From: Torpedo marmorata
Lineage: Eukaryota
Direction of reading: 5' to 3'
Assembly: GCA_977017645.1 (NCBI GenBank)
Contig: OZ360239.1
Coordinates: 71,548,001 to 71,612,000, forward strand
Length of the DNA stretch: 64,000 nucleotides
The notes beneath the pieces are model-generated. The model made no database searches. It was not told the origin of the DNA and worked only from the letters and a program-made list of their open reading frames with translations. How positions within the stretch are numbered: position 1 is the stretch's first letter; each line of letters starts with the position of its first letter. Position numbers and translations under genes: made by a program. Shown one piece after another: positions 1 through 64,000 of this stretch.

Positions 1-250
1 CTTCTCATGAGCCATTCCCTAGCAGCCCGCAGCCTGGTGTGAGCCTTTCAGCCACCAAGCCTCTCGCTGGTCTGTTGCTATGGTCACTTTTTTGTAGAGT
101 CCCCTCCCAGGCTTCCCCTTCTCGGCAGGAGTGGAGGTGGAGGGGGTGTCTTCCGCACTGGTGCCCTGCATCAGTCCATCCTAAGGACAATACAACAATG
201 GTTTACTCGGTCAATTCATGGGAAATGAAAGCCAGAGCAGAGGGCCATTT

Positions 251-872
251 AGACAATAGGTGCAGGAGTAGGCCATTCGGCCCTTCGAGCCAGCACTGCC
301 ATTCACTGTGATCATGGCTGATCATCCACTATCAGTACCCCATTCCTGCCTTCTCCCCATATCCCTTGACTCCGCTATCTTTAAGAGCTCTATCTAACTC
401 TTTCTTGAAAGCATCCAGAGAATTGGCCTCCACTGCCTTCTGAGGCAGAGCATTCCACAGATCCACAACTCTCTGGGTGAAAAAGTTTTTCCTCAACTCC
501 GTTCTAAATGGCCTACCCCTTATTCTTAAACTGTGGCCTCTGGTTCTCGACTCCCCCAACATGTTTCCTGCCTCTAGTGTGTCCAATCCCTTAATAATCT
601 TATATGTTTCAATCAGATCCCCTCTCATCCTTCTAAATTCCAGTGTATACAAACCCAATCACTCCAATCTTTCAACATATGACAGTCCCGCCATCCCAGA
701 AATTAACCTCGTGAACCTGCGCTGCACTCCCTCAATAGCAAGAATGTCCTTCCTCAAACCTGGAGACCAAAACTCCACACAATACTCCAGGTGTGGTCTC
801 ACCAGGGCCCTGTACAACTGCAGAAGGACCTCTTTGCTCTTATACTCAACTCCCCTTGTTATGAAGGCCAAT
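251..872 (-). mobile_element. CR1 LINE 3' fragment (ORF2 C-terminus plus 3' UTR), young copy
   Basis: ORFs 659..886 and 332..658 read LYRALVRPHLEYCVEFWSP...RRMRGDLIETYKII...TRGHSLRI...FFTQRVV, the typical CR1 ORF2 C-terminus, split by one stop. The 3' UTR ends near 251. Confidence 0.92.
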
Positions 873-1159
873 GATGGAGATGACAATATAACCCTGCAAT
901 ATCAATACAAGATTTGAACATTGATCCCTTTAATGAGATGGAAAAAGAAGCGCAGATAAGAATGGGTATAATTTTCCCAGTTTAATAATCTCGCCTAGAT
1001 ATCTTCTGTTATGTTCATGGTTGTCTTGAATTTTGTTGGTGTCTGCAAGGACGTTAACATGGTGGAGAAACAAGTGTTTTATATGTGGGGCCATCACAAG
1101 GAAATTCAGATTAATTAAATAAATCTGAAATTTAGGGAAAATATAGCTGGTAAAATACA

Positions 1160-1545
1160 AAGACGGCAGATGCTGAAATCTTGAATGAACAAAGAGGGGA
1201 TGGAGGGACTCAGCAGATCAGGCAGCATCCATGAAGAGAAGCCATCAAGTCATAGCACTCAGAACAAACCCTTTGGCCCAACTCATCCCAGCTGACCAAA
1301 TTGGCATTCTGGATAGTCTCACTTGCCTGCATTTAATCCAAATTCTTCTCAGCCCTTCCTATCCATATATCTGTCGAAATTGTGCCTGCTTCTACAACTT
1401 CCTCTGGCAGCTCATTCCAGATACAGACCGCCCCCTGAGTGAAGACAGTCTCGATATAGGGTCCCAAGGTCCCAACCCAAAATGCTGGCTGATTACTTCC
1501 CTTCATGGATGGTGCCTGACGTGTTGAGTCCTTCCAGCCTTTCTT
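1160..1545. mobile_element. Degraded Penelope-like terminal-repeat fragments flanking a CR1 3' fragment
   Basis: GGAGGGACTCAGCAGATCAGGCAGCATC at about 1200 and its inverse at about 1500 match the pLTR motif seen elsewhere in the window. 1250-1440 is CR1-like (AVCIWNELPEEVVEAGT, minus strand). Confidence 0.6.
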
Positions 1546-2357
1546 TGTCCACACAAAATGTAGCTCCCATAGCAAACAGAACTGTGGCAGCAAGTGACCC
1601 TATTTTTGTGTTATTGAGATTGATGGGAACTACTCAGACCTATTGCAAGAACTAGTCAAGAATTCTAACAGGGGATCAAGAATCATTTCCAGCATGCCAA
1701 GAGTTTGCCCCAAGTGCTTTATCACCAGCCTCTACCAGATTAAAATTATCAAATGCCCAGGAGAGAAAATGTATGTTCAGCCTAGGGAGCCTGTGTGAGT
1801 GTTTCTCCAGGTAGGAACCATCTAGTTTACATCAACTGTCCCCCAGTTGTCCACACATTTTAATATTTCTCACTTAAAATAAGCTTTGCTTCAACAATGA
1901 TTTATCATAGTTAATTTGCAGGGTAAACATTTGTTAACTCTGCTTAATTTTTCAATATAGATCATTTAAATTTGTGCCCTCTTGCTTCCCATGAATGCTC
2001 ATTCATTCTTTGCTGTATTCTATACCTGTAGATGCAAAATCCGTGATTCCATTTGCAATTTTATGGTTTTACTATTGCATTGCCACTTTTTAAATAATTT
2101 ATCTCCTCTGGTTTCCACTCCATTAATTGTAACATCTTTTATGGTGCATTTCTTCCTTATTTTCATATCCAAAGTATATTGTTTCATGTTTTCTTATTAT
2201 AAGCAGACCACCTATGTATCCTTCCTATTGGATTTTTGTCCTTCAAGAAATTTGTAGTCACTAGCTCTTCTTAACACACATTTCTCCACTTTTTTTAATA
2301 TAAGCTCTTATTATAGGTAAGGTCTTAATATAGGTATTACTAGTAATACCTAGTACT

Positions 2358-2806
2358 GGGGTCCAGGACATTTTGGCGCCCACATTTTGGTGCCGGACAT
2401 TTTGGCCTCCACAGTTTGGCGCTGGACATTTTGGCGCTAACAGTTAGGTGGATGTCACCGCGGGGTGAGGGGAGTGCGGAGATGTCACTGCGGGGAGAGG
2501 GGAGTGCGGAGATGTCACCGCGGGGAGAGGGGAGTACGGAGATGTCACCGCGGGGAGAGGGGTGTTCGGAGATGTCACCACGGAGAGAGGGGAGTTCGGA
2601 GATGTTACCGCGGGGAGACGGGAGTTCGGAGATGTCACTGCGGGGAGAGAGGAGTTCAGAGATGTTACAGCGGGGATTGCGGAGATGTGACCGCATATTC
2701 GTTATATTTAATTAAAATTATAATAAATTAAATGCCATGTCCGTCGCCAAATGCGAGCGGCAAAATATCCGGCGCCAAACTGCGGGCGCCAAAATGTCCG
2801 ATTCCG
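2358..2806. mobile_element. Non-autonomous foldback-type DNA transposon with repeated subterminal motifs and an internal minisatellite
   Basis: GGACATTTTGGCGCC-like motifs are repeated at the left end and inverted (GGCGCCAAAATGTCC) at the right end. The flanking 8-bp near-direct repeat is CTAGTACT (2350-2357) / CTAGTATT (2807-2814). Confidence 0.75.
2449..2690. repeat. 30-bp GC-rich minisatellite, about 8 copies (GAGATGTCACCGCGGGGAGAGGGGAGTKCG)
   Basis: Directly visible 30-bp periodicity, which explains the 10-aa repeat ORFs in several frames. Confidence 0.95.
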
Positions 2807-3947
2807 CTAGTATTGATGGCAGAGGGTAGAGCTTGTGCCCAGAAACCTTAAGGGGTACAGAAGATGTAGTGGGAACCCAACCATTTTACTCATTGACTGC
2901 ACCCTGAGGAAGTTAAGATGCTTGTGAGGTCCAAGGGCCTGTTGGACCAAGCATGTTGTGTCCTCCCTGCACTTCTTTAGGAGGCTGGGGTCAGAAAGAT
3001 GGCAACCACTTGGTACCCAAGGTCTATGCCAGCTTGATGCAGCCCCACACAAAGCTTAGAATGAGGGCCTTCTTTTTCTGGAGCCTTGTAATTCGGGTTT
3101 CTGTGAACATGATCTATTTTTGAGCTACAGATGAAACTGGAAGAAGTAGGGAGACTGCTGCAAGAGCTACCATGTGGGGGGAGCACTCCTTTTCCAAATT
3201 CAGCAGCACTAAGAGCACCCAAAGACTGGATTCATTCTTGCAAGTGAGTTAGAGCATTGCTGCCAGAATATCTCATCCATACGCTTCACCAGTTCTTGCT
3301 GCACACCCTAGTTCCTCTAAATCACCTTCGTGTTATTGGATCTGCCAGTGAAGGAAGTATAGGATTGGTTGGACCAATTGCCAAAGAACATGGTCTTGCT
3401 TTATTGCAATTTCCTTCAACCTAGAGGCTAGTTCACACTGACTAGATGCTCATCAATCTGGGCCTAGATTGAGTGCAAACAGGAGGCAGCAACGTTGCCC
3501 GTTCACAGGGAGGCTTTGACCTGAGGCTTCTGCTGCTTGGAAACATCTTCACCCTTCTTTGTGGTGGCTAAAAATAGGCTTTCCCAACATACAAGCCACT
3601 GCCTCAGGAATCCAAAATACCTCACCAAATGGGAGAAAAATGAAAGCTAGTCAATGAAAGATTTTAGACAAATAGAGAGAGAATCCTCAAATCATTGAGC
3701 AGAAAGGAAGAACATTGGATCCAATGCAGCTCTGTTTCTTTGACAGAACTATTGAATTAGTCTCACATCTCCAACACTTATCCATTGCCCAATAATTAAC
3801 TCCCTTTAGCAACTTCCTGCCAAATCTGTTTCTACTTTGCAGTCAAGCTGGACATAATGCTCTCTGTTAATTTTCCTGGAAGTACTAGCTAGAAACTAAT
3901 CTACCACTCCAGAACAGTTTCACCAGATTTATTCCATCAAAAGCTCC

Positions 3948-4135
3948 TCAGATTTCAGATTTATTGTCAAAGTACATACATGACGTCACATACAACCCTG
4001 AGATTCGTTTTCCTGCGGACGCAGCAGAATTACCACTAATTGGTAGTGCAAAAAGTAAACTGTACACAGCGTAAACATGTAAACAATCAAAAGAACTGCT
4101 AACAGGTAACGAATGAAACTGAAAATGAAACTGAT
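3948..4135 (-). mobile_element. Rex1/Babar-type LINE 3' tail fragment
   Basis: Nearly identical to 17434-17600, which is contiguous with Rex-type ORF2 sequence. It has a (TCAGATT)n tail. Confidence 0.75.
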
Positions 4136-4784
4136 TCAAAGAAATAGCACGATGTTAGGACACATGGGAGCTTTCCAGAATACAGTGAGGATAGCGAAAG
4201 GCAATCCATCTGGGAGTTGAGATGGGACAGGGGGATGCAGAGAGTACCAGAGCCAGAAGATCAGAGGCCACCTTTGGTGTGTGGAACTGGAGTGAGATTG
4301 GATGCCACAGGGCAGTAGATGGCTAGGAATGAGGATGGGTAGAAGTTAGATCAATGACACAGGATGCACAGGTTTTGTATAATTGATGGTGGGTAAGTGG
4401 TGAAGCATTGGAGTGGTCACACCTCAAGAAGACCAAAGCAAGGTTACGATGACACTGTCCAGATGACCCCATTGTTGAATTCCACTCACGGTTTTTGAAT
4501 ACATAGGATTCTGGTTGCTGCTGGTTTCAAACTTCTTGAGGAAAAAATTTGACTTTGGTCACTACTGTTAAACTCGAGTGAGTATCGAGTGTAGTCACTT
4601 CTGCACAATTGGTGACAACCAGTAGCAACCAAACAGAAATATCTCTTTCATGCCTGACCCTGTCACATGTTACTCGTGGATTTAGTAGGACAGCCACCTG
4701 CCAAACAGAGTAACTAAACGTTTCCTTCATATTCCTTCACAAACACTATTGTTTCATGTGAGATGGCCTTCAAGATAGTAATAA

Positions 4785-4915
4785 AAACACACTGTAAATT
4801 CTGGAGGAACTCAGCCAGTCTCGCAGCGCCAACAGGAGGTAAAGATATATTACCGATGTTTCATGCCTGAGCCCTTCTTCAAGGTATAAGCAAAAAGCAG
4901 ACAAGCATATCAATA
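4785..4915 (-). mobile_element. Penelope-like pLTR fragment
   Basis: CTGGAGGAACTCAGC...GATGTTTCATGCCTGAGCCCTTCTTCAAGG is the reverse complement of the pLTR/hammerhead segment at 5760-5870. Confidence 0.65.
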
Positions 4916-5109
4916 AAGACTGAGAGAGAAAGGTGTAAATTTAACACCAATGGTTCCAAAAACTGTAAATAAATTAGCTGTGAGTCTAACCCGAATGTTT
5001 AGATTGTGTTTAAGATTCTGAAATGCATGCTTGTACTTCATTTTTACATGATAATTGCATTGAAATATTGTCAATGTAGGAAATCAACAGAGCAAGTGTG
5101 GACAAGAAG

Positions 5110-5240
5110 AGCAGTGTGGATGTGAGGAACAGTGTGGATGTTAGGAGTGTGGATGGGAGGAGTGTGGATGGGAGGTGTGGATGGGAGGAGTGTGAATGGG
5201 AGGAGTGGAGAGGATGAGTGCAGTGTGGATGGGAGAAGTG
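5110..5240. repeat. Degenerate G-rich minisatellite (GTGTGGATGGGAGGA)n
   Basis: Visible periodicity of about 15 bp. Confidence 0.7.
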
Positions 5241-5317
5241 GTGGGACCAGGAGTAGCATCACTGCAATCAGTACCAGAGGACTGCACTAGAGGGAGCTAC
5301 AAGTCATTAACTGAGCA

Positions 5318-5870
5318 CCTTCGCTGAGCACTATTGCTCCGTTCGCATCAGTCACTGGGACCTCCCAGTGGCCATCCATTTCAATTCTGCATCCCACTCC
5401 CATACTCACATGTCTGTCTATGGCCTCATGTACTATCCCACCAAGACCACCCGTAAATTATAGGAACAACACCTGATTTTCCATCTGGGCACTTTCCAAC
5501 CGGATGCCATTAACATTAACTTCTCCGGTTTCTGCTAACCAACTCTCCATTCTCCCACCCTTCCCTTCCCCCTGTCTTTTTTCCCTCAGCTCTCCACCCC
5601 CTTCCCTCTCTATTTACCCAGCCATCCCTCCTCCCCCTGCTTGCTGCTGTGCCCTCCCTCCCTTCTCCATCTATTTCCTGCTGCCTTTGGGACAGTGCTC
5701 CTCCCCCCACCCCTCCCCCCTTACCTTTTTGTTCGGACGCCTGCCGACATTTTTCCATACCTTTGATGAAGGGCTCAAACCTGAAATGTCAGTTATATAT
5801 CCTTATCTTTACTATATAAAGTAATGTACACTGTTTGACCTTCTGAGTTTCCCCAGCATTGTGTTTTTAC
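5318..5870 (+). mobile_element. Penelope-like retroelement 3' end: GIY-YIG C-terminal remnant plus pLTR
   Basis: Reads FAEHYCSVRISHWDLPVAIHFNSASHSHTHMSVYGL...RKL*EQHLIFHLGTFQPDAINI, the typical PLE endonuclease C-terminus (LPVAxHFN...EQxLIFxLGTLxPxGxN). It is followed by a pyrimidine-rich tract and a TTGATGAAGGG...GAAA motif at about 5763-5790. Confidence 0.85.
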
Positions 5871-5989
5871 TTCATTAACTGACACTGTCAGAAGGCACAC
5901 TGATCCACACAATTACATTAACATTCTTGGATTTAATATTATACCTTTGAAAATGCAAGGTGGAATGCAATAATGAGCATTTCTAGTTA

Positions 5990-6175
5990 AACAGGAAAGT
6001 CTGCAGACGCTGGGGTTGAGTGCAATACACAAACGTGCTGGAGAAACTCAGCAGGTCACGCAGCAACCATGGGAAGTAATGTACACCTGAGGAAGGGCCC
6101 AGACCCGAAACATTGGTTACCCTTTACTTCCTATGGATGCTGTATGGCCTGCTGAGTTTCTCCAGCACTTTCATG
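5990..6175. mobile_element. Palindromic non-autonomous Penelope-derived element
   Basis: GTGCTGGAGAAACTCAGCAGG... and ...CCTGCTGAGTTTCTCCAGCAC inverted arms surround CTGAGGAAGGGCCCAGACCCGAAAC. Confidence 0.75.
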
Positions 6176-6642
6176 CAAAGACCATTGACATCACACTGGA
6201 TTTGAACTGGGCACTTTATGAGGACCGACCCAGTTCAACCCGTGCAGCCCCCACTTGGACGAGATAAAGCAGAACATAGAAGGGAACGAGGAGGGTAGGA
6301 GGAATGACTATCATTCAGCATGCTTGGGTCAACTAGGTCTTTCCAAAAACAAAGCAAGTTAGGACCCATTTTTGCCTCCATCTGTCTGTACTCAACAGAC
6401 TCTTCCTCAACCCATGCCTGAGAATGAGGCCTTGACCACTTTACCTTGTGATCTTCTGACCATTTCCTGTCTCACCCCAACTCAGGCACTCTCACAAACT
6501 CCCTGCGTCTATGATCATGCGATACTCTAAGGAACTCAATGAAAGTGTCAATCATTGAACTCACCACTTACCTAATGAACACCAATCAGCAGTTGTAATC
6601 CTGGTCCAACTTTTCTGTAATTTCCCCACCCCCCCCCCCCCC

Positions 6643-9600
6643 TGTGGTAAACCACTGTATGTGTGTTGTGGGCTAGGGATAGGTTTGGACATGCCCTGCT
6701 GACTGTCCCGGTGACTCCTCCCACAATCCCCTTGAATAAAGGCCATTGTGCCACAACTCCTCCCCCAGTCCGGGACAGATCAGCAGCTCGAATGTAGCTC
6801 CATTCTATAACCAATAAAAGCCTTTCAGTTCATATACAACTTCCAGTCTTTTGGGAGTCATTGATAGGTGTATCAATTTTATTGGTTATACTGTCAAATG
6901 GAGAGCGTCCTGAGACCGGACAAGCTGGACATCGATCCGCTGGCACCAGACGCCAGTAACGCTTTCGAACTCTGGCTAACCTGTTTCGAGTCGTTTCTAA
7001 GGACGATCAAAGTGGAAGACGAAGACGGAAAACGCATGGTCCTCATCTCTAGGGTAAGCCCCCGAGTTTACTCGACGATCCGAGATTTTCAGACTTACGA
7101 GGATGCCATGGATGCCTTAAAACGGCTGTATATAATGCCTGTGAACTCAGTATACGCGAGGCACAGGCTAACGACGCGGCAGCAGCGGCCCGGGGAGTCT
7201 ATCACAGAATTCGTACGGGACATACAGTCACTCGTGCGGGAGTGCGACTGCAGGGCGCTGACGGCGGAGCAACATGCAGAGCTGTTGGGGAGAGACACTT
7301 TCGTCACAGGGATCAGGTCAGTATATGTGCACCAGCGACTGCTAGAGCATGCTGACCTGACCTTTCATTCTGCCGTTCAAATGACCCATACGCTGGAGGC
7401 CGTGCTGCGGAACTCGGATGCTATGCAAGCGCGAGACCTCCAGCAGGCCCCGTGGATGGCACTGACCCCCCACCCTGCCAGCGATCCGACTACCGCCGCC
7501 ATCAGCCGCGACCCGACTGCCGCCGCCACCAGACGCGACCCGACTACCGTCGCCATCAGCCGCGAGCCCAAGACACGACCTGCTCCAGCTGTGGTAAGAA
7601 AGGCCACTTCGCAAAGGCCTGCCGCAAAAAGCCGCGAGCGGGTCCGAGCAGCGCCGCGTGCGAGATTCAGGGGCGGCCATCTTACTTTTCGTCACTTCCT
7701 GCGTCCTACCCACCCGCGGTTGCCAACACGTGCGAAGAATGGAGGCGGCCATCTTGGACCTCGGCATTTCCGGCGCCACCATCTTACTGCTCCGATGCCA
7801 ACACGTGCGATCCACGGAGGCGGCCATCTTCTTCAACTCCGACGTCGGATCAAGATTACGAACCTACACTGGCGTCGGTGACGCTCGACCAGAGTGCACC
7901 CCATCAACTATCACGATCGATGATGGACATCCTGGTTGGAGGACACAGAACAAACTGCCTGTTCGACACAGGCAGTACAGAGAGTTTCATTCACCCCGAC
8001 ACGGTACTGCGATGTGGCCTCTCAACATTGCCGGTAAGCCAAAGGGTTGCCATGGCTTCCGGGTCGCACACAACAGACATCCGGGGGGGTTGTGTAGCGA
8101 CGATAGTGGTACAGGGCACGGAATATCGGGACTTCTTACTACTAGTCATGCCTCGACTGTGTGCGCCTGTACTACTGGGACTCGATTTCCAGAGTCACCT
8201 ACAGAGTGTTACCATGCAATATGACGGGCCCCTTCCAGCGATTACCGTTGGTAACCACCAGTACTTAAAAAATACATCCCAGACTACCTGCGGCCTCTCC
8301 ACCCTCAAGATTCCGCCCCCATCGCTATTCACTAACCTGACCCCTGACTGTAAACCTGTGGCGACCAAGAGCAGGCGATACAGCGCAGGGGACAGGACAT
8401 TTATCAAGTCGGAGGTGAGGCGATTGCTTGGGGAAGGGATCATTGAACCAAGCACAAGTCCCTGGAGGGCCCAGGTAGTCGTAGTAAAGAATGGGAGCAA
8501 AAATAGGATGGTGGTGGACTATAGTCAGACGATTAACAGGTTCACGCAGATGGACGCATACCCCCTTCCACGCATTGCGGATATGGTGAACCAGATAGCG
8601 CAATACAAGCTATTTTCTACCATAGACGTCAAATCGGCCTACCACCAGCTCCCTATTTGCCGGGAGGACCGCGCTTACACTGCCTTCGAGGCGGACGGCA
8701 GACTTTATCATTTCCTGCGCGTCCCCTTTGGCGTCACTAATGGGGTGTCCGTCTTCCAGAGGGAGATGGACAGGATAGTGGACCAGTTCGATCTCAAAGC
8801 CACTTTCCCGTACCTGGACGACATCACTATCTGTGATCACGATCGCCAGGACCACGATAACAACCTCCGGAAGTTCCTCCAGGCGGCCAAAGCACTTAAC
8901 CTCACGTACAATAAGGATAAGTGCGTGTTCGGGACCACCCGACTCGCCATCCTGGGGTGTGTCGTGGAGAACGGGGTCATCGGCCCCGACCCCGACCGCA
9001 TGCGCCCCCTGTTGGAACTACCGCTTCCCCACACCCTCAAAGCCCTCAAAAGGTGCTTGGGCTTCTTTTCGTACTACGCCCAGTGGGTCCCCAATTACGC
9101 AGATAAGGCCCGACCCCTAGTCAAGTCCACCACGTTTCCCCTTGCAATGGAGGCACGTGAGGCTTTCAGCCTCATAAAAGGGGACATTGCTAGAGCTGCA
9201 ATGCATGCGGTGGACGAGTCCACTCCCTTCCAGGTAGAGAGTGACGCGTCCGACTTCGCACTGGCTGCTACCCTCAACCAGGCGGGAAGACCGGTGGTGT
9301 TCTTCTCCCGTACCCTTCAAGGCCCCGAAATTCGGCACTCCGCGGTGGAGAAAGAGGCCCAGGCCATAGTGGAAGCTATTCGGCACTGGAGGCACTATCT
9401 CGCCGGCAAAAGGTTTACTCTGCTGACTGACCAACGCTCAGTAGCGTTTATGTTTAACAATCAGCAGCGGGGTAAAATCAAAAACGATAAAATCATGAGG
9501 TGGAGAATCGAACTCTCCACCTACAACTACGATATACTGTACCGGCCCGGGAAGCTCAATGAGCCCTCCGATGCTCTATCCCGAGGGACGTGCGCTAGCG

Positions 9601-11027
9601 CACAGATCGACCGGCTGTACGACCTCCACTGCGACCTCTGCCACCCCGGAGTTACCAGGCTGTTCCATTTTGTGAAGGCCCGTAACCTACCCTACTCCCT
9701 AGAGGAGGTCAGGACAATGACCAGCAGCTGACAGGTCTGCACGGAGTGCAAACCGCAATTCTATCGCCCTGACAAGGCACAGCTGGTCAAGGCCACCCGC
9801 CCCTTCGAGCGACTCAGCGTCGACTTCAAGGGTTCCCTCCCCTCCACCGACCGCAACGTGTACTTTCTCAATGTGATTGATGAGTACTCGCGGTTCCCCT
9901 TTGCTATTCCCTGCCCCGATACCTCGGCCATATCCGTCATTAAAGCTCTTCGCAAGATATTTACCCTATTTGGTTTCCCCAGCTATATACATAGCGACTG
10001 GGGATCCGCGTTCATGAGCGGAGCTGCGACAATGCCTGCTGGCCAGGGGTATTGCCCTAGCAGGACCACGGCCTACAATCCACGGGGTAACGGACAAGTG
10101 GAAAGAGAGAACGCCACTGTCTGGAAGGCCACGCTCTTAGCCCTCAAGTCCAAGGGATTGCCAGTCTCCCGCTGGCAAGAAGTCCTCCCCGAAGCCCTCC
10201 ACTCTATTCGGTCCCTGTTGTGTACTTCCACTAACGCGACTCCTCACGAAAAACTCTTTTCCTTCCCTAGGAAGTCGACCACTGGGACCACCCTACCTGC
10301 ATGGCTGACGTCCCCAGGACCGGTGCTGCTCCGCAAGCACCTTAGGAGTAATAAATATGCACCGATGGTCGAAAGGGTTCAGTTAGCCCATGCCAACCCC
10401 CAGTACGCCTACGTGGTCTTCCCTGATGGGCGGGAAGACACCGTCTCCATACGGGACCTAGCGCCCGCAGGAGCGCCGGAAACCACCCTCGAACACCCCC
10501 TTGTTACAATTACCCACCCCAACACGACACCGCACCCTCCAACAATTTCACTGTTACCGGATGTTCCGGTACCACAAATCAGACAGGAGACGGCTCTACC
10601 ACCTCCCCCATCACCACAGGTACTATCGCCCACCCCATCACCACAGGTACTGCGCAGATCGCAACGTCGTACTTGACCACCTGATCGGCTTGATCTGTAA
10701 CTGTAATATATCTTTGTACATAGTTCATATTTCTGTAACGTATTATTAGTGTTCACTTCACCCCGCTGGACTCTTTTTAAAAAGGAGGGGTGAATGTGGT
10801 AAACCACTGTATGTGTGTTGTGGGCTAGGGATAGGTTTGGACATGCCCTGCTGACTGTCCCGGTGACTCCTCCCACAATCCCCTTGAATAAAGGCCATTG
10901 TGCCACAACTCCTTCCTCAGTCCGGGACAGATCAGCAGCTTGAATGTAGCTCCATTCTATAACCAATAAAAGCCTTTCAGTTCATATACAACTTCCAGTC
11001 TTTTGGGAGTCATTGATAGGTGTATCA
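6643..11027 (+). mobile_element. Ty3/Gypsy LTR retrotransposon, complete structure, recent insertion, inactivated
   Basis: 233-bp LTRs (6643-6875 and 10795-11027) run TG...CA with 3 substitutions by eye. PPT AAAAAGGAGGGG lies at about 10779-10790. The element sits in a poly-C tract (CCCC TSD). Domain order is gag-PR-RT-RH-IN. Confidence 0.97.
6898..10700 (+). pseudogene. Disrupted gag-pol polyprotein of the Gypsy element
   Basis: ATG at 6898 (MESVLRPDKLDIDP); CCHC knuckle CSSCGKKGHFAKAC; protease LFDTGS; RT YLDD; RNase H ESDASDF...EKEAQA; integrase H-H-C-C and D..HSD..E. Lesions: frameshift at about 7570, TGA at 9729-9731 in the zinc finger, a short frame disruption at about 10020-10060 and TGA at 10674-10676. 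Confidence 0.92.
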
Positions 11028-11809
11028 CCCCCCACCCCCATTACCCAACCATCTCTGAGGCCTTCCCACAACCTCCACCGTGGATTGAGTATATGAGAGG
11101 ATATAGTCATGTTCCTAAGTACCATGTACAGATGCTCTAAAATTCTTACTTGCTGCAGCCACAAAGGTATGTAAGAAACACTAACAACAGGGTATAAATT
11201 AAATTACCACAATATGCCACAAAACAGAGAAAAAGATAAGATATAAGAATAGATAAATTAATTTTCACAGTTGCAGTCAGTGCAAAAAGATGTTTCAATA
11301 GTGCAGACAGATCTTTCGGTTGTTACAAAAATTGTGGCTGCCAGCTATCATATCAGCCAATTCCAATCTCTGGCTCAACTCCAAGGCATTTTGTTATTAA
11401 AATATGCAGTGCCTGTTCAGTTGTGTTGAGGCTTGGACTCATGAAGGTGCACTAGCTGGACATTGGAACGCAGGAATAAATGAAAATGGATCGTCACCCC
11501 AGTGGCTGTGAAATAAATGCAGAAATATGATTCTCAATGTCTCCTCACAATTCTAGTCTGATTACATCCTGTGAAAGTGAAAAAAAATGGTAAAGACTGG
11601 GGCTAATGCAGGGCGGTGGGGTAGTGCAGATGCATGGGTGGAGCAGAGGATATTTGGGTTATTGCCCTTTGGCCTTGCAAGGTGAACTATAAGTTCCAGG
11701 AAAGTAGTGTGACTGCCTAGTACAAAGCTGATTCACACTACCTTCTTGACTCTGTGACACCATGTACGGCAAGAACATTATCTAGTGCCAGCCAGCAATT
11801 ATCCATCAT

Positions 11810-12045
11810 CCAACACAGTTAGCGCAATGCTATTACAGCGCCAGCGACCCAGGTTCGAACCCACCACTGTTTGTAAGTCGTTTGTACGTTCTCCCCGTGT
11901 CCTGCGTGGGTTTCCTCCAGGTGTTCCGGTTTCCTCCCACCCTCCAAAAAAAAAATCGTACGGGGTTGGTAGGTTAATTGGGTGTAATTGGATGGCACAG
12001 GTTTCATGGACCAGAAAGGCTTTCAACTGTGCAGTATCGTTAACA
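11810..12045 (+). mobile_element. tRNA-derived SINE (HE1/V-SINE-like)
   Basis: A box (GTTAGCGCAATGC), B box (GGTTCGAACCC) and V-domain-like core GTTTGTACGTTCTCCCCGTG...GGTTTCCTCCCAC. Confidence 0.85.
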
Positions 12046-12189
12046 TATAAAAAAAAAGATTATCTGATCATTTTCATCCTAATTTGAAATTGGCTGTGGT
12101 CACTGACAAAAATAAAGTTGAGCGAAAGGTGAGGCCCTTCTTATTTTTTGTCCGGATACTTCCAGCAAAGTATCACACACCCCGCTGGC

Positions 12190-12488
12190 TGGGAAAGGCA
12201 GCCAACATACTGAAGGACCCATCACACTCTCCGTCCTCTCAGCAGGGAGAAGGCTCAAGAGAATGAAGGCACCCACCAACAGGCTTAAAGATAGTTTCTT
12301 CTCCACAGCTATCAACTCCTTCCTGTCTACTAATCGATCTCTTTTTTCATTGCAACTCAATACTCTGTGCTCTTGCCCTTCTATTTTCTACTGATATACG
12401 TATGTTAGAGTTGACCTGCTAGGCTGCTCACGGAAGAACCCCTCTCACAGTACCAGGTGCAATGCGACAAATAATCTTGAATTTGAAC
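12190..12488 (+). mobile_element. Degraded Rex1/Babar LINE 3' fragment
   Basis: KAANILKDPSH... followed by RLKDSFFSTAI-like sequence and a CTTGAA-type tail. Confidence 0.65.
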
Positions 12489-13424
12489 ACACAATAGAAG
12501 CTCAAGGCTGTATTGTTTGCACATCAATCTTGCTCACTCTCCTTTTAAGCACTGTGGGGTGCAAAATTTGCCATACTTATTTTCATCTTCCTTTAAAATG
12601 CTTGTAGCTTACATTGCTTCAATGAAAATAAAATTATATTCCATACACATACAATAAAATTCCTAATTGACTCTAATTCTTTCGACATGATGCAATGACA
12701 TTTTTCTTTTCAAATCTTTAATTGTGGTTTTGCATGTCTGTAGAAATAGTTTTATAATCACATCTGGTAACAATACAACATGTCTGATGCTCTGCAGATT
12801 TGGTATTTCAAATAACTGAGTTATGTGACCAGCAGAATGAAATGAATTGAAACTGATTGCTGAAATGTATTATGAATAATCTATTCAGGCTGAAATTACT
12901 TATCTTCATTTTATGACTCAGAAACTACTCATAAACAGTTCATTTACTGCTTTTGGACAGTCAAAATCTACTTACTTGCCCATCAACTAAAATTTTACGT
13001 TAATATCCATACTTGCTTAAAATTTCCAACAACAGTTTACATTTAAATCTATTCTCTCGACTTGACTGTTCTGGCAGTTCTCCCATATTTCACTCTTTGT
13101 TAACTTTATCCCAATCTCTGCTGCCCTAATCCTAACTTGGAATGTTCACCTCTTTAGACTATCTTCTACTCTTTGTTAACTTGAATTTATCCCTAATCTT
13201 TGCTGCTCTAATCCTAATTTGGAGCATTCACCGTTTTAGTCTTAACCTGCATTGGCTCCCAGTCCCAACACCTCAAATTTATAGATCCTATCCTTAGGTT
13301 CAATTCCTGCGTTGTATTCCTCCCTACCTCTGTAACCTCCTTCATCTCTGCAATTCTCTTACAGCCCTGCATTGCTCCAACAGTGGCCTCTTCTACACCT
13401 CCCATTCCCTTGTATAACTACATT

Positions 13425-14078
13425 AATCAGAATCAGAATCTATTGTCATGAACAAGTCATGAAATTCGGTGTTTTGCGGCAGCATCATAGTGCAAACATT
13501 CATATTATAACCATCTTACGACATTACTATAAAAAAATATATAAATAATAGTGCACGAAAAGTAAGGCAGTGTCTTTGGTTCATTGATTATTCAGGAATC
13601 TGATGGCAGCGGGGAAGAAGCTGTCCTTGTGCCGTTGAGTGCTCGTCTTTAGGCTCCTGTACCTTTTTCCCGATGGTAGAAGAATGAAGAGGCTGCTTTT
13701 TTAAGACACCGCTTCATGTAGATGTCCTCAATGGAGTGAAGTCTGGTGCCTGTGATGTCACAGGCCGAGTTAACAACCCTCTGGAGTTTATTCTTGTCCT
13801 GAGAGTTGGCGCCTCCATACCAGGCAGTGATGCAACCAGCCAGAATGCTCTCCACGGTACACCTGCAGAAGTTTACGAGAGTCTTCGGTGACATACCGAA
13901 TCTGCTCAGACACCTCACAAAGTATAGCCGCTGACGAGCCTTCTTTGTGATTGCATCAACGTGGAGGCTCCAGGACAGATCCTCGGAGATGTTGACACCC
14001 AGGAATTTGAAGTTCTTGACCTTCTCCACTACTGAGCCCTCGATAAGAACTGGGTCGTGTTCCCCTGACTTCCTCCTA
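13425..14078 (-). mobile_element. Rex1/Babar LINE 3' fragment
   Basis: ORF 13649..14029 reads FKFLGVNISEDLSWS...KKARQRLYF...ESILAGCITAWYG. It has an (AATCAG)n tail. Confidence 0.88.
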
Positions 14079-14369
14079 TAATGTAATATAATATTAATGC
14101 AACTTCTACTGATTTGGTAATTATTCCTTTAATACAGTATTATTCCAAGGAATTTTGCTGACATGTAATCAGAGAAACATGTTCAGCAAATGATATTTGG
14201 ATAAAGTGGTTTATTTTAAGATTGACTCAAAAAAATGTTGGAAATGCAGAGGTTATATTACATCAATGGAATTATAAAATATTCCATAAATATCAAATAA
14301 AATTCCTGATGCAAAATTCTGTAGATAATATAATAAAAGAGAAAATACTGGAAACTCTCCAGAGTGGCT

Positions 14370-14795
14370 ATTGTACAATTTTATAAAACTATGATGAAGT
14401 CACAGCTGGAGTACTATGTGGATTTCTGGGCTTCACACCACAGGTGAGATGTCATTGCACTAGAAAGGGTAGAGAGGAGATTCACTGGGATGTTGTTTGG
14501 GATTAAGTATTTCAGTCATGGAGAGGCTGGGATTGTTTGCCTTGGAGGAGGGGATGCTGAGGAGAGACCCAATAGAGATACACAAAATTAAGAGAGCTAT
14601 AGATACAAGTAGATAGAAGGATAGTTTTACCCATAGCAGAGTTGCCTGAAACAGAGGGTTTAGGGTAAGTAAGATGTTTGGTGGGAATCTGAGAGATGTG
14701 TGGGGCAAGTTTATTTTGCACAGAGTATTAATTGTCTTGAAAGGACTGCTGTGTACAGTGGTAGAAGCAGACACCATAACGGTGGACTTAATGCA
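14370..14795 (+). mobile_element. Degraded CR1 LINE fragment
   Basis: LYNFIKL...QLEYYVDFW, ALERVERRFT and ERLGLFALE-like CR1 ORF2 remnants. Confidence 0.7.
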
Positions 14796-15464
14796 TGTCC
14801 TTTGCCCCCCCCCCCCCTCCACCCCCATACTTCTTTTTAGTTAATTAAATTATTAACTGCTTTGGCATTGTGAATTTGTGGGAAGCTTTATTGAAGTACA
14901 TTGCAGAATCAACTCCCATTATATATTTTACTCAATTTTACTTTGTGAAAGATATGAGTTAAATTGTATTGGAAATACTTGAATGCAGATCAGAGAACCA
15001 AAGTCATTTTCTAGCTGTTACTTCCTTTTTTTGAATGCAGTATAAACTTGGAATCAGTGGAAAGTACCCAGAGGCGATTATGTTACTCTGTCTATTTGCG
15101 TTCACATTTTCAATTTAATTTTATAGATGCATGGTACTGAAATTATTGTTCCAAAATAAAAGGAACTCAGATTTATTTCCAGTAAGGCAGTAGATATTTA
15201 TCTCCAGTAAAAAATTACTTCTGGATAAACAGCCCATTGTTTGAATATTATTGCCTACGTGTTTTATGTGAAACACAGATACACATTGTCCTTGTTTAAT
15301 TCTTCCATTATAAATGTGCCCCTACAGATTATTTTCACATGTTCCAAGTTGCCTTCAATACTACATGGGCAGAAGTAAATATTATTACACAGAATTTGGT
15401 AACCTGGACTATGAACCCACAAACCGCTCCCTATTTTGGATAAACATATAAAAAAGAACAGGGG

Positions 15465-15750
15465 TGTGATATGTTATGATAGGATATGATATGATATGAT
15501 ATGAAAACTTATTGTCACATACATAAGTACAGATGCACTAAAATTCTTACTGGTTGCAGCCACAAAGGTATGATAGACCAACAATAGTATAAATTAAATT
15601 ACCACAATATGCCAAAACAGAAAAATAAATATTAAATATAAAGGATAGATAAATATTCACGGTTGCAGTTAGTGCAACAAAAGTGATATTTCAATCACAC
15701 GGACAGATCATTTGGTGGTCCCAGAGTAGTTTATTGTTAGGGTAGTTTGG
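15465..15750 (-). mobile_element. LINE 3' UTR remnant with (GATAT)n microsatellite tail
   Basis: Shares ATTCTTACT.G.TGCAGCCACAAAGGTATG and the downstream sequence with 11100-11330 and 21160-21370; the last of these is contiguous with Rex-type ORF2. Confidence 0.6.
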
Positions 15751-15919
15751 CGAGTAATTTTAATCTTGCTAATTTAACATAGAATGGATGGGCAATCAGT
15801 TAATATACTGCTTCACACCCCTGCCATCAGTCATATGATATGTACATCATTGTGGGACACCTCCTTTCAAGCCAATTGGCCAGTCACAGACTCTTATTAT
15901 TCGTAACTGGAGGCCAAGT

Positions 15920-16095
15920 CATCGGGTATATTTAAAGATGAGGTTGATAATTCTTTAGTTAGGGGTGTCAAAATTATGGGGAGAAGGCAGGAGAATGGGG
16001 TTGGGAGGAAAATTACACCACCTATAATTCGAATGGTGAAGCAGACTTGATGGACCCAAGGCCTAACTCTGCTCCAACGTCTTGTGGCCTTATGT
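15920..16095 (+). mobile_element. CR1 3' end
   Basis: GAGGCCAAGTCATCGGGTATATTTAAAG...TATGGGGAGAAGGCAGGAGAATGGGG, matching the CR1 tails at 251-430 and 20150-20335. Confidence 0.75.
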
Positions 16096-16893
16096 CAAGC
16101 AGCTCTTTACCCATCTCTTTACCCACCTCTTTTTAAAATAAAAAAATGAAAAAAATGCTAAATAGCCCCAAACCTGACAGCCAGCCAGCACGATCATTGT
16201 AGACAAGTAGATAAGATTTCTCTGAGAGCTGAATATAATTGATGGGCCAAATTACCTTTCTTTCAGATGTATGAATATGAGAAAGGTCCATATCTCAACC
16301 TACTCTGTTGAGCAGGTGACAAGAACACACATCCAAACCTGGAAGAGGGGCCTTTCAAAGTATATGGATCAGTAGCTGGACATGTTATCGGCACCTGATG
16401 CAATTTCATCTTGTCAATATGGGAAGGATATGGTTCCTTTCAGACTAACTCACCAGTAAAGAGGATTGCCCAAGAAGTAGTGGAGATCTCATCACAAGAT
16501 TCCATGCATCCTGACCTACAGCCTTTTCCTTGATAATCTATTATATCTATCGCAATGGGGCAATGCTTCCCAAGTTAACTGGCCAGTCACTGACTCTCAG
16601 TGCTTGATTGGATGACACTTGACTGGATGTCAGATATGCCTTTACCCATCTCTATTTTTAGAACAACTGATGACAAAAATAAGTTATTTCAACTTGTCTT
16701 TATTCTTTGCTTGCGGTTGGGCAAATTTTTCTTTGATTTCTGGAGTCTCTTGACATTCCTGAAGGGTTCGATCCCCAGGTGTCCTCCCACAGCTTCCATA
16801 CGGAAATTTTGGGCATGCCTGCCATTATCTATCACATCATCCAAACTCCCACCCATGACTCACACTAAAGCTTCCAAAAATCAGTGTACATAC

Positions 16894-17276
16894 CTGGCCA
16901 AGCCCAATCCTTTCTGTCAGGGTGATGATATTTTCCGATACTTGAGATTCATTAAGTTTATACTGTAATGTTAAAAGAAAATCTTCTGATTGCATGAACT
17001 TGCTGCCAACTTTTTCGATTATAAATTTGTATGTTGTCATTACTGATAAGAACACAATGAGCTCATATTTCACTTTGGTAGATAATGATCAAAAGTGGAA
17101 CAAATGGGAAATATTAAGAATGAGAAGTATCCCTTTATAAAGGGATAGAAATAAATCTGTGTATCATGCTCCAATAATCCTCCACCTTTTAGCATTGTCT
17201 TGCTAAAGACTAGATTGGGCTTCACCTGGTGGGAGATCTGTATACGTATCATCATCAATGGTAAATTCCTGCACTC
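16894..17276 (-). CDS. Candidate two-exon segment of an unidentified gene (17276-17226, 17072-16894)
   Basis: AG/GT boundaries give a phase-compatible join reading VQEFTIDDDTYTDLPPVKYELIVFLSVMTTYKFIIEKVGSKFMQSEDFLLTLQYKLNESQVSENIITLTERIGLGQ. No protein family recognised. Confidence 0.3.
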
Positions 17277-17419
17277 CTGTCACTTAAGGTGAAGAATGAA
17301 TGGACACACACAGTATCTTTCACTGCAGTACACAGATAAAACAACAGGAATCATCATACATTCGAATACTCAGCCTATCCCAGAACTTTGGAAGAGCTCT
17401 CCAAATATTTCCACTCCCT

Positions 17420-17953
17420 TGAGATTTGAGATTTCAGATTTCAGATTTATTGTCAGAGTACATACATGACATCACATACAACCCTGAGATTCTTTTTTCT
17501 GCGGGCGAGGCAGAATTACCACTTATTGGTAGTGAAAAATAAAACTGTACACAGCGTATACATGTAAACAAATAAAGAACTGTAAACAGATAACGAATGT
17601 AAACAAACTGACTGTGCAATACAGAGAGAATAAAAAAATCAATAAAATGCACAATTAAGAGTCCTTAAATGAGTTCCTGATTGAATTTGTTGTTGAGGAG
17701 TCTAATGGTGGAGAGGTAGCAGCTGTTCCTGAACCTGGTGGTGTGAGTCTTGTGGCACCTATACCTCTTTCCTGATGGCAGCAGGGAGAACAGAGCGTGT
17801 ACTGGGTGGTGTGGATCCTTGATGATTGCTGCTGCTCTCCGACAGCAGCGTTCCCTGTAGATGTTGTCGATAGTGGGGATGGTTTTGCCTGTGATGTCCT
17901 GGGCTGTACCTTTTGGAGGGCTTTACGCTCAGGGATATTGGTGTCCCCATACC
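17420..17953 (-). mobile_element. Rex1/Babar LINE 3' fragment
   Basis: WYGDTNIPERKALQKV..., IIKDPHHP..LLPSGKRYRCHKTHTTRFRNS. It has a (GATTTCA)n tail. Confidence 0.85.
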
Positions 17954-18129
17954 ATTCCCTAGATTTCCCTAGGCATCTTGCAATTTTTTTCCTCACTTTA
18001 AGTATTCATTAATTCCCTTTAAAAAATTACCCTACAATCTGCCTCCAGCATCATTGTTTAGGCATTGAATTACAAATCAACATAATTAATTGTGTAATTT
18101 TTTTCCTCTTAAGTTCTCTGTGGGTCTTT

Positions 18130-18520
18130 TGTCAATGACATTAAACACATGTTGTCTGGTCACTGACTACACGGAACAGTTTCTGCGTAAGGCTTTTTCA
18201 AAAACCTTGATGATTTTAAACACCTCAAACAAATCTCTTCTTGACTCCTTTTCTAAAGAGAGCAACCACAATTTCTCCAGTCTCGACATGCCTTTTATTG
18301 CTAATAAATCCGTCTGTAGGGAATCTAAGGGTTTGACATCCTTCCTAAAGTAGGGTGCCTGTAATGCATTGGGGCAGCAGAGTAGTGCAGCTAATAGAGC
18401 TACTATCTCAGAACTCCAGTGAACTAGGTTCAGTCCTGAATTCCGGTGCTGTCTGTGTGGAGTTTGCATGTCCTCCCTGTGAGTGTGATATTGCTTCCTG
18501 GTCTCTGGTTTCTGCCACCT
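18130..18520. mobile_element. Degraded CR1 fragment (minus) followed by a degraded SINE (plus)
   Basis: RKDVKPL...RLEKLWLLSLEK...DLFEVFKIIK, then GCTGTCTGTGTGGAGTTTGCATGTCCTCCCTGTG. Confidence 0.6.
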
Positions 18521-18869
18521 ATAAATAGAATTAAGAAGTTAGTGCAAATGAATGCATGTTTAACGAGACCATGCATGACAGAGAACCTTTGACTTATGGA
18601 GCATGAGACCTGTCCTGGAGAAGATGAGACCTATACAAACCCAACAATTTAACAGGACCAGGGGCAGGGTCCTTGAAAGGAGGTTTGCTTATATTGGAAT
18701 GGGAGAAGGAATAGCTGCAGCAAATTTACAAGGTAAAGTCAAGTTTGGAAATGGAAGGCAGTGCTTTAGTTTATGAACATGGATGAGAAAGGGATGATTT
18801 GGATGGCAGTGGAACATAAACTGGGAAAGAGTAAACAGGATTTATCTGGAAACACATGAGAGACTGCAG

Positions 18870-19135
18870 CCTTCTTGAGACAGCGCCTCACATAGATGTT
18901 TTCAATGGATAGGAGGTTGGAACCTGTAATGGACCTGGCTAATGTTTGTTACCTTCTGAAGGCTACTGCATTCCTAGGCATTCGAATTACCAAACCTGTC
19001 TGTGATGCAACCAGACAGCATACTTTTCATAGTGCACCTGTAGAAGTTTGATGAAGTATTTGCCGACATGCCAAATCTCTACAGACTCCTTAGAAGGTAG
19101 AGGCATTGGTGTGGTTTGTTCATGGTTGCCTTGAT
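18870..19135 (-). mobile_element. Degraded Rex1/Babar fragment
   Basis: Similar to 21530-21780 (YLLRSL.RFGMS...FYRCT..SML.GCIT.WFG). Confidence 0.65.
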
Positions 19136-19599
19136 GTGCTGAATCTAAAATATGGACTCCCAGGAGAGGGTTGCAACCTTCTCCACCTCCTTCCCATCAA
19201 TGCAGACAGGTGCATGTGAATCTGTACTATTGCAGTTGGTGTAACTGTAACTGAAGTCATTAAGATTATTGGTGCACATGTACATTGTACTAATGTATAT
19301 GACAATAAACTCTTATATCACATATTATATTCATGTCATTGTGGCTATAACTGAAGCATAGTTTGCAACAATTGAAAACTCCGGGTTACAATTTTTCCAG
19401 ATGAGATGAGATAGAAATACACAGAAATAAAGTTCCAGTTCAAATTATTATCATCGGACTGTACATACACAACCTGATGAAACAGCTTTTCTCTGGACCC
19501 AGCGCACAAACATAGACACATAATATACAGAACATAATAATCACATATCTACATAAAGATATAATTTAAAATAAATATATATAAATATTTTGGGATAAA

Positions 19600-20335
19600 T
19601 GGGCAGCGTTCATAAATCAGAGGTGCAGAGGGACTTAGGAGACCCCATGCAAGATTCCCTAAAATTTAACTTGCAGATACAGTCAGTGATAAGAAAGGCA
19701 AATGCAATGCTAGCATTCATTTTGAGAGAAATAGAGTATAAAAGCAGGGATGTAATGTTGTGGCTTTATAAAGCATTCGTCAGACTGCACTTTGAGTATT
19801 GTGAGCAGTTTTGGACTCCTTATCTAAGGAAGGATGTGTTGGCATTGGAGTCGGTCCAGAGGAGGTTCAGGAGAATGATCCCCGGAATGAAAGGGTTATT
19901 ATATGAAGAGCGTTTGATGGCTCTAGGACTGTACTTGCTGGAGTTTAGAAGAATAAGAGGGGATCTCATTGAAACCTATTGAATACTGTAAGGCCTGGAT
20001 AGAGTGGACATGGAGAGAACGTTTCCTATGGTGCAGGAGTCTGGGACCAGAGGGCATAGCCTCAGAATACAAAAACGTCCCTTTAGAACAAGATGAGAAG
20101 GAATTTCTTTACCCAGAGGGTAATTTGTTGCCATGGACATCTGTGGAGGCCAAGTCTTTGAGTATATTTAAGATAGAGGTAGATAGGTTCTTGATTCGGA
20201 AGGGAATCAAGGGTTATGGGGAGAAGGGAGGAGAATGGGGTTGAAAAAGATAATAAATCAGCCATGTTGGAACAGTGGGGCAGACTCGATGGGCTAAATG
20301 GCTTAATTCTGCTCCTATGTCTTATGGTCTTATGG
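19600..20335 (+). mobile_element. CR1 LINE 3' fragment
   Basis: ORF 19599..19982 reads VQRDLG...KANAMLAFI...LYKAFVRLHFEYCEQFWTP...RGDLIETY. It has a (TCTTATGG)n tail. Confidence 0.9.
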
Positions 20336-21157
20336 ACTTATACCGAGGACCGGAAAATGCTGTTTCGTTGGGTTGTACTTGTGCAATCAGATAACAATAA
20401 ACTTGACTTGACTTGTAGTGTAGGATCAGTGCACTTAGTGGGCTGTTACCATTCTCTGACTCTATATATCACTCAAATGTAGGCCTAAACATTTTTTTAT
20501 ATTGATTAGCTGATAAATAAAGTTTCAGCATTAATAATAAAGACTGTACTGAGAATAATCATTGTCCACATTGCTTGGATAATGATACCAATTTGCATCT
20601 GCAGAGCAAGAGCAGAATTTGACACAGATATGAGTCTGTACCTTGCCTTGTAAGCAAATCCTAAGTATCTTCCAAATGTCAACAATGCTGTGAGTTAAAT
20701 TCCCAATCTCATGGCCAATTTCTTTTTGTTTTCACTTATAATGCATTATTCGTCTCCACACCCATTTTGCCAAATATTTTTACGAGCTGAGAGAATAGAA
20801 AGGGGAGCGGTATAGCAATGTTGAATAAAATGCAAATCAAATGACAATGATTATGGGAAGTGAAGGTTAGGGCCATGATGCAATGTTATACTTTCAGATC
20901 CCCTTGCCACAAAGTGGTATTACTGGTTCTCTGTTTGATTTTCCAGAAGTTGACTCAAAATCTATATTACAGCAAGTTACCTAGTGTAACACTCATGGTG
21001 AATTAATGTTCACTGTATATATACCTTTCTCAACCACAAGACTTTCTAAAATTACTCGTGGCCAAATATATAATTTCCAGTTGTAGCCTCTGCTGCAATT
21101 ATATTGAACAAAGTAGCTAATTTGCACACAGAAATCTTCCACAAAAAGAGTTCATTT

Positions 21158-22015
21158 GATGATGATGAATTTATTGTCATACACATTGTACAATGTACAA
21201 ATGCACCAACATTCTTACTATCTGCAGCCAAACAGGTACTTATAAAGAAAAACTACAGTAGTAAACTATTTGAATTAAATAAAAGAGACAATAAATACAT
21301 AAGCTAGATATAAATATTCATAGTTATCCTAGTGCAACAAAAGTGACTTGCAATAGTGCAGACAGTCCATGATTAGTGTATCATAAGGAGGTTCAAGATT
21401 CTGATAGCTGTTGGAAAGAAACTGTTGTTGAACCTAGAGGTGCTGAACTTCAGGCTTCTGTCCCTTCTGCCTGAAGGTAGCAGTGAGATGAGGTTGTGAC
21501 CAGGGTGATGGGGGCCCTTTATGATGCTGGCTGCCTTCTTGAGACAGCACCTCACATAGATGTCTGCAATGGATGGAAGTCGGAGCCTGTGATGGACCTG
21601 TCAATGTTTGCTACCTTCTGCAGCTGTCTGCGTTCCTGGACAGTCGAATTTCCAAACCAAGCTGTGATGCAATCAGCCAGTATACTTTCTGTTGAAGTTT
21701 GATAGTGTCTGATGACATGCCAAATCTCCTCAGACTCCTTAGGAAGTAGAGGCGTTGGTGTGCCTTCTTCACGGTTGCCTCAAGAGTCCATATTTCAGGA
21801 AAGGTCTTCTGAAATATGGACTCCCAGCAACTTGAAGGTTCTGACTCTCTCCACCTCTGTCCCTTCAATGCAGACATTGTGTGCTCCCTCGCTATCCCCT
21901 TCCTAAAATCAACAATAAGCTCTTTGGTCTTGGTGACGTTAAGAGCAAGATTGTTTTACTGGCACCACCTATCCAGGTTCCTGATCTCCATCCTGTACTC
22001 TGACTCATCATTTTC
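21158..22015 (-). mobile_element. Rex1/Babar LINE 3' fragment
   Basis: LNVTKTKELIVDFRKG, KKAHQRLYFLRSLRRFGMS and LLPSGRRDRSLKFSTSRFNNSFFPTAIRILN. Confidence 0.88.
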
Positions 22016-22134
22016 CAGCTGCTAGATAAAGCCTTCCAGAATTTTCACTTAACAATAATGGATGGATGGTGATAGATTCCCAAGTCCATTGGATGCATAA
22101 CCTGGATAGAAACTTGCAGACCATGATACATTTT

Positions 22135-22265
22135 AAAGTTTTAGACATACAGCACGGGAACAGGCCCTTTCGGCCCACGAGCCCGTGCCGCCCAACTACA
22201 CCCAATGGACCTACAACCCCCGGTACGTTTTGGAGGGTGGGAGGAAACCGAAGCTCCCAGAGGAA
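22135..22265 (-). mobile_element. SINE 3' fragment (HE1/V-SINE-like)
   Basis: Reverse complement of the tail GGCCGAAAGGGCCTGTT.CCGTGCTGTATGTCTAAA seen at 36765-36805. Confidence 0.8.
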
Positions 22266-24114
22266 ATGAATTGGGCCTGCTGCCCTTGTCCTTCTGGGTG
22301 ATTGAGGCCATGGATTCAGGCGCTGCTACTGAAAAAGCCCAGCAAGATTTCTTAGCAAAGCTGCAGTTGACTTTCCACTATTGCATCACAAGATTCAGAT
22401 AACCAAAGAGGGTGCATGAAGAGGTCATGTGAATGGTGCTTGGGCCTCTGTTTTCTCTGACTCCAGAGACACTAAGTGGAATTCTTTGCTCTTCCTTAAA
22501 CTGAGGCATATATAATGTAACAATTAACTTGATAATGAATAGGTTCAGAATGTTTTATTTTAAAATGTGGACTGAATTACTTATGAACCCCCCCCCCCCA
22601 CCTGTATCCTTTGATCTCATGTCCTACTTCGCTGAGAAATTACATGCGATTATGATCGACTTCCTCCGCACAATATGATGAGATCAAATAAATGCTTCTC
22701 ACAATGCCAAGAAGCGCAAATAAAAATCCTTACCCTTGACTAGAGCTACTTGGCGCTGATTTCCAGGCCTCCAAGCATCCAGTTGAAAATTTTACTCCAG
22801 GCCTTCCAGCAGGAGTTTCATTGTCAACAGAAATGTAAAACAATAGTGCAATGTCCAAAATTCATCTCCAGTATAATCTGCAAGTGCACAGTTCACATGT
22901 ACTCACAGAATAACCATAATTACAAACTCAGAGGTTATTCTACATAAAGAGGAAACTCACAACCGGCATTCTTTGACAGGCTGCTCCCTAACACTGTAGA
23001 GCCTCATTGATTTCTTTAGACACTGTTTACACTTAACTCTGAACCTTCCTTGCATCTTCAATGACTTTTCTGCATTCGAGACTGATTCCCAATTTGTCTA
23101 CATTTGACGGTTCGCTTGCTGCTTGGCATGGGGATGGACTGTAGGGATCAGAAATGTCACAGGCAGCTAGAGGGAGCGTGTAGGAGGAGGTGTGAAAGGC
23201 CTTATTACTCAAAATCAAGTCGAGTAGAAATTTACAGGGACCCATGCTCCTGACCGTACACCTCTGAGGGGCAACGCCTTTGCAAGCTAAACTTCGCCAG
23301 GAGTGTTTCCCACTGAGATCTGGGACTTCTTGCAACATCAAATAAAGGATACCAGCTAAGCCTGGACTCTTTTATCCAAGGAGGTCAACATCACAGTCAC
23401 CTTTATGTTCCTGTCACCAATATTTAACTCTCCAATGCCTTCCATTAAAGGAATGTGCCATCATAACCCAGCATAGTTTTTAATGTGACTCCAACCCCAC
23501 TAATGTGGTCAACTCTGAACTTTCTCTTAAATTCAGGCAATGAGGCATAGATAATAAATGTTGGCCTTCCGTACATTCAGATCCCATAAATGAATGTTAA
23601 AACCATTTCAGGTAGCTGGCACTGATTTCTGCCACACCTCGGTTTATTGCTCACTGCTGGATAAGGCAGGTTATTTAACCCCTACTCTCAAAAGGGGAGA
23701 AGATTTCCTCCACTTTTCATTCAGCCCAGTGGTAGCAGAGTGAGCTTGGAGATGTATTACCAATGCAGGCTTCCCCAACGTGTAGTGTTACTCCTTACTC
23801 AGGCCACCCTTGGCAGCCTCTTTCCAGGAGCAAGTTGCCTGTAGCTCTGGTCTCCGTGGATTCTTTGCACAAAGAACATTCTTCTTCTGGTTACTGGTTT
23901 CCAAGCTTCCTTCCTTCTTTCTTCATGCCATTCTTGATGAAGCACTTGCCAGTAGGTGGGAGAGTGCTGATTGTAATGTGTGTACATCATTGGTCACAGT
24001 TGCAAGGGAGAGTGTCAGCAGCATTATAATCTTGCAGTTCAGCGGCTTTGCACAAACTGAAACTGATACAGTAGTGTTATACACAGATATATGTCAAAGC
24101 TATTCTGCAAACAG

Positions 24115-24930
24115 TTTCCAGTTTTGGTCACTGTGCTTTCGGAAAGATGCCGTCAAACTGGGGAGGGTGCAGAGAAGGTTAACAAAGATGCCTTGATGAA
24201 AGGCTCAGGCCCGAAACGTTGGTTACGTATCTTTATCTTTGCTGTATAAACTACGCTGTTTGACCTGCTGAGTTCCTCCAGCATTGTATTTTTACTTTTA
24301 TTACAAGGACTTGGGGGCCTGAGCTATAGGGAGAGGATGAGCAGGCTAGGGCTTTATTCTTTGGAGTGCAGAAGGGTGAGGGGTGATCTTATACAGGTGT
24401 ACAAAATCATGAGAGGAATAAATCGGGTGAACGCACTGAAGCTTTTGCTCAGAGTTGGGTAATCGATAACCAGAGGACAGGTTTAAGCTGAGGGGGGGGG
24501 GGGGGGTGAGATTTAACAGAAATCTGAGGGGTAACTTTTTTTACACTGAGGCTGGTGGGTGTATGGAACAAGTTGCCAGAGAAGGTGGTTGAGGCAGGTA
24601 CTATTGGAACGTTTAAGAAATATTTGAATGGATACATGGATAGAATGGGTTTAGACCAGTGGTTCTCAACCTTTTTCTTTCCACTCACATACCACCTTAA
24701 GTAATCCCTTACTAACCACAGAGCACCTGTAGCATAGGATGCCATAGGTGCTCTGTGGTTAGTAAGGGATTACATAAGGCGGTATGTGAGTGGAAAGAAA
24801 AAGGTTGAGAACCACTGGTTTAGAGGGTCATGGGTCAAACACAGGCAAGTGGGACTAGTGTGGGTGGGACATTTTGATCAGCATGGGCGTTGGGCCGAAG
24901 GGCATGTTTCCACGCTGTATGACACTATGT
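24115..24930 (+). mobile_element. CR1 3' fragment with two nested insertions (Penelope pLTR at about 24192-24300; hAT MITE at 24657-24817)
   Basis: QFWSLCFRKDAVKLGRVQRRLTKM, then GLGGLSYRERMSRLGLYSLECRRVRGDLIQVYKIMRG, resuming across the insertions. Confidence 0.85.
24657..24817. mobile_element. Palindromic hAT (Charlie/Buster-type) MITE
   Basis: TIR CAGTGGTTCTCAACC...GGTTGAGAACCACTG. The whole 161 bp is a near-perfect hairpin. The 8-bp TSD is GTTTAGAC/GTTTAGAG. Confidence 0.93.
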
Positions 24931-25514
24931 AAACCTTGCAAATGAAGAATTTTATTTCTGGTGTTTTTAAAAACAGTTTAAAGGTGACATAAAGGAATTT
25001 CCATGCTATCAAATCCATAACTAACCTGCACACCCACTGTAGTGTACTTAACATAAGTTATTCAGATCTATACAAATGCATAAACTGCTCAAGGTGGACA
25101 GAATAAGTTAATGAATGCAGCATAAATAAAACAGCAACTGCTGGGAATACTTATCAGGTGAGGCAACAATTGTGGAAAGAGAAAGTGGGTTAATGCTTCA
25201 GGTTAAAAACTCTCCATCATAATTCATAAAGCAGACCTGATAATTGCAGCAGGCCAGAGGACTAAGTGAGCCCATGTAATGAGAGATGGCTCAGCGTACA
25301 ATTAAAAAAATAACACAACAGGTCAAGCAGCCTGCAGAAGGAGAAACACTCAACATTTCATGTGAACAACTTTGCTTCAGAGTTGAGAAAAAGTTAGGGG
25401 TGAGCAGAGGAAATGGTGGAGAGGGGAGGAAACAAATGCAATAGGATGGAAGTCAGGAACAATTAAATAACAACACAGGATTAAATTAAATTAATGAATG
25501 TATTTATTTATAAC

Positions 25515-25702
25515 ACAGTAGAAGCTGATTGCAGCCAGTGAAACCCGTACCGCCCAATTACACCAATTAACCTCCCAACCCTGTACATTTTTGGAGAGTG
25601 AGAGGTAACTGGAGCACTGGGGAAAACCCATGTAGGTCACGGGGAAAGTGTACAAACTCCTTACAAACAGCACCAGGTTCGAACCCGGGTCGCTGGTGCT
25701 GA
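25515..25702 (-). mobile_element. tRNA-derived SINE (HE1/V-SINE-like)
   Basis: B box GGTTCGAACC and the V-domain-like core on the minus strand. Confidence 0.8.
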
Positions 25703-26409
25703 AAATTCTCTCTTCCTTTGTCTTAATTAAACCAACCCCTTATTCTGCTATTGTGACTCCTGTTCCTGGAATCCTCCGCCAGAGGAAAAATAACAGAGTC
25801 TCGGATACATGAACCGATAACTAGACCCAACAACAGGAGTAAAGATGAGAATGAGGTTGAAACATGCTACAAGCATGGCATAAGGCCCAGAAACAAGTTA
25901 GGGATACAAATATTATGGCAAACCAGCATAAGAGTAGTGCTGATGAATTATTACAACAAGTGCAAATTTTAAATAAGATTGAAGCAGAACCAATATGAAA
26001 GGCCTGGAGATAAAACTTAAATGAATGGGATGGGCCAAGATCAGGGAAGGGGTGGATGTTTGTTGCTGGGGTTGGAGATGGAAAGACATAATTCAGTAAA
26101 GGCGAACTACGATTCACAGAGGCCTAACCAGTTCTCCACCACAAACTGAAGGAAATGGGTGGGATTTTCTGAGCTGCATCTACTGGTGCACGTCTTGTCT
26201 CTTAGCTTTGTTTCTCATGGGGAGGTGGCAGGAAGGGACCTTTCCTTGCTTGCATGAGAGGCAGATCTCTCACTAGGAGGAGGAATCTCCCAGGCTGTGT
26301 GCCGGCAGGTGACCACCTCTTCCACTGGGTCACTGCCCCAGTCAGGAACTCTGAGGATGGGGCTTGTGATGGTGGGAAATAGGATGAATTTTACAAGGAG
26401 CACCAAAAT

Positions 26410-26770
26410 GGCGGCAAGGTTAGCTGGGTTCAAATCCAGCGCTGTCTGTAAGGAGTTTGTACTTTCTCTTCAAGTCTGCATGGATTTCCTGCGGGTGCTC
26501 TGGTTATGTGGTGTGTGTGTGTGTGTGTGTGTGTGCACTGTAGTCCAGAGAAACACTGTTTTATCTGGCTGTATATGTACACTCAGATGAAAATAAACTT
26601 GAACTTGACCAATTATAAGGTTTAAAAATCTTTTGGACAGGCACATGGTTCTGAAAGGTTAAAGGGACATGGACTGAATGCAGGGAAATAGGGCTAGTTT
26701 GTATAGAAACTTGGTCAGCACTGACAGATTGGGGCGAAGGGCCTGGTTCTGTGCCATACCACTCTGTAAA
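26410..26770 (+). mobile_element. Cluster of a SINE head, (TG)n, a Rex-type tail and a CR1 tail
   Basis: GGTTCAAATCC...GAGTTTGTAC; (TG)n at 26510-26535; AATAAACTTGAACTTGA; GGCGAAGGGCCTG.TTCTGTGC. Confidence 0.6.
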
Positions 26771-26784
26771 ACTCACTCATTTGC

Positions 26785-27565
26785 CTACTGAACTCATCAT
26801 CACATTGAGGAAGCTCTTCTTCAACTACATTTTCTTTTCTTCATATCAAACTGCAGCTATGGTAACTCAGATGGGCCCAAGCCACGCCTGCCTATCTCTG
26901 AGTTACATGGAACATTTGTTGCTTCAGTCCTATCCGTGCCCCCTCCCTGAACTCTTTTACCAGTAGATCATCAACAACTGCATTGGTGCTGCTTCTTGCA
27001 CTCATACAGGACTTGAAAATTTCATTGCAATACACAAACATGCTGGAGAAACTTAGCAGGTCACGCACCATCCATAGGAAGTAAATGGAAACCAACATTT
27101 TGGGCCTGGGCCCTTCGTCAGGTATACGACAGGAAAATGTCATTGCTTCTTTTTGCCAATTTCCACCTGTTCTCACCTTCACATCGTCCATGGCACTTCC
27201 CTTTCCTTTTTGGAATCCTCTCCCTCCATCTCGGGGAACAAGCCAGTGACAAACATCCATTCCAAGCCTCCCACAGGTATCCTGACTATACTTATACTTC
27301 CTCCCAGTTGCCTACTGTGAGGTGTATATTCCATTCTTCCAGTTCCTCCTTCATTTCATTTACTCCAGTGATGATATTTTCCTCAGCATGCCTCTGAGAT
27401 GTCTTTCTCCTTGAACTGAGGCTTCTTCTCTACCCTTGACGACAGACCCATCTTTTTCCCCACACGGTGGTTCCCACCACCTTCCCTGTTTAGACTTCCC
27501 CTGGTCCTCATTTTCCATCCTACTGGCCTTTGCATTCAACAGATTATCTTTTGCCATTTCCATCT
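26785..27565 (+). mobile_element. Degraded Penelope-like RT fragment interrupted by an inverted pLTR (about 27025-27130)
   Basis: AMVTQMGPSHACLSLSYMEHLLLQSYP...ELFYQ..NCIGAASC resembles the PLE RT AMGTxMGPSYACLFxGYxE...LFxRYIDDCIG. Confidence 0.7.
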
Positions 27566-28072
27566 TTGATTTTCATTTATAATTTGGGTCAGATAAATTG
27601 ACAAATTTTAATTCAAATAATTAAGTCCATCGTGTTTCGAACTCAGACAGATTTCCAAAGCAAAGACCTAAGCAAGATAAAAAGTTGTATAAGGTGATGC
27701 CAGTCAAAAGTACCAGCTGGGAATTGAAAATGGGTGCCACCTATTGGATGGCAGCCAGAACTGCATTGTGACAAGACATTGCTGACATAACAATGTCCAT
27801 GACAATTGTTCTGGCTGTGAATATTAACTTAAATGCAGGACAACAATACTTCCAAAAGGCAGCCCATTGCCATCTTCTCAGGGGTAATTAGGAAGCCACA
27901 CCCACATCCTACAATAAGGAATAAAAAAAGTGCTGATAAAAGGAAGTCTGTGAGCAGAAAACGCCCATTTTACAAAAGATTTGTGTAAAATCAGTTGATA
28001 AATATAGGGTATTAGAAGCTGGAAACTGATTCCATCGATATTGAATATGAACACTATTAACCCCATTGTACG

Positions 28073-28809
28073 GAAGTAAAACACGAAAATCTGTAGACAC
28101 TGTGGTTGAAGTAAAAAACACAAATGCTGGAGAAACTCAGCAGGTCAAACAGTGTCCTTTATGTAGCAAAGGTAGAAATACATAACCGACGTTTCGGGCT
28201 TGAGCCCTTCATCAAAGTATGAGAAAATGCCGGCAGGCATCCGAACAAAAGAGTGAGGGGGGAAGGGGGGGGGGTTGGCAAAGGCAGGAGATGATAGGTG
28301 GAGAAAGGAGGGAGGGTGCCTGCCGACATTTTCTCATACTTTGATGAAGGGCTCAAGCCCGAAACGTCGGTTATGTATTTCTACCTTTGCTACATAAAAG
28401 ACACTGTTTGACCTGCTGAGTTTCTCCAGCATTTGTGTTTTTTAACCCCATTGTACGCCAGGTGGTACAACTACCCTCTGCCCGTTCTAAACGTTTGTGG
28501 AAGTAATTTCCAACCTCCCCCTCTTTGCTGCTGTCCCCTCCCTCCTTTCTCCACCTATCATCTCCTGCCTTTGTCACCACCACCCCCCCCTTCTCCCCGT
28601 CACTCTTTTGTTCGGACGCCTGCCGGCATTTTCTCATACTTTGATAAAGGGCTCAAGCCCGAAACGTCAGTTATGTATTTCTACCTTTGCTACATAAAAC
28701 ACACTGTTTGACCTGCTGAGTTTCTCCAGCATGTGTGTTTTTTAACCCCATTGTACGCCAGGTGGTACAACTACCCTCTGCCCGTTCTAAACGTTTGTGG
28801 AAGTAATTT
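28073..28809. mobile_element. Young Penelope-like pLTR cluster: one inverted and two tandem copies with duplicated host flank
   Basis: 28115-28236 is the reverse complement of 28318-28441. A second direct copy lies at 28510-28741. TTAACCCCATTGTACG occurs at 28057, 28442 and 28742. Confidence 0.88.
28335..28375 (+). ncRNA. Minimal type-I hammerhead ribozyme motif (PLE-associated)
   Basis: CATACT-TTGATGA-A-GGGC(TCAA)GCCC-GAAA-CGTC-GGTTATG shows core boxes, a 4-bp helix II, a palindromic ACGT helix III, a GUC triplet and a flanking helix I. C3 is U. Activity is untested. Confidence 0.7.
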
Positions 28810-30599
28810 TCCACGTTGACTCGGCTGGAATAAAATTGGTGACCACATTAAAATGGGCTGGAAGTGTAAACTAACTCAAGATTTTAATAACATATAATAA
28901 CCTCAATGCACGATGAAAAAATAAACGGTGTAAAAGAACGTTTTGAAATAAATAACAGGTTCTACACAACGCCCACTAAACGCGCTGAAAACCATTGTTA
29001 AAACTGCACTACACATCACAGGTCACGGGGACACTTGGTAATTGTTTGCACATTGCTAACAATACGTGCCCTTTGAAGTTTGAACAGCGGTAAGAATTCA
29101 ATTGCGGATAAATTCTGCACCAGATAAATACCAAGCCGCATCGCGTCCTTCAATCACACATCAAATATTCGAGTTGACTAAAAATAGTCAGCCTCTTGTT
29201 TATTTAACGCGATTCCAAATAATCCACTAATTGTTTTCGAGTTTCGGTGCGTTCGTCATCGTGTGATGTTGACCATGACTTTGAATGATTTTGATTTGGA
29301 AAGATTTTAAGTGTTAATATTTTCTGGCCCGATCATATTTAAAAGTTTATTTTATTTTATATTTAAGTTTCCCCGCCCCGGGATGTCTGGTAGCAGTACA
29401 GTAGGAGCCGTAAAATTGTAACTATTTTACTTTCGCTCTTAGCTCTGGGGAACAACACGACTTCGAATTCTTGACCATTTTCTGTAAATTTCAATTCCTT
29501 TTATGAGAACTCGAGGTTGCTTTTTTTTTCCCCCATTTTAACATTTTAGGTGAATGTGTCAAATTTCTCTGGAGCCTTTTCATGTATTTTAGGTATGTTT
29601 GTGTGGATGTTTGAAATTGGACACTTTAAAGTTTAAATAAACTTCTCATTACCGCCCCCTTACTGTCTAAACTCGCCCAGAATGAATCTAATCTCTGCAC
29701 CGAGCTGTGATTATTACTGTGAAATACGTTTGTGCAAGTCCAGAATATTGGAAATTTCCCCGCCCACGAAAAAAAGCATATGCACAAGTTTGAAGGTCAT
29801 CTCTTATTTTGTTCTCTGAAATCACATTAAAATAATCCGAGCTATTTTCACTCTCCAGATCGAGCATAAAAAATGTGAAATTAAATAACCAGTTGTGGTG
29901 GAGGCTTGAGACAAAATGCATGATTGCGAAACCTTTCCGTTCATATCGTATACCTGTATTGAAATAACACTGCTGCCGCGGTACAGACTGCAACATCAAC
30001 GAGCTGTTTACGCTGCAGACACCGAAATGTTTTACTGCAGTTATTGTACAACGCCGCAAATACTGAGTGTGTACGCAGTTCATACTGAAGGAATATCATC
30101 CTTACACTTCCAACTCCTTGTTTTCTGAAACTTGCCGTAGCCGCAGAAAAAAAGGGAAAATAATTAATTATTAACCGAGTTCTGCATCGAATCAGGGTTA
30201 CGCAAATCCAATGTGCGCAGCAGACTTTCAGAGTCGTGAATATTAAAAAGCAGGCGGGGAGACCAACTGCCAAAGCAATGGGCAAAGTGCAGCGGATTTT
30301 GGTTGAGATCTGAGACTTAACTTTCCAGGTTAACTTTTTCAACCCCGGACCCACGAAATATAACCCGTGCACTATCAGAATCCCGTGCACTAACATCATT
30401 CGGTAACATCGTGTGGAATATGGTGATCCTTTCATCGGTACCGTCCGGAGCAATGCATCCCAGCGCTGCCCTGCACCTTGCAAGGCATACGTCCCAGCTC
30501 TGGCATCGTCCGGGGCGATACCATTCAATATATATACCTGAGCATTGGCACCACCCCGAACTTTAATGTTATGCACGCAGAGTAAAAGATGTCAAAGCA

Positions 30600-31000
30600 G
30601 TACATGAACCCTGGAGTGGCACAGCCGCGACTCCCATCAGCTGACCTTGTTTGCAGTTTTATCAATTGCAAAAGCCATTCAAAAAAAAAAAGGGGTGCGC
30701 GACCCCGCCGTCGTGGTTTCCCTTCCCAGACCTGAGCTGCACGGTTTGTGCACGTGTACTGAAACTGGCCCAGATCGTCCTCGTCCCCTCTCTGCCAGCG
30801 GCGCGCGCCCGCGTGACAGAGGCGCGTCCGCGACCGCTGCAGGAAATCTTCTCCCTCATACACAGGCTGACGTCATGCCGCAGGTCCTGGCAGGGCGGTA
30901 GACGCTGGTGCTCACAAAAACCGTGGCGAAAAATGAACCCCGGTCTCAAACCTGCTCGCCACTGGGCAAAGGGCACTCTGGGCAGTCGCCTGCTCCTGCC
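30600..31000 (+). promoter_or_regulatory. CpG-rich promoter region of the ARID5 gene
   Basis: High CpG density 350-750 bp upstream of the ATG. E-box CACGTG at 30751-30756, CRE TGACGTCA at 30868-30875 and GC box GGGCGG at about 30893. Confidence 0.7.
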
Positions 31001-31349
31001 CAGAGCCTTGGTTGTATTTCTAGCTTCATTGATAGCCGCAAGCATTGCCATTCCAAGCGCGTTTAGGCTGGAAAGACATAGTTACAAATCACTTTGCAGA
31101 AAAAAAACAATAGGACTTCCAGGAATTTGGTGCAGTTTTGGGAGGAGGTATCAAAACTTGGAGGGAGGGGCAATAATTAGGTGCAGACTGTGGCCACAAT
31201 AGACCTGCATGGGGGCAGAGAAATGAATTTCATATTGCACCATCTCTGCACCTTCCTATGAAATATTCTTAGAGCTGCTAGGACCTCGCACATTCATTCA
31301 ACCCAACTTTGGAGGAGAATGTAGACTTCAATCAATTGAGAAGGGCGAT

Positions 31350-31370
31350 ATGGAGACGGACTCAATCAAG
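31350..31370 (+). CDS. ARID5B: ARID5B-like coding exon 1 (METDSIK)
   Basis: ATG plus 21 nt, then AG|GTATT donor. It corresponds to human MEPNSLQ and joins exon 2 in phase 0. Confidence 0.85.
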
Positions 31371-31652
31371 GTATTAAACTGCTTTCTGCTATTATTCTCA
31401 CACTGTCCTCCAAACCCCTCCACCGACTACACTCTTACCTCTGCCTGACTTCAATTTACTTGCGAATAAGGCGTAAAGGTTTAAAAATAATTTTTTAAAA
31501 GCTGACCTAAATCTCATCAGAAATTGTTCCAAACATATTTTGATTGTTTTTTTTAAAGATAAAAAAAAATCCCTTCCTGTCAATTTCCCCTATGTTTCAA
31601 TTTTTAATATATATATTATAAACTGTGTTGTGTATGTTTTTCCCCCTCGCAG

Positions 31653-31907
31653 TGGGTTGGTTCTCCGTGCGGTTTACACGGAGCCTACATTTTCTACAAA
31701 GCTTTCAAATTCAGTCTTGAAGGCAGACCAAGAATCCTCTCCCTCGGAGACTTTTTCTTTGTAAGATGTAAGCCAGGAGCACCGATTTGCATAGCAGAAC
31801 TCCAGCTGTTGTGGGAAGAGAGAAGCAACAAGCAACTTTTGTCGAGTTCCAAACTCTACTTTCTCCCTGAAGATACACCCGAAGGGAGGTCGATCGGCCA
31901 CGGAGAG
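31653..31907 (+). CDS. ARID5B: ARID5B-like coding exon 2 (N-terminal BAH-like domain)
   Basis: TTTCCCCCTCGCAG acceptor and GAG|GTGATG donor; 255 nt. It reads WVGSPCGLHGAYIFYKAFKFSLEGRPRILSLGDFFFVRCKPGAPICIAELQLLWEERSNKQLLSSSKLYFLPEDTPEGRSIGHGE, closely matching ARID5B as I recall it. Confidence 0.95.
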
Positions 31908-34900
31908 GTGATGACCCCCCCCCCCCCAACTTTCTTGTTTGATTCATTTTTAATTGCCTCTGTGATATTTTGTGTCTCTGCCTTTGCAATATGAAATACG
32001 AGCGGTGCACTTAGTTGTTTATGTGAACTTTATAGTAAATGGGAATGTTTATAGAATCTGTTTGCATAGTGTAAAAGCAAAGGCGATGGATATTTGCACC
32101 CTCCCCCCGTAGTTCGGTTGGGTAACGTTAAGCTATTCCTCTTGGGCTGCGGAGAGGAGGGGGGGGGGGACTATGTGATTAAAAATATTTAGCATTGACT
32201 AAAGGGCGGAAATTACGAAACGGGATGAGATCAAAGCTATTCCATGAAGGCGTGTAACCGGGTGAAAAAAGGACAGGTAGACGAATGCAGCTCCCTGGTC
32301 TAGCTGTCTGTGCACAAGAGATGCGATGCGGCGAGTCCTTTTTTTTGATTGTCAGCATGTGACGTTTTTACAGTGTGTAGTGAAAACCGATTCTTTCCAT
32401 GTAAACATCCAAACAGCACATTCAGATGAGAGAGAGAGAAAAATATCTAGTGTGCCAAGGAAATTAGCCTCACACAATTTTCCATGCAATGACGCAAATC
32501 TTTAAATAACTTTTTTTATTCAAAAAACCGAAATCTGATTCAGTTACCAACCATATAAATACATTAGAAGGACAGAGGGAGACTGGATTTGTCTACGCGG
32601 CGTTTGTGCTCTGTAATTTAGTCGTGATGTGTGTGAAAATCAGTGATGAACAGTTACGCGTTGGAAGCGCTGGTTTAACGTGACGTGTAAATAGTCCGGC
32701 GTTTAAACTGCATTTTACAGTATCCCGATAGGGGCGAGAGCGAATAGACTGTAAACACTACAGACGACTAGTTGTGCTCCTGAAAACAGCTCTTGTCTGC
32801 ACGCCGGAGTTAATTGTGCATTCTGAAAGACTGGCGTGTCAAATTACCTTTTCATATCTTGCAACAGGTTTAGAAGTAGTTAATCCCTCCTATTGCTTTT
32901 TTCCCGAGCACACTGTCCAATCTAGTTGTGTTCGACCTGCCTATCTCACTGTTTCTCTTTCCAGATCGATAATTACTAAATTCATTGTTACGAGTTAACA
33001 AAAACACAATTGAAAACACTTAGTAACCTTTATCCAGAGTTCTATTACCTCTCCCCCTGTTTAAAATGTTCTGAGCAGTTGTCTCTCTTCTTCCCTTGTT
33101 ATTTGCTTTTAAAACTTAATAATTGACGCGGTTTAGTGATCTGGAAAAAAAAAATAAATAACGAAACAGATCCGTGGGGCTTCAGGCTCCATCCACCCCC
33201 TCCTCTAGTATACGTTAAGCAGCTGAAAACGATTAGCTTATTATGCAGGGTGGCAAATGCCACAATTTAATAGCATTTGTTTGCATATTCTGCGCTGAAT
33301 GAAGTAAAGTGGTGCATGGTTCTCTCAACACGAACCTGCTGGTTTATAATTATGTTTATTCAGCTAAATTGTAGGAAGGCGTATTGTGATTTTAAGTAGA
33401 CTGGAAACGATAGACAGCTAGTTTAACACGTATATGTGGTATTATACATAAATGTAGTGTTATTTTATATTGCGGTTAACAGGGTGCTGATCTGTTATTT
33501 CTGATATCGGAGTCGAGGACCAAAGTACTGTTGTTAATGATTAACTTCCAGTTAGTATCGCCCGGAAAACCTCAATATCATCTGTTGAGGTAACTGTGAG
33601 TTGCAAGTTTACGCTCACGGACAGGCTGAAATTATGCAAATACCTTGTGTTCTTCACAATAACACGGCGAGGGAAAGAACAGGTTGTAGTTTCCAGATGC
33701 CGCCTTACTTCACAGCAGCTGATGTCATTTCCCTTCTGGCCAGAGTTAGTCATTCATTAGCAGTAGTAACAGCAACAAGCGCGCACACACTGATCCTGAG
33801 CCTTGGCAAGGTGCCCAGAGAAACTTACACCAAGCTCCAGCGAGCTCAATACGAGACTATCATTAATATGTTAACGCAGTTGTCACATATTAATAGGTGT
33901 GTTGTGTACGTACGGTTCTTGTCAGAATTGATGGTCCCTGCCTATCTCGCATTGTATTCTTCTGTATATTACACCAGCTTTCAGCTGAGGGAATGGGAAT
34001 TGCAAGTTAATTGACCTATCATTTTGTATTAATTTCTATATTTAGAATCCCCCAGGAAGTCAATTATTTCTCGTTTTAAGAAATTTTCATTTCCAAAGTT
34101 GTCAGCTGCCAAAATGTTGTTGACTCAATAACATGAAATGGTGACCCATTTTCATCCAACATAAATAGATGGATTCCCATAAAAGGCTCAGGCAATATTG
34201 GAATGGTAATGAAATATGTGAATGCAGAAATGTGTCAATGGAAAAAGAGCTACCTATCTTGTGAAATTTATGAGGGACTGTCATACATTATATTGTATAC
34301 ACAAACTCAGTATGTGTATGCAGTAAAATGCCTACCATTTGATGGCATATGATGTATGTTGTACACTGTATATGCTTTGTATGTTGTGGTTTTTTTTGTG
34401 GTATACTTTCAGTAGTAAATGTAGAAACAAATTTGTATCTTAACATTTTAATTCTTTGTGGGTTTTTAACTTCGTTTATGGTTTCAAGCTACCCTGTAAA
34501 TCTGAGTTAAACTTGGGAGAAAATACCTATTGATGGCAAACAAACTAGACATTAGAATCCGATGAAACTTGCAACCATAATAAAATCTGTAACTACACGA
34601 ACACGAGATCTCACGAAGATGGCATGAGAAGTAAAAAAGTATGGTGAAGACATGAAATTTGGGAAATCGGTATATTTACTCAAAACTGAAGGGCAGAGAA
34701 TAAATATATTTCTTCACATGAGGATGATCTGGAATAAATGAACTGAAAAGGTGGAACAGAAGCTGATTAACTTTGACAAGGCAATTGGATGTATGCTTGG
34801 GGAAATAAAGGGGGATATTGCAAAAGAGAAGGCAATCTAAAACTAAATGGATAAGTAAGTGCTGGCACAGGCATTAGGGGATGAATGGACTCCTACACAG

Positions 34901-36224
34901 TAAGATTATCTAATAGATTGCAATTGTGTGGTGCTTTTCAGACTTTTTTTGAAAAAAGACTTTGTTGCAGAACAATTACTTTCTATTTTAACTAATCCAC
35001 CTTTGTTGCTGTGCTGTAAATCATAAGATGGTAATTGTGCCTGCATATTAAATTTGGCATAAATATGCAGCATTAATAATGGCAAACTATTCCAGTAAAG
35101 CTGAATAAATTGTAGTTCATCTTCACTGTACAGTATATTAATGTCCCACTCCCCAGAGGGATCAGATATAATGAATACAATTATGCAAATCGGCAAAATT
35201 TGCTGCAGTATGTTTTTGGCAACATTTTTTTCCCAAGTTTTGCATTTCTTATGTTCACAAGCACTGTTCTGATACTGAGAGCATCATGGGCTTTTTCATT
35301 TTATGTGCCAATTATTTGAATAATGTCATCTGTTTTGAATATAGTAATAGGAAAACAGCAATATCCTTTTCCCCCCCAAGAGTCGCTTGTCTACTTCAAA
35401 ATTCAAATTCAGCAAGCAACATAGCCAGCATGGCAAGGCTGATTTTTAAGTGGGTCAGTCACTAAAGATATGTTTAAACAATTTTTAAATATAATATAGG
35501 AGAGGAATAAATGACGTAAATTTAAAACCGGAGAACAATGTTGTAATATTTTACGACTATAAGTTGGCTTTGGAAAAGAATCAGCAAAATAAATACATTG
35601 GAATGAAATTTACCATTTGTTTAAAAATGCTGCTGCTGGCATGGGTAATTTAAAGAGGTCTAAAAGCTTGCTTTCAGGAAAAAAAAGCTTAAATGATTGT
35701 TCAGATAAAGAAGTGATGTGGGGGGGGGGGGGCCGGTGGAGTGGATGAGGGGAAGTAAAACATCAGTGCCAAGCATCTGCTGATTTCTTTAAATTAGATT
35801 CTAGTCACCAAATACTCTTCAAGTGATTCTGTCCTCTATTAGTACTATGAATTCGATAGTAGGGCTCTAATTACTTTTTGAAGTTCACTGCTGACTTTAA
35901 CTGTGAAATGACTGGGTTTCAAGGGTTACACATTGTTTAAGAATGCAACATTTTATATAATATCAGTTCAAAAACTTCAGGCATCGATCCAGAGTAAATT
36001 CAGCATTCTGACCTTTCGAAGTTGGTATATGAATGTGCAAGGAACAAGTTGGTGGTCAGTGTGAGATTTTTAATTTTAGTTTTTAATTCGTTGTAAATGA
36101 AAAGAGCAAAATGCAGTGGGAGTGCAGCAGTGATGAGTGGCTTTAGTTGAGGCAGCGTTATCAGTCTTGAATTGCTGAGCTGATAAAAAGGGGACATAAA
36201 CAAGGAGTTACATGACACAAATAC

Positions 36225-36368
36225 TAAAGATGAAAATGAAAATAAAACTGCAGATGCTGAAAATCTGAGATAAAAACAGAAAACGCCTGAAAAACTTGGC
36301 AGGACGTGCAGTAGCTGTGGAATGAGAAACAGTCAACGTTTGGAAGTCCAGACCCTTCATCAGGACTG
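36225..36368 (-). mobile_element. Penelope-like pLTR fragment
   Basis: The minus strand reads CCTGATGAAGGGTCTGGACTTCCAAACGTTGACTG...CAGATTTTCAGCATCTGCAG. Confidence 0.7.
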
Positions 36369-36562
36369 AGAAACCCATGAGCATGATGGAACATCTCCAT
36401 TTCGGCATGCATCAACTCATTTTGAACTCCTAGAACCCCTGCTTTGTGAAGCATTGCGCTGGAGGTTTAGAAAAGGCTGAAGTAAAAATCCTAAATCAAA
36501 AACACCAAGAACTGTTAGTACCAGGAACTCAGGATGGATAAGATTAATGAGGATAATTTTAT

Positions 36563-36810
36563 GCGTTGGCGTAGTGGTTAGCGCAATGGCTTTACAGCAC
36601 CAGCGGTCGGGACCGGGGTTCGAATCCCACGCTGTCTGTAGGGAGTTTGTACGTTCTCCCTGTGTCTGTGTGGGTTTTCCCCGGGGGCTCCAGTTTTCTC
36701 CCACCATTCAAAACGTACCGGGGGTGTAGGTTGATTGGGTGTAAATTGGGTGGCATGGACTTGTGGGCCGAAAGGGCCTGTTACCATGCTGTATGTCTAA
36801 ATTTAAATCT
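36563..36810 (+). mobile_element. Near full-length young tRNA-derived SINE (HE1/V-SINE-like)
   Basis: A box TGGCGTAGTGG, B box GGTTCGAATCCC, V-domain-like core and CR1-like tail GGGCCGAAAGGGCCTGTTACCATGCTGTATGTCTAAA. Confidence 0.9.
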
Positions 36811-36889
36811 GACCTGTCCTGTTCTAGTATGGCTGAACTTCAGACTGCTCCATTCTCCAGCACAATGAATTTAAGTTGCAGATGCGGTG

Positions 36890-37645
36890 TTATAGATTTT
36901 TGGAGCACAGAAAAAGGCCCTTTGGCCCCATTTATCCATTCCAACCAAGTTGTCGACCTCAGCCGGAGACATACAGGAGACTACAGATGCTGGAATTTGG
37001 AGCAAGAAACAATTTGCTGGAGGAACTCAGTGGGTCAAGTAGCATCAGCGGGGGAAAAAGAATTGTCAGTGTTTTGTACTGATGAAGGGTTTCAACCAGA
37101 ATTGTTGACTATTCTTTCCCCCCCCCCCATTGATGCCTCTTGACCTGCTAAGTTCCTCCAGCAGATTGCTTGTGTGTATTTAAGCGTGTCCATTTGCCTT
37201 TGTTTTGTCTCTATCCCCCTATACTTTCCTATCAATGTTCCTGTCACAATGTCTTTTAAACGTAATTGTACTCAACTCCACCACTTCCTCTCGCAGCTCG
37301 TTCCACATACCTGCTGTCCTTTACATGGAAAAAGTTATCTCTTGGGTCTCTTAAATTTTTCCCCTCTCACCTCAAATCCATGATGCCTAATTTTAAATTC
37401 TCCCCAACTTCGGAGAAAAAGACTATGACTATTTATGTTGATCTGTACCCCTCATGATTTTGTATCCCTCCCAGTCTCCCAGGTCACCTCCCAGTCTCTT
37501 ACACTCCGTGGAAAAAAGTTCCATCTTATCCAGCCTCTCCATTTAACTCACAGCTGCCAGTGCTAGTAACATCCTTGTAAAACTTTTCTGCACCTTTTAC
37601 TGCATTTCTGTTAGCTGGGTGACCAGAAGTGCACACAATAGAACT
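36890..37645 (-). mobile_element. Degraded CR1 fragment with a nested palindromic Penelope-derived element (about 36970-37175)
   Basis: CR1 tail at 36890-36960 resumes at about 37180. The nested arms TTGCTGGAGGAACTCAG / CTAAGTTCCTCCAGCAG surround CTGATGAAGGG. Confidence 0.7.
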
Positions 37646-40600
37646 GACTGAAATGTAGGTACCTGCAGGGGGAAGAGCTCTTTCATTGCCTGATGGGCTC
37701 ATGTACTTTAAGGTTATCATCATTAGAACTGTTGTGGCAGCTTTCAATGACCAAAAGGGAAAATTCACAGGAGCAGTACATCTGCGTACAATGTAATATT
37801 CCTGAATTGTTTCTCTTGGTCTTTGCTAAGTCAGCTATTTGGACTTGGAAGGTTACTGACCTTGATCGCTGGGCGAGAGAGGAGACAAACACTTTGGGCA
37901 CTTAGGCCAATGTTCACTCTGCTATGTTTGAGTGAAAGCAGGAGCAGATTTGGTGCTGATGTCTCCATCGGCAGAATGGTGCACTACCATTCATTGTCCA
38001 GCATGAAAAAAGTATGACTTGCAATTATACAGTGCCTATCACAATTTCAGACAGTGTTTTTGAAGTGCAGTCATACGTTAAGGTGGATATTGAAATAATT
38101 TGAATAGTTGGTAATGGTGCTGCCTGAAGAGAACAGTGGATGTTGAAAGAAAATGGAGCAATAAATATATTTAAATGTTTGTTTATTGTATGTTTTTACA
38201 TTTTTACCATGCTCTTTGTTCGAAACGTAACATTTTTCAGAAAAATGTACAATCAGGTGTGAGGACACGTAATTATGATTTTATTGCAGGCAAATAAGTC
38301 ACTTGTGGGGACGAGAGTACGTTTTATCATCATTCATAGGGTGAATTTACAGTTCCCAATGCATATTTGTCATTTGTGCTCAATGTAATGTAACAGTGTT
38401 GAAATCTAAATGTTGATTTAGATTTATAACATTCCTTCATTGAGTATTTTGTTGATTGAATTTAGAACATGAATAAAATTGAAGATCTGCAGGTCTCTTT
38501 TTTACCAAAACATGAATTACTAGATGGCCACTTTACATAAAGGGTTTTCTTATTCCAATAGGCATCATTTCTCATGTTGCGAGGTCAGTAATTCAATAGA
38601 CAGCAAAGCAGGTGTACTAATCTGTTTTGACCTGAGGAATTCTTTCTTTGACCTTATGAGGCAACAGACTGAAACATTCTCAGCATGACAGATTTTCTTT
38701 CTTTTGGTCGCTGTTTTATCAAAGAGCTGAACAGACCAAACCACACATTAACTAAGATTATTATATGGATGATTGCATACAATTTCACTGCAAACTGGAA
38801 GCAACCTTTTATGACATAGTTTACTTGTATTTTGTGACAATTTCCTGTAATATTGCTTGAAATTTATAAATTGTGCTAAATAATTACCGGTACTTCATTG
38901 TTTTTAATGATGAATATTGAATGTTTTCACTATAAAATAACAGTGTTGTTTAGTGATTTTTTTTTTTTTACAAGTCTCCTCTTGCAAGGTCTGTTATATC
39001 AAGCAATTGGTTCAACCTAATAATTTACAGCCACTAATAAATCTATAGGTCCTGTTATTTTTGTTTCGACGTTTTGTATCTGAGGGTTTAGAATTTTATA
39101 TAAGCAACCTAAGTAATTATGGGGGAAAACGAGCTCTGATTTTGAGTCATCAGATACTTTTCAGTTAGAAGGTTTTTATATAATCCTAAATCGTATTTGG
39201 GCAAGCATCTGGAAATTCTGGCATTAAAGTTGATTTGATGAACTTTGGAAAGTGATTGTTTTCAAATTCTCGTGTTACAGCATTACTGCCTCCACAGCTA
39301 ACAGATGTGTTCATCAAGGCAGTAAGTATAAAAGAGAATTCAAACAAATCACCCAAGAACAGAAGATTCAAAATGGATTATGAAAGTTGTAAAATGCCTC
39401 TGTTTGTTTCCTGCATTTGAGCTTTATAAAGGAGGCAACAGTTTCACAAATTAATGCAACTATTGTTTCATTATCAACAGCCATGTACTTAGAGCTTTAA
39501 CTTTTTTAAACGGTGAGAGGTTTCATATAATTTACATAATTTTCAACTCTATATTTTCTTGGAACGAGAATGTAGATTATTTGGAGAGGGGGAAGGGAAG
39601 AATTTGAGGAAGCTGTGAAATTGAAAGTTGATTGGTACAGATCCATCTAAGCATTTTTCCTTTTGTGGTGGCAGCACACAAATTGTGGTTAAAATAAATT
39701 TGATTATTCCAACGACAAATGCAAATGTTGAGTATGTTCCTTTCAATGTTTTTCTAACTCAGCGTTATAATCATGGAGGCATGTTAAAAATTTACTGAAA
39801 ATGATTTATGTTGCATGAAAGAAAGGAATCAAGTCACAAGGCTAGAAAGGATTTCAAAGGCTTAAACAAAAATAACAAGTCAGTGCGGAACATTTGGAAT
39901 CGTTAACTTATTTTGGTACCATGGTTTTAAAAACATTTTTGATCATTTTATTAACGCAACAATCAAACTATCCTACTAACAGTTGGTGTTAATATAATTA
40001 AATATCCATGCAATCTTAATTAGTTGAGTCGTCTTGATGCAAGTGATTGCATTTGATATATTTTTAAAGTCGGCCAGTAGAATTTTGTCCTTCTGACGAT
40101 ACTTACAAGCAATGAGTAGAATATTAATTTGGGACCATTCCTCTTTTCAGTTTTGCTGAGCTCAATTTTCCTCTGATTAAATATACAGTACTTAGTAAAC
40201 AGGTAATGCAGAAGGAAAGACCCAACACAATTGATAAATATAGAATTGTGGCAAACTGGGATGAGCCAATAGATTATGCACCAGAAGTTTCTTTTACCTG
40301 CGGTTAATCATGTCGTGGACATTTAGAGGCTTTCCAGGGAATGGAGAAAGATTAGAAGGAAAGTTACCTGGGCTGTTCTGGTAAATTTTTGAATGGTTTA
40401 TTACAGATTCTGTTTACATGTATCTGATAGCAGGCTATCTCTGCTTTTTGTCAGCCAGAGAATAATATAGGCGTGTTGGTAACAAGCAGGCACAGGTTTA
40501 ATATAATTGGGGTGACAGCCAATGAAGAGATGAAACAACTTTTTTCTTTTTCAATCTTTTTTATTATGAAACAACTTTTTTGTTTTAACAAATGCAGTAA

Positions 40601-41003
40601 ATTATGATGATCTGGGATGTATTGCCTCAAAGAGTGGTGTAACTAAACTGAATAGTAATTTCCTAAAGAGAATAAATATTTAGAAAGGAAAGAGTGCGAG
40701 GCTTTTGAGAAAGAACAAGTCAGTGTGACTAATTTTTCTTGGGACAAACCTGATGAATTGAATGGCCTGCTGTGACGTTTGATTCCATGTTTCTCTCTAA
40801 TGATGCCGTTAGATAATAATTTAAGAAATGTTATTCAGTCGTCAATAGAATTAATATTGAATAGTAGAATATTATAGTTGTGATATGTGTTGAACATGTA
40901 AATTGAGAACTTAATTGTCTGAAATCTAAAGGAAGCCACTACACCATCAAAGATCAGCAAGGTCTTATTGTTATTTCTTTGAATTTTCTGGTACTGTTTA
41001 TAG

Positions 41004-41238
41004 GATGAAGTTGTAGCTGTTTCAGAGAAAGTAGTCGTGAAGCTGGATGACCTGATGAAATGGACGTGCTCAGATTTCAGCACGTGGACACGAGGCCTCG
41101 GGGCTGTGTCACTGAAACCCTCAAAGAGAAAGGAGCTGAGGATCAATGGACAAAAGGAAACCTTGCATCACTACAGACATTGCACCCTCAACAGTGGCCT
41201 CAGTTTCAAGGATGTGTTAAAAGAAAAGGCTGACCTTG
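41004..41238 (+). CDS. ARID5B: ARID5B-like coding exon 3
   Basis: TTTATAG acceptor and TTG|GTAATT donor; 235 nt. It reads DEVVAVSEKVVVKLDDLMKWTCSDFSTWTRGL...NGQKETLHHYRHCTLNSGLSFKDVLKEKADL(G), continuing exon 2 in frame. Confidence 0.94.
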
Positions 41239-42368
41239 GTAATTATTTTATTTACATTGTTTTCTATCTGACCTCAAAATTCTAATTTGAAAGCCCTTTA
41301 TTCCTATTATTTGATTCAATTTTGGGTTTACTTGATACTGAACAGATGTGTTTATTCTCATTGAAGTTGCCCAGTCTCTGGTGGAATTTAATGGCTTGTA
41401 GTTCGGCATTGGCTATTTTCAACTGTTATGACATTTATGATGTTTTTGTGTCGTTGATGGTCTTCTTTAGAACTGCAACTTTAATGTTATTAGACATGCA
41501 AGTTTCAATAAATGTGAGGTCATCCTTTTAAAATGTTTGATTTTTCCGGTGTTATATGATCATCGGTCAGTATCAAAAATGTTATCCATCTCAATCTGCG
41601 ACTGTCTGTCTCTCTTTCTCTCTTACCTCTTTGGCCATGATCTTGTCAACATTTATCCCTTTGCTTTTGCAATGTCAACTGTCACATGTAATGCAATATA
41701 ACGTTCAGCAGTTGTCTCCAGGGGGCACAGTTCTGAAGTTTTTAACCAAATCTTTTAACATCTTGCACTGAAGAAAGAATTGAATGAGCTTGTGCATATT
41801 GTGGATAAATCACTGGTATTTATTTTCAAACCGTCTTGCCCTTTCAGCTGTTTCATTTTAATTTACAGTAACATGCTTAAAATAATACCAGTGTGTTCAC
41901 TGATTTGCCCTCCCTGGTGGTAGTGTAGTTTTAAATAATATGTTTTTTAAAAAGTCAAAGTTTTTAAATAACCAGGTTTAAAATAATAAAGTTGTGTTTT
42001 CACAACTTGGGAAAATGTCATTTTTCAGTTCTTTTAATAAATTATAGTAAATAGGGAATAAAAATATTTAATTCATCTTGTGATTACTTGTGCTTTAAAG
42101 TAAGTGATACTTATACTGCATGCATTTTTTCAGAACAATATTAAAGGTTTGATCATGTCTTTGAAAACATAGTTGTTACCTATTCTGATAATGAGTTAAG
42201 GGGGATTTAATGGTTTTGGCTAGTTGGTTTATATCCATGAACAGCATTATTAACTTGTGTTGCCTTTGAGAAATAAACAGTTGGACATGTAGTCCCTGAG
42301 GGGGTACATCCAAAGCTTACAAGGATTTTGTAGCATTCTGTTTTCAGAGGGGGTACGTTTACCAGATA

Positions 42369-42814
42369 CAGATGCTCCTCTACTTACGATGGTTTGACTT
42401 ATGATTTTTCGAAGTTACGATGGTACGATAGCGATATGCATTCGGTAGAATCCGTACTTAGAATTTTGAATTTCGATCTGTTCCCACACTTGCGATATGC
42501 GGTACGATACTCTCTACCGATGCTGGGCGATGGCATCCACTCAACCAAGCTCGCAGTCTCTGCAGCGATCACGCGAACGAGTGTAAACAACCGCAAGTGT
42601 AAACAACCAATACTGTGTTGAAAGCGTTTTTTTATTTTGGCTTTGTGTTAGATGATTTTGCCCAACTGTAGGCTACGGTAAGTGTTCTGAGCCACGTTTA
42701 AGGTAGGCTACGATGTTCGGTAGGTGCGGTACAGTATTCTTTTTCGACTTACGATTTTTCCACTTACGATGGGTTTATCGGAACGTGACCACATCGTAAG
42801 TCGAGGAGCATCTG
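42369..42814. mobile_element. Tc1/mariner-Tigger (MER47-like) MITE
   Basis: TIR CAGATGCTCCTC(T/G)ACTTACGATG...CATCGTAAGTCGAGGAGCATCTG with TA target duplication. CpG-rich, suggesting a young copy. Confidence 0.9.
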
Positions 42815-45029
42815 TACATTAAAGATCCTCAAAAGCTGCACGTGTTCGTAGATGTGTTAGATTTTATTGGAGAGTGCTACACTCTTGTTTCACACCCCCC
42901 CCCCCCATTCCACTCTAAATAACGATTCAAAATAGGTTACAATGTTTAAGAAATGGCTGACCCAGAAATATTAGTGTATATTTGCAAAATGTACAAATGA
43001 GTCTTTGTCTCAGCTGGTTCACAAGGTTCAACTTGTTGTACTTGCAAAACTAGTTATGAAATGTGTGACATGGTAAATCAATTTTGGATTTGTGAAGCAT
43101 GATGAATTTCATATACAGTTTATTGGATATTGAATAATTATATCAGAGAAGTAGAATACAGTATTTGTCTTGAGTTTTCATTTGTTGGAAGCCATGTTGG
43201 TTGTTACATTTAGTGTTAAACCTTTTGAGACTATGGGATGTGCTCATTAAATAACATGCCTGTGAAAGTTCAGTCCATGGATGTCTATTTCAATTTTGAG
43301 CTGCATCTATTGTTATTGACCAAGTGGCATTTTTCTTCTCTATATATACGGTATATTAAAAAATCGCATTGAGGGGCATTCATTTCCTATTTGGTCCTCT
43401 CACCTTGACACAGGAGAGCTGGGATTTCCAGGAACCAGCTAGCCAGTGAACTTTCCTCAAATGCTGCTCGTGTTCGTAGACGTGTTAGATTTTAAAATTA
43501 AGCAAAGGCAAGAGCCATTATTTTCAAATATATTTTAAAAAACTGCTTTACAGCAAAAAAATATTTCCCACTTGACTTCCGCAGCATTATGGAAGGAAAG
43601 AAAATCCGATTTCTAATTACGCCAAGGTTCTGCTAAGGGCATTGAGTCTCCAGTTGACCGAAGGAAAACAGCCTTATTACATTTCGCTGCTTTAAGGAGT
43701 ATTGCTTCCCCTTAGGAGAGGAATAGTGCACAGTAAATGAAACAATACCTTTCCCCCTTAAAAACAGGATACAGTCTCCAATAAACTGTGAACAATGCAC
43801 TGGGTAATATTACTGAAACAACCAACAAGATTCACTCTTGTACAAGATTGAACATTATCCCATGTAAAAGTAGGTGTGATTGTTTCAGCCCACCTCATGT
43901 AACTTCTGCTACATATATATTTGGTTCTTATAGTAGTTAATGTAGAGAATGCAGGTGCCCTGCATCTGATGTTTGTGTTCATGCAAAATAACATATTCTT
44001 TAAAGGTGAGCACAACACTAGGATGTGATAAAATAATGTAGTGCACAGGAGATGTTTGCCGGTCTTCATGGTGTAACCAGTTAATCTAAGTATAAGCAGT
44101 GCTTACAACATGTGCAAGAGTATTATCCATTAAACTAAAATGGATGTGTTTAACTCTGATAGTGAGCGCTGCTGACGTAATAGGCCATCTTTCTTCCCCT
44201 CACTATTCCCATCAGATTTTGAATCTGCGTCCTAATTTGAGAAGTCCTTGCTTTCCATCTTCTGCTTTCAATGAAGTAAACGTGGCAGTGGAGTGTTCTT
44301 GGAGTTGGAGCCTGTTCCATTGAAGATCAGTGATTTCATGTTGTTGGCTTGGAAGTTCCTTGTAGACCTGTGCATGGCATGGGATGGGAAATAAAGGAAT
44401 TTTGGGTTAGCCAAGATCCTTGAATGTGTCTTCGATGTAGTAGTTTGGATGGGAGAGTGGGCCTAGAGCCTCCATAAATGTAAAACACTGTGGCAAATGA
44501 AGAGTCCTGGAGTAAGAGGCTCTCCCCCCACTTCTTATACCACCCACTCCTTGCCAAAAGCAGCTGGCAATCAGTTCCTCCCGTTTCCTTTCCTTCCCAC
44601 CCACCCCTCCCAACTACATGCACACATCCTTGTGTATGCATGCATACACGCACGCAAACATACGCGCACTAAAGAGTTGGGTTTGCTTTGTTAGAGTGTA
44701 ATCTTCATAACAATAAAGAAAGCTAGATATTACCTAATAACTGAAATTTCTAAGCAATTTACTGACCTCTAAATTGATCTGAGTAATTTATAACCAATTG
44801 CAATTAGCATGAACTAATTGAGCATTGACCTCAACTGCAAAAGACTGATAAGTTGTTAAACAGCACAACCATTCCTCGGATCCCAAACTACCTATGAGCA
44901 GTACCAGAGGAGATCTGTTAGGACATATTTGAAAGTGTTGCTTCTAATGTGTCTTCAGCCCTTGAAAGTCTTACACCATATTGCTGATGTTTTATTTGAG
45001 ACAGTCCTAGACTCATAAAAATTCTATAG

Positions 45030-45480
45030 CATGGGTGAGTTGGGATGAAGGGACCTGTTTCCGTGCTGTAGAATTACCTATTTAACCAGTCCTGTTTGAC
45101 CCATATCCGTCTAAATAATTTTTGTCCATGTACTTGTTTAAATGTCTCTTAGATGTTGTAATTTTTCCTGCCTCTACCACTTCCTCTGACAACTCGTTCC
45201 ACATACCCACCACCCTCCATGTGGGAAAAGAGTGCCTCAGGTCCTCTTTAAGTCTTTCCCCATCACCTTCCATCTATGCCCCTAAGTTTGGACTATACCT
45301 ACCTTGGGAAAATGACTATGACTATTTACCTTGTCCATTGCCTCTATAAAGTCACCCTACAACTTCCTCTGAACCAGAGGGGGAAAAAACTCCCAGCCTA
45401 TTCAGTCTTTCCTTATAACTCAAGCCCTTCCAGACTCATCAGAATCCTTGAGAATCTTTTCTGCACTTTTCCATCTTAAT
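45030..45480. mobile_element. CR1 3' fragments (short plus-strand tail, then minus-strand fragment)
   Basis: WRVVGMWNELSEEVVEAGKITTSKRHLNKYMD on the minus strand. Confidence 0.75.
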
Positions 45481-45890
45481 TAAGAAAATGCAAGCAAACC
45501 TCACTTGTTGAATGTTACCTCAGTAAATTAGTCCACTCCTATTGCACTGCTAACTCTGTATTCTGTGCTTAAAATTCTAATTATAACCAAATACTTGAGT
45601 TCACTTCTTGTGTCAGATTCAATATTAATTTACATCAAGTCTATGTGAAGAGCAGGATGTTTTCAGCCCCAGAATAAATGATTGACGAAACTCTAACACT
45701 GAAAATTTTGAACTGAGTAGTTTTAGTACTTCTGGTTTTGTAAGTTTGCAAAATTGTAATACTGAACTCTCCTTAATTGGAGCTGGAAATAAAGGAAGAT
45801 TGAAAGTCATTATTCGTCTGCAGTTTGTTCGCCAACAGATCTTGAGGTGATCCCAATTAGTCAGTACAACTTTAAGTAGGTTAGTGGTAA

Positions 45891-47629
45891 TTAAATTATT
45901 TACCATTATTTGTGAAAATAAAGAAAGATTTAGAAAACTGGAAAGACTTACCTATAACTTTAATGGGAAGAGTAAACTGTATTAAAATGAATGTTTTTCC
46001 AAGAATTCAATATCTTTTTCAATCAATTCCTTATGGAATTCCTCAAAAATTTTTTAAAGATTTAAATTCAATTATTAGAAAATTTTTATGGAAAGGAAAG
46101 CTAGCAAGAGTAGGTATGGAAAAATTAACTTGGAATTATGAAATGGGTGGTTTACAACTTCCTAATTTCCAAAATTATTATAAAGCAGCTCAATTAAAAT
46201 TTGTTAATGAATTTTTTGATTTATCTAAATCTTCTGCTTGGATTAAAATAGAATTAAATAATATAGGAGAAGATTCTAAAGAAGAAATTATTTACAAATG
46301 GGATTCTAAATTAATATCAACAAAAAAGAAAAATTCGCCTATTTTTAAACATTTGTTAGAAATATGGTATAAGACAGATAAGGAAATAGGAGCAAAAGGA
46401 TTGATTTCTTCAAGGATGCCTTTATATCAAAATAGACTTATTCCATTTACTGTTAATAATCAATTATTTAAAATTTGGTTTCAAAAAGGAATTAAGAAAA
46501 TTAATGATTGTTTTGAAGCGGGAAAATTTATTACCTTTCAAAGAATGAAAGATAAATTTAATATATTAGATAATACACTTTTTGCTTATTATCAAATTAG
46601 AGCTTTTTTGATTGAGAAGTTAGGTAATGCTTTGATTTTGCCAAGACAAAATGAATTAGAATTATTAGTTACTAATGGGGATGTTAATAAATTTATTTCT
46701 CAAATGTATAAATTGTTTCAGAGGAAAATGCCTAAAGTAGGATTGCATAAATCAAGATTAAAATGGGAATTGGATTTGAATGTAAGAATAGATGAAAACC
46801 ATTGGAAAGAATTATGTAAATTAAGTATGACGAAAATTATTAATGCTAGATATAGATTAGTTCAATATAATTTTTTTCATCAATTATATTTAACACCTAA
46901 AAAATTAAAGAAATTTAATCTGACATTATCAGGTTTATGTTTCAGATGTAATAAAGAAGAAGGATCTTTTGTACATTCTACATGGTTTTGTCCAAAAGTT
47001 TATGTGTTTTGGTTGAAAGTTAAAAGTTTTTTTAGATAAAGTATTTAAAATTACGTTTCCAATGGATCCTATGATATTTTTGTTCGGAGATATTAGAAAA
47101 TTTAGTATTAAGATGAAATTAAACATGTATCAAATAGAATTTTTGCGAATTGCTTTAGCTGTTTCAAAGAAATGCATTGCTATTACTTGGAAATCTGATT
47201 TAGATTTAGGATTAGAAAGATGGCATGCAGAACTTCATTCGTGTATACCACTTGAAAACATTACTTATAATTTACGTAATAAATATCATTTTTTCTTAAA
47301 AATTTGGAGCCCATATATGAGAGCTGTTGGTTTAAGAATTTGAGGATCTCTGGGTATTGAGTCTACTGGCATACTTGACCTCCATAATAGAAGTAGTTTA
47401 GAAATTGGCATTCCCCTAACTTTGTTTCTCTTTTTCTTTCTTTTTCTTCTTTTTCTATTTTTACTTTTCTATTTTTATTTTATATTTTTATTAGATTAGT
47501 TGGGTTGGGAGGGTTGTGGAGGGGAGGGGGGGGTGAAAATGTATCAGATGTATTTTGATAATTTTGCTTTTTATACTATGTATTGTGTGATTTAAAAGTT
47601 TAAATAAAATATTTTAAAAATAAAAAAAA
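45891..47629 (+). mobile_element. 5'-truncated L1/Tx1-type LINE (ORF2 C-terminus, 3' UTR, poly-A)
   Basis: DLENWKDLPITLMGRVNCIKMNVFPRIQYLFQ, GGLQLPNFQNYYKA and the CCHC motif CFRCNKEEGSFVHSTWFCP. One frameshift in a T-run at about 47030. The 17-bp TSD AAGTAGGTTAGTGGTAA (45874-45890 / 47630-47646) is at a TTT|AA site. Confidence 0.95.
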
Positions 47630-48239
47630 AAGTAGGTTAGTGGTAACTCATCGATGTTATCTCATCGACTGACTGAGGTTCCCTTAACTCTGCTGACCCA
47701 CGGAAATTCCTGGTAATTGAACCCCAATGGGCTGCACTTTGTGCCTCGGCATATGGAATATGGGCAGAGTGCTTTGGATGTGGTGAAGCATATGGTGCGG
47801 AGTACTTGTGCTGTGTACATATAACCACTGATGAAATAAACTACGTCTGTCAGGAATGCCATTTCTTGCTGGGAATCCAGTAAGCAAATTGAGGAGATAA
47901 TTTGCACAATTTCTTATTATAATCGCGTCATGACATGATTACATTGGTCATTTTCATTATAAATGTAAGCATTAGTGCTTTAAAAAAATCTGTGCCCTGA
48001 AATTGCCCATGTGAAAATTAACCTTTTTCAGAATGGAATATGGTCATGCTGATATTCATGTTTATGGTCACGCAAGTTTGGAAATTCCAGTCTTGGACCG
48101 AGTTTGTAAAGATTGGTGGTTTTCAGTATTAATGTGTGGATGTACCAGTGCTGTTCCGCATGTCTATATCACTCATAGGAGGAATGAGTCATTTTCTGAA
48201 GCGTGCCGGTTGTCGGGAGGCTGTTCTGAAGCGTGCCGG

Positions 48240-48490
48240 TTTAGTTTAGAGACACAGAACGGTTCCAGGCTCTTCCAGCCCATGAACCCACGCTGCCCAA
48301 ATACACCCATGTGACTAATTAACCTACCAACCCCATACATCTTTGGAATGTGAGTGGAAACCGGAGCACCCAGGGAAAACCCACGCAGACACGGGGAGAA
48401 CGTACAAACTCCTTACAGACAGCGGCGCATTGGAACCCAGGTAACTGGCGCTGTAATAGCGTTGTGCTAACCACAACACTCACCGTGTTG
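48240..48490 (-). mobile_element. tRNA-derived SINE (HE1/V-SINE-like)
   Basis: Reverse complement of the 36563-36810 family. Confidence 0.85.
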
Positions 48491-49590
48491 GGCAGTGAGC
48501 CCTATCGTGTTTTTGGTGGTGAGATTTAAAAGGGACTTCCCTGGATTTGTCCCAGCCCAGAGTTCTGATAAGCCCCTTTCGACTTGTTTACTTGCCAGCT
48601 CACTTTGGACCAGTGCAGATCCTCTGTTTATTTTTTTTCAAGCCCAACAACCGTTGTGTTCCACAACCATCCTTTCTGCAGGCCTGTGCAGAGGTGCTTC
48701 ACTGTGTAAATCTGATCCACGTGTGTTCAACACCTTGGACCTGGATTTACAAGTGACAGGCCCATGATGCTGTTGGATGTTGGCTTGGTGGGTGGTAACT
48801 GATTAACAGGCCTCTGAGTACTGACGCAAAACTCCCGGACAATTTAATTATCCAGCAGTCCCTGACGTTAAGGCCATTAGGATAACTGAAGATCACCCTC
48901 ACAATATTCTCAAATCACTACCCAAAGGTATGGAATAAAATTCACTCATTTATGTGGTGGGGAGGGGGGGTGAGAGTAAATAATTTTTTTTTCAACTTTA
49001 ATGCCCATGTAGTTGAGAAAGACCGAGATGCATTGCACAATGTGGTCAATTAGCTGGAAGTTGGAAGAAGGGGGTCACCTGGTTATTATCAGGTTCAAGT
49101 TTATTGTCACATGCACCAAGGTGCAGTGATGCAGTTTGTTTTGTGAGCAGATTTCGTGGCCTCGTGTTATGAAAAATCACGGTACAGTTACTTTTCCAGA
49201 CATGAAAACTTCTGACCCCATTACGTTGGGACCGTCTACATGACTGACAACGATGATAGATGCCATGCTTTGACATCACGTTGATGTCACCTCATCATCC
49301 ATTTCTTTTCCCAGGAAACATTGAAAAATTGGCAGAATTGTCATTTTAATCGGATGTGATAATGCATTTACATATTCTTCCAAATTTCCACAATGCTACA
49401 AGACCTGCTTTTAGGGAAGTCCCAGATATGAACAGGTTTTTGCTCTCTTCTAAGTTCTTGATTCATATTATGCAATCTTGATGTTATATTGTTGAAAGCT
49501 GTTTTCAGAATTAGAAATTCAACTAACTGTGACACCAGTTGTTTCAGCCTTGGGTTTAATTGTCGTGGCATCAAGAAAATATTCTTGTAC

Positions 49591-49835
49591 AGTACAATGT
49601 AATGTATAAATTTTTAATGGTGCGACACCTCCCAAGAAGGTTGAAAAATCAATGTAAGCACTGACGGTACGTTTCGTTTTTTATTTTTTTTCCTTCTGGA
49701 TGTTGTATTTTTTTTTCAGTTGGGGAGGGAGGGAGAGTTTAATAATAATGTTGTGTATAATTGGAAATTGTATATTTTTTGTTTATATTGTGAACTTTTC
49801 TTAAAAATTAAAAATAAATTTTTTTTTTTTTTAAA
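49591..49835 (+). mobile_element. Short A-tailed retroposon, copy 1 (L1-like 3' UTR architecture)
   Basis: Unique head, T-tract, G-tract and AATAAA. Flanking repeat AAGAAAATAT(T)TCTTGT at 49573 and 49836. Homolog at 63390-63652 (minus). Confidence 0.7.
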
Positions 49836-50700
49836 AAGAAAATATTTCTTGTGAATTTATAAGATTGAAACAGGTTTACAATTTGATCAGTTACCTGAGG
49901 GCAGTTTGACTCTTGACACTATTTAAAATTCTCTAACCATTTCTTCACATGCCAATTAGCATTCTCTTTGTGAGATCTACTTTTAGTTTCCACAGTGCAT
50001 TTGAATAATTACTTTATCGCATCTTGGTAATATATTCTATATTTAAATCTCTTTCCATATCTGGGAGCCGCAATAGAACCTATGACAAAAACTGCCATTG
50101 ATGCAAATTTTTTGGAATGAGTTATGTCGTGAATGTGTCAGAACTATATTTGATACAGTTATTTTTGCAAACTAGTACAGCATTTATGTAAGTAATTGTG
50201 ATTATTGCATTAACTTAGCGAAGCAATTGATACCTGTAATTTATAAAAATATGTACCAGTTGTTTCTGCAGCCATGTTGCCTTGGGTCAAGTTAGAACTC
50301 GTGAATAGCAGCTTGCGTCGTCCTTTGCATTCTATGAGCTGTTATTGCTAAATTGTTTTATTTTCTTTGTGAAATACAAAATATATCACTTTAAAAATAG
50401 TAATATAGGAAGTAACAGTAGAACAGAAGTGGGCCAGTACTGTTGCAATATTTAATTAGGTTGTGACTGGTTCTTAATTTTATTTACTTCCTTGGCTTGA
50501 AACCTTTTATTACACTTGACTAACAATGTATCAATTTAAATTGTTAATTTTTTAATTTAAAATCTCCCCACCAAACGCTTCGGCAGCTTTTTAAAGACAG
50601 TTCCTGAATTAAAACGTCCTTGATTACCCTAGCAGTAATGTTATGATTATTTACCTGTTCCCGGATTCCTGCAGAGGAAATGATTTTGCTTGCTCTACTC

Positions 50701-50783
50701 GAGGGGTGGGCAACCTACCGGATCCAAATCTATCCGCCGCACCATCTGGCCCACGCATGGTAAAAGGTTCCCCCCCACCCCTG
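50701..50783. mobile_element. 83-bp hAT MITE
   Basis: GAGGGGTGGGCAACCT...AGGTTCCCCCCCACCCCTG with a perfect 8-bp TSD CTCTACTC (50693-50700 / 50784-50791). Confidence 0.85.
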
Positions 50784-51534
50784 CTCTACTCTTTCAATTC
50801 CTCTGATCGACTTTAGGCACCTTGATCAGACCACACCTGTATCTACAGTCCCAAGAGTAGATAAGAATGAAGTGTACTGAGATGGTTTCTGCCAAAATCT
50901 GCTTACAGAATCAGAGTAGTACAAAGGAAGGCGTTAATGTAATTGAAATATATATGTGATGTTCCAGCTCATTTGGTTTTGCACGCTGTGTGGGTGTGGA
51001 AAGTTGCTCCGAATAGCACGATTTAGTTGTCTGTATGAGGGCATCAAGTGGCTTCCACTTTCTGTCTGGTCTTCTTGAAGTTTATCTTTTGGGCAGGCAT
51101 CAAATTGTAGAGGGTGGGAGGTTGGTCATCTGTGTGTTCATGACCTTATTCCGTTCACCTGACAATCTTCCACTGCTGAACTGGTACACTGTTCAGGGAC
51201 ACAAGCAGGAGTCACAAGAAATCTGTCAACTTCTAAATGTAGTAAGGGCAAGGTGCACCCATTAGTTCCCTAAAGGGGCATTGGAGTACTAACTGTGTCA
51301 AAAGATCTTGATTCAATGGAGTCCACCTCCTCATTGGCAGTCCTGCATTCAGCTATCAAGATCCCATTCTGTGGAATACCTTCCTGAAAGGTCTCCCTTC
51401 AAATTCCTCCTTGGCACCCACCTTTTGACCACTCTTTGGGAGTTGAACAACAAAGTCAGTAGATGCTGGGGTCAAGTGCAATACGCAAATGTGGCAGAGA
51501 AACTCAGCAGGTCATGCAGCATCCATAGGAAATA

Positions 51535-52446
51535 TACCTCCCCAGGGCTGTGTGCTCAGTCCAATGCTGTTCACCCTGCTGACTCATGACTGTGCAGCAA
51601 AACACAGCTCCAATCACATCATAAAGTTTGCTGATGATACAACCGTGGTGGGCCTTATCAGTAAGAACGATGAGTCAGCATACAGAGATGAGGTGCAGTC
51701 GCTAATGGAATGGTGCGGAACCAACAACCTGCATCTGAATGTAAACAAAACAAAAGAGTTGGTTGTCGACTTCAGAAGGGCCCGGGGGGATCATTCTCCA
51801 TTGACCATGGACGGCTCTACCGTTGAGGTCGTAAAGAGTACCAAGTTTCTTGGAGTGCACTTGGCGGAGAGTCTCAGCTGGTCCCTAAACACCAGTTCCA
51901 TAGTCAAGAAAGCCCAGCAGCGTCTTTACTTCCTGCGAAGACTGAGGAAAGTTCATTTCCCACCCCCTATCCTTACTACATTCTACAGGGGATGTATTGA
52001 GAGTATTCTGAGCAATTGCATCACCGCTTGGTTTGGAAACTGTACCACCTCGGACCGAAATATCCTGCAGAGGATAGTGAGGTCAGCGGAGAAAATTATT
52101 GGAGTCTCTCTCCCCACCATGACAGACATCTACAACACACGATGCATGAGGAAGGCAAATAACATTGTGAAGGACTTCTCACACCCCTTTGGTAAACTGT
52201 TTTCCCCTTTGCCATCTGGAAGGAGGTACCGAAGCACTCGGGCTCGCACGTCCAGACTGTGCAACAGTTTTTTCCTCCAAGCCATCAGGCTCCTCAATTC
52301 CTAGATATATATGTGTATTAGCATGCTATCGTTTTTTCTATTGTATTATGATATTTATGTACATCTGCCCATGGTCCTGGAGAAACGCTATCTCGTCTTA
52401 CTGTGTATATGGTAATGAACGACAAATAAAGGTGACTTGACTTGAC
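51535..52446 (+). mobile_element. Rex1/Babar LINE 3' portion (RT), open frame, inserted into a palindromic Penelope-derived element
   Basis: PQGCVLSPMLFTLLT...KFADDT...LNVNKTKELVVDFR...KKAQQRLYFLRRL...NSFFLQAIRLLNS*, with a (GACTT)n tail. The host element arms are at about 51455-51534 and 52447-52530. Confidence 0.92.
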
Positions 52447-53604
52447 CTGATGAAGGACCCAGGCCTGAAACGTTGGTTACCCTTTACTTTGTATGGATAC
52501 TGCATGCCTGCTGAGTTTGTGTATTGATTTTGACCAATTTTTAAAATCCTTTTTACTATCCCCTTTGAAAGAGCAACATGCAAACCCACTAAAAACATTA
52601 AAAAATGAAAGCTCTTGTAACGTTGCCTTTGATGTGACACTGACATGGAAAGAAATGTCCAAAGGCTTTTAAAGTGCATTGCATAATATGAATGTTGCTC
52701 AATATTTGTGCATCATAAAGTCTGACAAAGTATGTCCTCAGAATAGATTAAAAAATTAGAATTACAATACTGACTTATTTTAAGCATGAATACTGTGATA
52801 TTTGTGGGTATTTGAGAATATTTTGCATGACTGTTCTGAAACGAGCAGTCTTGTATCTTAATTGAATCATATTAAAGAGGGTTAGATTATGTTGTCATTT
52901 TTAGAACAGATTGAAAACTGCTGTGGAAAAAGGCCTGGACTAATTATGTGGTATCTGTACTTTTTACTTTGCAAGCTGAAACAGGAAACCACTAAATCTT
53001 CCAGTCCTCTGATTCAAAAGTAATTTGGAAATGAAACCTATTATTCTTTTCTGTTTTGAAGTTGCCATCTCATTTTACAAGGAAATAATGTGATTGGGCC
53101 ATGCATTTTTTTCTAGTTGACTAGTTAAGGTCTAGGGATGCAATCAATTTTATTTTGGTTGGAAACTTAATTTTCTTTGTCCAGAATAGGTTCTAGTCAC
53201 CTTGGCTCTTTCGGTCTAAATTTCTGGCTTTTTTGTTTCATCGTCCAGTGATTGATGGCACTTGTGTGGGTATCCTATGTGCTTTGCAGCAAGCTTGTTG
53301 TTGAACAGATTGGAATGAAGAGTGATTAATCTGCAACTCTGTTTGGCACGGTGCCCTTTTGGCTTTTACTGTTTTGCAAGGGTACTCTTTGGTGTGTAGG
53401 TTTTATTGGTTGTATATACACTAGAACCCAGAGTTTAAAAACAAAAAAGAATTTTTAAAAAATCCTAGAAAGAAAGAAAGGAGGAAAAAGGTAAATTACA
53501 GGGTGCAGTGGAAAGTTGTGATTATACTTGGAGCAATTTTGAATACATGTGGGATTGGATTAAATGTTCAGAAACTATAGTTAAAAGAATCACAATTTAT
53601 GAAA

Positions 53605-53930
53605 CAGACAAAAGATTGCAGATACTGGAACCTGGAGCAAAAAAGACAATCTGCTAGGGGAACTCGGCAAGTCGAGCTGGATCAGTGGGAGAAGAATGGT
53701 CGATGTTTCGGGTCTGAACACTTCATCCCGGAACAACGATCCAACCTTGGTGAAGGGTTCAGACACTTCATCCCGGAACAACGATCCAACCTTGGTGAAG
53801 GGTTCAGACACTTCATCCCGGAACAACGATCCAACCTTGGTGAAGGGTTCAGACACGAAACATTGACCATACTTTCACTCCCACTCATACTGTTCAACCC
53901 GCTGAGTTTCTCCAGCAGATTGTTTGCTTT
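53605..53930. mobile_element. Palindromic Penelope-derived element with an internal 45-bp x3 tandem repeat (53719-53853)
   Basis: Arms ACAATCTGCTAGGGGAACTCGGC / GCTGAGTTTCTCCAGCAGATTGT. Three copies of CACTTCATCCCGGAACAACGATCCAACCTTGGTGAAGGGTTCAGA. Confidence 0.85.
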
Positions 53931-54219
53931 TTAAACAATAGATTTATAATGTGGAAACTGGCATTTGGGGCAACCAGTTCATGCTCTACTCGTGCCATTT
54001 CCCCCTCAATTAGATTTCATTTTCTATTCTCCCAAAGTATCCCGAGACTTGCATGAAAACCATTTACATGATTTACACCATTGATAGTGTTCCACTTTCT
54101 CATCACTTTCTGGTTTAAAGTAGTTTTTTAAAAACCCGAATCCAATTTGATATCTTGGTGACTATTCAGAATTGGCCTCTGGTTCTGCTGTTCCCTGCAA
54201 GTGGGAGCAGTCTATTTTA

Positions 54220-54390
54220 ATTTAATTTAGACATACAGCACGGTAACAGGCCCTTTCGGCCCACAAGCCCGTACCGCCAAATTACACCTAATTGAACTAC
54301 AACCCCCGGTACGTTTTGAACGGTGGGAGGAAACCGAAGCCCCCGGAGGAAACCCACGCAGACACGTGGAGAACATACAAACTCCTTACA
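54220..54390 (-). mobile_element. SINE 3' two-thirds (HE1/V-SINE-like)
   Basis: Same family as 36563-36810, reverse orientation. Confidence 0.85.
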
Positions 54391-54974
54391 TAATTTTCTA
54401 TGTTACAACACTTCAGAAGTTCCTTGTTGGCTGCAAGATGCTTTGGGGCAACCTGAGTCAATAAAATATGTTTTAGAATTGCAGTATAATTTTAGAGGCA
54501 TTGAGTGGCCATGCCTCTGTCTCCTTGCAGCTTGTTGCCTTGTCCTGACCTGTGCAACCTAGTGTTACTGCTAACCATCTGTCATATTTGTTGCCTTTTC
54601 AGTGTCTATTTTTTTCATGATATAGAAACTGAAGTTAAACATAGTGCACCTTTTGTGGGCTAATCACATTCCCAGTATGTTGTTTCTTTTCCACAGTTCC
54701 AGTTGTCCAGCACAAAACACTGGTGGTTGGGGAAACTCTTCCCACTCTCCTAGCCCTCAGACCCTCTTATCTCCACCCCAATCCTCCCCCAACTTCAACT
54801 GAGCTCCTTCTTTCTTGCAACCCCCCCCACCTCGCCCTCAGACCCTCTCATCACTCCCCAACTCCTCTCTGACCCTCTACCTCCCCTACCTGCCACCTTC
54901 ACCCTCTGACATCCCTAACCCTCCACCTCCCCCCTCTGACTTCCCAACCCTCCATTCCCCCCCCCACCCTCTCA

Positions 54975-55312
54975 ATTTAAAGAGCTATCACTTCTCAGCT
55001 TTTTTTTCTCATGTGCCCTCCCACTCTATCCACCCATGACCTCTTGCCTGTGGCCCTGTGCTCCTCCCCCTGTCCCTCTCCCCCCCCCCCCCCCTCCCTC
55101 CCCCAACCATTTTATTCAGGTGCCTGCCTGCTTTCTGCTCATTCCTTAATGAAGGGCTCACCATATCACAAGATTTTCCACCTCTTCTCTGTCGTGCCGA
55201 AACGTCGGTTATGTATCTTTATCTTTGCTACATAAAGAACGCTACGTGACTTCCTGAGTTTCTCCAGCATTTTTGTGTAAACTACAATCACAGCGTTTGC
55301 AGATTTTCATGT
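54975..55312 (+). mobile_element. Penelope-like pLTR with interrupted hammerhead core
   Basis: Homologous to 28510-28741. TTAATGAAGGGCTCA and GCCGAAACGTCGG are separated by about 35 extra nt. Confidence 0.75.
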
Positions 55313-55431
55313 TTAAATGGTGGTTGGGGTCGTTTTTTTTAAAAACTCTGTTTGCTACATTTTGGTGATAGGATAACTTTCAAGGGAATTACTATTTCAT
55401 AGCTTTCTTATTTCCAAAAAAAATGTGCTAT

Positions 55432-58400
55432 TGTGGCAGCCCGCCACCGCGGAGATCGAGCCAGCACACCGCGCGGCGCGTGCGGTAGTAAACAGCGGCA
55501 TAACACACTGTAACGCGACCCTTAGCATAGCGAACCGGCGCGGTTGAAAGCTGGAGCAGTACAAGACCAGCAGCCTTAAAATGGCGCTGGCCAAGCTGCC
55601 CAGCTAACAGGCTGGGGAAGAAGGGTATTCATATGCAAGAATGTTCCCGCCCGCTATTGTAATTCATGCGGCTGATGTCAACCAATCAATCAAACGGCGG
55701 TAACTCCAACTGTATAAAAGAAGCATTTCCAGCCTCAATAAAAGAGAGAGCTTTACCTTCCACACTGCGTGTGTGTGTTTCTTCGTAGCAGTCGGCTACA
55801 ATTGGTGACCCCGACGGTTTAGACGGCATCTAAACCTCGAGATGGATAGCGAAGCAGCGATTAGCGCAGTCGGCCTCAAGCTCCCGACCTTCTGGACAGT
55901 TCGACCCGGCGTGTGGTTCGACCAGGCTGAGGCTCAGTTCCAGATTCAAGGCATCACAGCTGAGACCACACGGTACTACCATGTGGTCAGCGCCCTGGAT
56001 CCAGAGACTGCAGACAGGGTGTCCAACTTCATCCAGAGGCCACCATCGGAAGGCAATTACACTGCCTTCAAAGAGCTATTGACTGAGACCTTCGGGCTCT
56101 TGCAGCGAGAGAGAGGGGCACGGCTGCTCCACCTGGATGGGCTAGGGGACAGATCCCCGTCAGCACTCATGAACGAGATGCTAGCCCTCCTGGGAGACCA
56201 CGAGCCCTGCGTCATGTTCGAGCAGGCGTTCTTGGAGCAGCTGCCCGAGGACATCCAACTGCTCCTGGCTGACACGGATTTCAGCGACCCCCGGAAAGTT
56301 GCAGCATGGGCAGATATTCTGTGGAAGGAGAAACAGAAGTGCTCGGCTACCGTGGGGCTCGTCACGAAGTCTCGCAACCAGACCAAGGCAGGCCCTGGAA
56401 AGGAGCGGCAGGGACGAGTCCAAGGAGAGATGGTGCTTCTACCACCAAAGATGGGGCTCCGAGGCCCGCCGATGCCGGTCGCCCTGCGAGTTCCAGGGAA
56501 ATGAGAAGGCCAGCCGTCGCTGATGGCCACGGTGGCTGGCCATCGAGAGAGCCTCCTGTACGTATGGGATCGCCTTTCCGGCAGACGATTCTTGGTGGAT
56601 ACAGGAGCGGAGGTCAGCGTGATGCCCCCGACAGGTTTGGACACTAGATGTAGGCAAGCGGGCCCCACGTTGAGGGCTGCCAACAACAGCAGCATACGAA
56701 CCTATGGCAAGCGTAGGGCCGAGCTGCAGTTCGGAGGCAGTCACTTCTCATAGGTGTTCACCCTGGCCGCAGTGGAACAGCCACTCCTCGGAGCGGACTT
56801 CCTGCAGGCCCACAGCCTCCTAGTGGACCTCAAAGGCAAAAGACTCGTGCACGCGGAAACGTTCCAAACCTTCATACTGAGGGGCGCCGGGCTCCCGGTG
56901 AGTGCTCCAAAGTGCTGGCTGAGTTCCCGGCAATCCTTTCCCCTCAGTTGATGGTGGAGCTGCCCCAACACGGCATCACATCCTTACCAAGGGTCCACCT
57001 CTCCACGCAAGGGCGAGACGACTTCCCCCGGAGAAGCTTCAACTGGCCAAGGAGGAGTTCCGCAAGCTCGAGGAGTTAGGCATCGTTCGGCAGTCGGACA
57101 GTCCATGGGCTTCTCCCCTGCACATGGTGCCCAAAGCATCTGGGGGCTGGAGACTGTGCGGCGACTACCACCGGCTTAACGAGGCCACCACTCCAGATTA
57201 TTACCCCGTGCCGCATATCCAGGAATTTACGGCAAACCTGCACGGAGCGACGATCTTCTCCAAAGTGGACTTGGTGTGAGGCTACCACCAAATCGCGGTG
57301 CACCCTGACGACATCCCCAAGACGGCCATCATCACTCCATTCGGGCTGTTCGAATTCCTGAGGATGCCATTCGGGCTCAAGAACGCGGCACAGACCTTCT
57401 AGCAACTGATGGACGCGGTGGGCCGAGACCTGGATGGCACCTTCGTCTACTTAGACGATATCCTGGTGGCGAGCAGAACCCGGCAGGAACATCTACAACA
57501 CCTCCGAAGCCTCTATAGTTGCCTATGTGAGTTCGGCCGTACTATCAACCTGGCTAAATGCCAGTTTGGGCTGAGCACGATTGACTTCCTGGGCCACAGG
57601 ATTACCAAATGCGGGGCCACTCCACTACCCAGCAAGGTGGAGGCTATCCGCAACTTCCTGAGGCCCAGTACGACCAAAGGACTGCAGGAGTTTGTGGGGC
57701 TGGTCAACTTTTATCGCAGATTCATCCCCGCAGCTGTTTGAACCATGCGCCCACTCTTCACCCTGATGACCGGCAAGGCGAAGGACTTGACCTGGACGAC
57801 GACTCTGCACGAGCATTCGTGGAAGCGAAGGAAGCCCTGGCCGACCCCAGGTCAGACGCACCCACAGCCCTCACGGTCGATGACTCAGGAACGGCGATTG
57901 GTGGAGTTCTGGAGCAGCAGATAGAAGGAAGTTGGCGTCCACTAGCTTTCTTCAGCAAACATCTGCGGCCCCCTGAGCTAAAGTACAGTGCTTTCGACAG
58001 AGAGGTACTGGTGCTGTACTTAGCCATCCGCCACTTCTGGTACTTCCGAGAGGGAAGGGCTTTCACGAACCACAAGCCACTGACGTTCGCTCTGGCCAAG
58101 ATCTCCGTTCCCTGGTCAACCCACCAGCAGAGTCACTTGTCTTACATCTCGGAGTACACCACCGACGTAAGGCACATCTCGGGAAAAGACAACGTGGTCG
58201 CAAACGCCTTGTCGAGACCGAGCATCCACTCTCTGGCTAACGGACTGGATTTCGTGGCACTGGCACAGCAGCAGGACGACGAGATGCCTCAGTACAGGAC
58301 CGCCGTCACGGGGCTGCAGCTTCAGGACATCCCAGTCGGCACAGGTAACACTACCCTCCTGTGCGACATGGCCAATGGGCAGCTTCGACCTATCGTCCCA

Positions 58401-59750
58401 ATGGCATGGAGGCAACGAGTTTTCGACTCCATTCACGGGCTGGCACATCCATCAATCAGGACCATGGTCCGGTTGGTGGTCAGCAAGTACGCGTGGCATG
58501 AATTGTGGAAACAAGTCAGCGGGTGGGCCAAGACATGCACACAGTGCCAAACAGCCAAGGTCTCCCCGCAGCCTTTTGAGCCAACAGAGTGAAGGTTTGA
58601 CCACATTCACGTAGACATAGTGGGACCCTTACCAGTCTCACAGGGTTTCTGCTACCTGTTCACGATGGTCGACCGTTTCACCTGGTGGCCAGAAGCAATC
58701 CCCCTGGCCGACACATCCACCAGGTCCTGCACCAAGGCACTCGTCTCGTCCTGGGTAGTATGGTTCGGGCTACCGCGCCACATAAACTCCGACAGAGGCG
58801 CACAATTTACCTCCAGCCTGTGAACCGACATTGCCAACCTGTGGGGCACTCAGCTACACCACATGACAGCATACCACCCGTAGTCTAACGGGCTGGTTGA
58901 GTGCTTCCACAGGCACCTCAAGGCCGCCCTTATGACCAGACTCAAGGGCTCCAACTGGGTTGACGAACTGCCATGGGCACTGCTGGGGATTCGTACAGCC
59001 CCGAACGAAGACCTCCACACATCCTCCGCCGAGCTCGTCTACGGAGCTCCACTCATGGTCCCCGGGGATTTCGTCCCACCAGCCAGAGGTCAACAGGAGG
59101 ATACAACCACCTTCCTGGACAGGCTGCGGGAAAAGGTCAGTAACCTGGCTCCGATCCCAACCTCCAGACACGGGCAAGCCAAGTTCAACATCCCTAAAGA
59201 ACTCCAAGATTGTGAGTATGTGTTCGTACGCAGAGGGCCACACTGTCCACCGCTACAGAAACCCTTTGAAGGCCCCTTCCGAGTTGTCTGGAACAACGGG
59301 GCCACCTTCAAACTGGACATCGGTGGCAAACCAGAGGTCTTCACTGCAGACAGGTTCAAGCCGGCACACACAGACCCGACACAACCCGTGGAGACGCCAG
59401 CACCTCGGCGCAGAGGCAGACCACAAAAGACATTGGGGACTGCATCCATGGACACTATGAACTGTAGCGCCGGTTCTGGGGAGGGGGGGGCATGTGGCGT
59501 CCCGCCACCGCGGAGATTGAGCCGGCGCGGCGCGCGTGGTAGTAAACAGCGGCATAACACACTGTAATGCGATCCTTAGCATAGCGAACCGGCGTGGTTG
59601 AAAGCTGGAGCAGTACAAGACCAGCAGCCCTAAAATCAGCCAAACGGCGTGAACTCGAACTGTATGAAAGAAGCATTTCCAGCCTCAATAGAGCAGAGAG
59701 CTTAACCTTCCACACTGCGTGTGTGTGTTTCTTCGTAGCAGTCGGCTACA
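55432..59750 (+). mobile_element. Ty3/Gypsy LTR retrotransposon, CsRn1-like clade, decayed
   Basis: LTRs at 55432-55800 and 59493-59750 (TG...CA); TSD CTAT; PBS TGGTGACCCCGACG (tRNA-Trp) at 55803; G-rich PPT at about 59478-59490. Confidence 0.96.
55842..59490 (+). pseudogene. Disrupted gag and pol of the CsRn1-like element
   Basis: Gag LKLPTFW..PGVWFDQAEAQF; CHCC motif CFYHQRWGSEARRCRSPC; protease FLVDTGAEVSV; RT FVYLDDILV; RNase H; integrase HxxxHP..CTQC, HINSDRG and GPF module. Multiple stops and frameshifts. Confidence 0.92.
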
Positions 59751-61619
59751 CTATCTTATTTTTCTTTCCAAAAACTTGAAATTTGCTTGACAATTATAAA
59801 TGCAATCTGTAACTTTTTAATATCTTCATCTAATTGGTTGGAGCTTCCTGCAGCCTTGACCTTTCCCCCAATTTGGTGTCGATTAGGATTCCAGTTTGAA
59901 TCATTAATACAAATTGCGAATGATTGTCCCAGGACTGATTGTTGAAGGACTTGGCTTTCCTGCTTCTATCACACCCTGCTGGTCTTTCCAGCCTCAACTC
60001 CCCAAAATCAGCTTTTCTCCAGTCTGTTACCGCAGTCTTAATCGTCATTGCGTCATTCTCAATTATTATCTCAGAATGTATTGTGCGTATTTCCCAGACA
60101 ATCCCCTATGTGAACTTTCTGCTCTGGCTTATTTTCCATTGCTGTTTTAGCCAGTGACAAATTCTCCTCCATTAGTCTCATTATTGAGGTAGAAAGGAGT
60201 CCTGTGCTTATTGTTGGAAATTATTTCCCTTTTTTTTTTCTCCTTTACCTACATTTCAGGTCCATTATTTTCTAAACTGCTTTGTATGCAGTGTGTGTGC
60301 TACGACTTTCTTTTTGCATTTGCTGACATATTGAAAATTTACATGTTCCTTTATCCATTATGAAACACTGAATCAGTTCATATGCAGTTAGTTTCCTCAT
60401 GACTAGAATTTGGCACATTGCCAGCAATATGACTGTGATGTAAATTGTGAGCTGGGGCATGAAAAATGCATTTGTAGTTGGAAAAGTGTAAACAGATTTG
60501 AAAATTAAGTAAAACAAGTGAGTGATTAATTCTCTTTAGCCTTCCTTTAACAATTTGTTCTTTCCTGGTCCCTGTAATGAACACATTAGGATTTCTCGAA
60601 GTACTTGATATAATATTTTATTTCGTGTGCTGAATAATAGTCAAGCTGATAGGTTATGAAACAATATGCGCTTCTCCCAGGGTGACCTTTAAGGAAATGA
60701 ATAGTTTTATTATCTGTCCTGTTTCTGTGACTGAAACAACAATGTGGTTTATTAATATGACTCATGGTACAAATGAAATCGGCCTCAAAAGATTTTATTA
60801 GTTTTATCTTTTCTAATCGGTTGTTTTGCAGTCATGTTCCTGCGTTTCTAATAAGATGTCTGGTATGGTATTTTGATTCACACAGTGCTTTGAATGGCTG
60901 TATATCTGAACGTTACCTGGTGTAAATTGAAAGGGGAGTGGCTCATTTAGTGGTGTTGGACAGGGATGAATCGGCAGCTAGCCATTTATTTGTGTATGCC
61001 ATCCTGCTTTCCTTTTCTGCCTTCCCTTGCTGCATCTGAAGATTCAACACGGTGACTAGATTTAGAGTAGTGACTGTGGATGGCAGTTGGATCTGAGCCT
61101 GTCAATGTCAATATTGGGGTACGTTTTTAAGGTGACTCCTCTGGAGATCAATTTTCGTTATAAATGTTCCATGCTATTAGATGTTGTGAGATGAAGTGCA
61201 AATTACTTTAAAGAAAAATTCTGAGACAGAGGGATTAAATTTTCTGTTAAGAGCTGTGTTGTGTTCTCACACTTGATTTATGTTTTAACAATTAGAGAGG
61301 TGTGATTTGTTCTAATTGGCACCAAGTCTGTCTTGGAGTGAGGACAGGAGTTCCTCGCATGACCCACAATATAAATCCTGGCGAGCAGTGTATGAATTAG
61401 TCTTGGAGATATTCCTAACCTGGCGTTCTGATGGCTAAAAGGGGTCCAGTTTGATTAGTTGCTTCCACTGGAGACATCAATCCATGATGTTAGTGCAAAA
61501 TGAGTAACATTGAAATGACGCCTTGTTTTACCCCCATCCCAATATTAATTTTCAATGACTTCAAGTAATGAAAACAATTATATTCCAGAGCCTTAAAAAA
61601 ACTGTATTCATTACAGCAA

Positions 61620-62110
61620 GTTCATTACCACAATCAGTGAGGATTGGGAAGAACATCTCCACAATCTCAATCAGTACCGGAGCACCTCAGGGCTATGTTC
61701 TTAGCCCCCTGCTCTACTCGCTTTACACCATCATTGCTCGGTACGACAACAACACCATCTACAAATTCGCTGATGATACCATGGTAGTGAGTTGTATAAA
61801 AAGGGGCAATGTGTCAACATACAGGAGGAAGATTGAAAGCTTGGCTGAATGGTGCACTAACAACAACCTCACACTCAATGTCACCAAAACCAAGGAGCTG
61901 ATTGTTGACTTCAGGCAGGGAAAAACAGATGTGTACGATCCAGTGATCATTGGGGGATCAGAGGTGGAGAGTGTGAGCAAATTTAAGTTCTTGGGAGTCA
62001 CTATCTCGGAGGATCTTTCCTGGACCCAACACACTAATGGGATCGTGAAGAAAGCACATCAGCGCCTCTACTTCCTCAGGAGTTTGCGGAGGTTTGGTAT
62101 GACACCAGAT
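61620..62110 (+). mobile_element. Rex1/Babar LINE RT fragment
   Basis: GAPQGYVLSPLLYSLYT...YKFADDT...KTKELIVDFR...KKAHQRLYFLRSLRRFGM. Confidence 0.9.
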
Positions 62111-62694
62111 GCTTTACAGAAGCTCGATATATTGAGGATTTAACGGCTGCACAATTGTCAGAAAGTGACATGGCGAAGAGAATAAGATGAAGGAAGGAGA
62201 TGAGGAGTAATACCTTGGCATTCACTAAAGGCCATATCCAATATAAATCCAGTACAGTGGATGCTGGAAATTTGAAATAAAAACAAGATCATGTTGGAAA
62301 ATCTCGATGGTTAGCAACATGTATGGAGCGAGAAAAGTTTGTTTAATGTCAATGACATTCCATTGAATGGTCACTTCCTGTCCATTTCCTTCTCTATTTT
62401 TCTAATATTGTCTGTCAATCCACAGCCTGGAAGTGACCTCTCAACTCTATGATCTGAAGTGTGTCTTTTGCCCACACATTATATCAGTAATTTGTGTAAA
62501 TCGCTTCAGTTGCATTTCAGTTTAGGAGCTGCACCAGACAGTAAACTGTATCAGCTCTCTGGTCATAATCCAGTCTATGGACTTAATGAGCTTTCTATTT
62601 AGAGTAGATGGCCAATTGAAGAGTAGGCGTGACACTGTAGACTTGCAGCATCTGAAGGTTTGTCTTGGAAAAAAGTGGTTTAGGGTTAATATTA

Positions 62695-63388
62695 GTGTGC
62701 TAAATATCACAGAGGAGAGATGTAGCTCAAGATTCTCCTCAACATCTCCTCACTTGTCAGGAACGCACAACAGCGACTGCACTTCCTGAGAAGACTAAAG
62801 CGGGCGAGGCTACCGGCCACCATTATGTCAGCCTTCTATATGAGCTCTATCAAGAGCATCCTGACCGGCTGCATCACAGTGTGGTACGGTTGCTGCAGAG
62901 AACTGGATCAGAGGTCAATCCACAGGAGCATAAGAGTGGCAGAGGGGATCACTGGAGTCTCCCTTTCCCCCCCCCCCCCACATCGACGTGATCTACCGGG
63001 ATTGTTGTCTGAAGAGGGCACGCAAAATCATTGAGGACCCCTTCCACCCTGCACACAGCATCTTTCAGCTGCTCCCATCGGGGAAGAGATACAGGAGTAT
63101 CAAAGCCAGCACCACCAGGCTGAGGAACAGCTTCTTCCAACGGGCAGTGAGAATGCTGAACGACCAAAAGAACTGCTCACACTAACCATCCGAGACTCTC
63201 ATTTGTACAAAACAATATTTATTTATTTATTTATTTTTATAGATATAATACTAGTCCTGCATATGTATTATTTGTCTGTATGTGTGTTATGTCTGGTTGT
63301 GTGTCTGCATGTTTTTGCACCGAGGACCGGAGAACGCTGTTTTGTCGGGTTGTACTTGTACAATCAGATGACAATAAACTTGACTTGA
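62695..63388 (+). mobile_element. Rex1/Babar LINE 3' end (different subfamily)
   Basis: AQQRLHFLRRLKRARL...SILTGCITVWYG...LLPSGKRYRSIKASTTRLRNSFF, with an AATAAACTTGACTTGA tail. Confidence 0.88.
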
Positions 63389-63389
63389 A

Positions 63390-63652
63390 GATTATTATTT
63401 TTTAAATATTTTATATTTTCATTTTCACGAAAAGTCCACAATATAAACAAAAAATATACAATTTCCAATTATACACAACATTATTATTAAACTCTCCCTC
63501 CCTCCCCCCAACTGAAAAGAAAAAACATAAGAAAAAAAAACATACAAAAGAAAAATAAAATAAAAAACGAAACGTACCGTCAGAGCTTACATTGATTTTT
63601 CAACCTTCTTGGAGGCGTCGCACCATTAAATATTTATACATTGCATTGTACT
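63390..63652 (-). mobile_element. Short A-tailed retroposon, copy 2
   Basis: Reverse complement of 49591-49835: same head AGTACAATG.AATGTATAAAT.TTTAATGGTGCGAC.CCTCC...CTGACGGTACGTTTCG, T-tract and G-tract. Confidence 0.7.
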
Positions 63653-64000
63653 TCTTGAGCGTGAATCTTGCCTAGTGAACAGGGAAAGAGAGTACGGGGT
63701 ATTCATTTTTTGTTCCCTAATATCACAATGGTAACGGCCCGGATGCTGCATTGTAACACATTTCCCCACACCAGTCGGTGATTTGCAGCATCCCATCTTC
63801 AGGAGGCTGTGGGTGCGGGTGTCTTTGTGATTGAACGTAAGTCCTGCCCAGTGGTTTCCTTGTGCAGGGCAAGCCTCGCCTTTGGGTTCTATCTCGCAGT
63901 TTACTCATGGGGCCAGCAAGGTGAGCGCTTGATTTTCAAAGGATAAGGCCATTGAATGTGCACCAAGTGCAAAATTGGATTCGCACTACCCCCCAGAAAG

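Follow-up and report, generated by a model that had tools for sequence, protein, structure and literature searches.

How does a Gypsy element prime reverse transcription when no tRNA-type site adjoins its 5′ LTR? The question is raised by an element at positions 6643 to 11027 of the 64,000-nt stretch of ray DNA that we analyzed (the window, to which all positions refer). It has the TG...CA LTRs, the polypurine tract and the gag-protease-reverse transcriptase (RT)-RNase H-integrase order of a Ty3/Gypsy LTR retrotransposon (Table 1). Pfam matches were obtained for gag, protease, RT, RNase H and integrase, and the solved structure that matched best was Ty3 RT (E value of 2e-51). The element is young, though broken, and belongs to a family with a high copy number in a genome of 6.2 Gb. 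Its two LTRs differ at three positions, all of them C/T, and CCCCC flanks both ends of the element. In this copy gag and pol are out of frame, with the break near 7560-7590 (relatives have one ORF), an in-frame stop lies at 9729-9731 within the integrase zinc finger, and an off-pattern stretch of the integrase near 10020-10060 suggests local frameshifts. A first, sequence-only reading of this DNA had described a Pro-rich integrase end, VLRRSQRRT, without a chromodomain. The integrase ORF (9732-10676) indeed ends in this way, and no Pfam match to a chromodomain was obtained for the window copy, for any of 34 members of the lineage described below or among the 120 best protein matches.

Table 1. 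Features of the Gypsy element in the window
Feature	Position	Strand	Remark
5′ LTR	6643..6875	+	233 bp, TG...CA
Initiator-like CCATTCT, candidate start region	6800..6806	+	directly before the primer segment; putative
Predicted self-primer, 14 nt	6806..6819	+	contains AATAAA at 6813-6818
Predicted cut AAA/GCC	6819..6820	+	by analogy with Tf1; one base earlier possible
R-U5 hairpin	6820..6869	+	GCCT 6820-6823 with AGGT 6866-6869, lineage-wide
R-U5 hairpin, further stems	6825-6829 with 6860-6864; 6839-6843 with 6854-6858	+	host subfamilies
1-nt spacer (A) after terminal CA	6876	+	read from the sequence
Primer-binding site	6877..6890	+	exact complement of 6806-6819
gag	6898..7590	+	ATG 7 nt 3′ of the primer site
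Zinc knuckle, protease, RT, RNase H	7580..9731	+	ORF translation, Pfam
Integrase, Pro-rich tail	9732..10676	+	without chromodomain
Polypurine tract	10779..10790	+	read from the sequence
3′ LTR	10795..11027	+	233 bp, TG...CA

Primer-site self-complementarity in the window

The 14 nt at 6877-6890, which begin one base after the 5′ LTR, are the exact reverse complement of LTR positions 6806-6819, and a TGG-type primer site is absent from this junction. Both points had been made in the sequence-only reading, and both were borne out. Dinucleotide shuffling of the LTR gave no match of at least 14 nt in 20,000 shuffles (the maximum of 13 nt was reached once), and matches longer than 11 nt were found for none of 3,872 interior 22-mers and for none of 59,399 other 22-mers of the window. 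Complementarity between LTR and primer site is the criterion for self-priming in the methods of PMC6317226; taken as a site that is complementary to at least 10 nt of the LTR and lacks TGG, this feature was present in the window copy and in its lineage. Two TGG-type elements of the same genome displayed self-matches of only 6 nt. The comparison with host tRNAs that the earlier reading had called for points the same way within a partial sample of 28 distinct sequences representing 9 anticodons: the site matched these tRNAs over at most 7 nt internally and over 1 nt at the 3′ end. A positive control gave no signal because this sample lacked tRNA-Trp.

The window and the genome contain further repeats. 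A second, decayed Gypsy element on the plus strand (55432-59750) carries a TGG tRNA-Trp-type site from 55803 and a 4-bp target duplication; it was placed as CsRn1-type, and similar copies were found elsewhere (L264-L266, L268). Since CsRN1 is described from metazoans excluding vertebrates in the available text of PMC3601003, the abundance of CsRn1-type elements in the host ray is noteworthy. Gmr1-type elements with the integrase before the RT and with TGG primer sites are abundant in the host as well (L154-L165, L167). Positions 2394-2800 of the window comprise an array of a 30-nt unit (2421-2706) between 52-nt inverted repeats and are MITE-like. Two other, long inverted repeats were observed, one at 24652-24822 with 84-nt arms that are 3 nt apart and one at 28112-28744 with arms of 131-162 nt that result from head-to-head short repeats.

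Covariation of the LTR segment and the primer site

Querying the host genome with LTR-gag sequence yielded 2,102 candidates, of which the 40 that were scored were 99-100% identical, while gag queries yielded 55,543 and 61,235 rough candidates. Among the best 30 copies of the element's own family, the 14-nt match was kept in 28, was reduced to 12 nt in one and to 7 nt in one. In 17 alignable copies of sister subfamilies, which were selected on the presence of a match and are mutually related, 237 of 238 cells were paired; both sides had changed at 7 of the 14 pairs, and no pair had changed on one side only. An unselected host group consisted of 34 loci, 6 of which were unalignable or deleted. 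The remaining 28 were perfectly paired over 14 nt in 22 cases, with one mismatch in 4 and two mismatches in 2. These copies displayed 7 distinct paired haplotypes and not a single G-U pair in 28 by 14 cells, and beyond pair 14 or 15 the pairing broke off abruptly. In a second host family, primer and site match over 18 bp. Twelve mismatched host copies were fetched, and of the 8 that were informative, 4 carried the change on the primer side in the 5′ LTR only and 4 on the site side with matching LTRs. Mismatches limited in this way to one partner of the pairing are consistent with damage after insertion.

Relatives from metagenomes and metagenome-assembled genomes (MAGs) extended this picture. 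Of 88 loci, the gag start was missing from 36 and the upstream sequence was too short in 6, which left 46 testable loci. Under a blind rule, a perfect complement of 10-19 nt between LTR and leader was found in 41 of these 46, with differing letters; among the shuffles made as a control for this rule, 7 of 564 reached at least 10 nt. Among the five misses, four seem to be damaged copies whose families have other, intact members, and in the fifth the LTR was not recognized. Across 29 representative junctions, the primer of a family matched its own site at 10 of 10 positions in 27, compared to 7 of 812 pairings with a foreign site. Covariation of primer site and LTR segment, a check that the sequence-only reading had proposed, was thus found lineage-wide and with different letters. 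The self-complementary primer site is a real, lineage-wide feature.

These results also bear on priming by a host tRNA or half-tRNA, with the LTR match being incidental. The incomplete tRNA sample (28 sequences, 9 anticodons) leaves some room for such a primer; against it stand the weak matches of the sampled tRNAs, the lack of TGG at the junctions described below, and the presence of at least 7 primer-site sequences within one host subfamily group, each of which is tracked by its LTR. We give this explanation a probability close to nil.

Full-length elements of the lineage measure about 4.0-4.7 kb, show 5-bp target duplications where these are visible, and have a single ORF of about 1180-1340 amino acids behind a very short leader. 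A double zinc knuckle was present in 69 of 70 full-length proteins. Among the matches listed, the closest named proteins were those of rays and catsharks (81-88% identity over RT-RNase H). Named relatives at 53-64% came from corals, an anemone, a damselfly, a cockroach, Trichinella, Trichuris, a prawn (partial match) and hagfish; these are known as proteins, and their primer sites are not part of the junction counts. No relatives were found in viral contigs. Several members of the animal lineage are filed in bacterial MAGs (L111-L118, P0010, P0059), likely through host contamination, and two of the proteins filed in this way carry the name DDE integrase/transposase. Three contigs of about 3.9-4.1 kb (L043, L111, L115) had ends that overlap within the ORF and only one LTR each, which suggests collapsed repeats or one-LTR circles.

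Junction architecture and a candidate priming route

Junction anatomy was compared in 52 distinct junctions, which were picked for having a match and are not independent. The primer ended in AAA at its 3′ end in 46 of them, followed by GCC or ACC (RCC) in 37; the site began one base after CA in 49, and a TGG primer site was found in none. A stem starting from the base after the primer (AAA/RCC...GGY) had a mean length of 4.4 bp compared to 2.9 ± 0.15 bp in shuffled junctions. The first pair of the GCCT/AGGT stem occurs in GC, GU and AU versions among sister copies, and the neighboring stems contained 34 G-U cells of 231, whereas the primer helix was without shared G-U. The conserved AAA/RCC...GGY stem likely marks the probable cut. 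Self-priming of Tf1 involves an additional U5 stem structure (U5-IR) beside the primer duplex. A different U5-leader stem, TTGATAG/CTGTCAA, had been put forward in the sequence-only reading; it pairs in the window copy, but 53% of its cells paired in 17 sister copies, which equals the shuffle mean, and no two-sided change was seen. This candidate was therefore rejected.

Judged by analogy, there is a high likelihood that the lineage works like Tf1, in which the first 11 bases pair with the primer site and are severed from base 12 by RNase H (PMC7175516). The RNA of the window element would start at or just before 6806, and its segment 6806-6819 would fold onto 6877-6890 and abut the GCCT/AGGT stem; these pairings are backed by covariation or conservation. 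The element's own RNase H would cut between AAA and GCC, or one base earlier, and RT would extend the resulting end by about 57 nt through U5 before jumping to the 3′ R. Plus-strand synthesis would then copy the retained primer and so rewrite the primer site, which could be the reason why the shared changes are strictly Watson-Crick. An intermediate of such copying, with a new primer in both LTRs and an old site, was not clearly seen among the 8 informative mismatched copies.

The start of the RNA deserves separate consideration. The CCATTCT at 6800-6806 is what we take to be an initiator-like sequence, and CCATTC was mostly retained in sister subfamilies among the host copies. A TATA box was missing from -25 to -35 in all 29 representative junctions, so that the RNA may begin elsewhere than at the primer. 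In several families (L065, L070, L090, L096), a pyrimidine tract ending in CAG and resembling a splice acceptor lies about 13-26 nt upstream of the primer; such tracts could reflect a spliced or trans-spliced leader and an internal primer. The same LTR segment might prime from its copy in the 3′ R, from inside a longer 5′ leader, or in trans via short LTR transcripts. This would fit with its presence in both LTRs and with the lack of a TATA box pinning the start at the primer, and thousands of copies could yield short transcripts. We nevertheless regard these sources as highly improbable, given that the RCC/GGY stem needs the U5 end, which in the window family would be missing from a polyadenylated 3′ R, and that the helix has a sharp outer edge, as would be expected at an RNA 5′ end.

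The primer segment of the window copy overlaps AATAAA, as the sequence-only reading had observed. Across the lineage this holds in part: of the 29 representative junctions, 17 had a canonical poly(A) hexamer (AATAAA or ATTAAA) within the primer and 2 had one downstream of it, while the other 10 had none. In the window family the same pairing may hide the AATAAA of the 5′ LTR, and in about 60% of junctions it could plausibly have hiding of the 5′ signal as a secondary function. Taken further, the pairing could be a regulatory hairpin that hides the 5′ LTR poly(A) signal or controls gag translation, with another RNA serving as the primer. The 17 segments with a hexamer and the position of the helix, whose end is no more than about 30 nt away from where gag is estimated to start, are in line with this explanation. 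Twelve of the 29 junctions, however, pair without a canonical hexamer in the segment, the 3′ arm always occupies the primer-site position with no other primer site present, and the lack of shared G-U sets the primer helix apart from the stems next to it. We therefore consider a purely regulatory hairpin improbable and favor cleavage of the LTR segment and its use as a primer.

Phylogenetic placement and comparison with known systems

Trees were built from subsets of sequences in which proxies were labeled on the basis of primer sites, Pfam domains, characteristic motifs and automatic names, and did not include named Tf1, sushi-ichi, Mag or Cigr-1 sequences. The chromovirus proxies were taken from protein searches. 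Searches of the host genome by the chromodomain, SH3_Tf2-1 and DUF4939 families yielded no chromovirus: none of the 4 loci extended from the chromodomain search had an RT, SH3_Tf2-1 led to Gmr1-type elements, and DUF4939 led to nothing. RT-RNase H identity was 45-86% among members of the lineage and 22-38% between them and all other rows. In the 52-row RT-RNase H tree, the lineage was supported with 100/100 and the chromoviruses stood apart with 100/97, including a fungal-plus-vertebrate Tf1/sushi-like subgroup (100/100). The sister of the lineage comprised three rows (L262, L267, P0262) that we presume to be Mag-type from their motifs, with support of 98/98. A 28-row tree under a mixture model agreed, with a support of 96 for the Mag-type sister. 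In these trees the Mag-type rows are sister to the lineage, which is not nested among them. The integrase tree disagrees: it placed the lineage outside the chromovirus branch on a long branch, without a resolved sister and not joined to L262.

The RT phylogeny proposed in the sequence-only reading supported a separate position in part. In the 28-row tree, union of the lineage with the Tf1/sushi-like rows was rejected (AU test, P = 0.021), whereas union with all chromoviruses was not (P = 0.21); the groups tested consist of proxies and were defined once an earlier tree had been seen. By the tests made here, the lineage appears to lie outside the Tf1/sushi group. Self-priming might still be genuine but go back to an ancestor shared with the chromoviruses, the lineage being a fast-evolving sister group that lacks the chromodomain. 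The P value of 0.21, the long stem branch of the lineage (0.87-1.9), a geometry equal to that of Tf1 and the absence of a resolved sister in the integrase tree would all agree with common inheritance. On the other side, identity to chromovirus-type rows over RT-RNase H was 25-34% and not above that to other Gypsy rows, the best trees join the lineage to the Mag-type rows, and the Tf1/sushi-like union was rejected. The double zinc knuckle of 69 of 70 proteins is also found in the Mag-type P0262, and plant chromoviruses mostly use tRNA-Met according to the relevant text of PMC6317226. We consider inheritance from a chromovirus ancestor unlikely.

It is instead probable, on the analogy with Tf1, that the lineage primes reverse transcription with a segment of its own LTR that is cut from its own RNA, an ability likely gained separately from Tf1/sushi. 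A more far-reaching scenario is offered tentatively, as we give it somewhat less than an even chance. A metazoan-wide lineage with tens of thousands of host copies would have left tRNA priming independently of Tf1/sushi, and a poly(A)-signal segment would have become the primer. One fold would both hide the 5′ poly(A) signal and present AAA/RCC to RNase H, and the primer would rewrite its site in each cycle, leaving the pair to drift freely.

Gypsy self-priming has so far been described for chromoviruses related to Tf1/sushi, and a second widespread animal lineage, with proteins named from rays, sharks, hagfish, corals, insects, nematodes and a prawn, would show that tRNA priming can be replaced repeatedly. 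Dozens of natural variants would define what RNase H needs for cutting a primer from an RNA duplex. For annotation, pipelines that require a tRNA site miss or mis-score the lineage. Fragments of tRNAs can repress retroelements through the tRNA primer site, and the lineage would lack the site that these fragments use.

The literature on priming and clades that we covered (PMC3601003, PMC6317226, PMC5006619, PMC2582038, PMC5445492, PMC6238403, PMC8556966, PMC3670739, PMC4600332, PMC5341516, PMC2774666, PMC6934838, PMC2864245, PMC7175516 and PMC8220671) describes self-priming of Tf1, Tf2 and Tj1, of elements related to sushi, of Tcn1 and of the copia TAR lineage, as well as other non-tRNA primer sites in Skipper and fungal GalEa. 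For animal Gypsy clades outside the chromoviruses, no report of self-priming was found in the literature searched, whose scope did not extend to key older papers or to Repbase/GyDB. As in the lineage, self-priming of Tcn1 chromoviruses and of TAR (Houba/Osr-1) copia elements was predicted from complementarity between LTR and primer site (PMC6317226). Tcn1 (a plant/fungal chromovirus) and TAR belong to lineages different from the one studied here, and because the TAR copia elements show the trait, self-priming can occur outside Tf1/sushi. The CsRn1 clade, for which PMC2582038 describes a tRNA-Trp site, a CHCC gag motif and a 4-bp target duplication, differs from the lineage, which has no TGG, carries CCHC knuckles, shows 5-bp duplications where visible and forms a separate branch.

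With the Mag lineage (SURL/K02A2.6-like; L262, L267, P0262), the elements share a two-knuckle gag, as in P0262, and the absence of a chromodomain. In contrast to the lineage, L262 has a TGG-type site; identity to the Mag-type rows over RT-RNase H is about 29-34%, the knuckle pattern is unmatched in L262, and the integrases do not group. Cigr-1 of Ciona intestinalis has LTRs of about 245 bp, one 3.6-kb ORF and a gag resembling that of the sea-urchin SURL/Tgr1. This anatomy seems to us to fit the lineage, which may be the Cigr-1 clade, and the pairing has perhaps already been remarked on. Cigr-1 is listed both under Mag and as a small mollusc/annelid clade (PMC6238403, supplements 1, 3 and 4; PMC8556966), and the words "PBS" and "primer" are absent from the main texts of both papers. 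The lineage may just as well correspond to a MolGy or an LGF clade.

With Tf1/Tf2 of Schizosaccharomyces pombe, Tj1 of S. japonicus (PMC4600332) and the Tf1/sushi elements, the lineage shares the lack of a tRNA site, a primer site that complements its own 5′ LTR, and the Gypsy domain order. Unlike Tf1/sushi, it falls outside that group in the RT-RNase H and integrase trees, with an identity of 25-34% and without a chromodomain, and it combines a length of about 4.0-4.7 kb with a single ORF, a very short leader and a double zinc knuckle. Its predicted primer of 10-19 nt also differs from that of Tf1, as it ends in AAA and often holds a poly(A) hexamer.

Follow-up and report, generated by a model that had tools for sequence, protein, structure and literature searches.

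Minimal hammerhead motifs with a U3·G8 core in the pLTRs of an abundant Penelope-like element of Torpedo marmorata

The locus, its surroundings and the hammerhead motifs of the window

In the window (the whole 64,000-nucleotide stretch of Torpedo marmorata DNA analysed here), the forward strand carries at 31348-31910 the first two coding exons of a gene that is ARID5B-like and has a BAH-like domain, and the hammerhead locus described below lies ~2.6 kb upstream of the first of them. The name is presumptive and follows the N-terminus of human ARID5B together with BAH-like atlas matches; the protein gave no match in the PDB. Contigs of a possibly-RNA run cover its second exon as well as 29934-30502. 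Several other repeats occupy the window. A Gypsy-like LTR retrotransposon with gag and pol runs from 6868 to 10676 (+) in open stretches of 337, 791 and 314 aa, a second LTR retrotransposon at 55809-59567 (+) is broken into several frames, and fragments of LINE ORF2, belonging to two or more types, lie at 45891-47343 (+), 51447-52304 (+) and 61559-62143 (+). A near-perfect inverted repeat of ~140 bp at 24666-24808 gave weak scores to several miRNA models and is likely a repeat inversion.

Hammerhead-like cores had been noted at 11 places through the window, and all 11 were found at or within a few bases of these, with position 3 at 4882(-), 5763, 6087, 24193, 27121(-), 28215(-), 28341, 28641, 36363(-), 37079 and 52447 (Table 1). 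Additional decayed copies near 53729(-), 53837 and 55146 had escaped the earlier list. A profile search of the window returned 21 matches including fragments, a count that is circular because the profile was built from the 11 window copies. Strict cores with a helix II of at least 3 bp numbered five, against a mean of 0.4 (maximum 2) in 50 shuffles, and two remained when CGT was required after GAAA, against none in the shuffles. The full family core is intact only at 28215(-) and 28341(+) (2 of 11); the copy at 28641 carries A1.1 as well as A8, and damage is seen in all of the remaining eight, which have lost the GAAA box, pairs of helix II, the palindrome of helix III or a helix I arm. The remnant of a GIY-YIG domain noticed beside the copy at 5763 proved to be genuine, with 5320-5532 matching the C-terminus of a genomic Penelope-like element (PLE) protein at 75% identity over 71 aa (E 2e-19). 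A further PLE 3' end lies at 55086-55291 (+), where loop II of the hammerhead is split by an insertion of ~40 bp.

Table 1. Coordinates of the best hammerhead motif, of the insertion that contains it and of the other motif copies in the window
Feature	Position	Strand	Remarks
Minimal type-I hammerhead, U3·G8 core	28335..28375	+	predicted cut after C17 = 28368
Helix I 5' arm	28335-28340	+	best copy
U3-U4-G5-A6-U7-G8-A9	28341-28347	+	best copy
Extra A after A9	28348	+	best copy
Helix II GGGC/GCCC, 4 bp	28349-28360	+	best copy
G12-A13-A14-A15.1	28361-28364	+	best copy
Palindromic ACGU, zero-loop helix III	28364-28367	+	best copy
C17	28368	+	best copy
Helix I 3' arm	28369-28375	+	best copy
16-bp target-site duplication (TSD)	28057..28072 and 28742..28757	+	left and right copies enclose the locus
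Inverted 5'-truncated PLE end with ~36-bp tail	28074..28316	-	hammerhead 28181-28221, U3 at 28215
Direct copy 1, 5'-truncated PLE 3' end (pLTR)	28314..28444	+	ends at short 3' terminus, tailless
68-bp duplicate of target-site host DNA	28442..28509	+	same as 28742-28809; between direct copies
Direct copy 2 of PLE 3' end	28509..28744	+	hammerhead 28635-28675, G8A (U3-A8) and G1.1A
Older subfamily copy (U3, A7)	4784..4933	-	helices II and III decayed
Older PLE 3' end	5319..5868	+	broken endonuclease C-terminus 5320-5532, pyrimidine-rich UTR, decayed hammerhead at 5763
Short head-to-head inverted pair of pLTR ends	6016..6172		decayed C3-type core at 6087(+)
Solo pLTR end	24188..24293	+	U3·G8 core, G10.1 changed, GUU triplet
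C3-type copy, G12 lost	27021..27141	-	PLE RT remnant adjoins at 26820-27026
Old C3-type copy without GAAA box	36274..36371	-	antisense in ARID5B-like intron
Inverted pair	37007..37173		C3-type core 37079(+) with GAAU, sense in ARID5B-like intron
C3-type copy	52439..52520	+	core boxes intact, helix II 3/4 pairs, helix I 5' arm truncated; sense in ARID5B-like intron
Inverted pair of decayed pLTR ends	53599..53934		short tandem repeats at junction; absent from the earlier list

The best copy had been described as combining a GGGC/GCCC helix II, a palindromic ACGT, a GUC triplet and U in place of C3, and these parts do assemble into a complete minimal type-I fold with a U3·G8 core. Helix I is CAUACU/GGU(U)AUG (6 bp plus a bulge). 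The UGANGA and GAAA boxes are both present, with the U at position 3 departing from the CUGANGA consensus. As in minimal hammerheads, helix II opens with G10.1-C11.1 and an extra base follows A9, and the 15.1-16.1 segment is palindromic, without a loop 3, and followed by an NUH triplet (ACGU and GUC here; GUU in older subfamilies). No Rfam family reached its gathering score anywhere in the window, and between 24000 and 29000 no hammerhead model was matched at E ≤ 10. The GAAA box and the cleavage site can base-pair with the stretch that precedes helix I (28322-28371, +), a possible 'off' fold of the monomer as modelled, with a z of -1.0 that is not significant. Introns are frequent in PLE pLTRs, and the bases just 3' of the cleavage site (28369-28376) resemble a 5' splice site in the U3 subfamilies, not in the older GAC-type C3 ones.

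The motif stands within a compound insertion bounded by a TSD. Direct copy 1 is 97.6% identical to a genomic element. Two direct copies at 28341 and 28641 had been taken as a natural tandem; the pair is present, but 68 bp of target DNA separate its members, so that it does not represent a natural pLTR tandem. The G8A and G1.1A changes in the second hammerhead are likely chance events after insertion. Folding of a read-through RNA gave -455 kcal/mol with the inverted copy paired to copy 2, against -230 when the active dimer was forced; without the inverted copy the values were -85 and -68 kcal/mol, respectively, and nearest-neighbour energies undervalue hammerhead tertiary structure. The adjacent inverted copy is thus predicted by this modelling to lock direct copy 2 in a duplex. 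Cutting at 28341 is predicted to be negligible, because the inverted copy and copy 2 would pair with one another and copy 1 would be left as a lone monomer in a non-catalytic fold. The locus is almost surely a dead insertion. Direct and inverted arrangements that capture DNA have been described for rotifer Penelope elements (PMC3846280).

The Penelope-like element and the U3·G8 state of its family

The motifs are pLTR hammerheads of a young Penelope-like element encoding reverse transcriptase (RT) and a GIY-YIG endonuclease. DNA upstream of copies of a 28-mer taken from the motif encodes both domains: RVT_1 was matched at E 1.2e-7, above cutoff in one of two proteins, and GIY-YIG was weak and below cutoff in both, and the motif LIY-CxxC-YIG, with cysteines between GIY and YIG, was read directly. 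The proposed origin of the motifs in Penelope pLTRs was borne out by seven of nine long stretches, in which each pLTR carries one motif and the two are 3.7-4.4 kb apart. The full-length order is pLTR(hammerhead), tail, ATG, RT, endonuclease, UTR, pLTR(hammerhead); at 7 of 21 ORF-start loci, a hammerhead lies ~185 bp upstream of the ORF start and is followed by tail sequence and the ATG. None of the nine long copies has a single open frame from ATG to stop, so no master element is among these nine, and one long element has a 5' pLTR without a hammerhead. Inverted ends, tandem ends and TSDs occur in the family, and pLTRs, partial tandems, an inverted 5' copy and an optional tail, the hallmarks of endonuclease-bearing (EN+) PLEs, were all found. 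The RT-EN linker, CX4CxxC (CARRRCKTC), fits the CX2-5CxxC pattern of Neptune, and on this one motif the element appears Neptune-like; the CX2-5CxxC linker is common to Neptune and Nematis (PMC8557442). The closest named relatives of the protein are shark and ray proteins, those of Chiloscyllium, Hypanus, Rhincodon and Mobula, at 67-75% identity.

Deletion of the hammerhead between short ACG repeats was seen in at least three independent contexts, one of them the long element's 5' pLTR. A hammerhead-less subfamily spreading by retrotransposition was considered and rejected: 28 of 30 examined copies (of 60 matches) share flanks and represent one insertion duplicated inside a unit of ~8.5 kb, and two are independent. 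Two distant loci (L028 and L029) have an identical inverted-pair junction with a short foreign spacer, and this small inverted unit may itself have been copied.

In the 6.22-Gb genome, 54,943 exact matches to this 28-mer were counted, and none to its reversed control. With the helix II spacing fixed, genome-wide cores number 92,379 for U3·G8, 1,982 for C3-G8, 1,755 for U3-A8 and 287 for C3·A8, which makes U3·G8 96% of cores with this spacing (92,379/96,403). Since U3·G8 cores so far outnumber C3-G8 ones, U3 is a family state and not decay: it belongs to the whole dominant family and is no blemish of the best copy. Within the young family, C3 is found in 208 of the 54,943 copies. In 120 evenly chosen 10-kb stretches, the window-derived profile found 163 related segments (reversed control 0), that is ~136 per Mb or about one per 7.4 kb, from which ~0.85 million can be extrapolated, many of them coreless. 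The core, helix II and the palindrome were all kept in 8 of 42 distinct scoreable copies from the first 80 stretches, all with U3. The very large genomic reservoir that had been anticipated is therefore real by number (92,379 cores and 54,943 28-mers), but as a reservoir of working ribozymes it is not supported. In the youngest subfamily, the closing 2.1:1.1 pair is now U·G.

Inserted copies decay neutrally. Among them, G5A was counted 495 times and G8A 618 times, each ~1%, against ~55,000 intact copies, and since the two changes are alike in frequency the U3-A8 combination at 28641 is most likely due to chance. U3-A8 as a selected repair was rejected on the same counts and also since A8 is rarer with U3 (1.9%) than with C3 (12.6%, a value mostly due to CpG decay). 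An apparent 3:8 covariation was likewise discarded as an artefact of loci having been chosen by those patterns. Between subfamilies, N7 is U, A, C or G, and loop II and H17 vary, while the core boxes are constant. Among 177 distinct copies, helix I switches from C-G to U-A at 2.2:1.2 and from A-U to G-C at 2.3:1.3. Paired fractions were 0.83 versus 0.75 shuffled and 0.75 versus 0.66 shuffled, values reached in 0 of 500 shuffles; this covariation amounts to ~1-2 events between related subfamilies, and off-register column pairs give similar mutual information. Across 39 young alignments, non-CpG changes stood at 3/287 in the core versus 125/4138 in the flanks, a difference that is confounded by subfamily-diagnostic sites and carries no weight as a sign of selection on copies. 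The subfamily pattern fits a constrained hammerhead fold, with modest support.

Insertion ends, proposed mechanism and alternative readings

Among 32 young copies in 1.2 Mb, 3' ends fell at +100-109 (14 copies) and +139-143 (16 copies) relative to U3, and two such 3' termini ~36 nt apart are the signature of the tail. The 5' ends were scored in 30 of these copies, two at stretch edges being left out. None of these 30 unbiased copies started at +24 to +32, around G1.1, and 29 span the cut site. The cDNA was therefore made from RNA that was uncut or re-joined at the 3' hammerhead; 'uncut' and 'cut and re-ligated' carry the same expectation for the lack of copies starting at the cut. Among truncations up to 12 nt after GAAA, ~7 of the first 100 of 905 matches, judged by eye, begin at G1.1, with no peak there. 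Ends are enriched around the motif, with 6 of 30 within -15 to +15 and 11 of 30 within -43 to +12; the numbers are small and several of these 5' ends are inversion junctions. A set of 83 matches truncated exactly at U3 was discounted, as the search pattern was flawed at one position and many of them share flanks. The repeat is deeply covered by contigs of one possibly-RNA run, from which strand, ends and RNA nature cannot be read.

We favour, at a probability of about 85%, the reading that these motifs are pLTR hammerheads of an RT plus GIY-YIG PLE family that spread as 5'-truncated ends, likely inert once inserted, given a core change that is predicted to reduce cutting. In such a scheme, the element protein would nick AT-rich DNA, and reverse transcription would start inside the RNA at either of two sites downstream of the hammerhead, giving the optional tail. 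Copying would then proceed through the hammerhead, which requires a template uncut or re-joined at that point. Within the master RNA, the motif would likely be active solely as a slow dimer in which ACGU joins two copies, probably aided by protein, and U3·G8 would likely slow dimer cutting further. Selection would act on a few master elements and not on inserted copies. That U3·G8 lowers activity is likely by analogy with a type III hammerhead, from which the penalty is taken: in a full mutational scan of that ribozyme, every single substitution within the CUGA region resulted in low activity (PMC9901934). The U3-A8 combination is already known as an active covariant (PMC3088659), and it is discussed in the text of PMC4209133. 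Minimal hammerhead monomers did not cut in that study, and dimers cut weakly.

The role of the motif in master elements can be read in other ways. U3·G8 might be an efficient, protein-assisted ribozyme, with pLTR copies dimerising and the RNA of the ~3.9 kb unit being cut and circularised to template more-than-unit cDNA. Upstream of full-length elements there is indeed 269-1207 nt (counted from U3) of a truncated unit, the more-than-unit shape that the circle model predicts (PMC4209133), but the same shape can arise from template jumping or from read-through of tandem loci. Divergence between pLTRs averages 3.6% within an element and 5.1% between elements, with overlapping ranges (1.3-6.9% versus 1.4-7.5%) that do not separate a circular from a linear template. 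The core has been kept through several subfamilies, and one long element's 5' pLTR without a hammerhead counts against a role in circles. In Anolis, a PLE hammerhead cuts once PLE protein is added, yet hammerhead mutants left in vitro insertion unchanged and no RNA-seq reads ended at the cut (PMC11167929). On this balance we regard the circle-forming ribozyme as doubtful. It is also conceivable, if improbable, that the motif is a catalytic vestige that ceased cutting after C3 became U and was kept as a promoter, an RNA 5' end or a protein-binding hairpin. The predominance of U3·G8 (96% of cores), the U·G closing pair at 2.1:1.1 in the youngest subfamily, the lack of any sign of a spreading U3-A8 repair and the clustering of 5' ends around the motif would all suit a vestige. 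Against it, N7, loop II and H17 vary just where hammerheads tolerate change, U3 subfamilies included, and a U3·G8 family in Saccoglossus (PMC4209133, Fig. S3) and the citation of U3 variants as natural (PMC7151607) both suggest a tolerated variant.

Two further alternatives concern inserted copies and are far less probable. The cutting of host transcripts by some of them, for instance the ARID5B-like pre-mRNA, with regulation of host genes, would draw on sheer number (one related segment per ~7.4 kb). The original prediction had pointed to copies at 37079 and 52447 within that pre-mRNA, and both do lie in sense in an intron; their action on the transcript is not supported, as they are degenerate. 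The former has GAAU for GAAA and no palindrome, and the latter keeps its core but has lost the helix I 5' arm, its nearest same-sense neighbour, at 53837, having a broken core. With neutral decay, the failure of monomers of this class to cut and the weak cutting of dimers (PMC4209133), and cutting by one of nine Xenopus dimer elements (Li et al. 2026 preprint), host-transcript cutting is very improbable. Hardly any weight can be given to the proposal that the 28341/28641 pair is a non-LTR retrozyme dimer making a small circular RNA. Its 300-bp spacing fits retrozyme monomers of 170-400 nt (PMC7229834), but 68 bp of the unit are local target DNA, its two copies are unequally truncated at the 5' end, it sits inside a TSD-bounded inverted structure and its hammerhead is minimal and not canonical; with the inverted copy removed, the forced dimer is still 17 kcal/mol less favourable. 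Non-LTR retrozymes are tandem hammerhead units of a non-coding family; here a target-DNA spacer and a coding family were found.

In a more far-reaching reading, which we regard as less likely than not, the most prolific young retroelement of this genome, with more than 90,000 cores, would have run through several successive subfamilies on a U3·G8 core that mutagenesis of other hammerheads predicts to be crippled, with all other catalytic positions kept, either as a selected slow or protein-gated switch or as an RNA start and packaging signal. In the switch version, a slow or protein-gated U3·G8 would let the template survive reverse transcription. Either version, if true, would bear on what PLE hammerheads are for. 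In work so far, these ribozymes have proved weak in vitro; one study found them protein-assisted and dispensable for insertion, and some successful clades lack them. The Torpedo family, in which ~10^5 copies are young, C3-G8 and U3·G8 subfamilies both occur naturally and the 5' and 3' ends can be mapped, offers a direct test of whether cutting matters for retrotransposition.

Comparison with known systems

Minimal hammerheads in PLEs, their abundance as solo copies and their opposite-strand pairs have been described since 2014 (PMC4209133), and the present family belongs to that kind. Among the papers listed, a literature search found no dedicated study of shark or elasmobranch hammerheads and no paper on U3G8, with subscription journals and Repbase outside its scope; one searched supplement file of PMC4209133 has no entry for shark, skate, Callorhinchus or Leucoraja, and the Li et al. 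2026 preprint includes one chondrichthyan. The Torpedo motif shares with the minimal hammerheads of Cervera and de la Peña (2014, PMC4209133) the type I order, the lack of a helix III loop, the palindromic 15.2-16.2, the extra base between 9 and 10.1, the G10.1-C11.1 pair and the NUH triplet, as well as the presence of a motif in each pLTR, mostly as solo truncated copies, and the opposite-strand pairs. A similar GGGC helix II is found in Acropora Neptune (PMC4209133). The Torpedo motif differs from the minimal hammerheads of that study by its 4-bp helix II and its 6-bp bulged helix I, and by U3·G8 in place of the CUGANGA consensus, a state represented there by one family, Saccoglossus 1 (Fig. 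S3). The copy number is ~10 times the highest vertebrate count of that study (9,000, in Xenopus).

Like the Neptune-clade EN+ PLEs (Craig et al. 2021, PMC8557442; Arkhipova et al. 2013, PMC3846280), the Torpedo element has a single ORF with RT followed by GIY-YIG and a CX2-5CxxC linker, and forms partial tandems, an adjacent inverted 5'-truncated copy, an optional tail of 30-40 bp and TSDs, with unrelated DNA between pLTRs. Animal non-LTR retrozymes (Cervera and de la Peña 2020, PMC7229834; Li et al. 2026) resemble the present family in their type I hammerhead, their origin from PLE pLTRs and, at one locus, the ~300-bp spacing; in contrast to them (PMC7229834), there is no true tandem unit here, the motif is minimal and not canonical, and the copies are ends of a coding element. 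With Poseidon_Ac of Anolis (Frangieh et al. 2024, PMC11167929), in which reverse transcription starts internally at two sites and the hammerhead cut only with protein, the Torpedo family has in common two 3' termini that define a tail, an AT-rich target and genomic copies whose RNA template was uncut at the hammerhead. Poseidon_Ac has a C3-G8 core and an ORF that starts inside helix II, whereas the Torpedo family combines a U3·G8 core with an ATG placed 178 nt downstream of U3.
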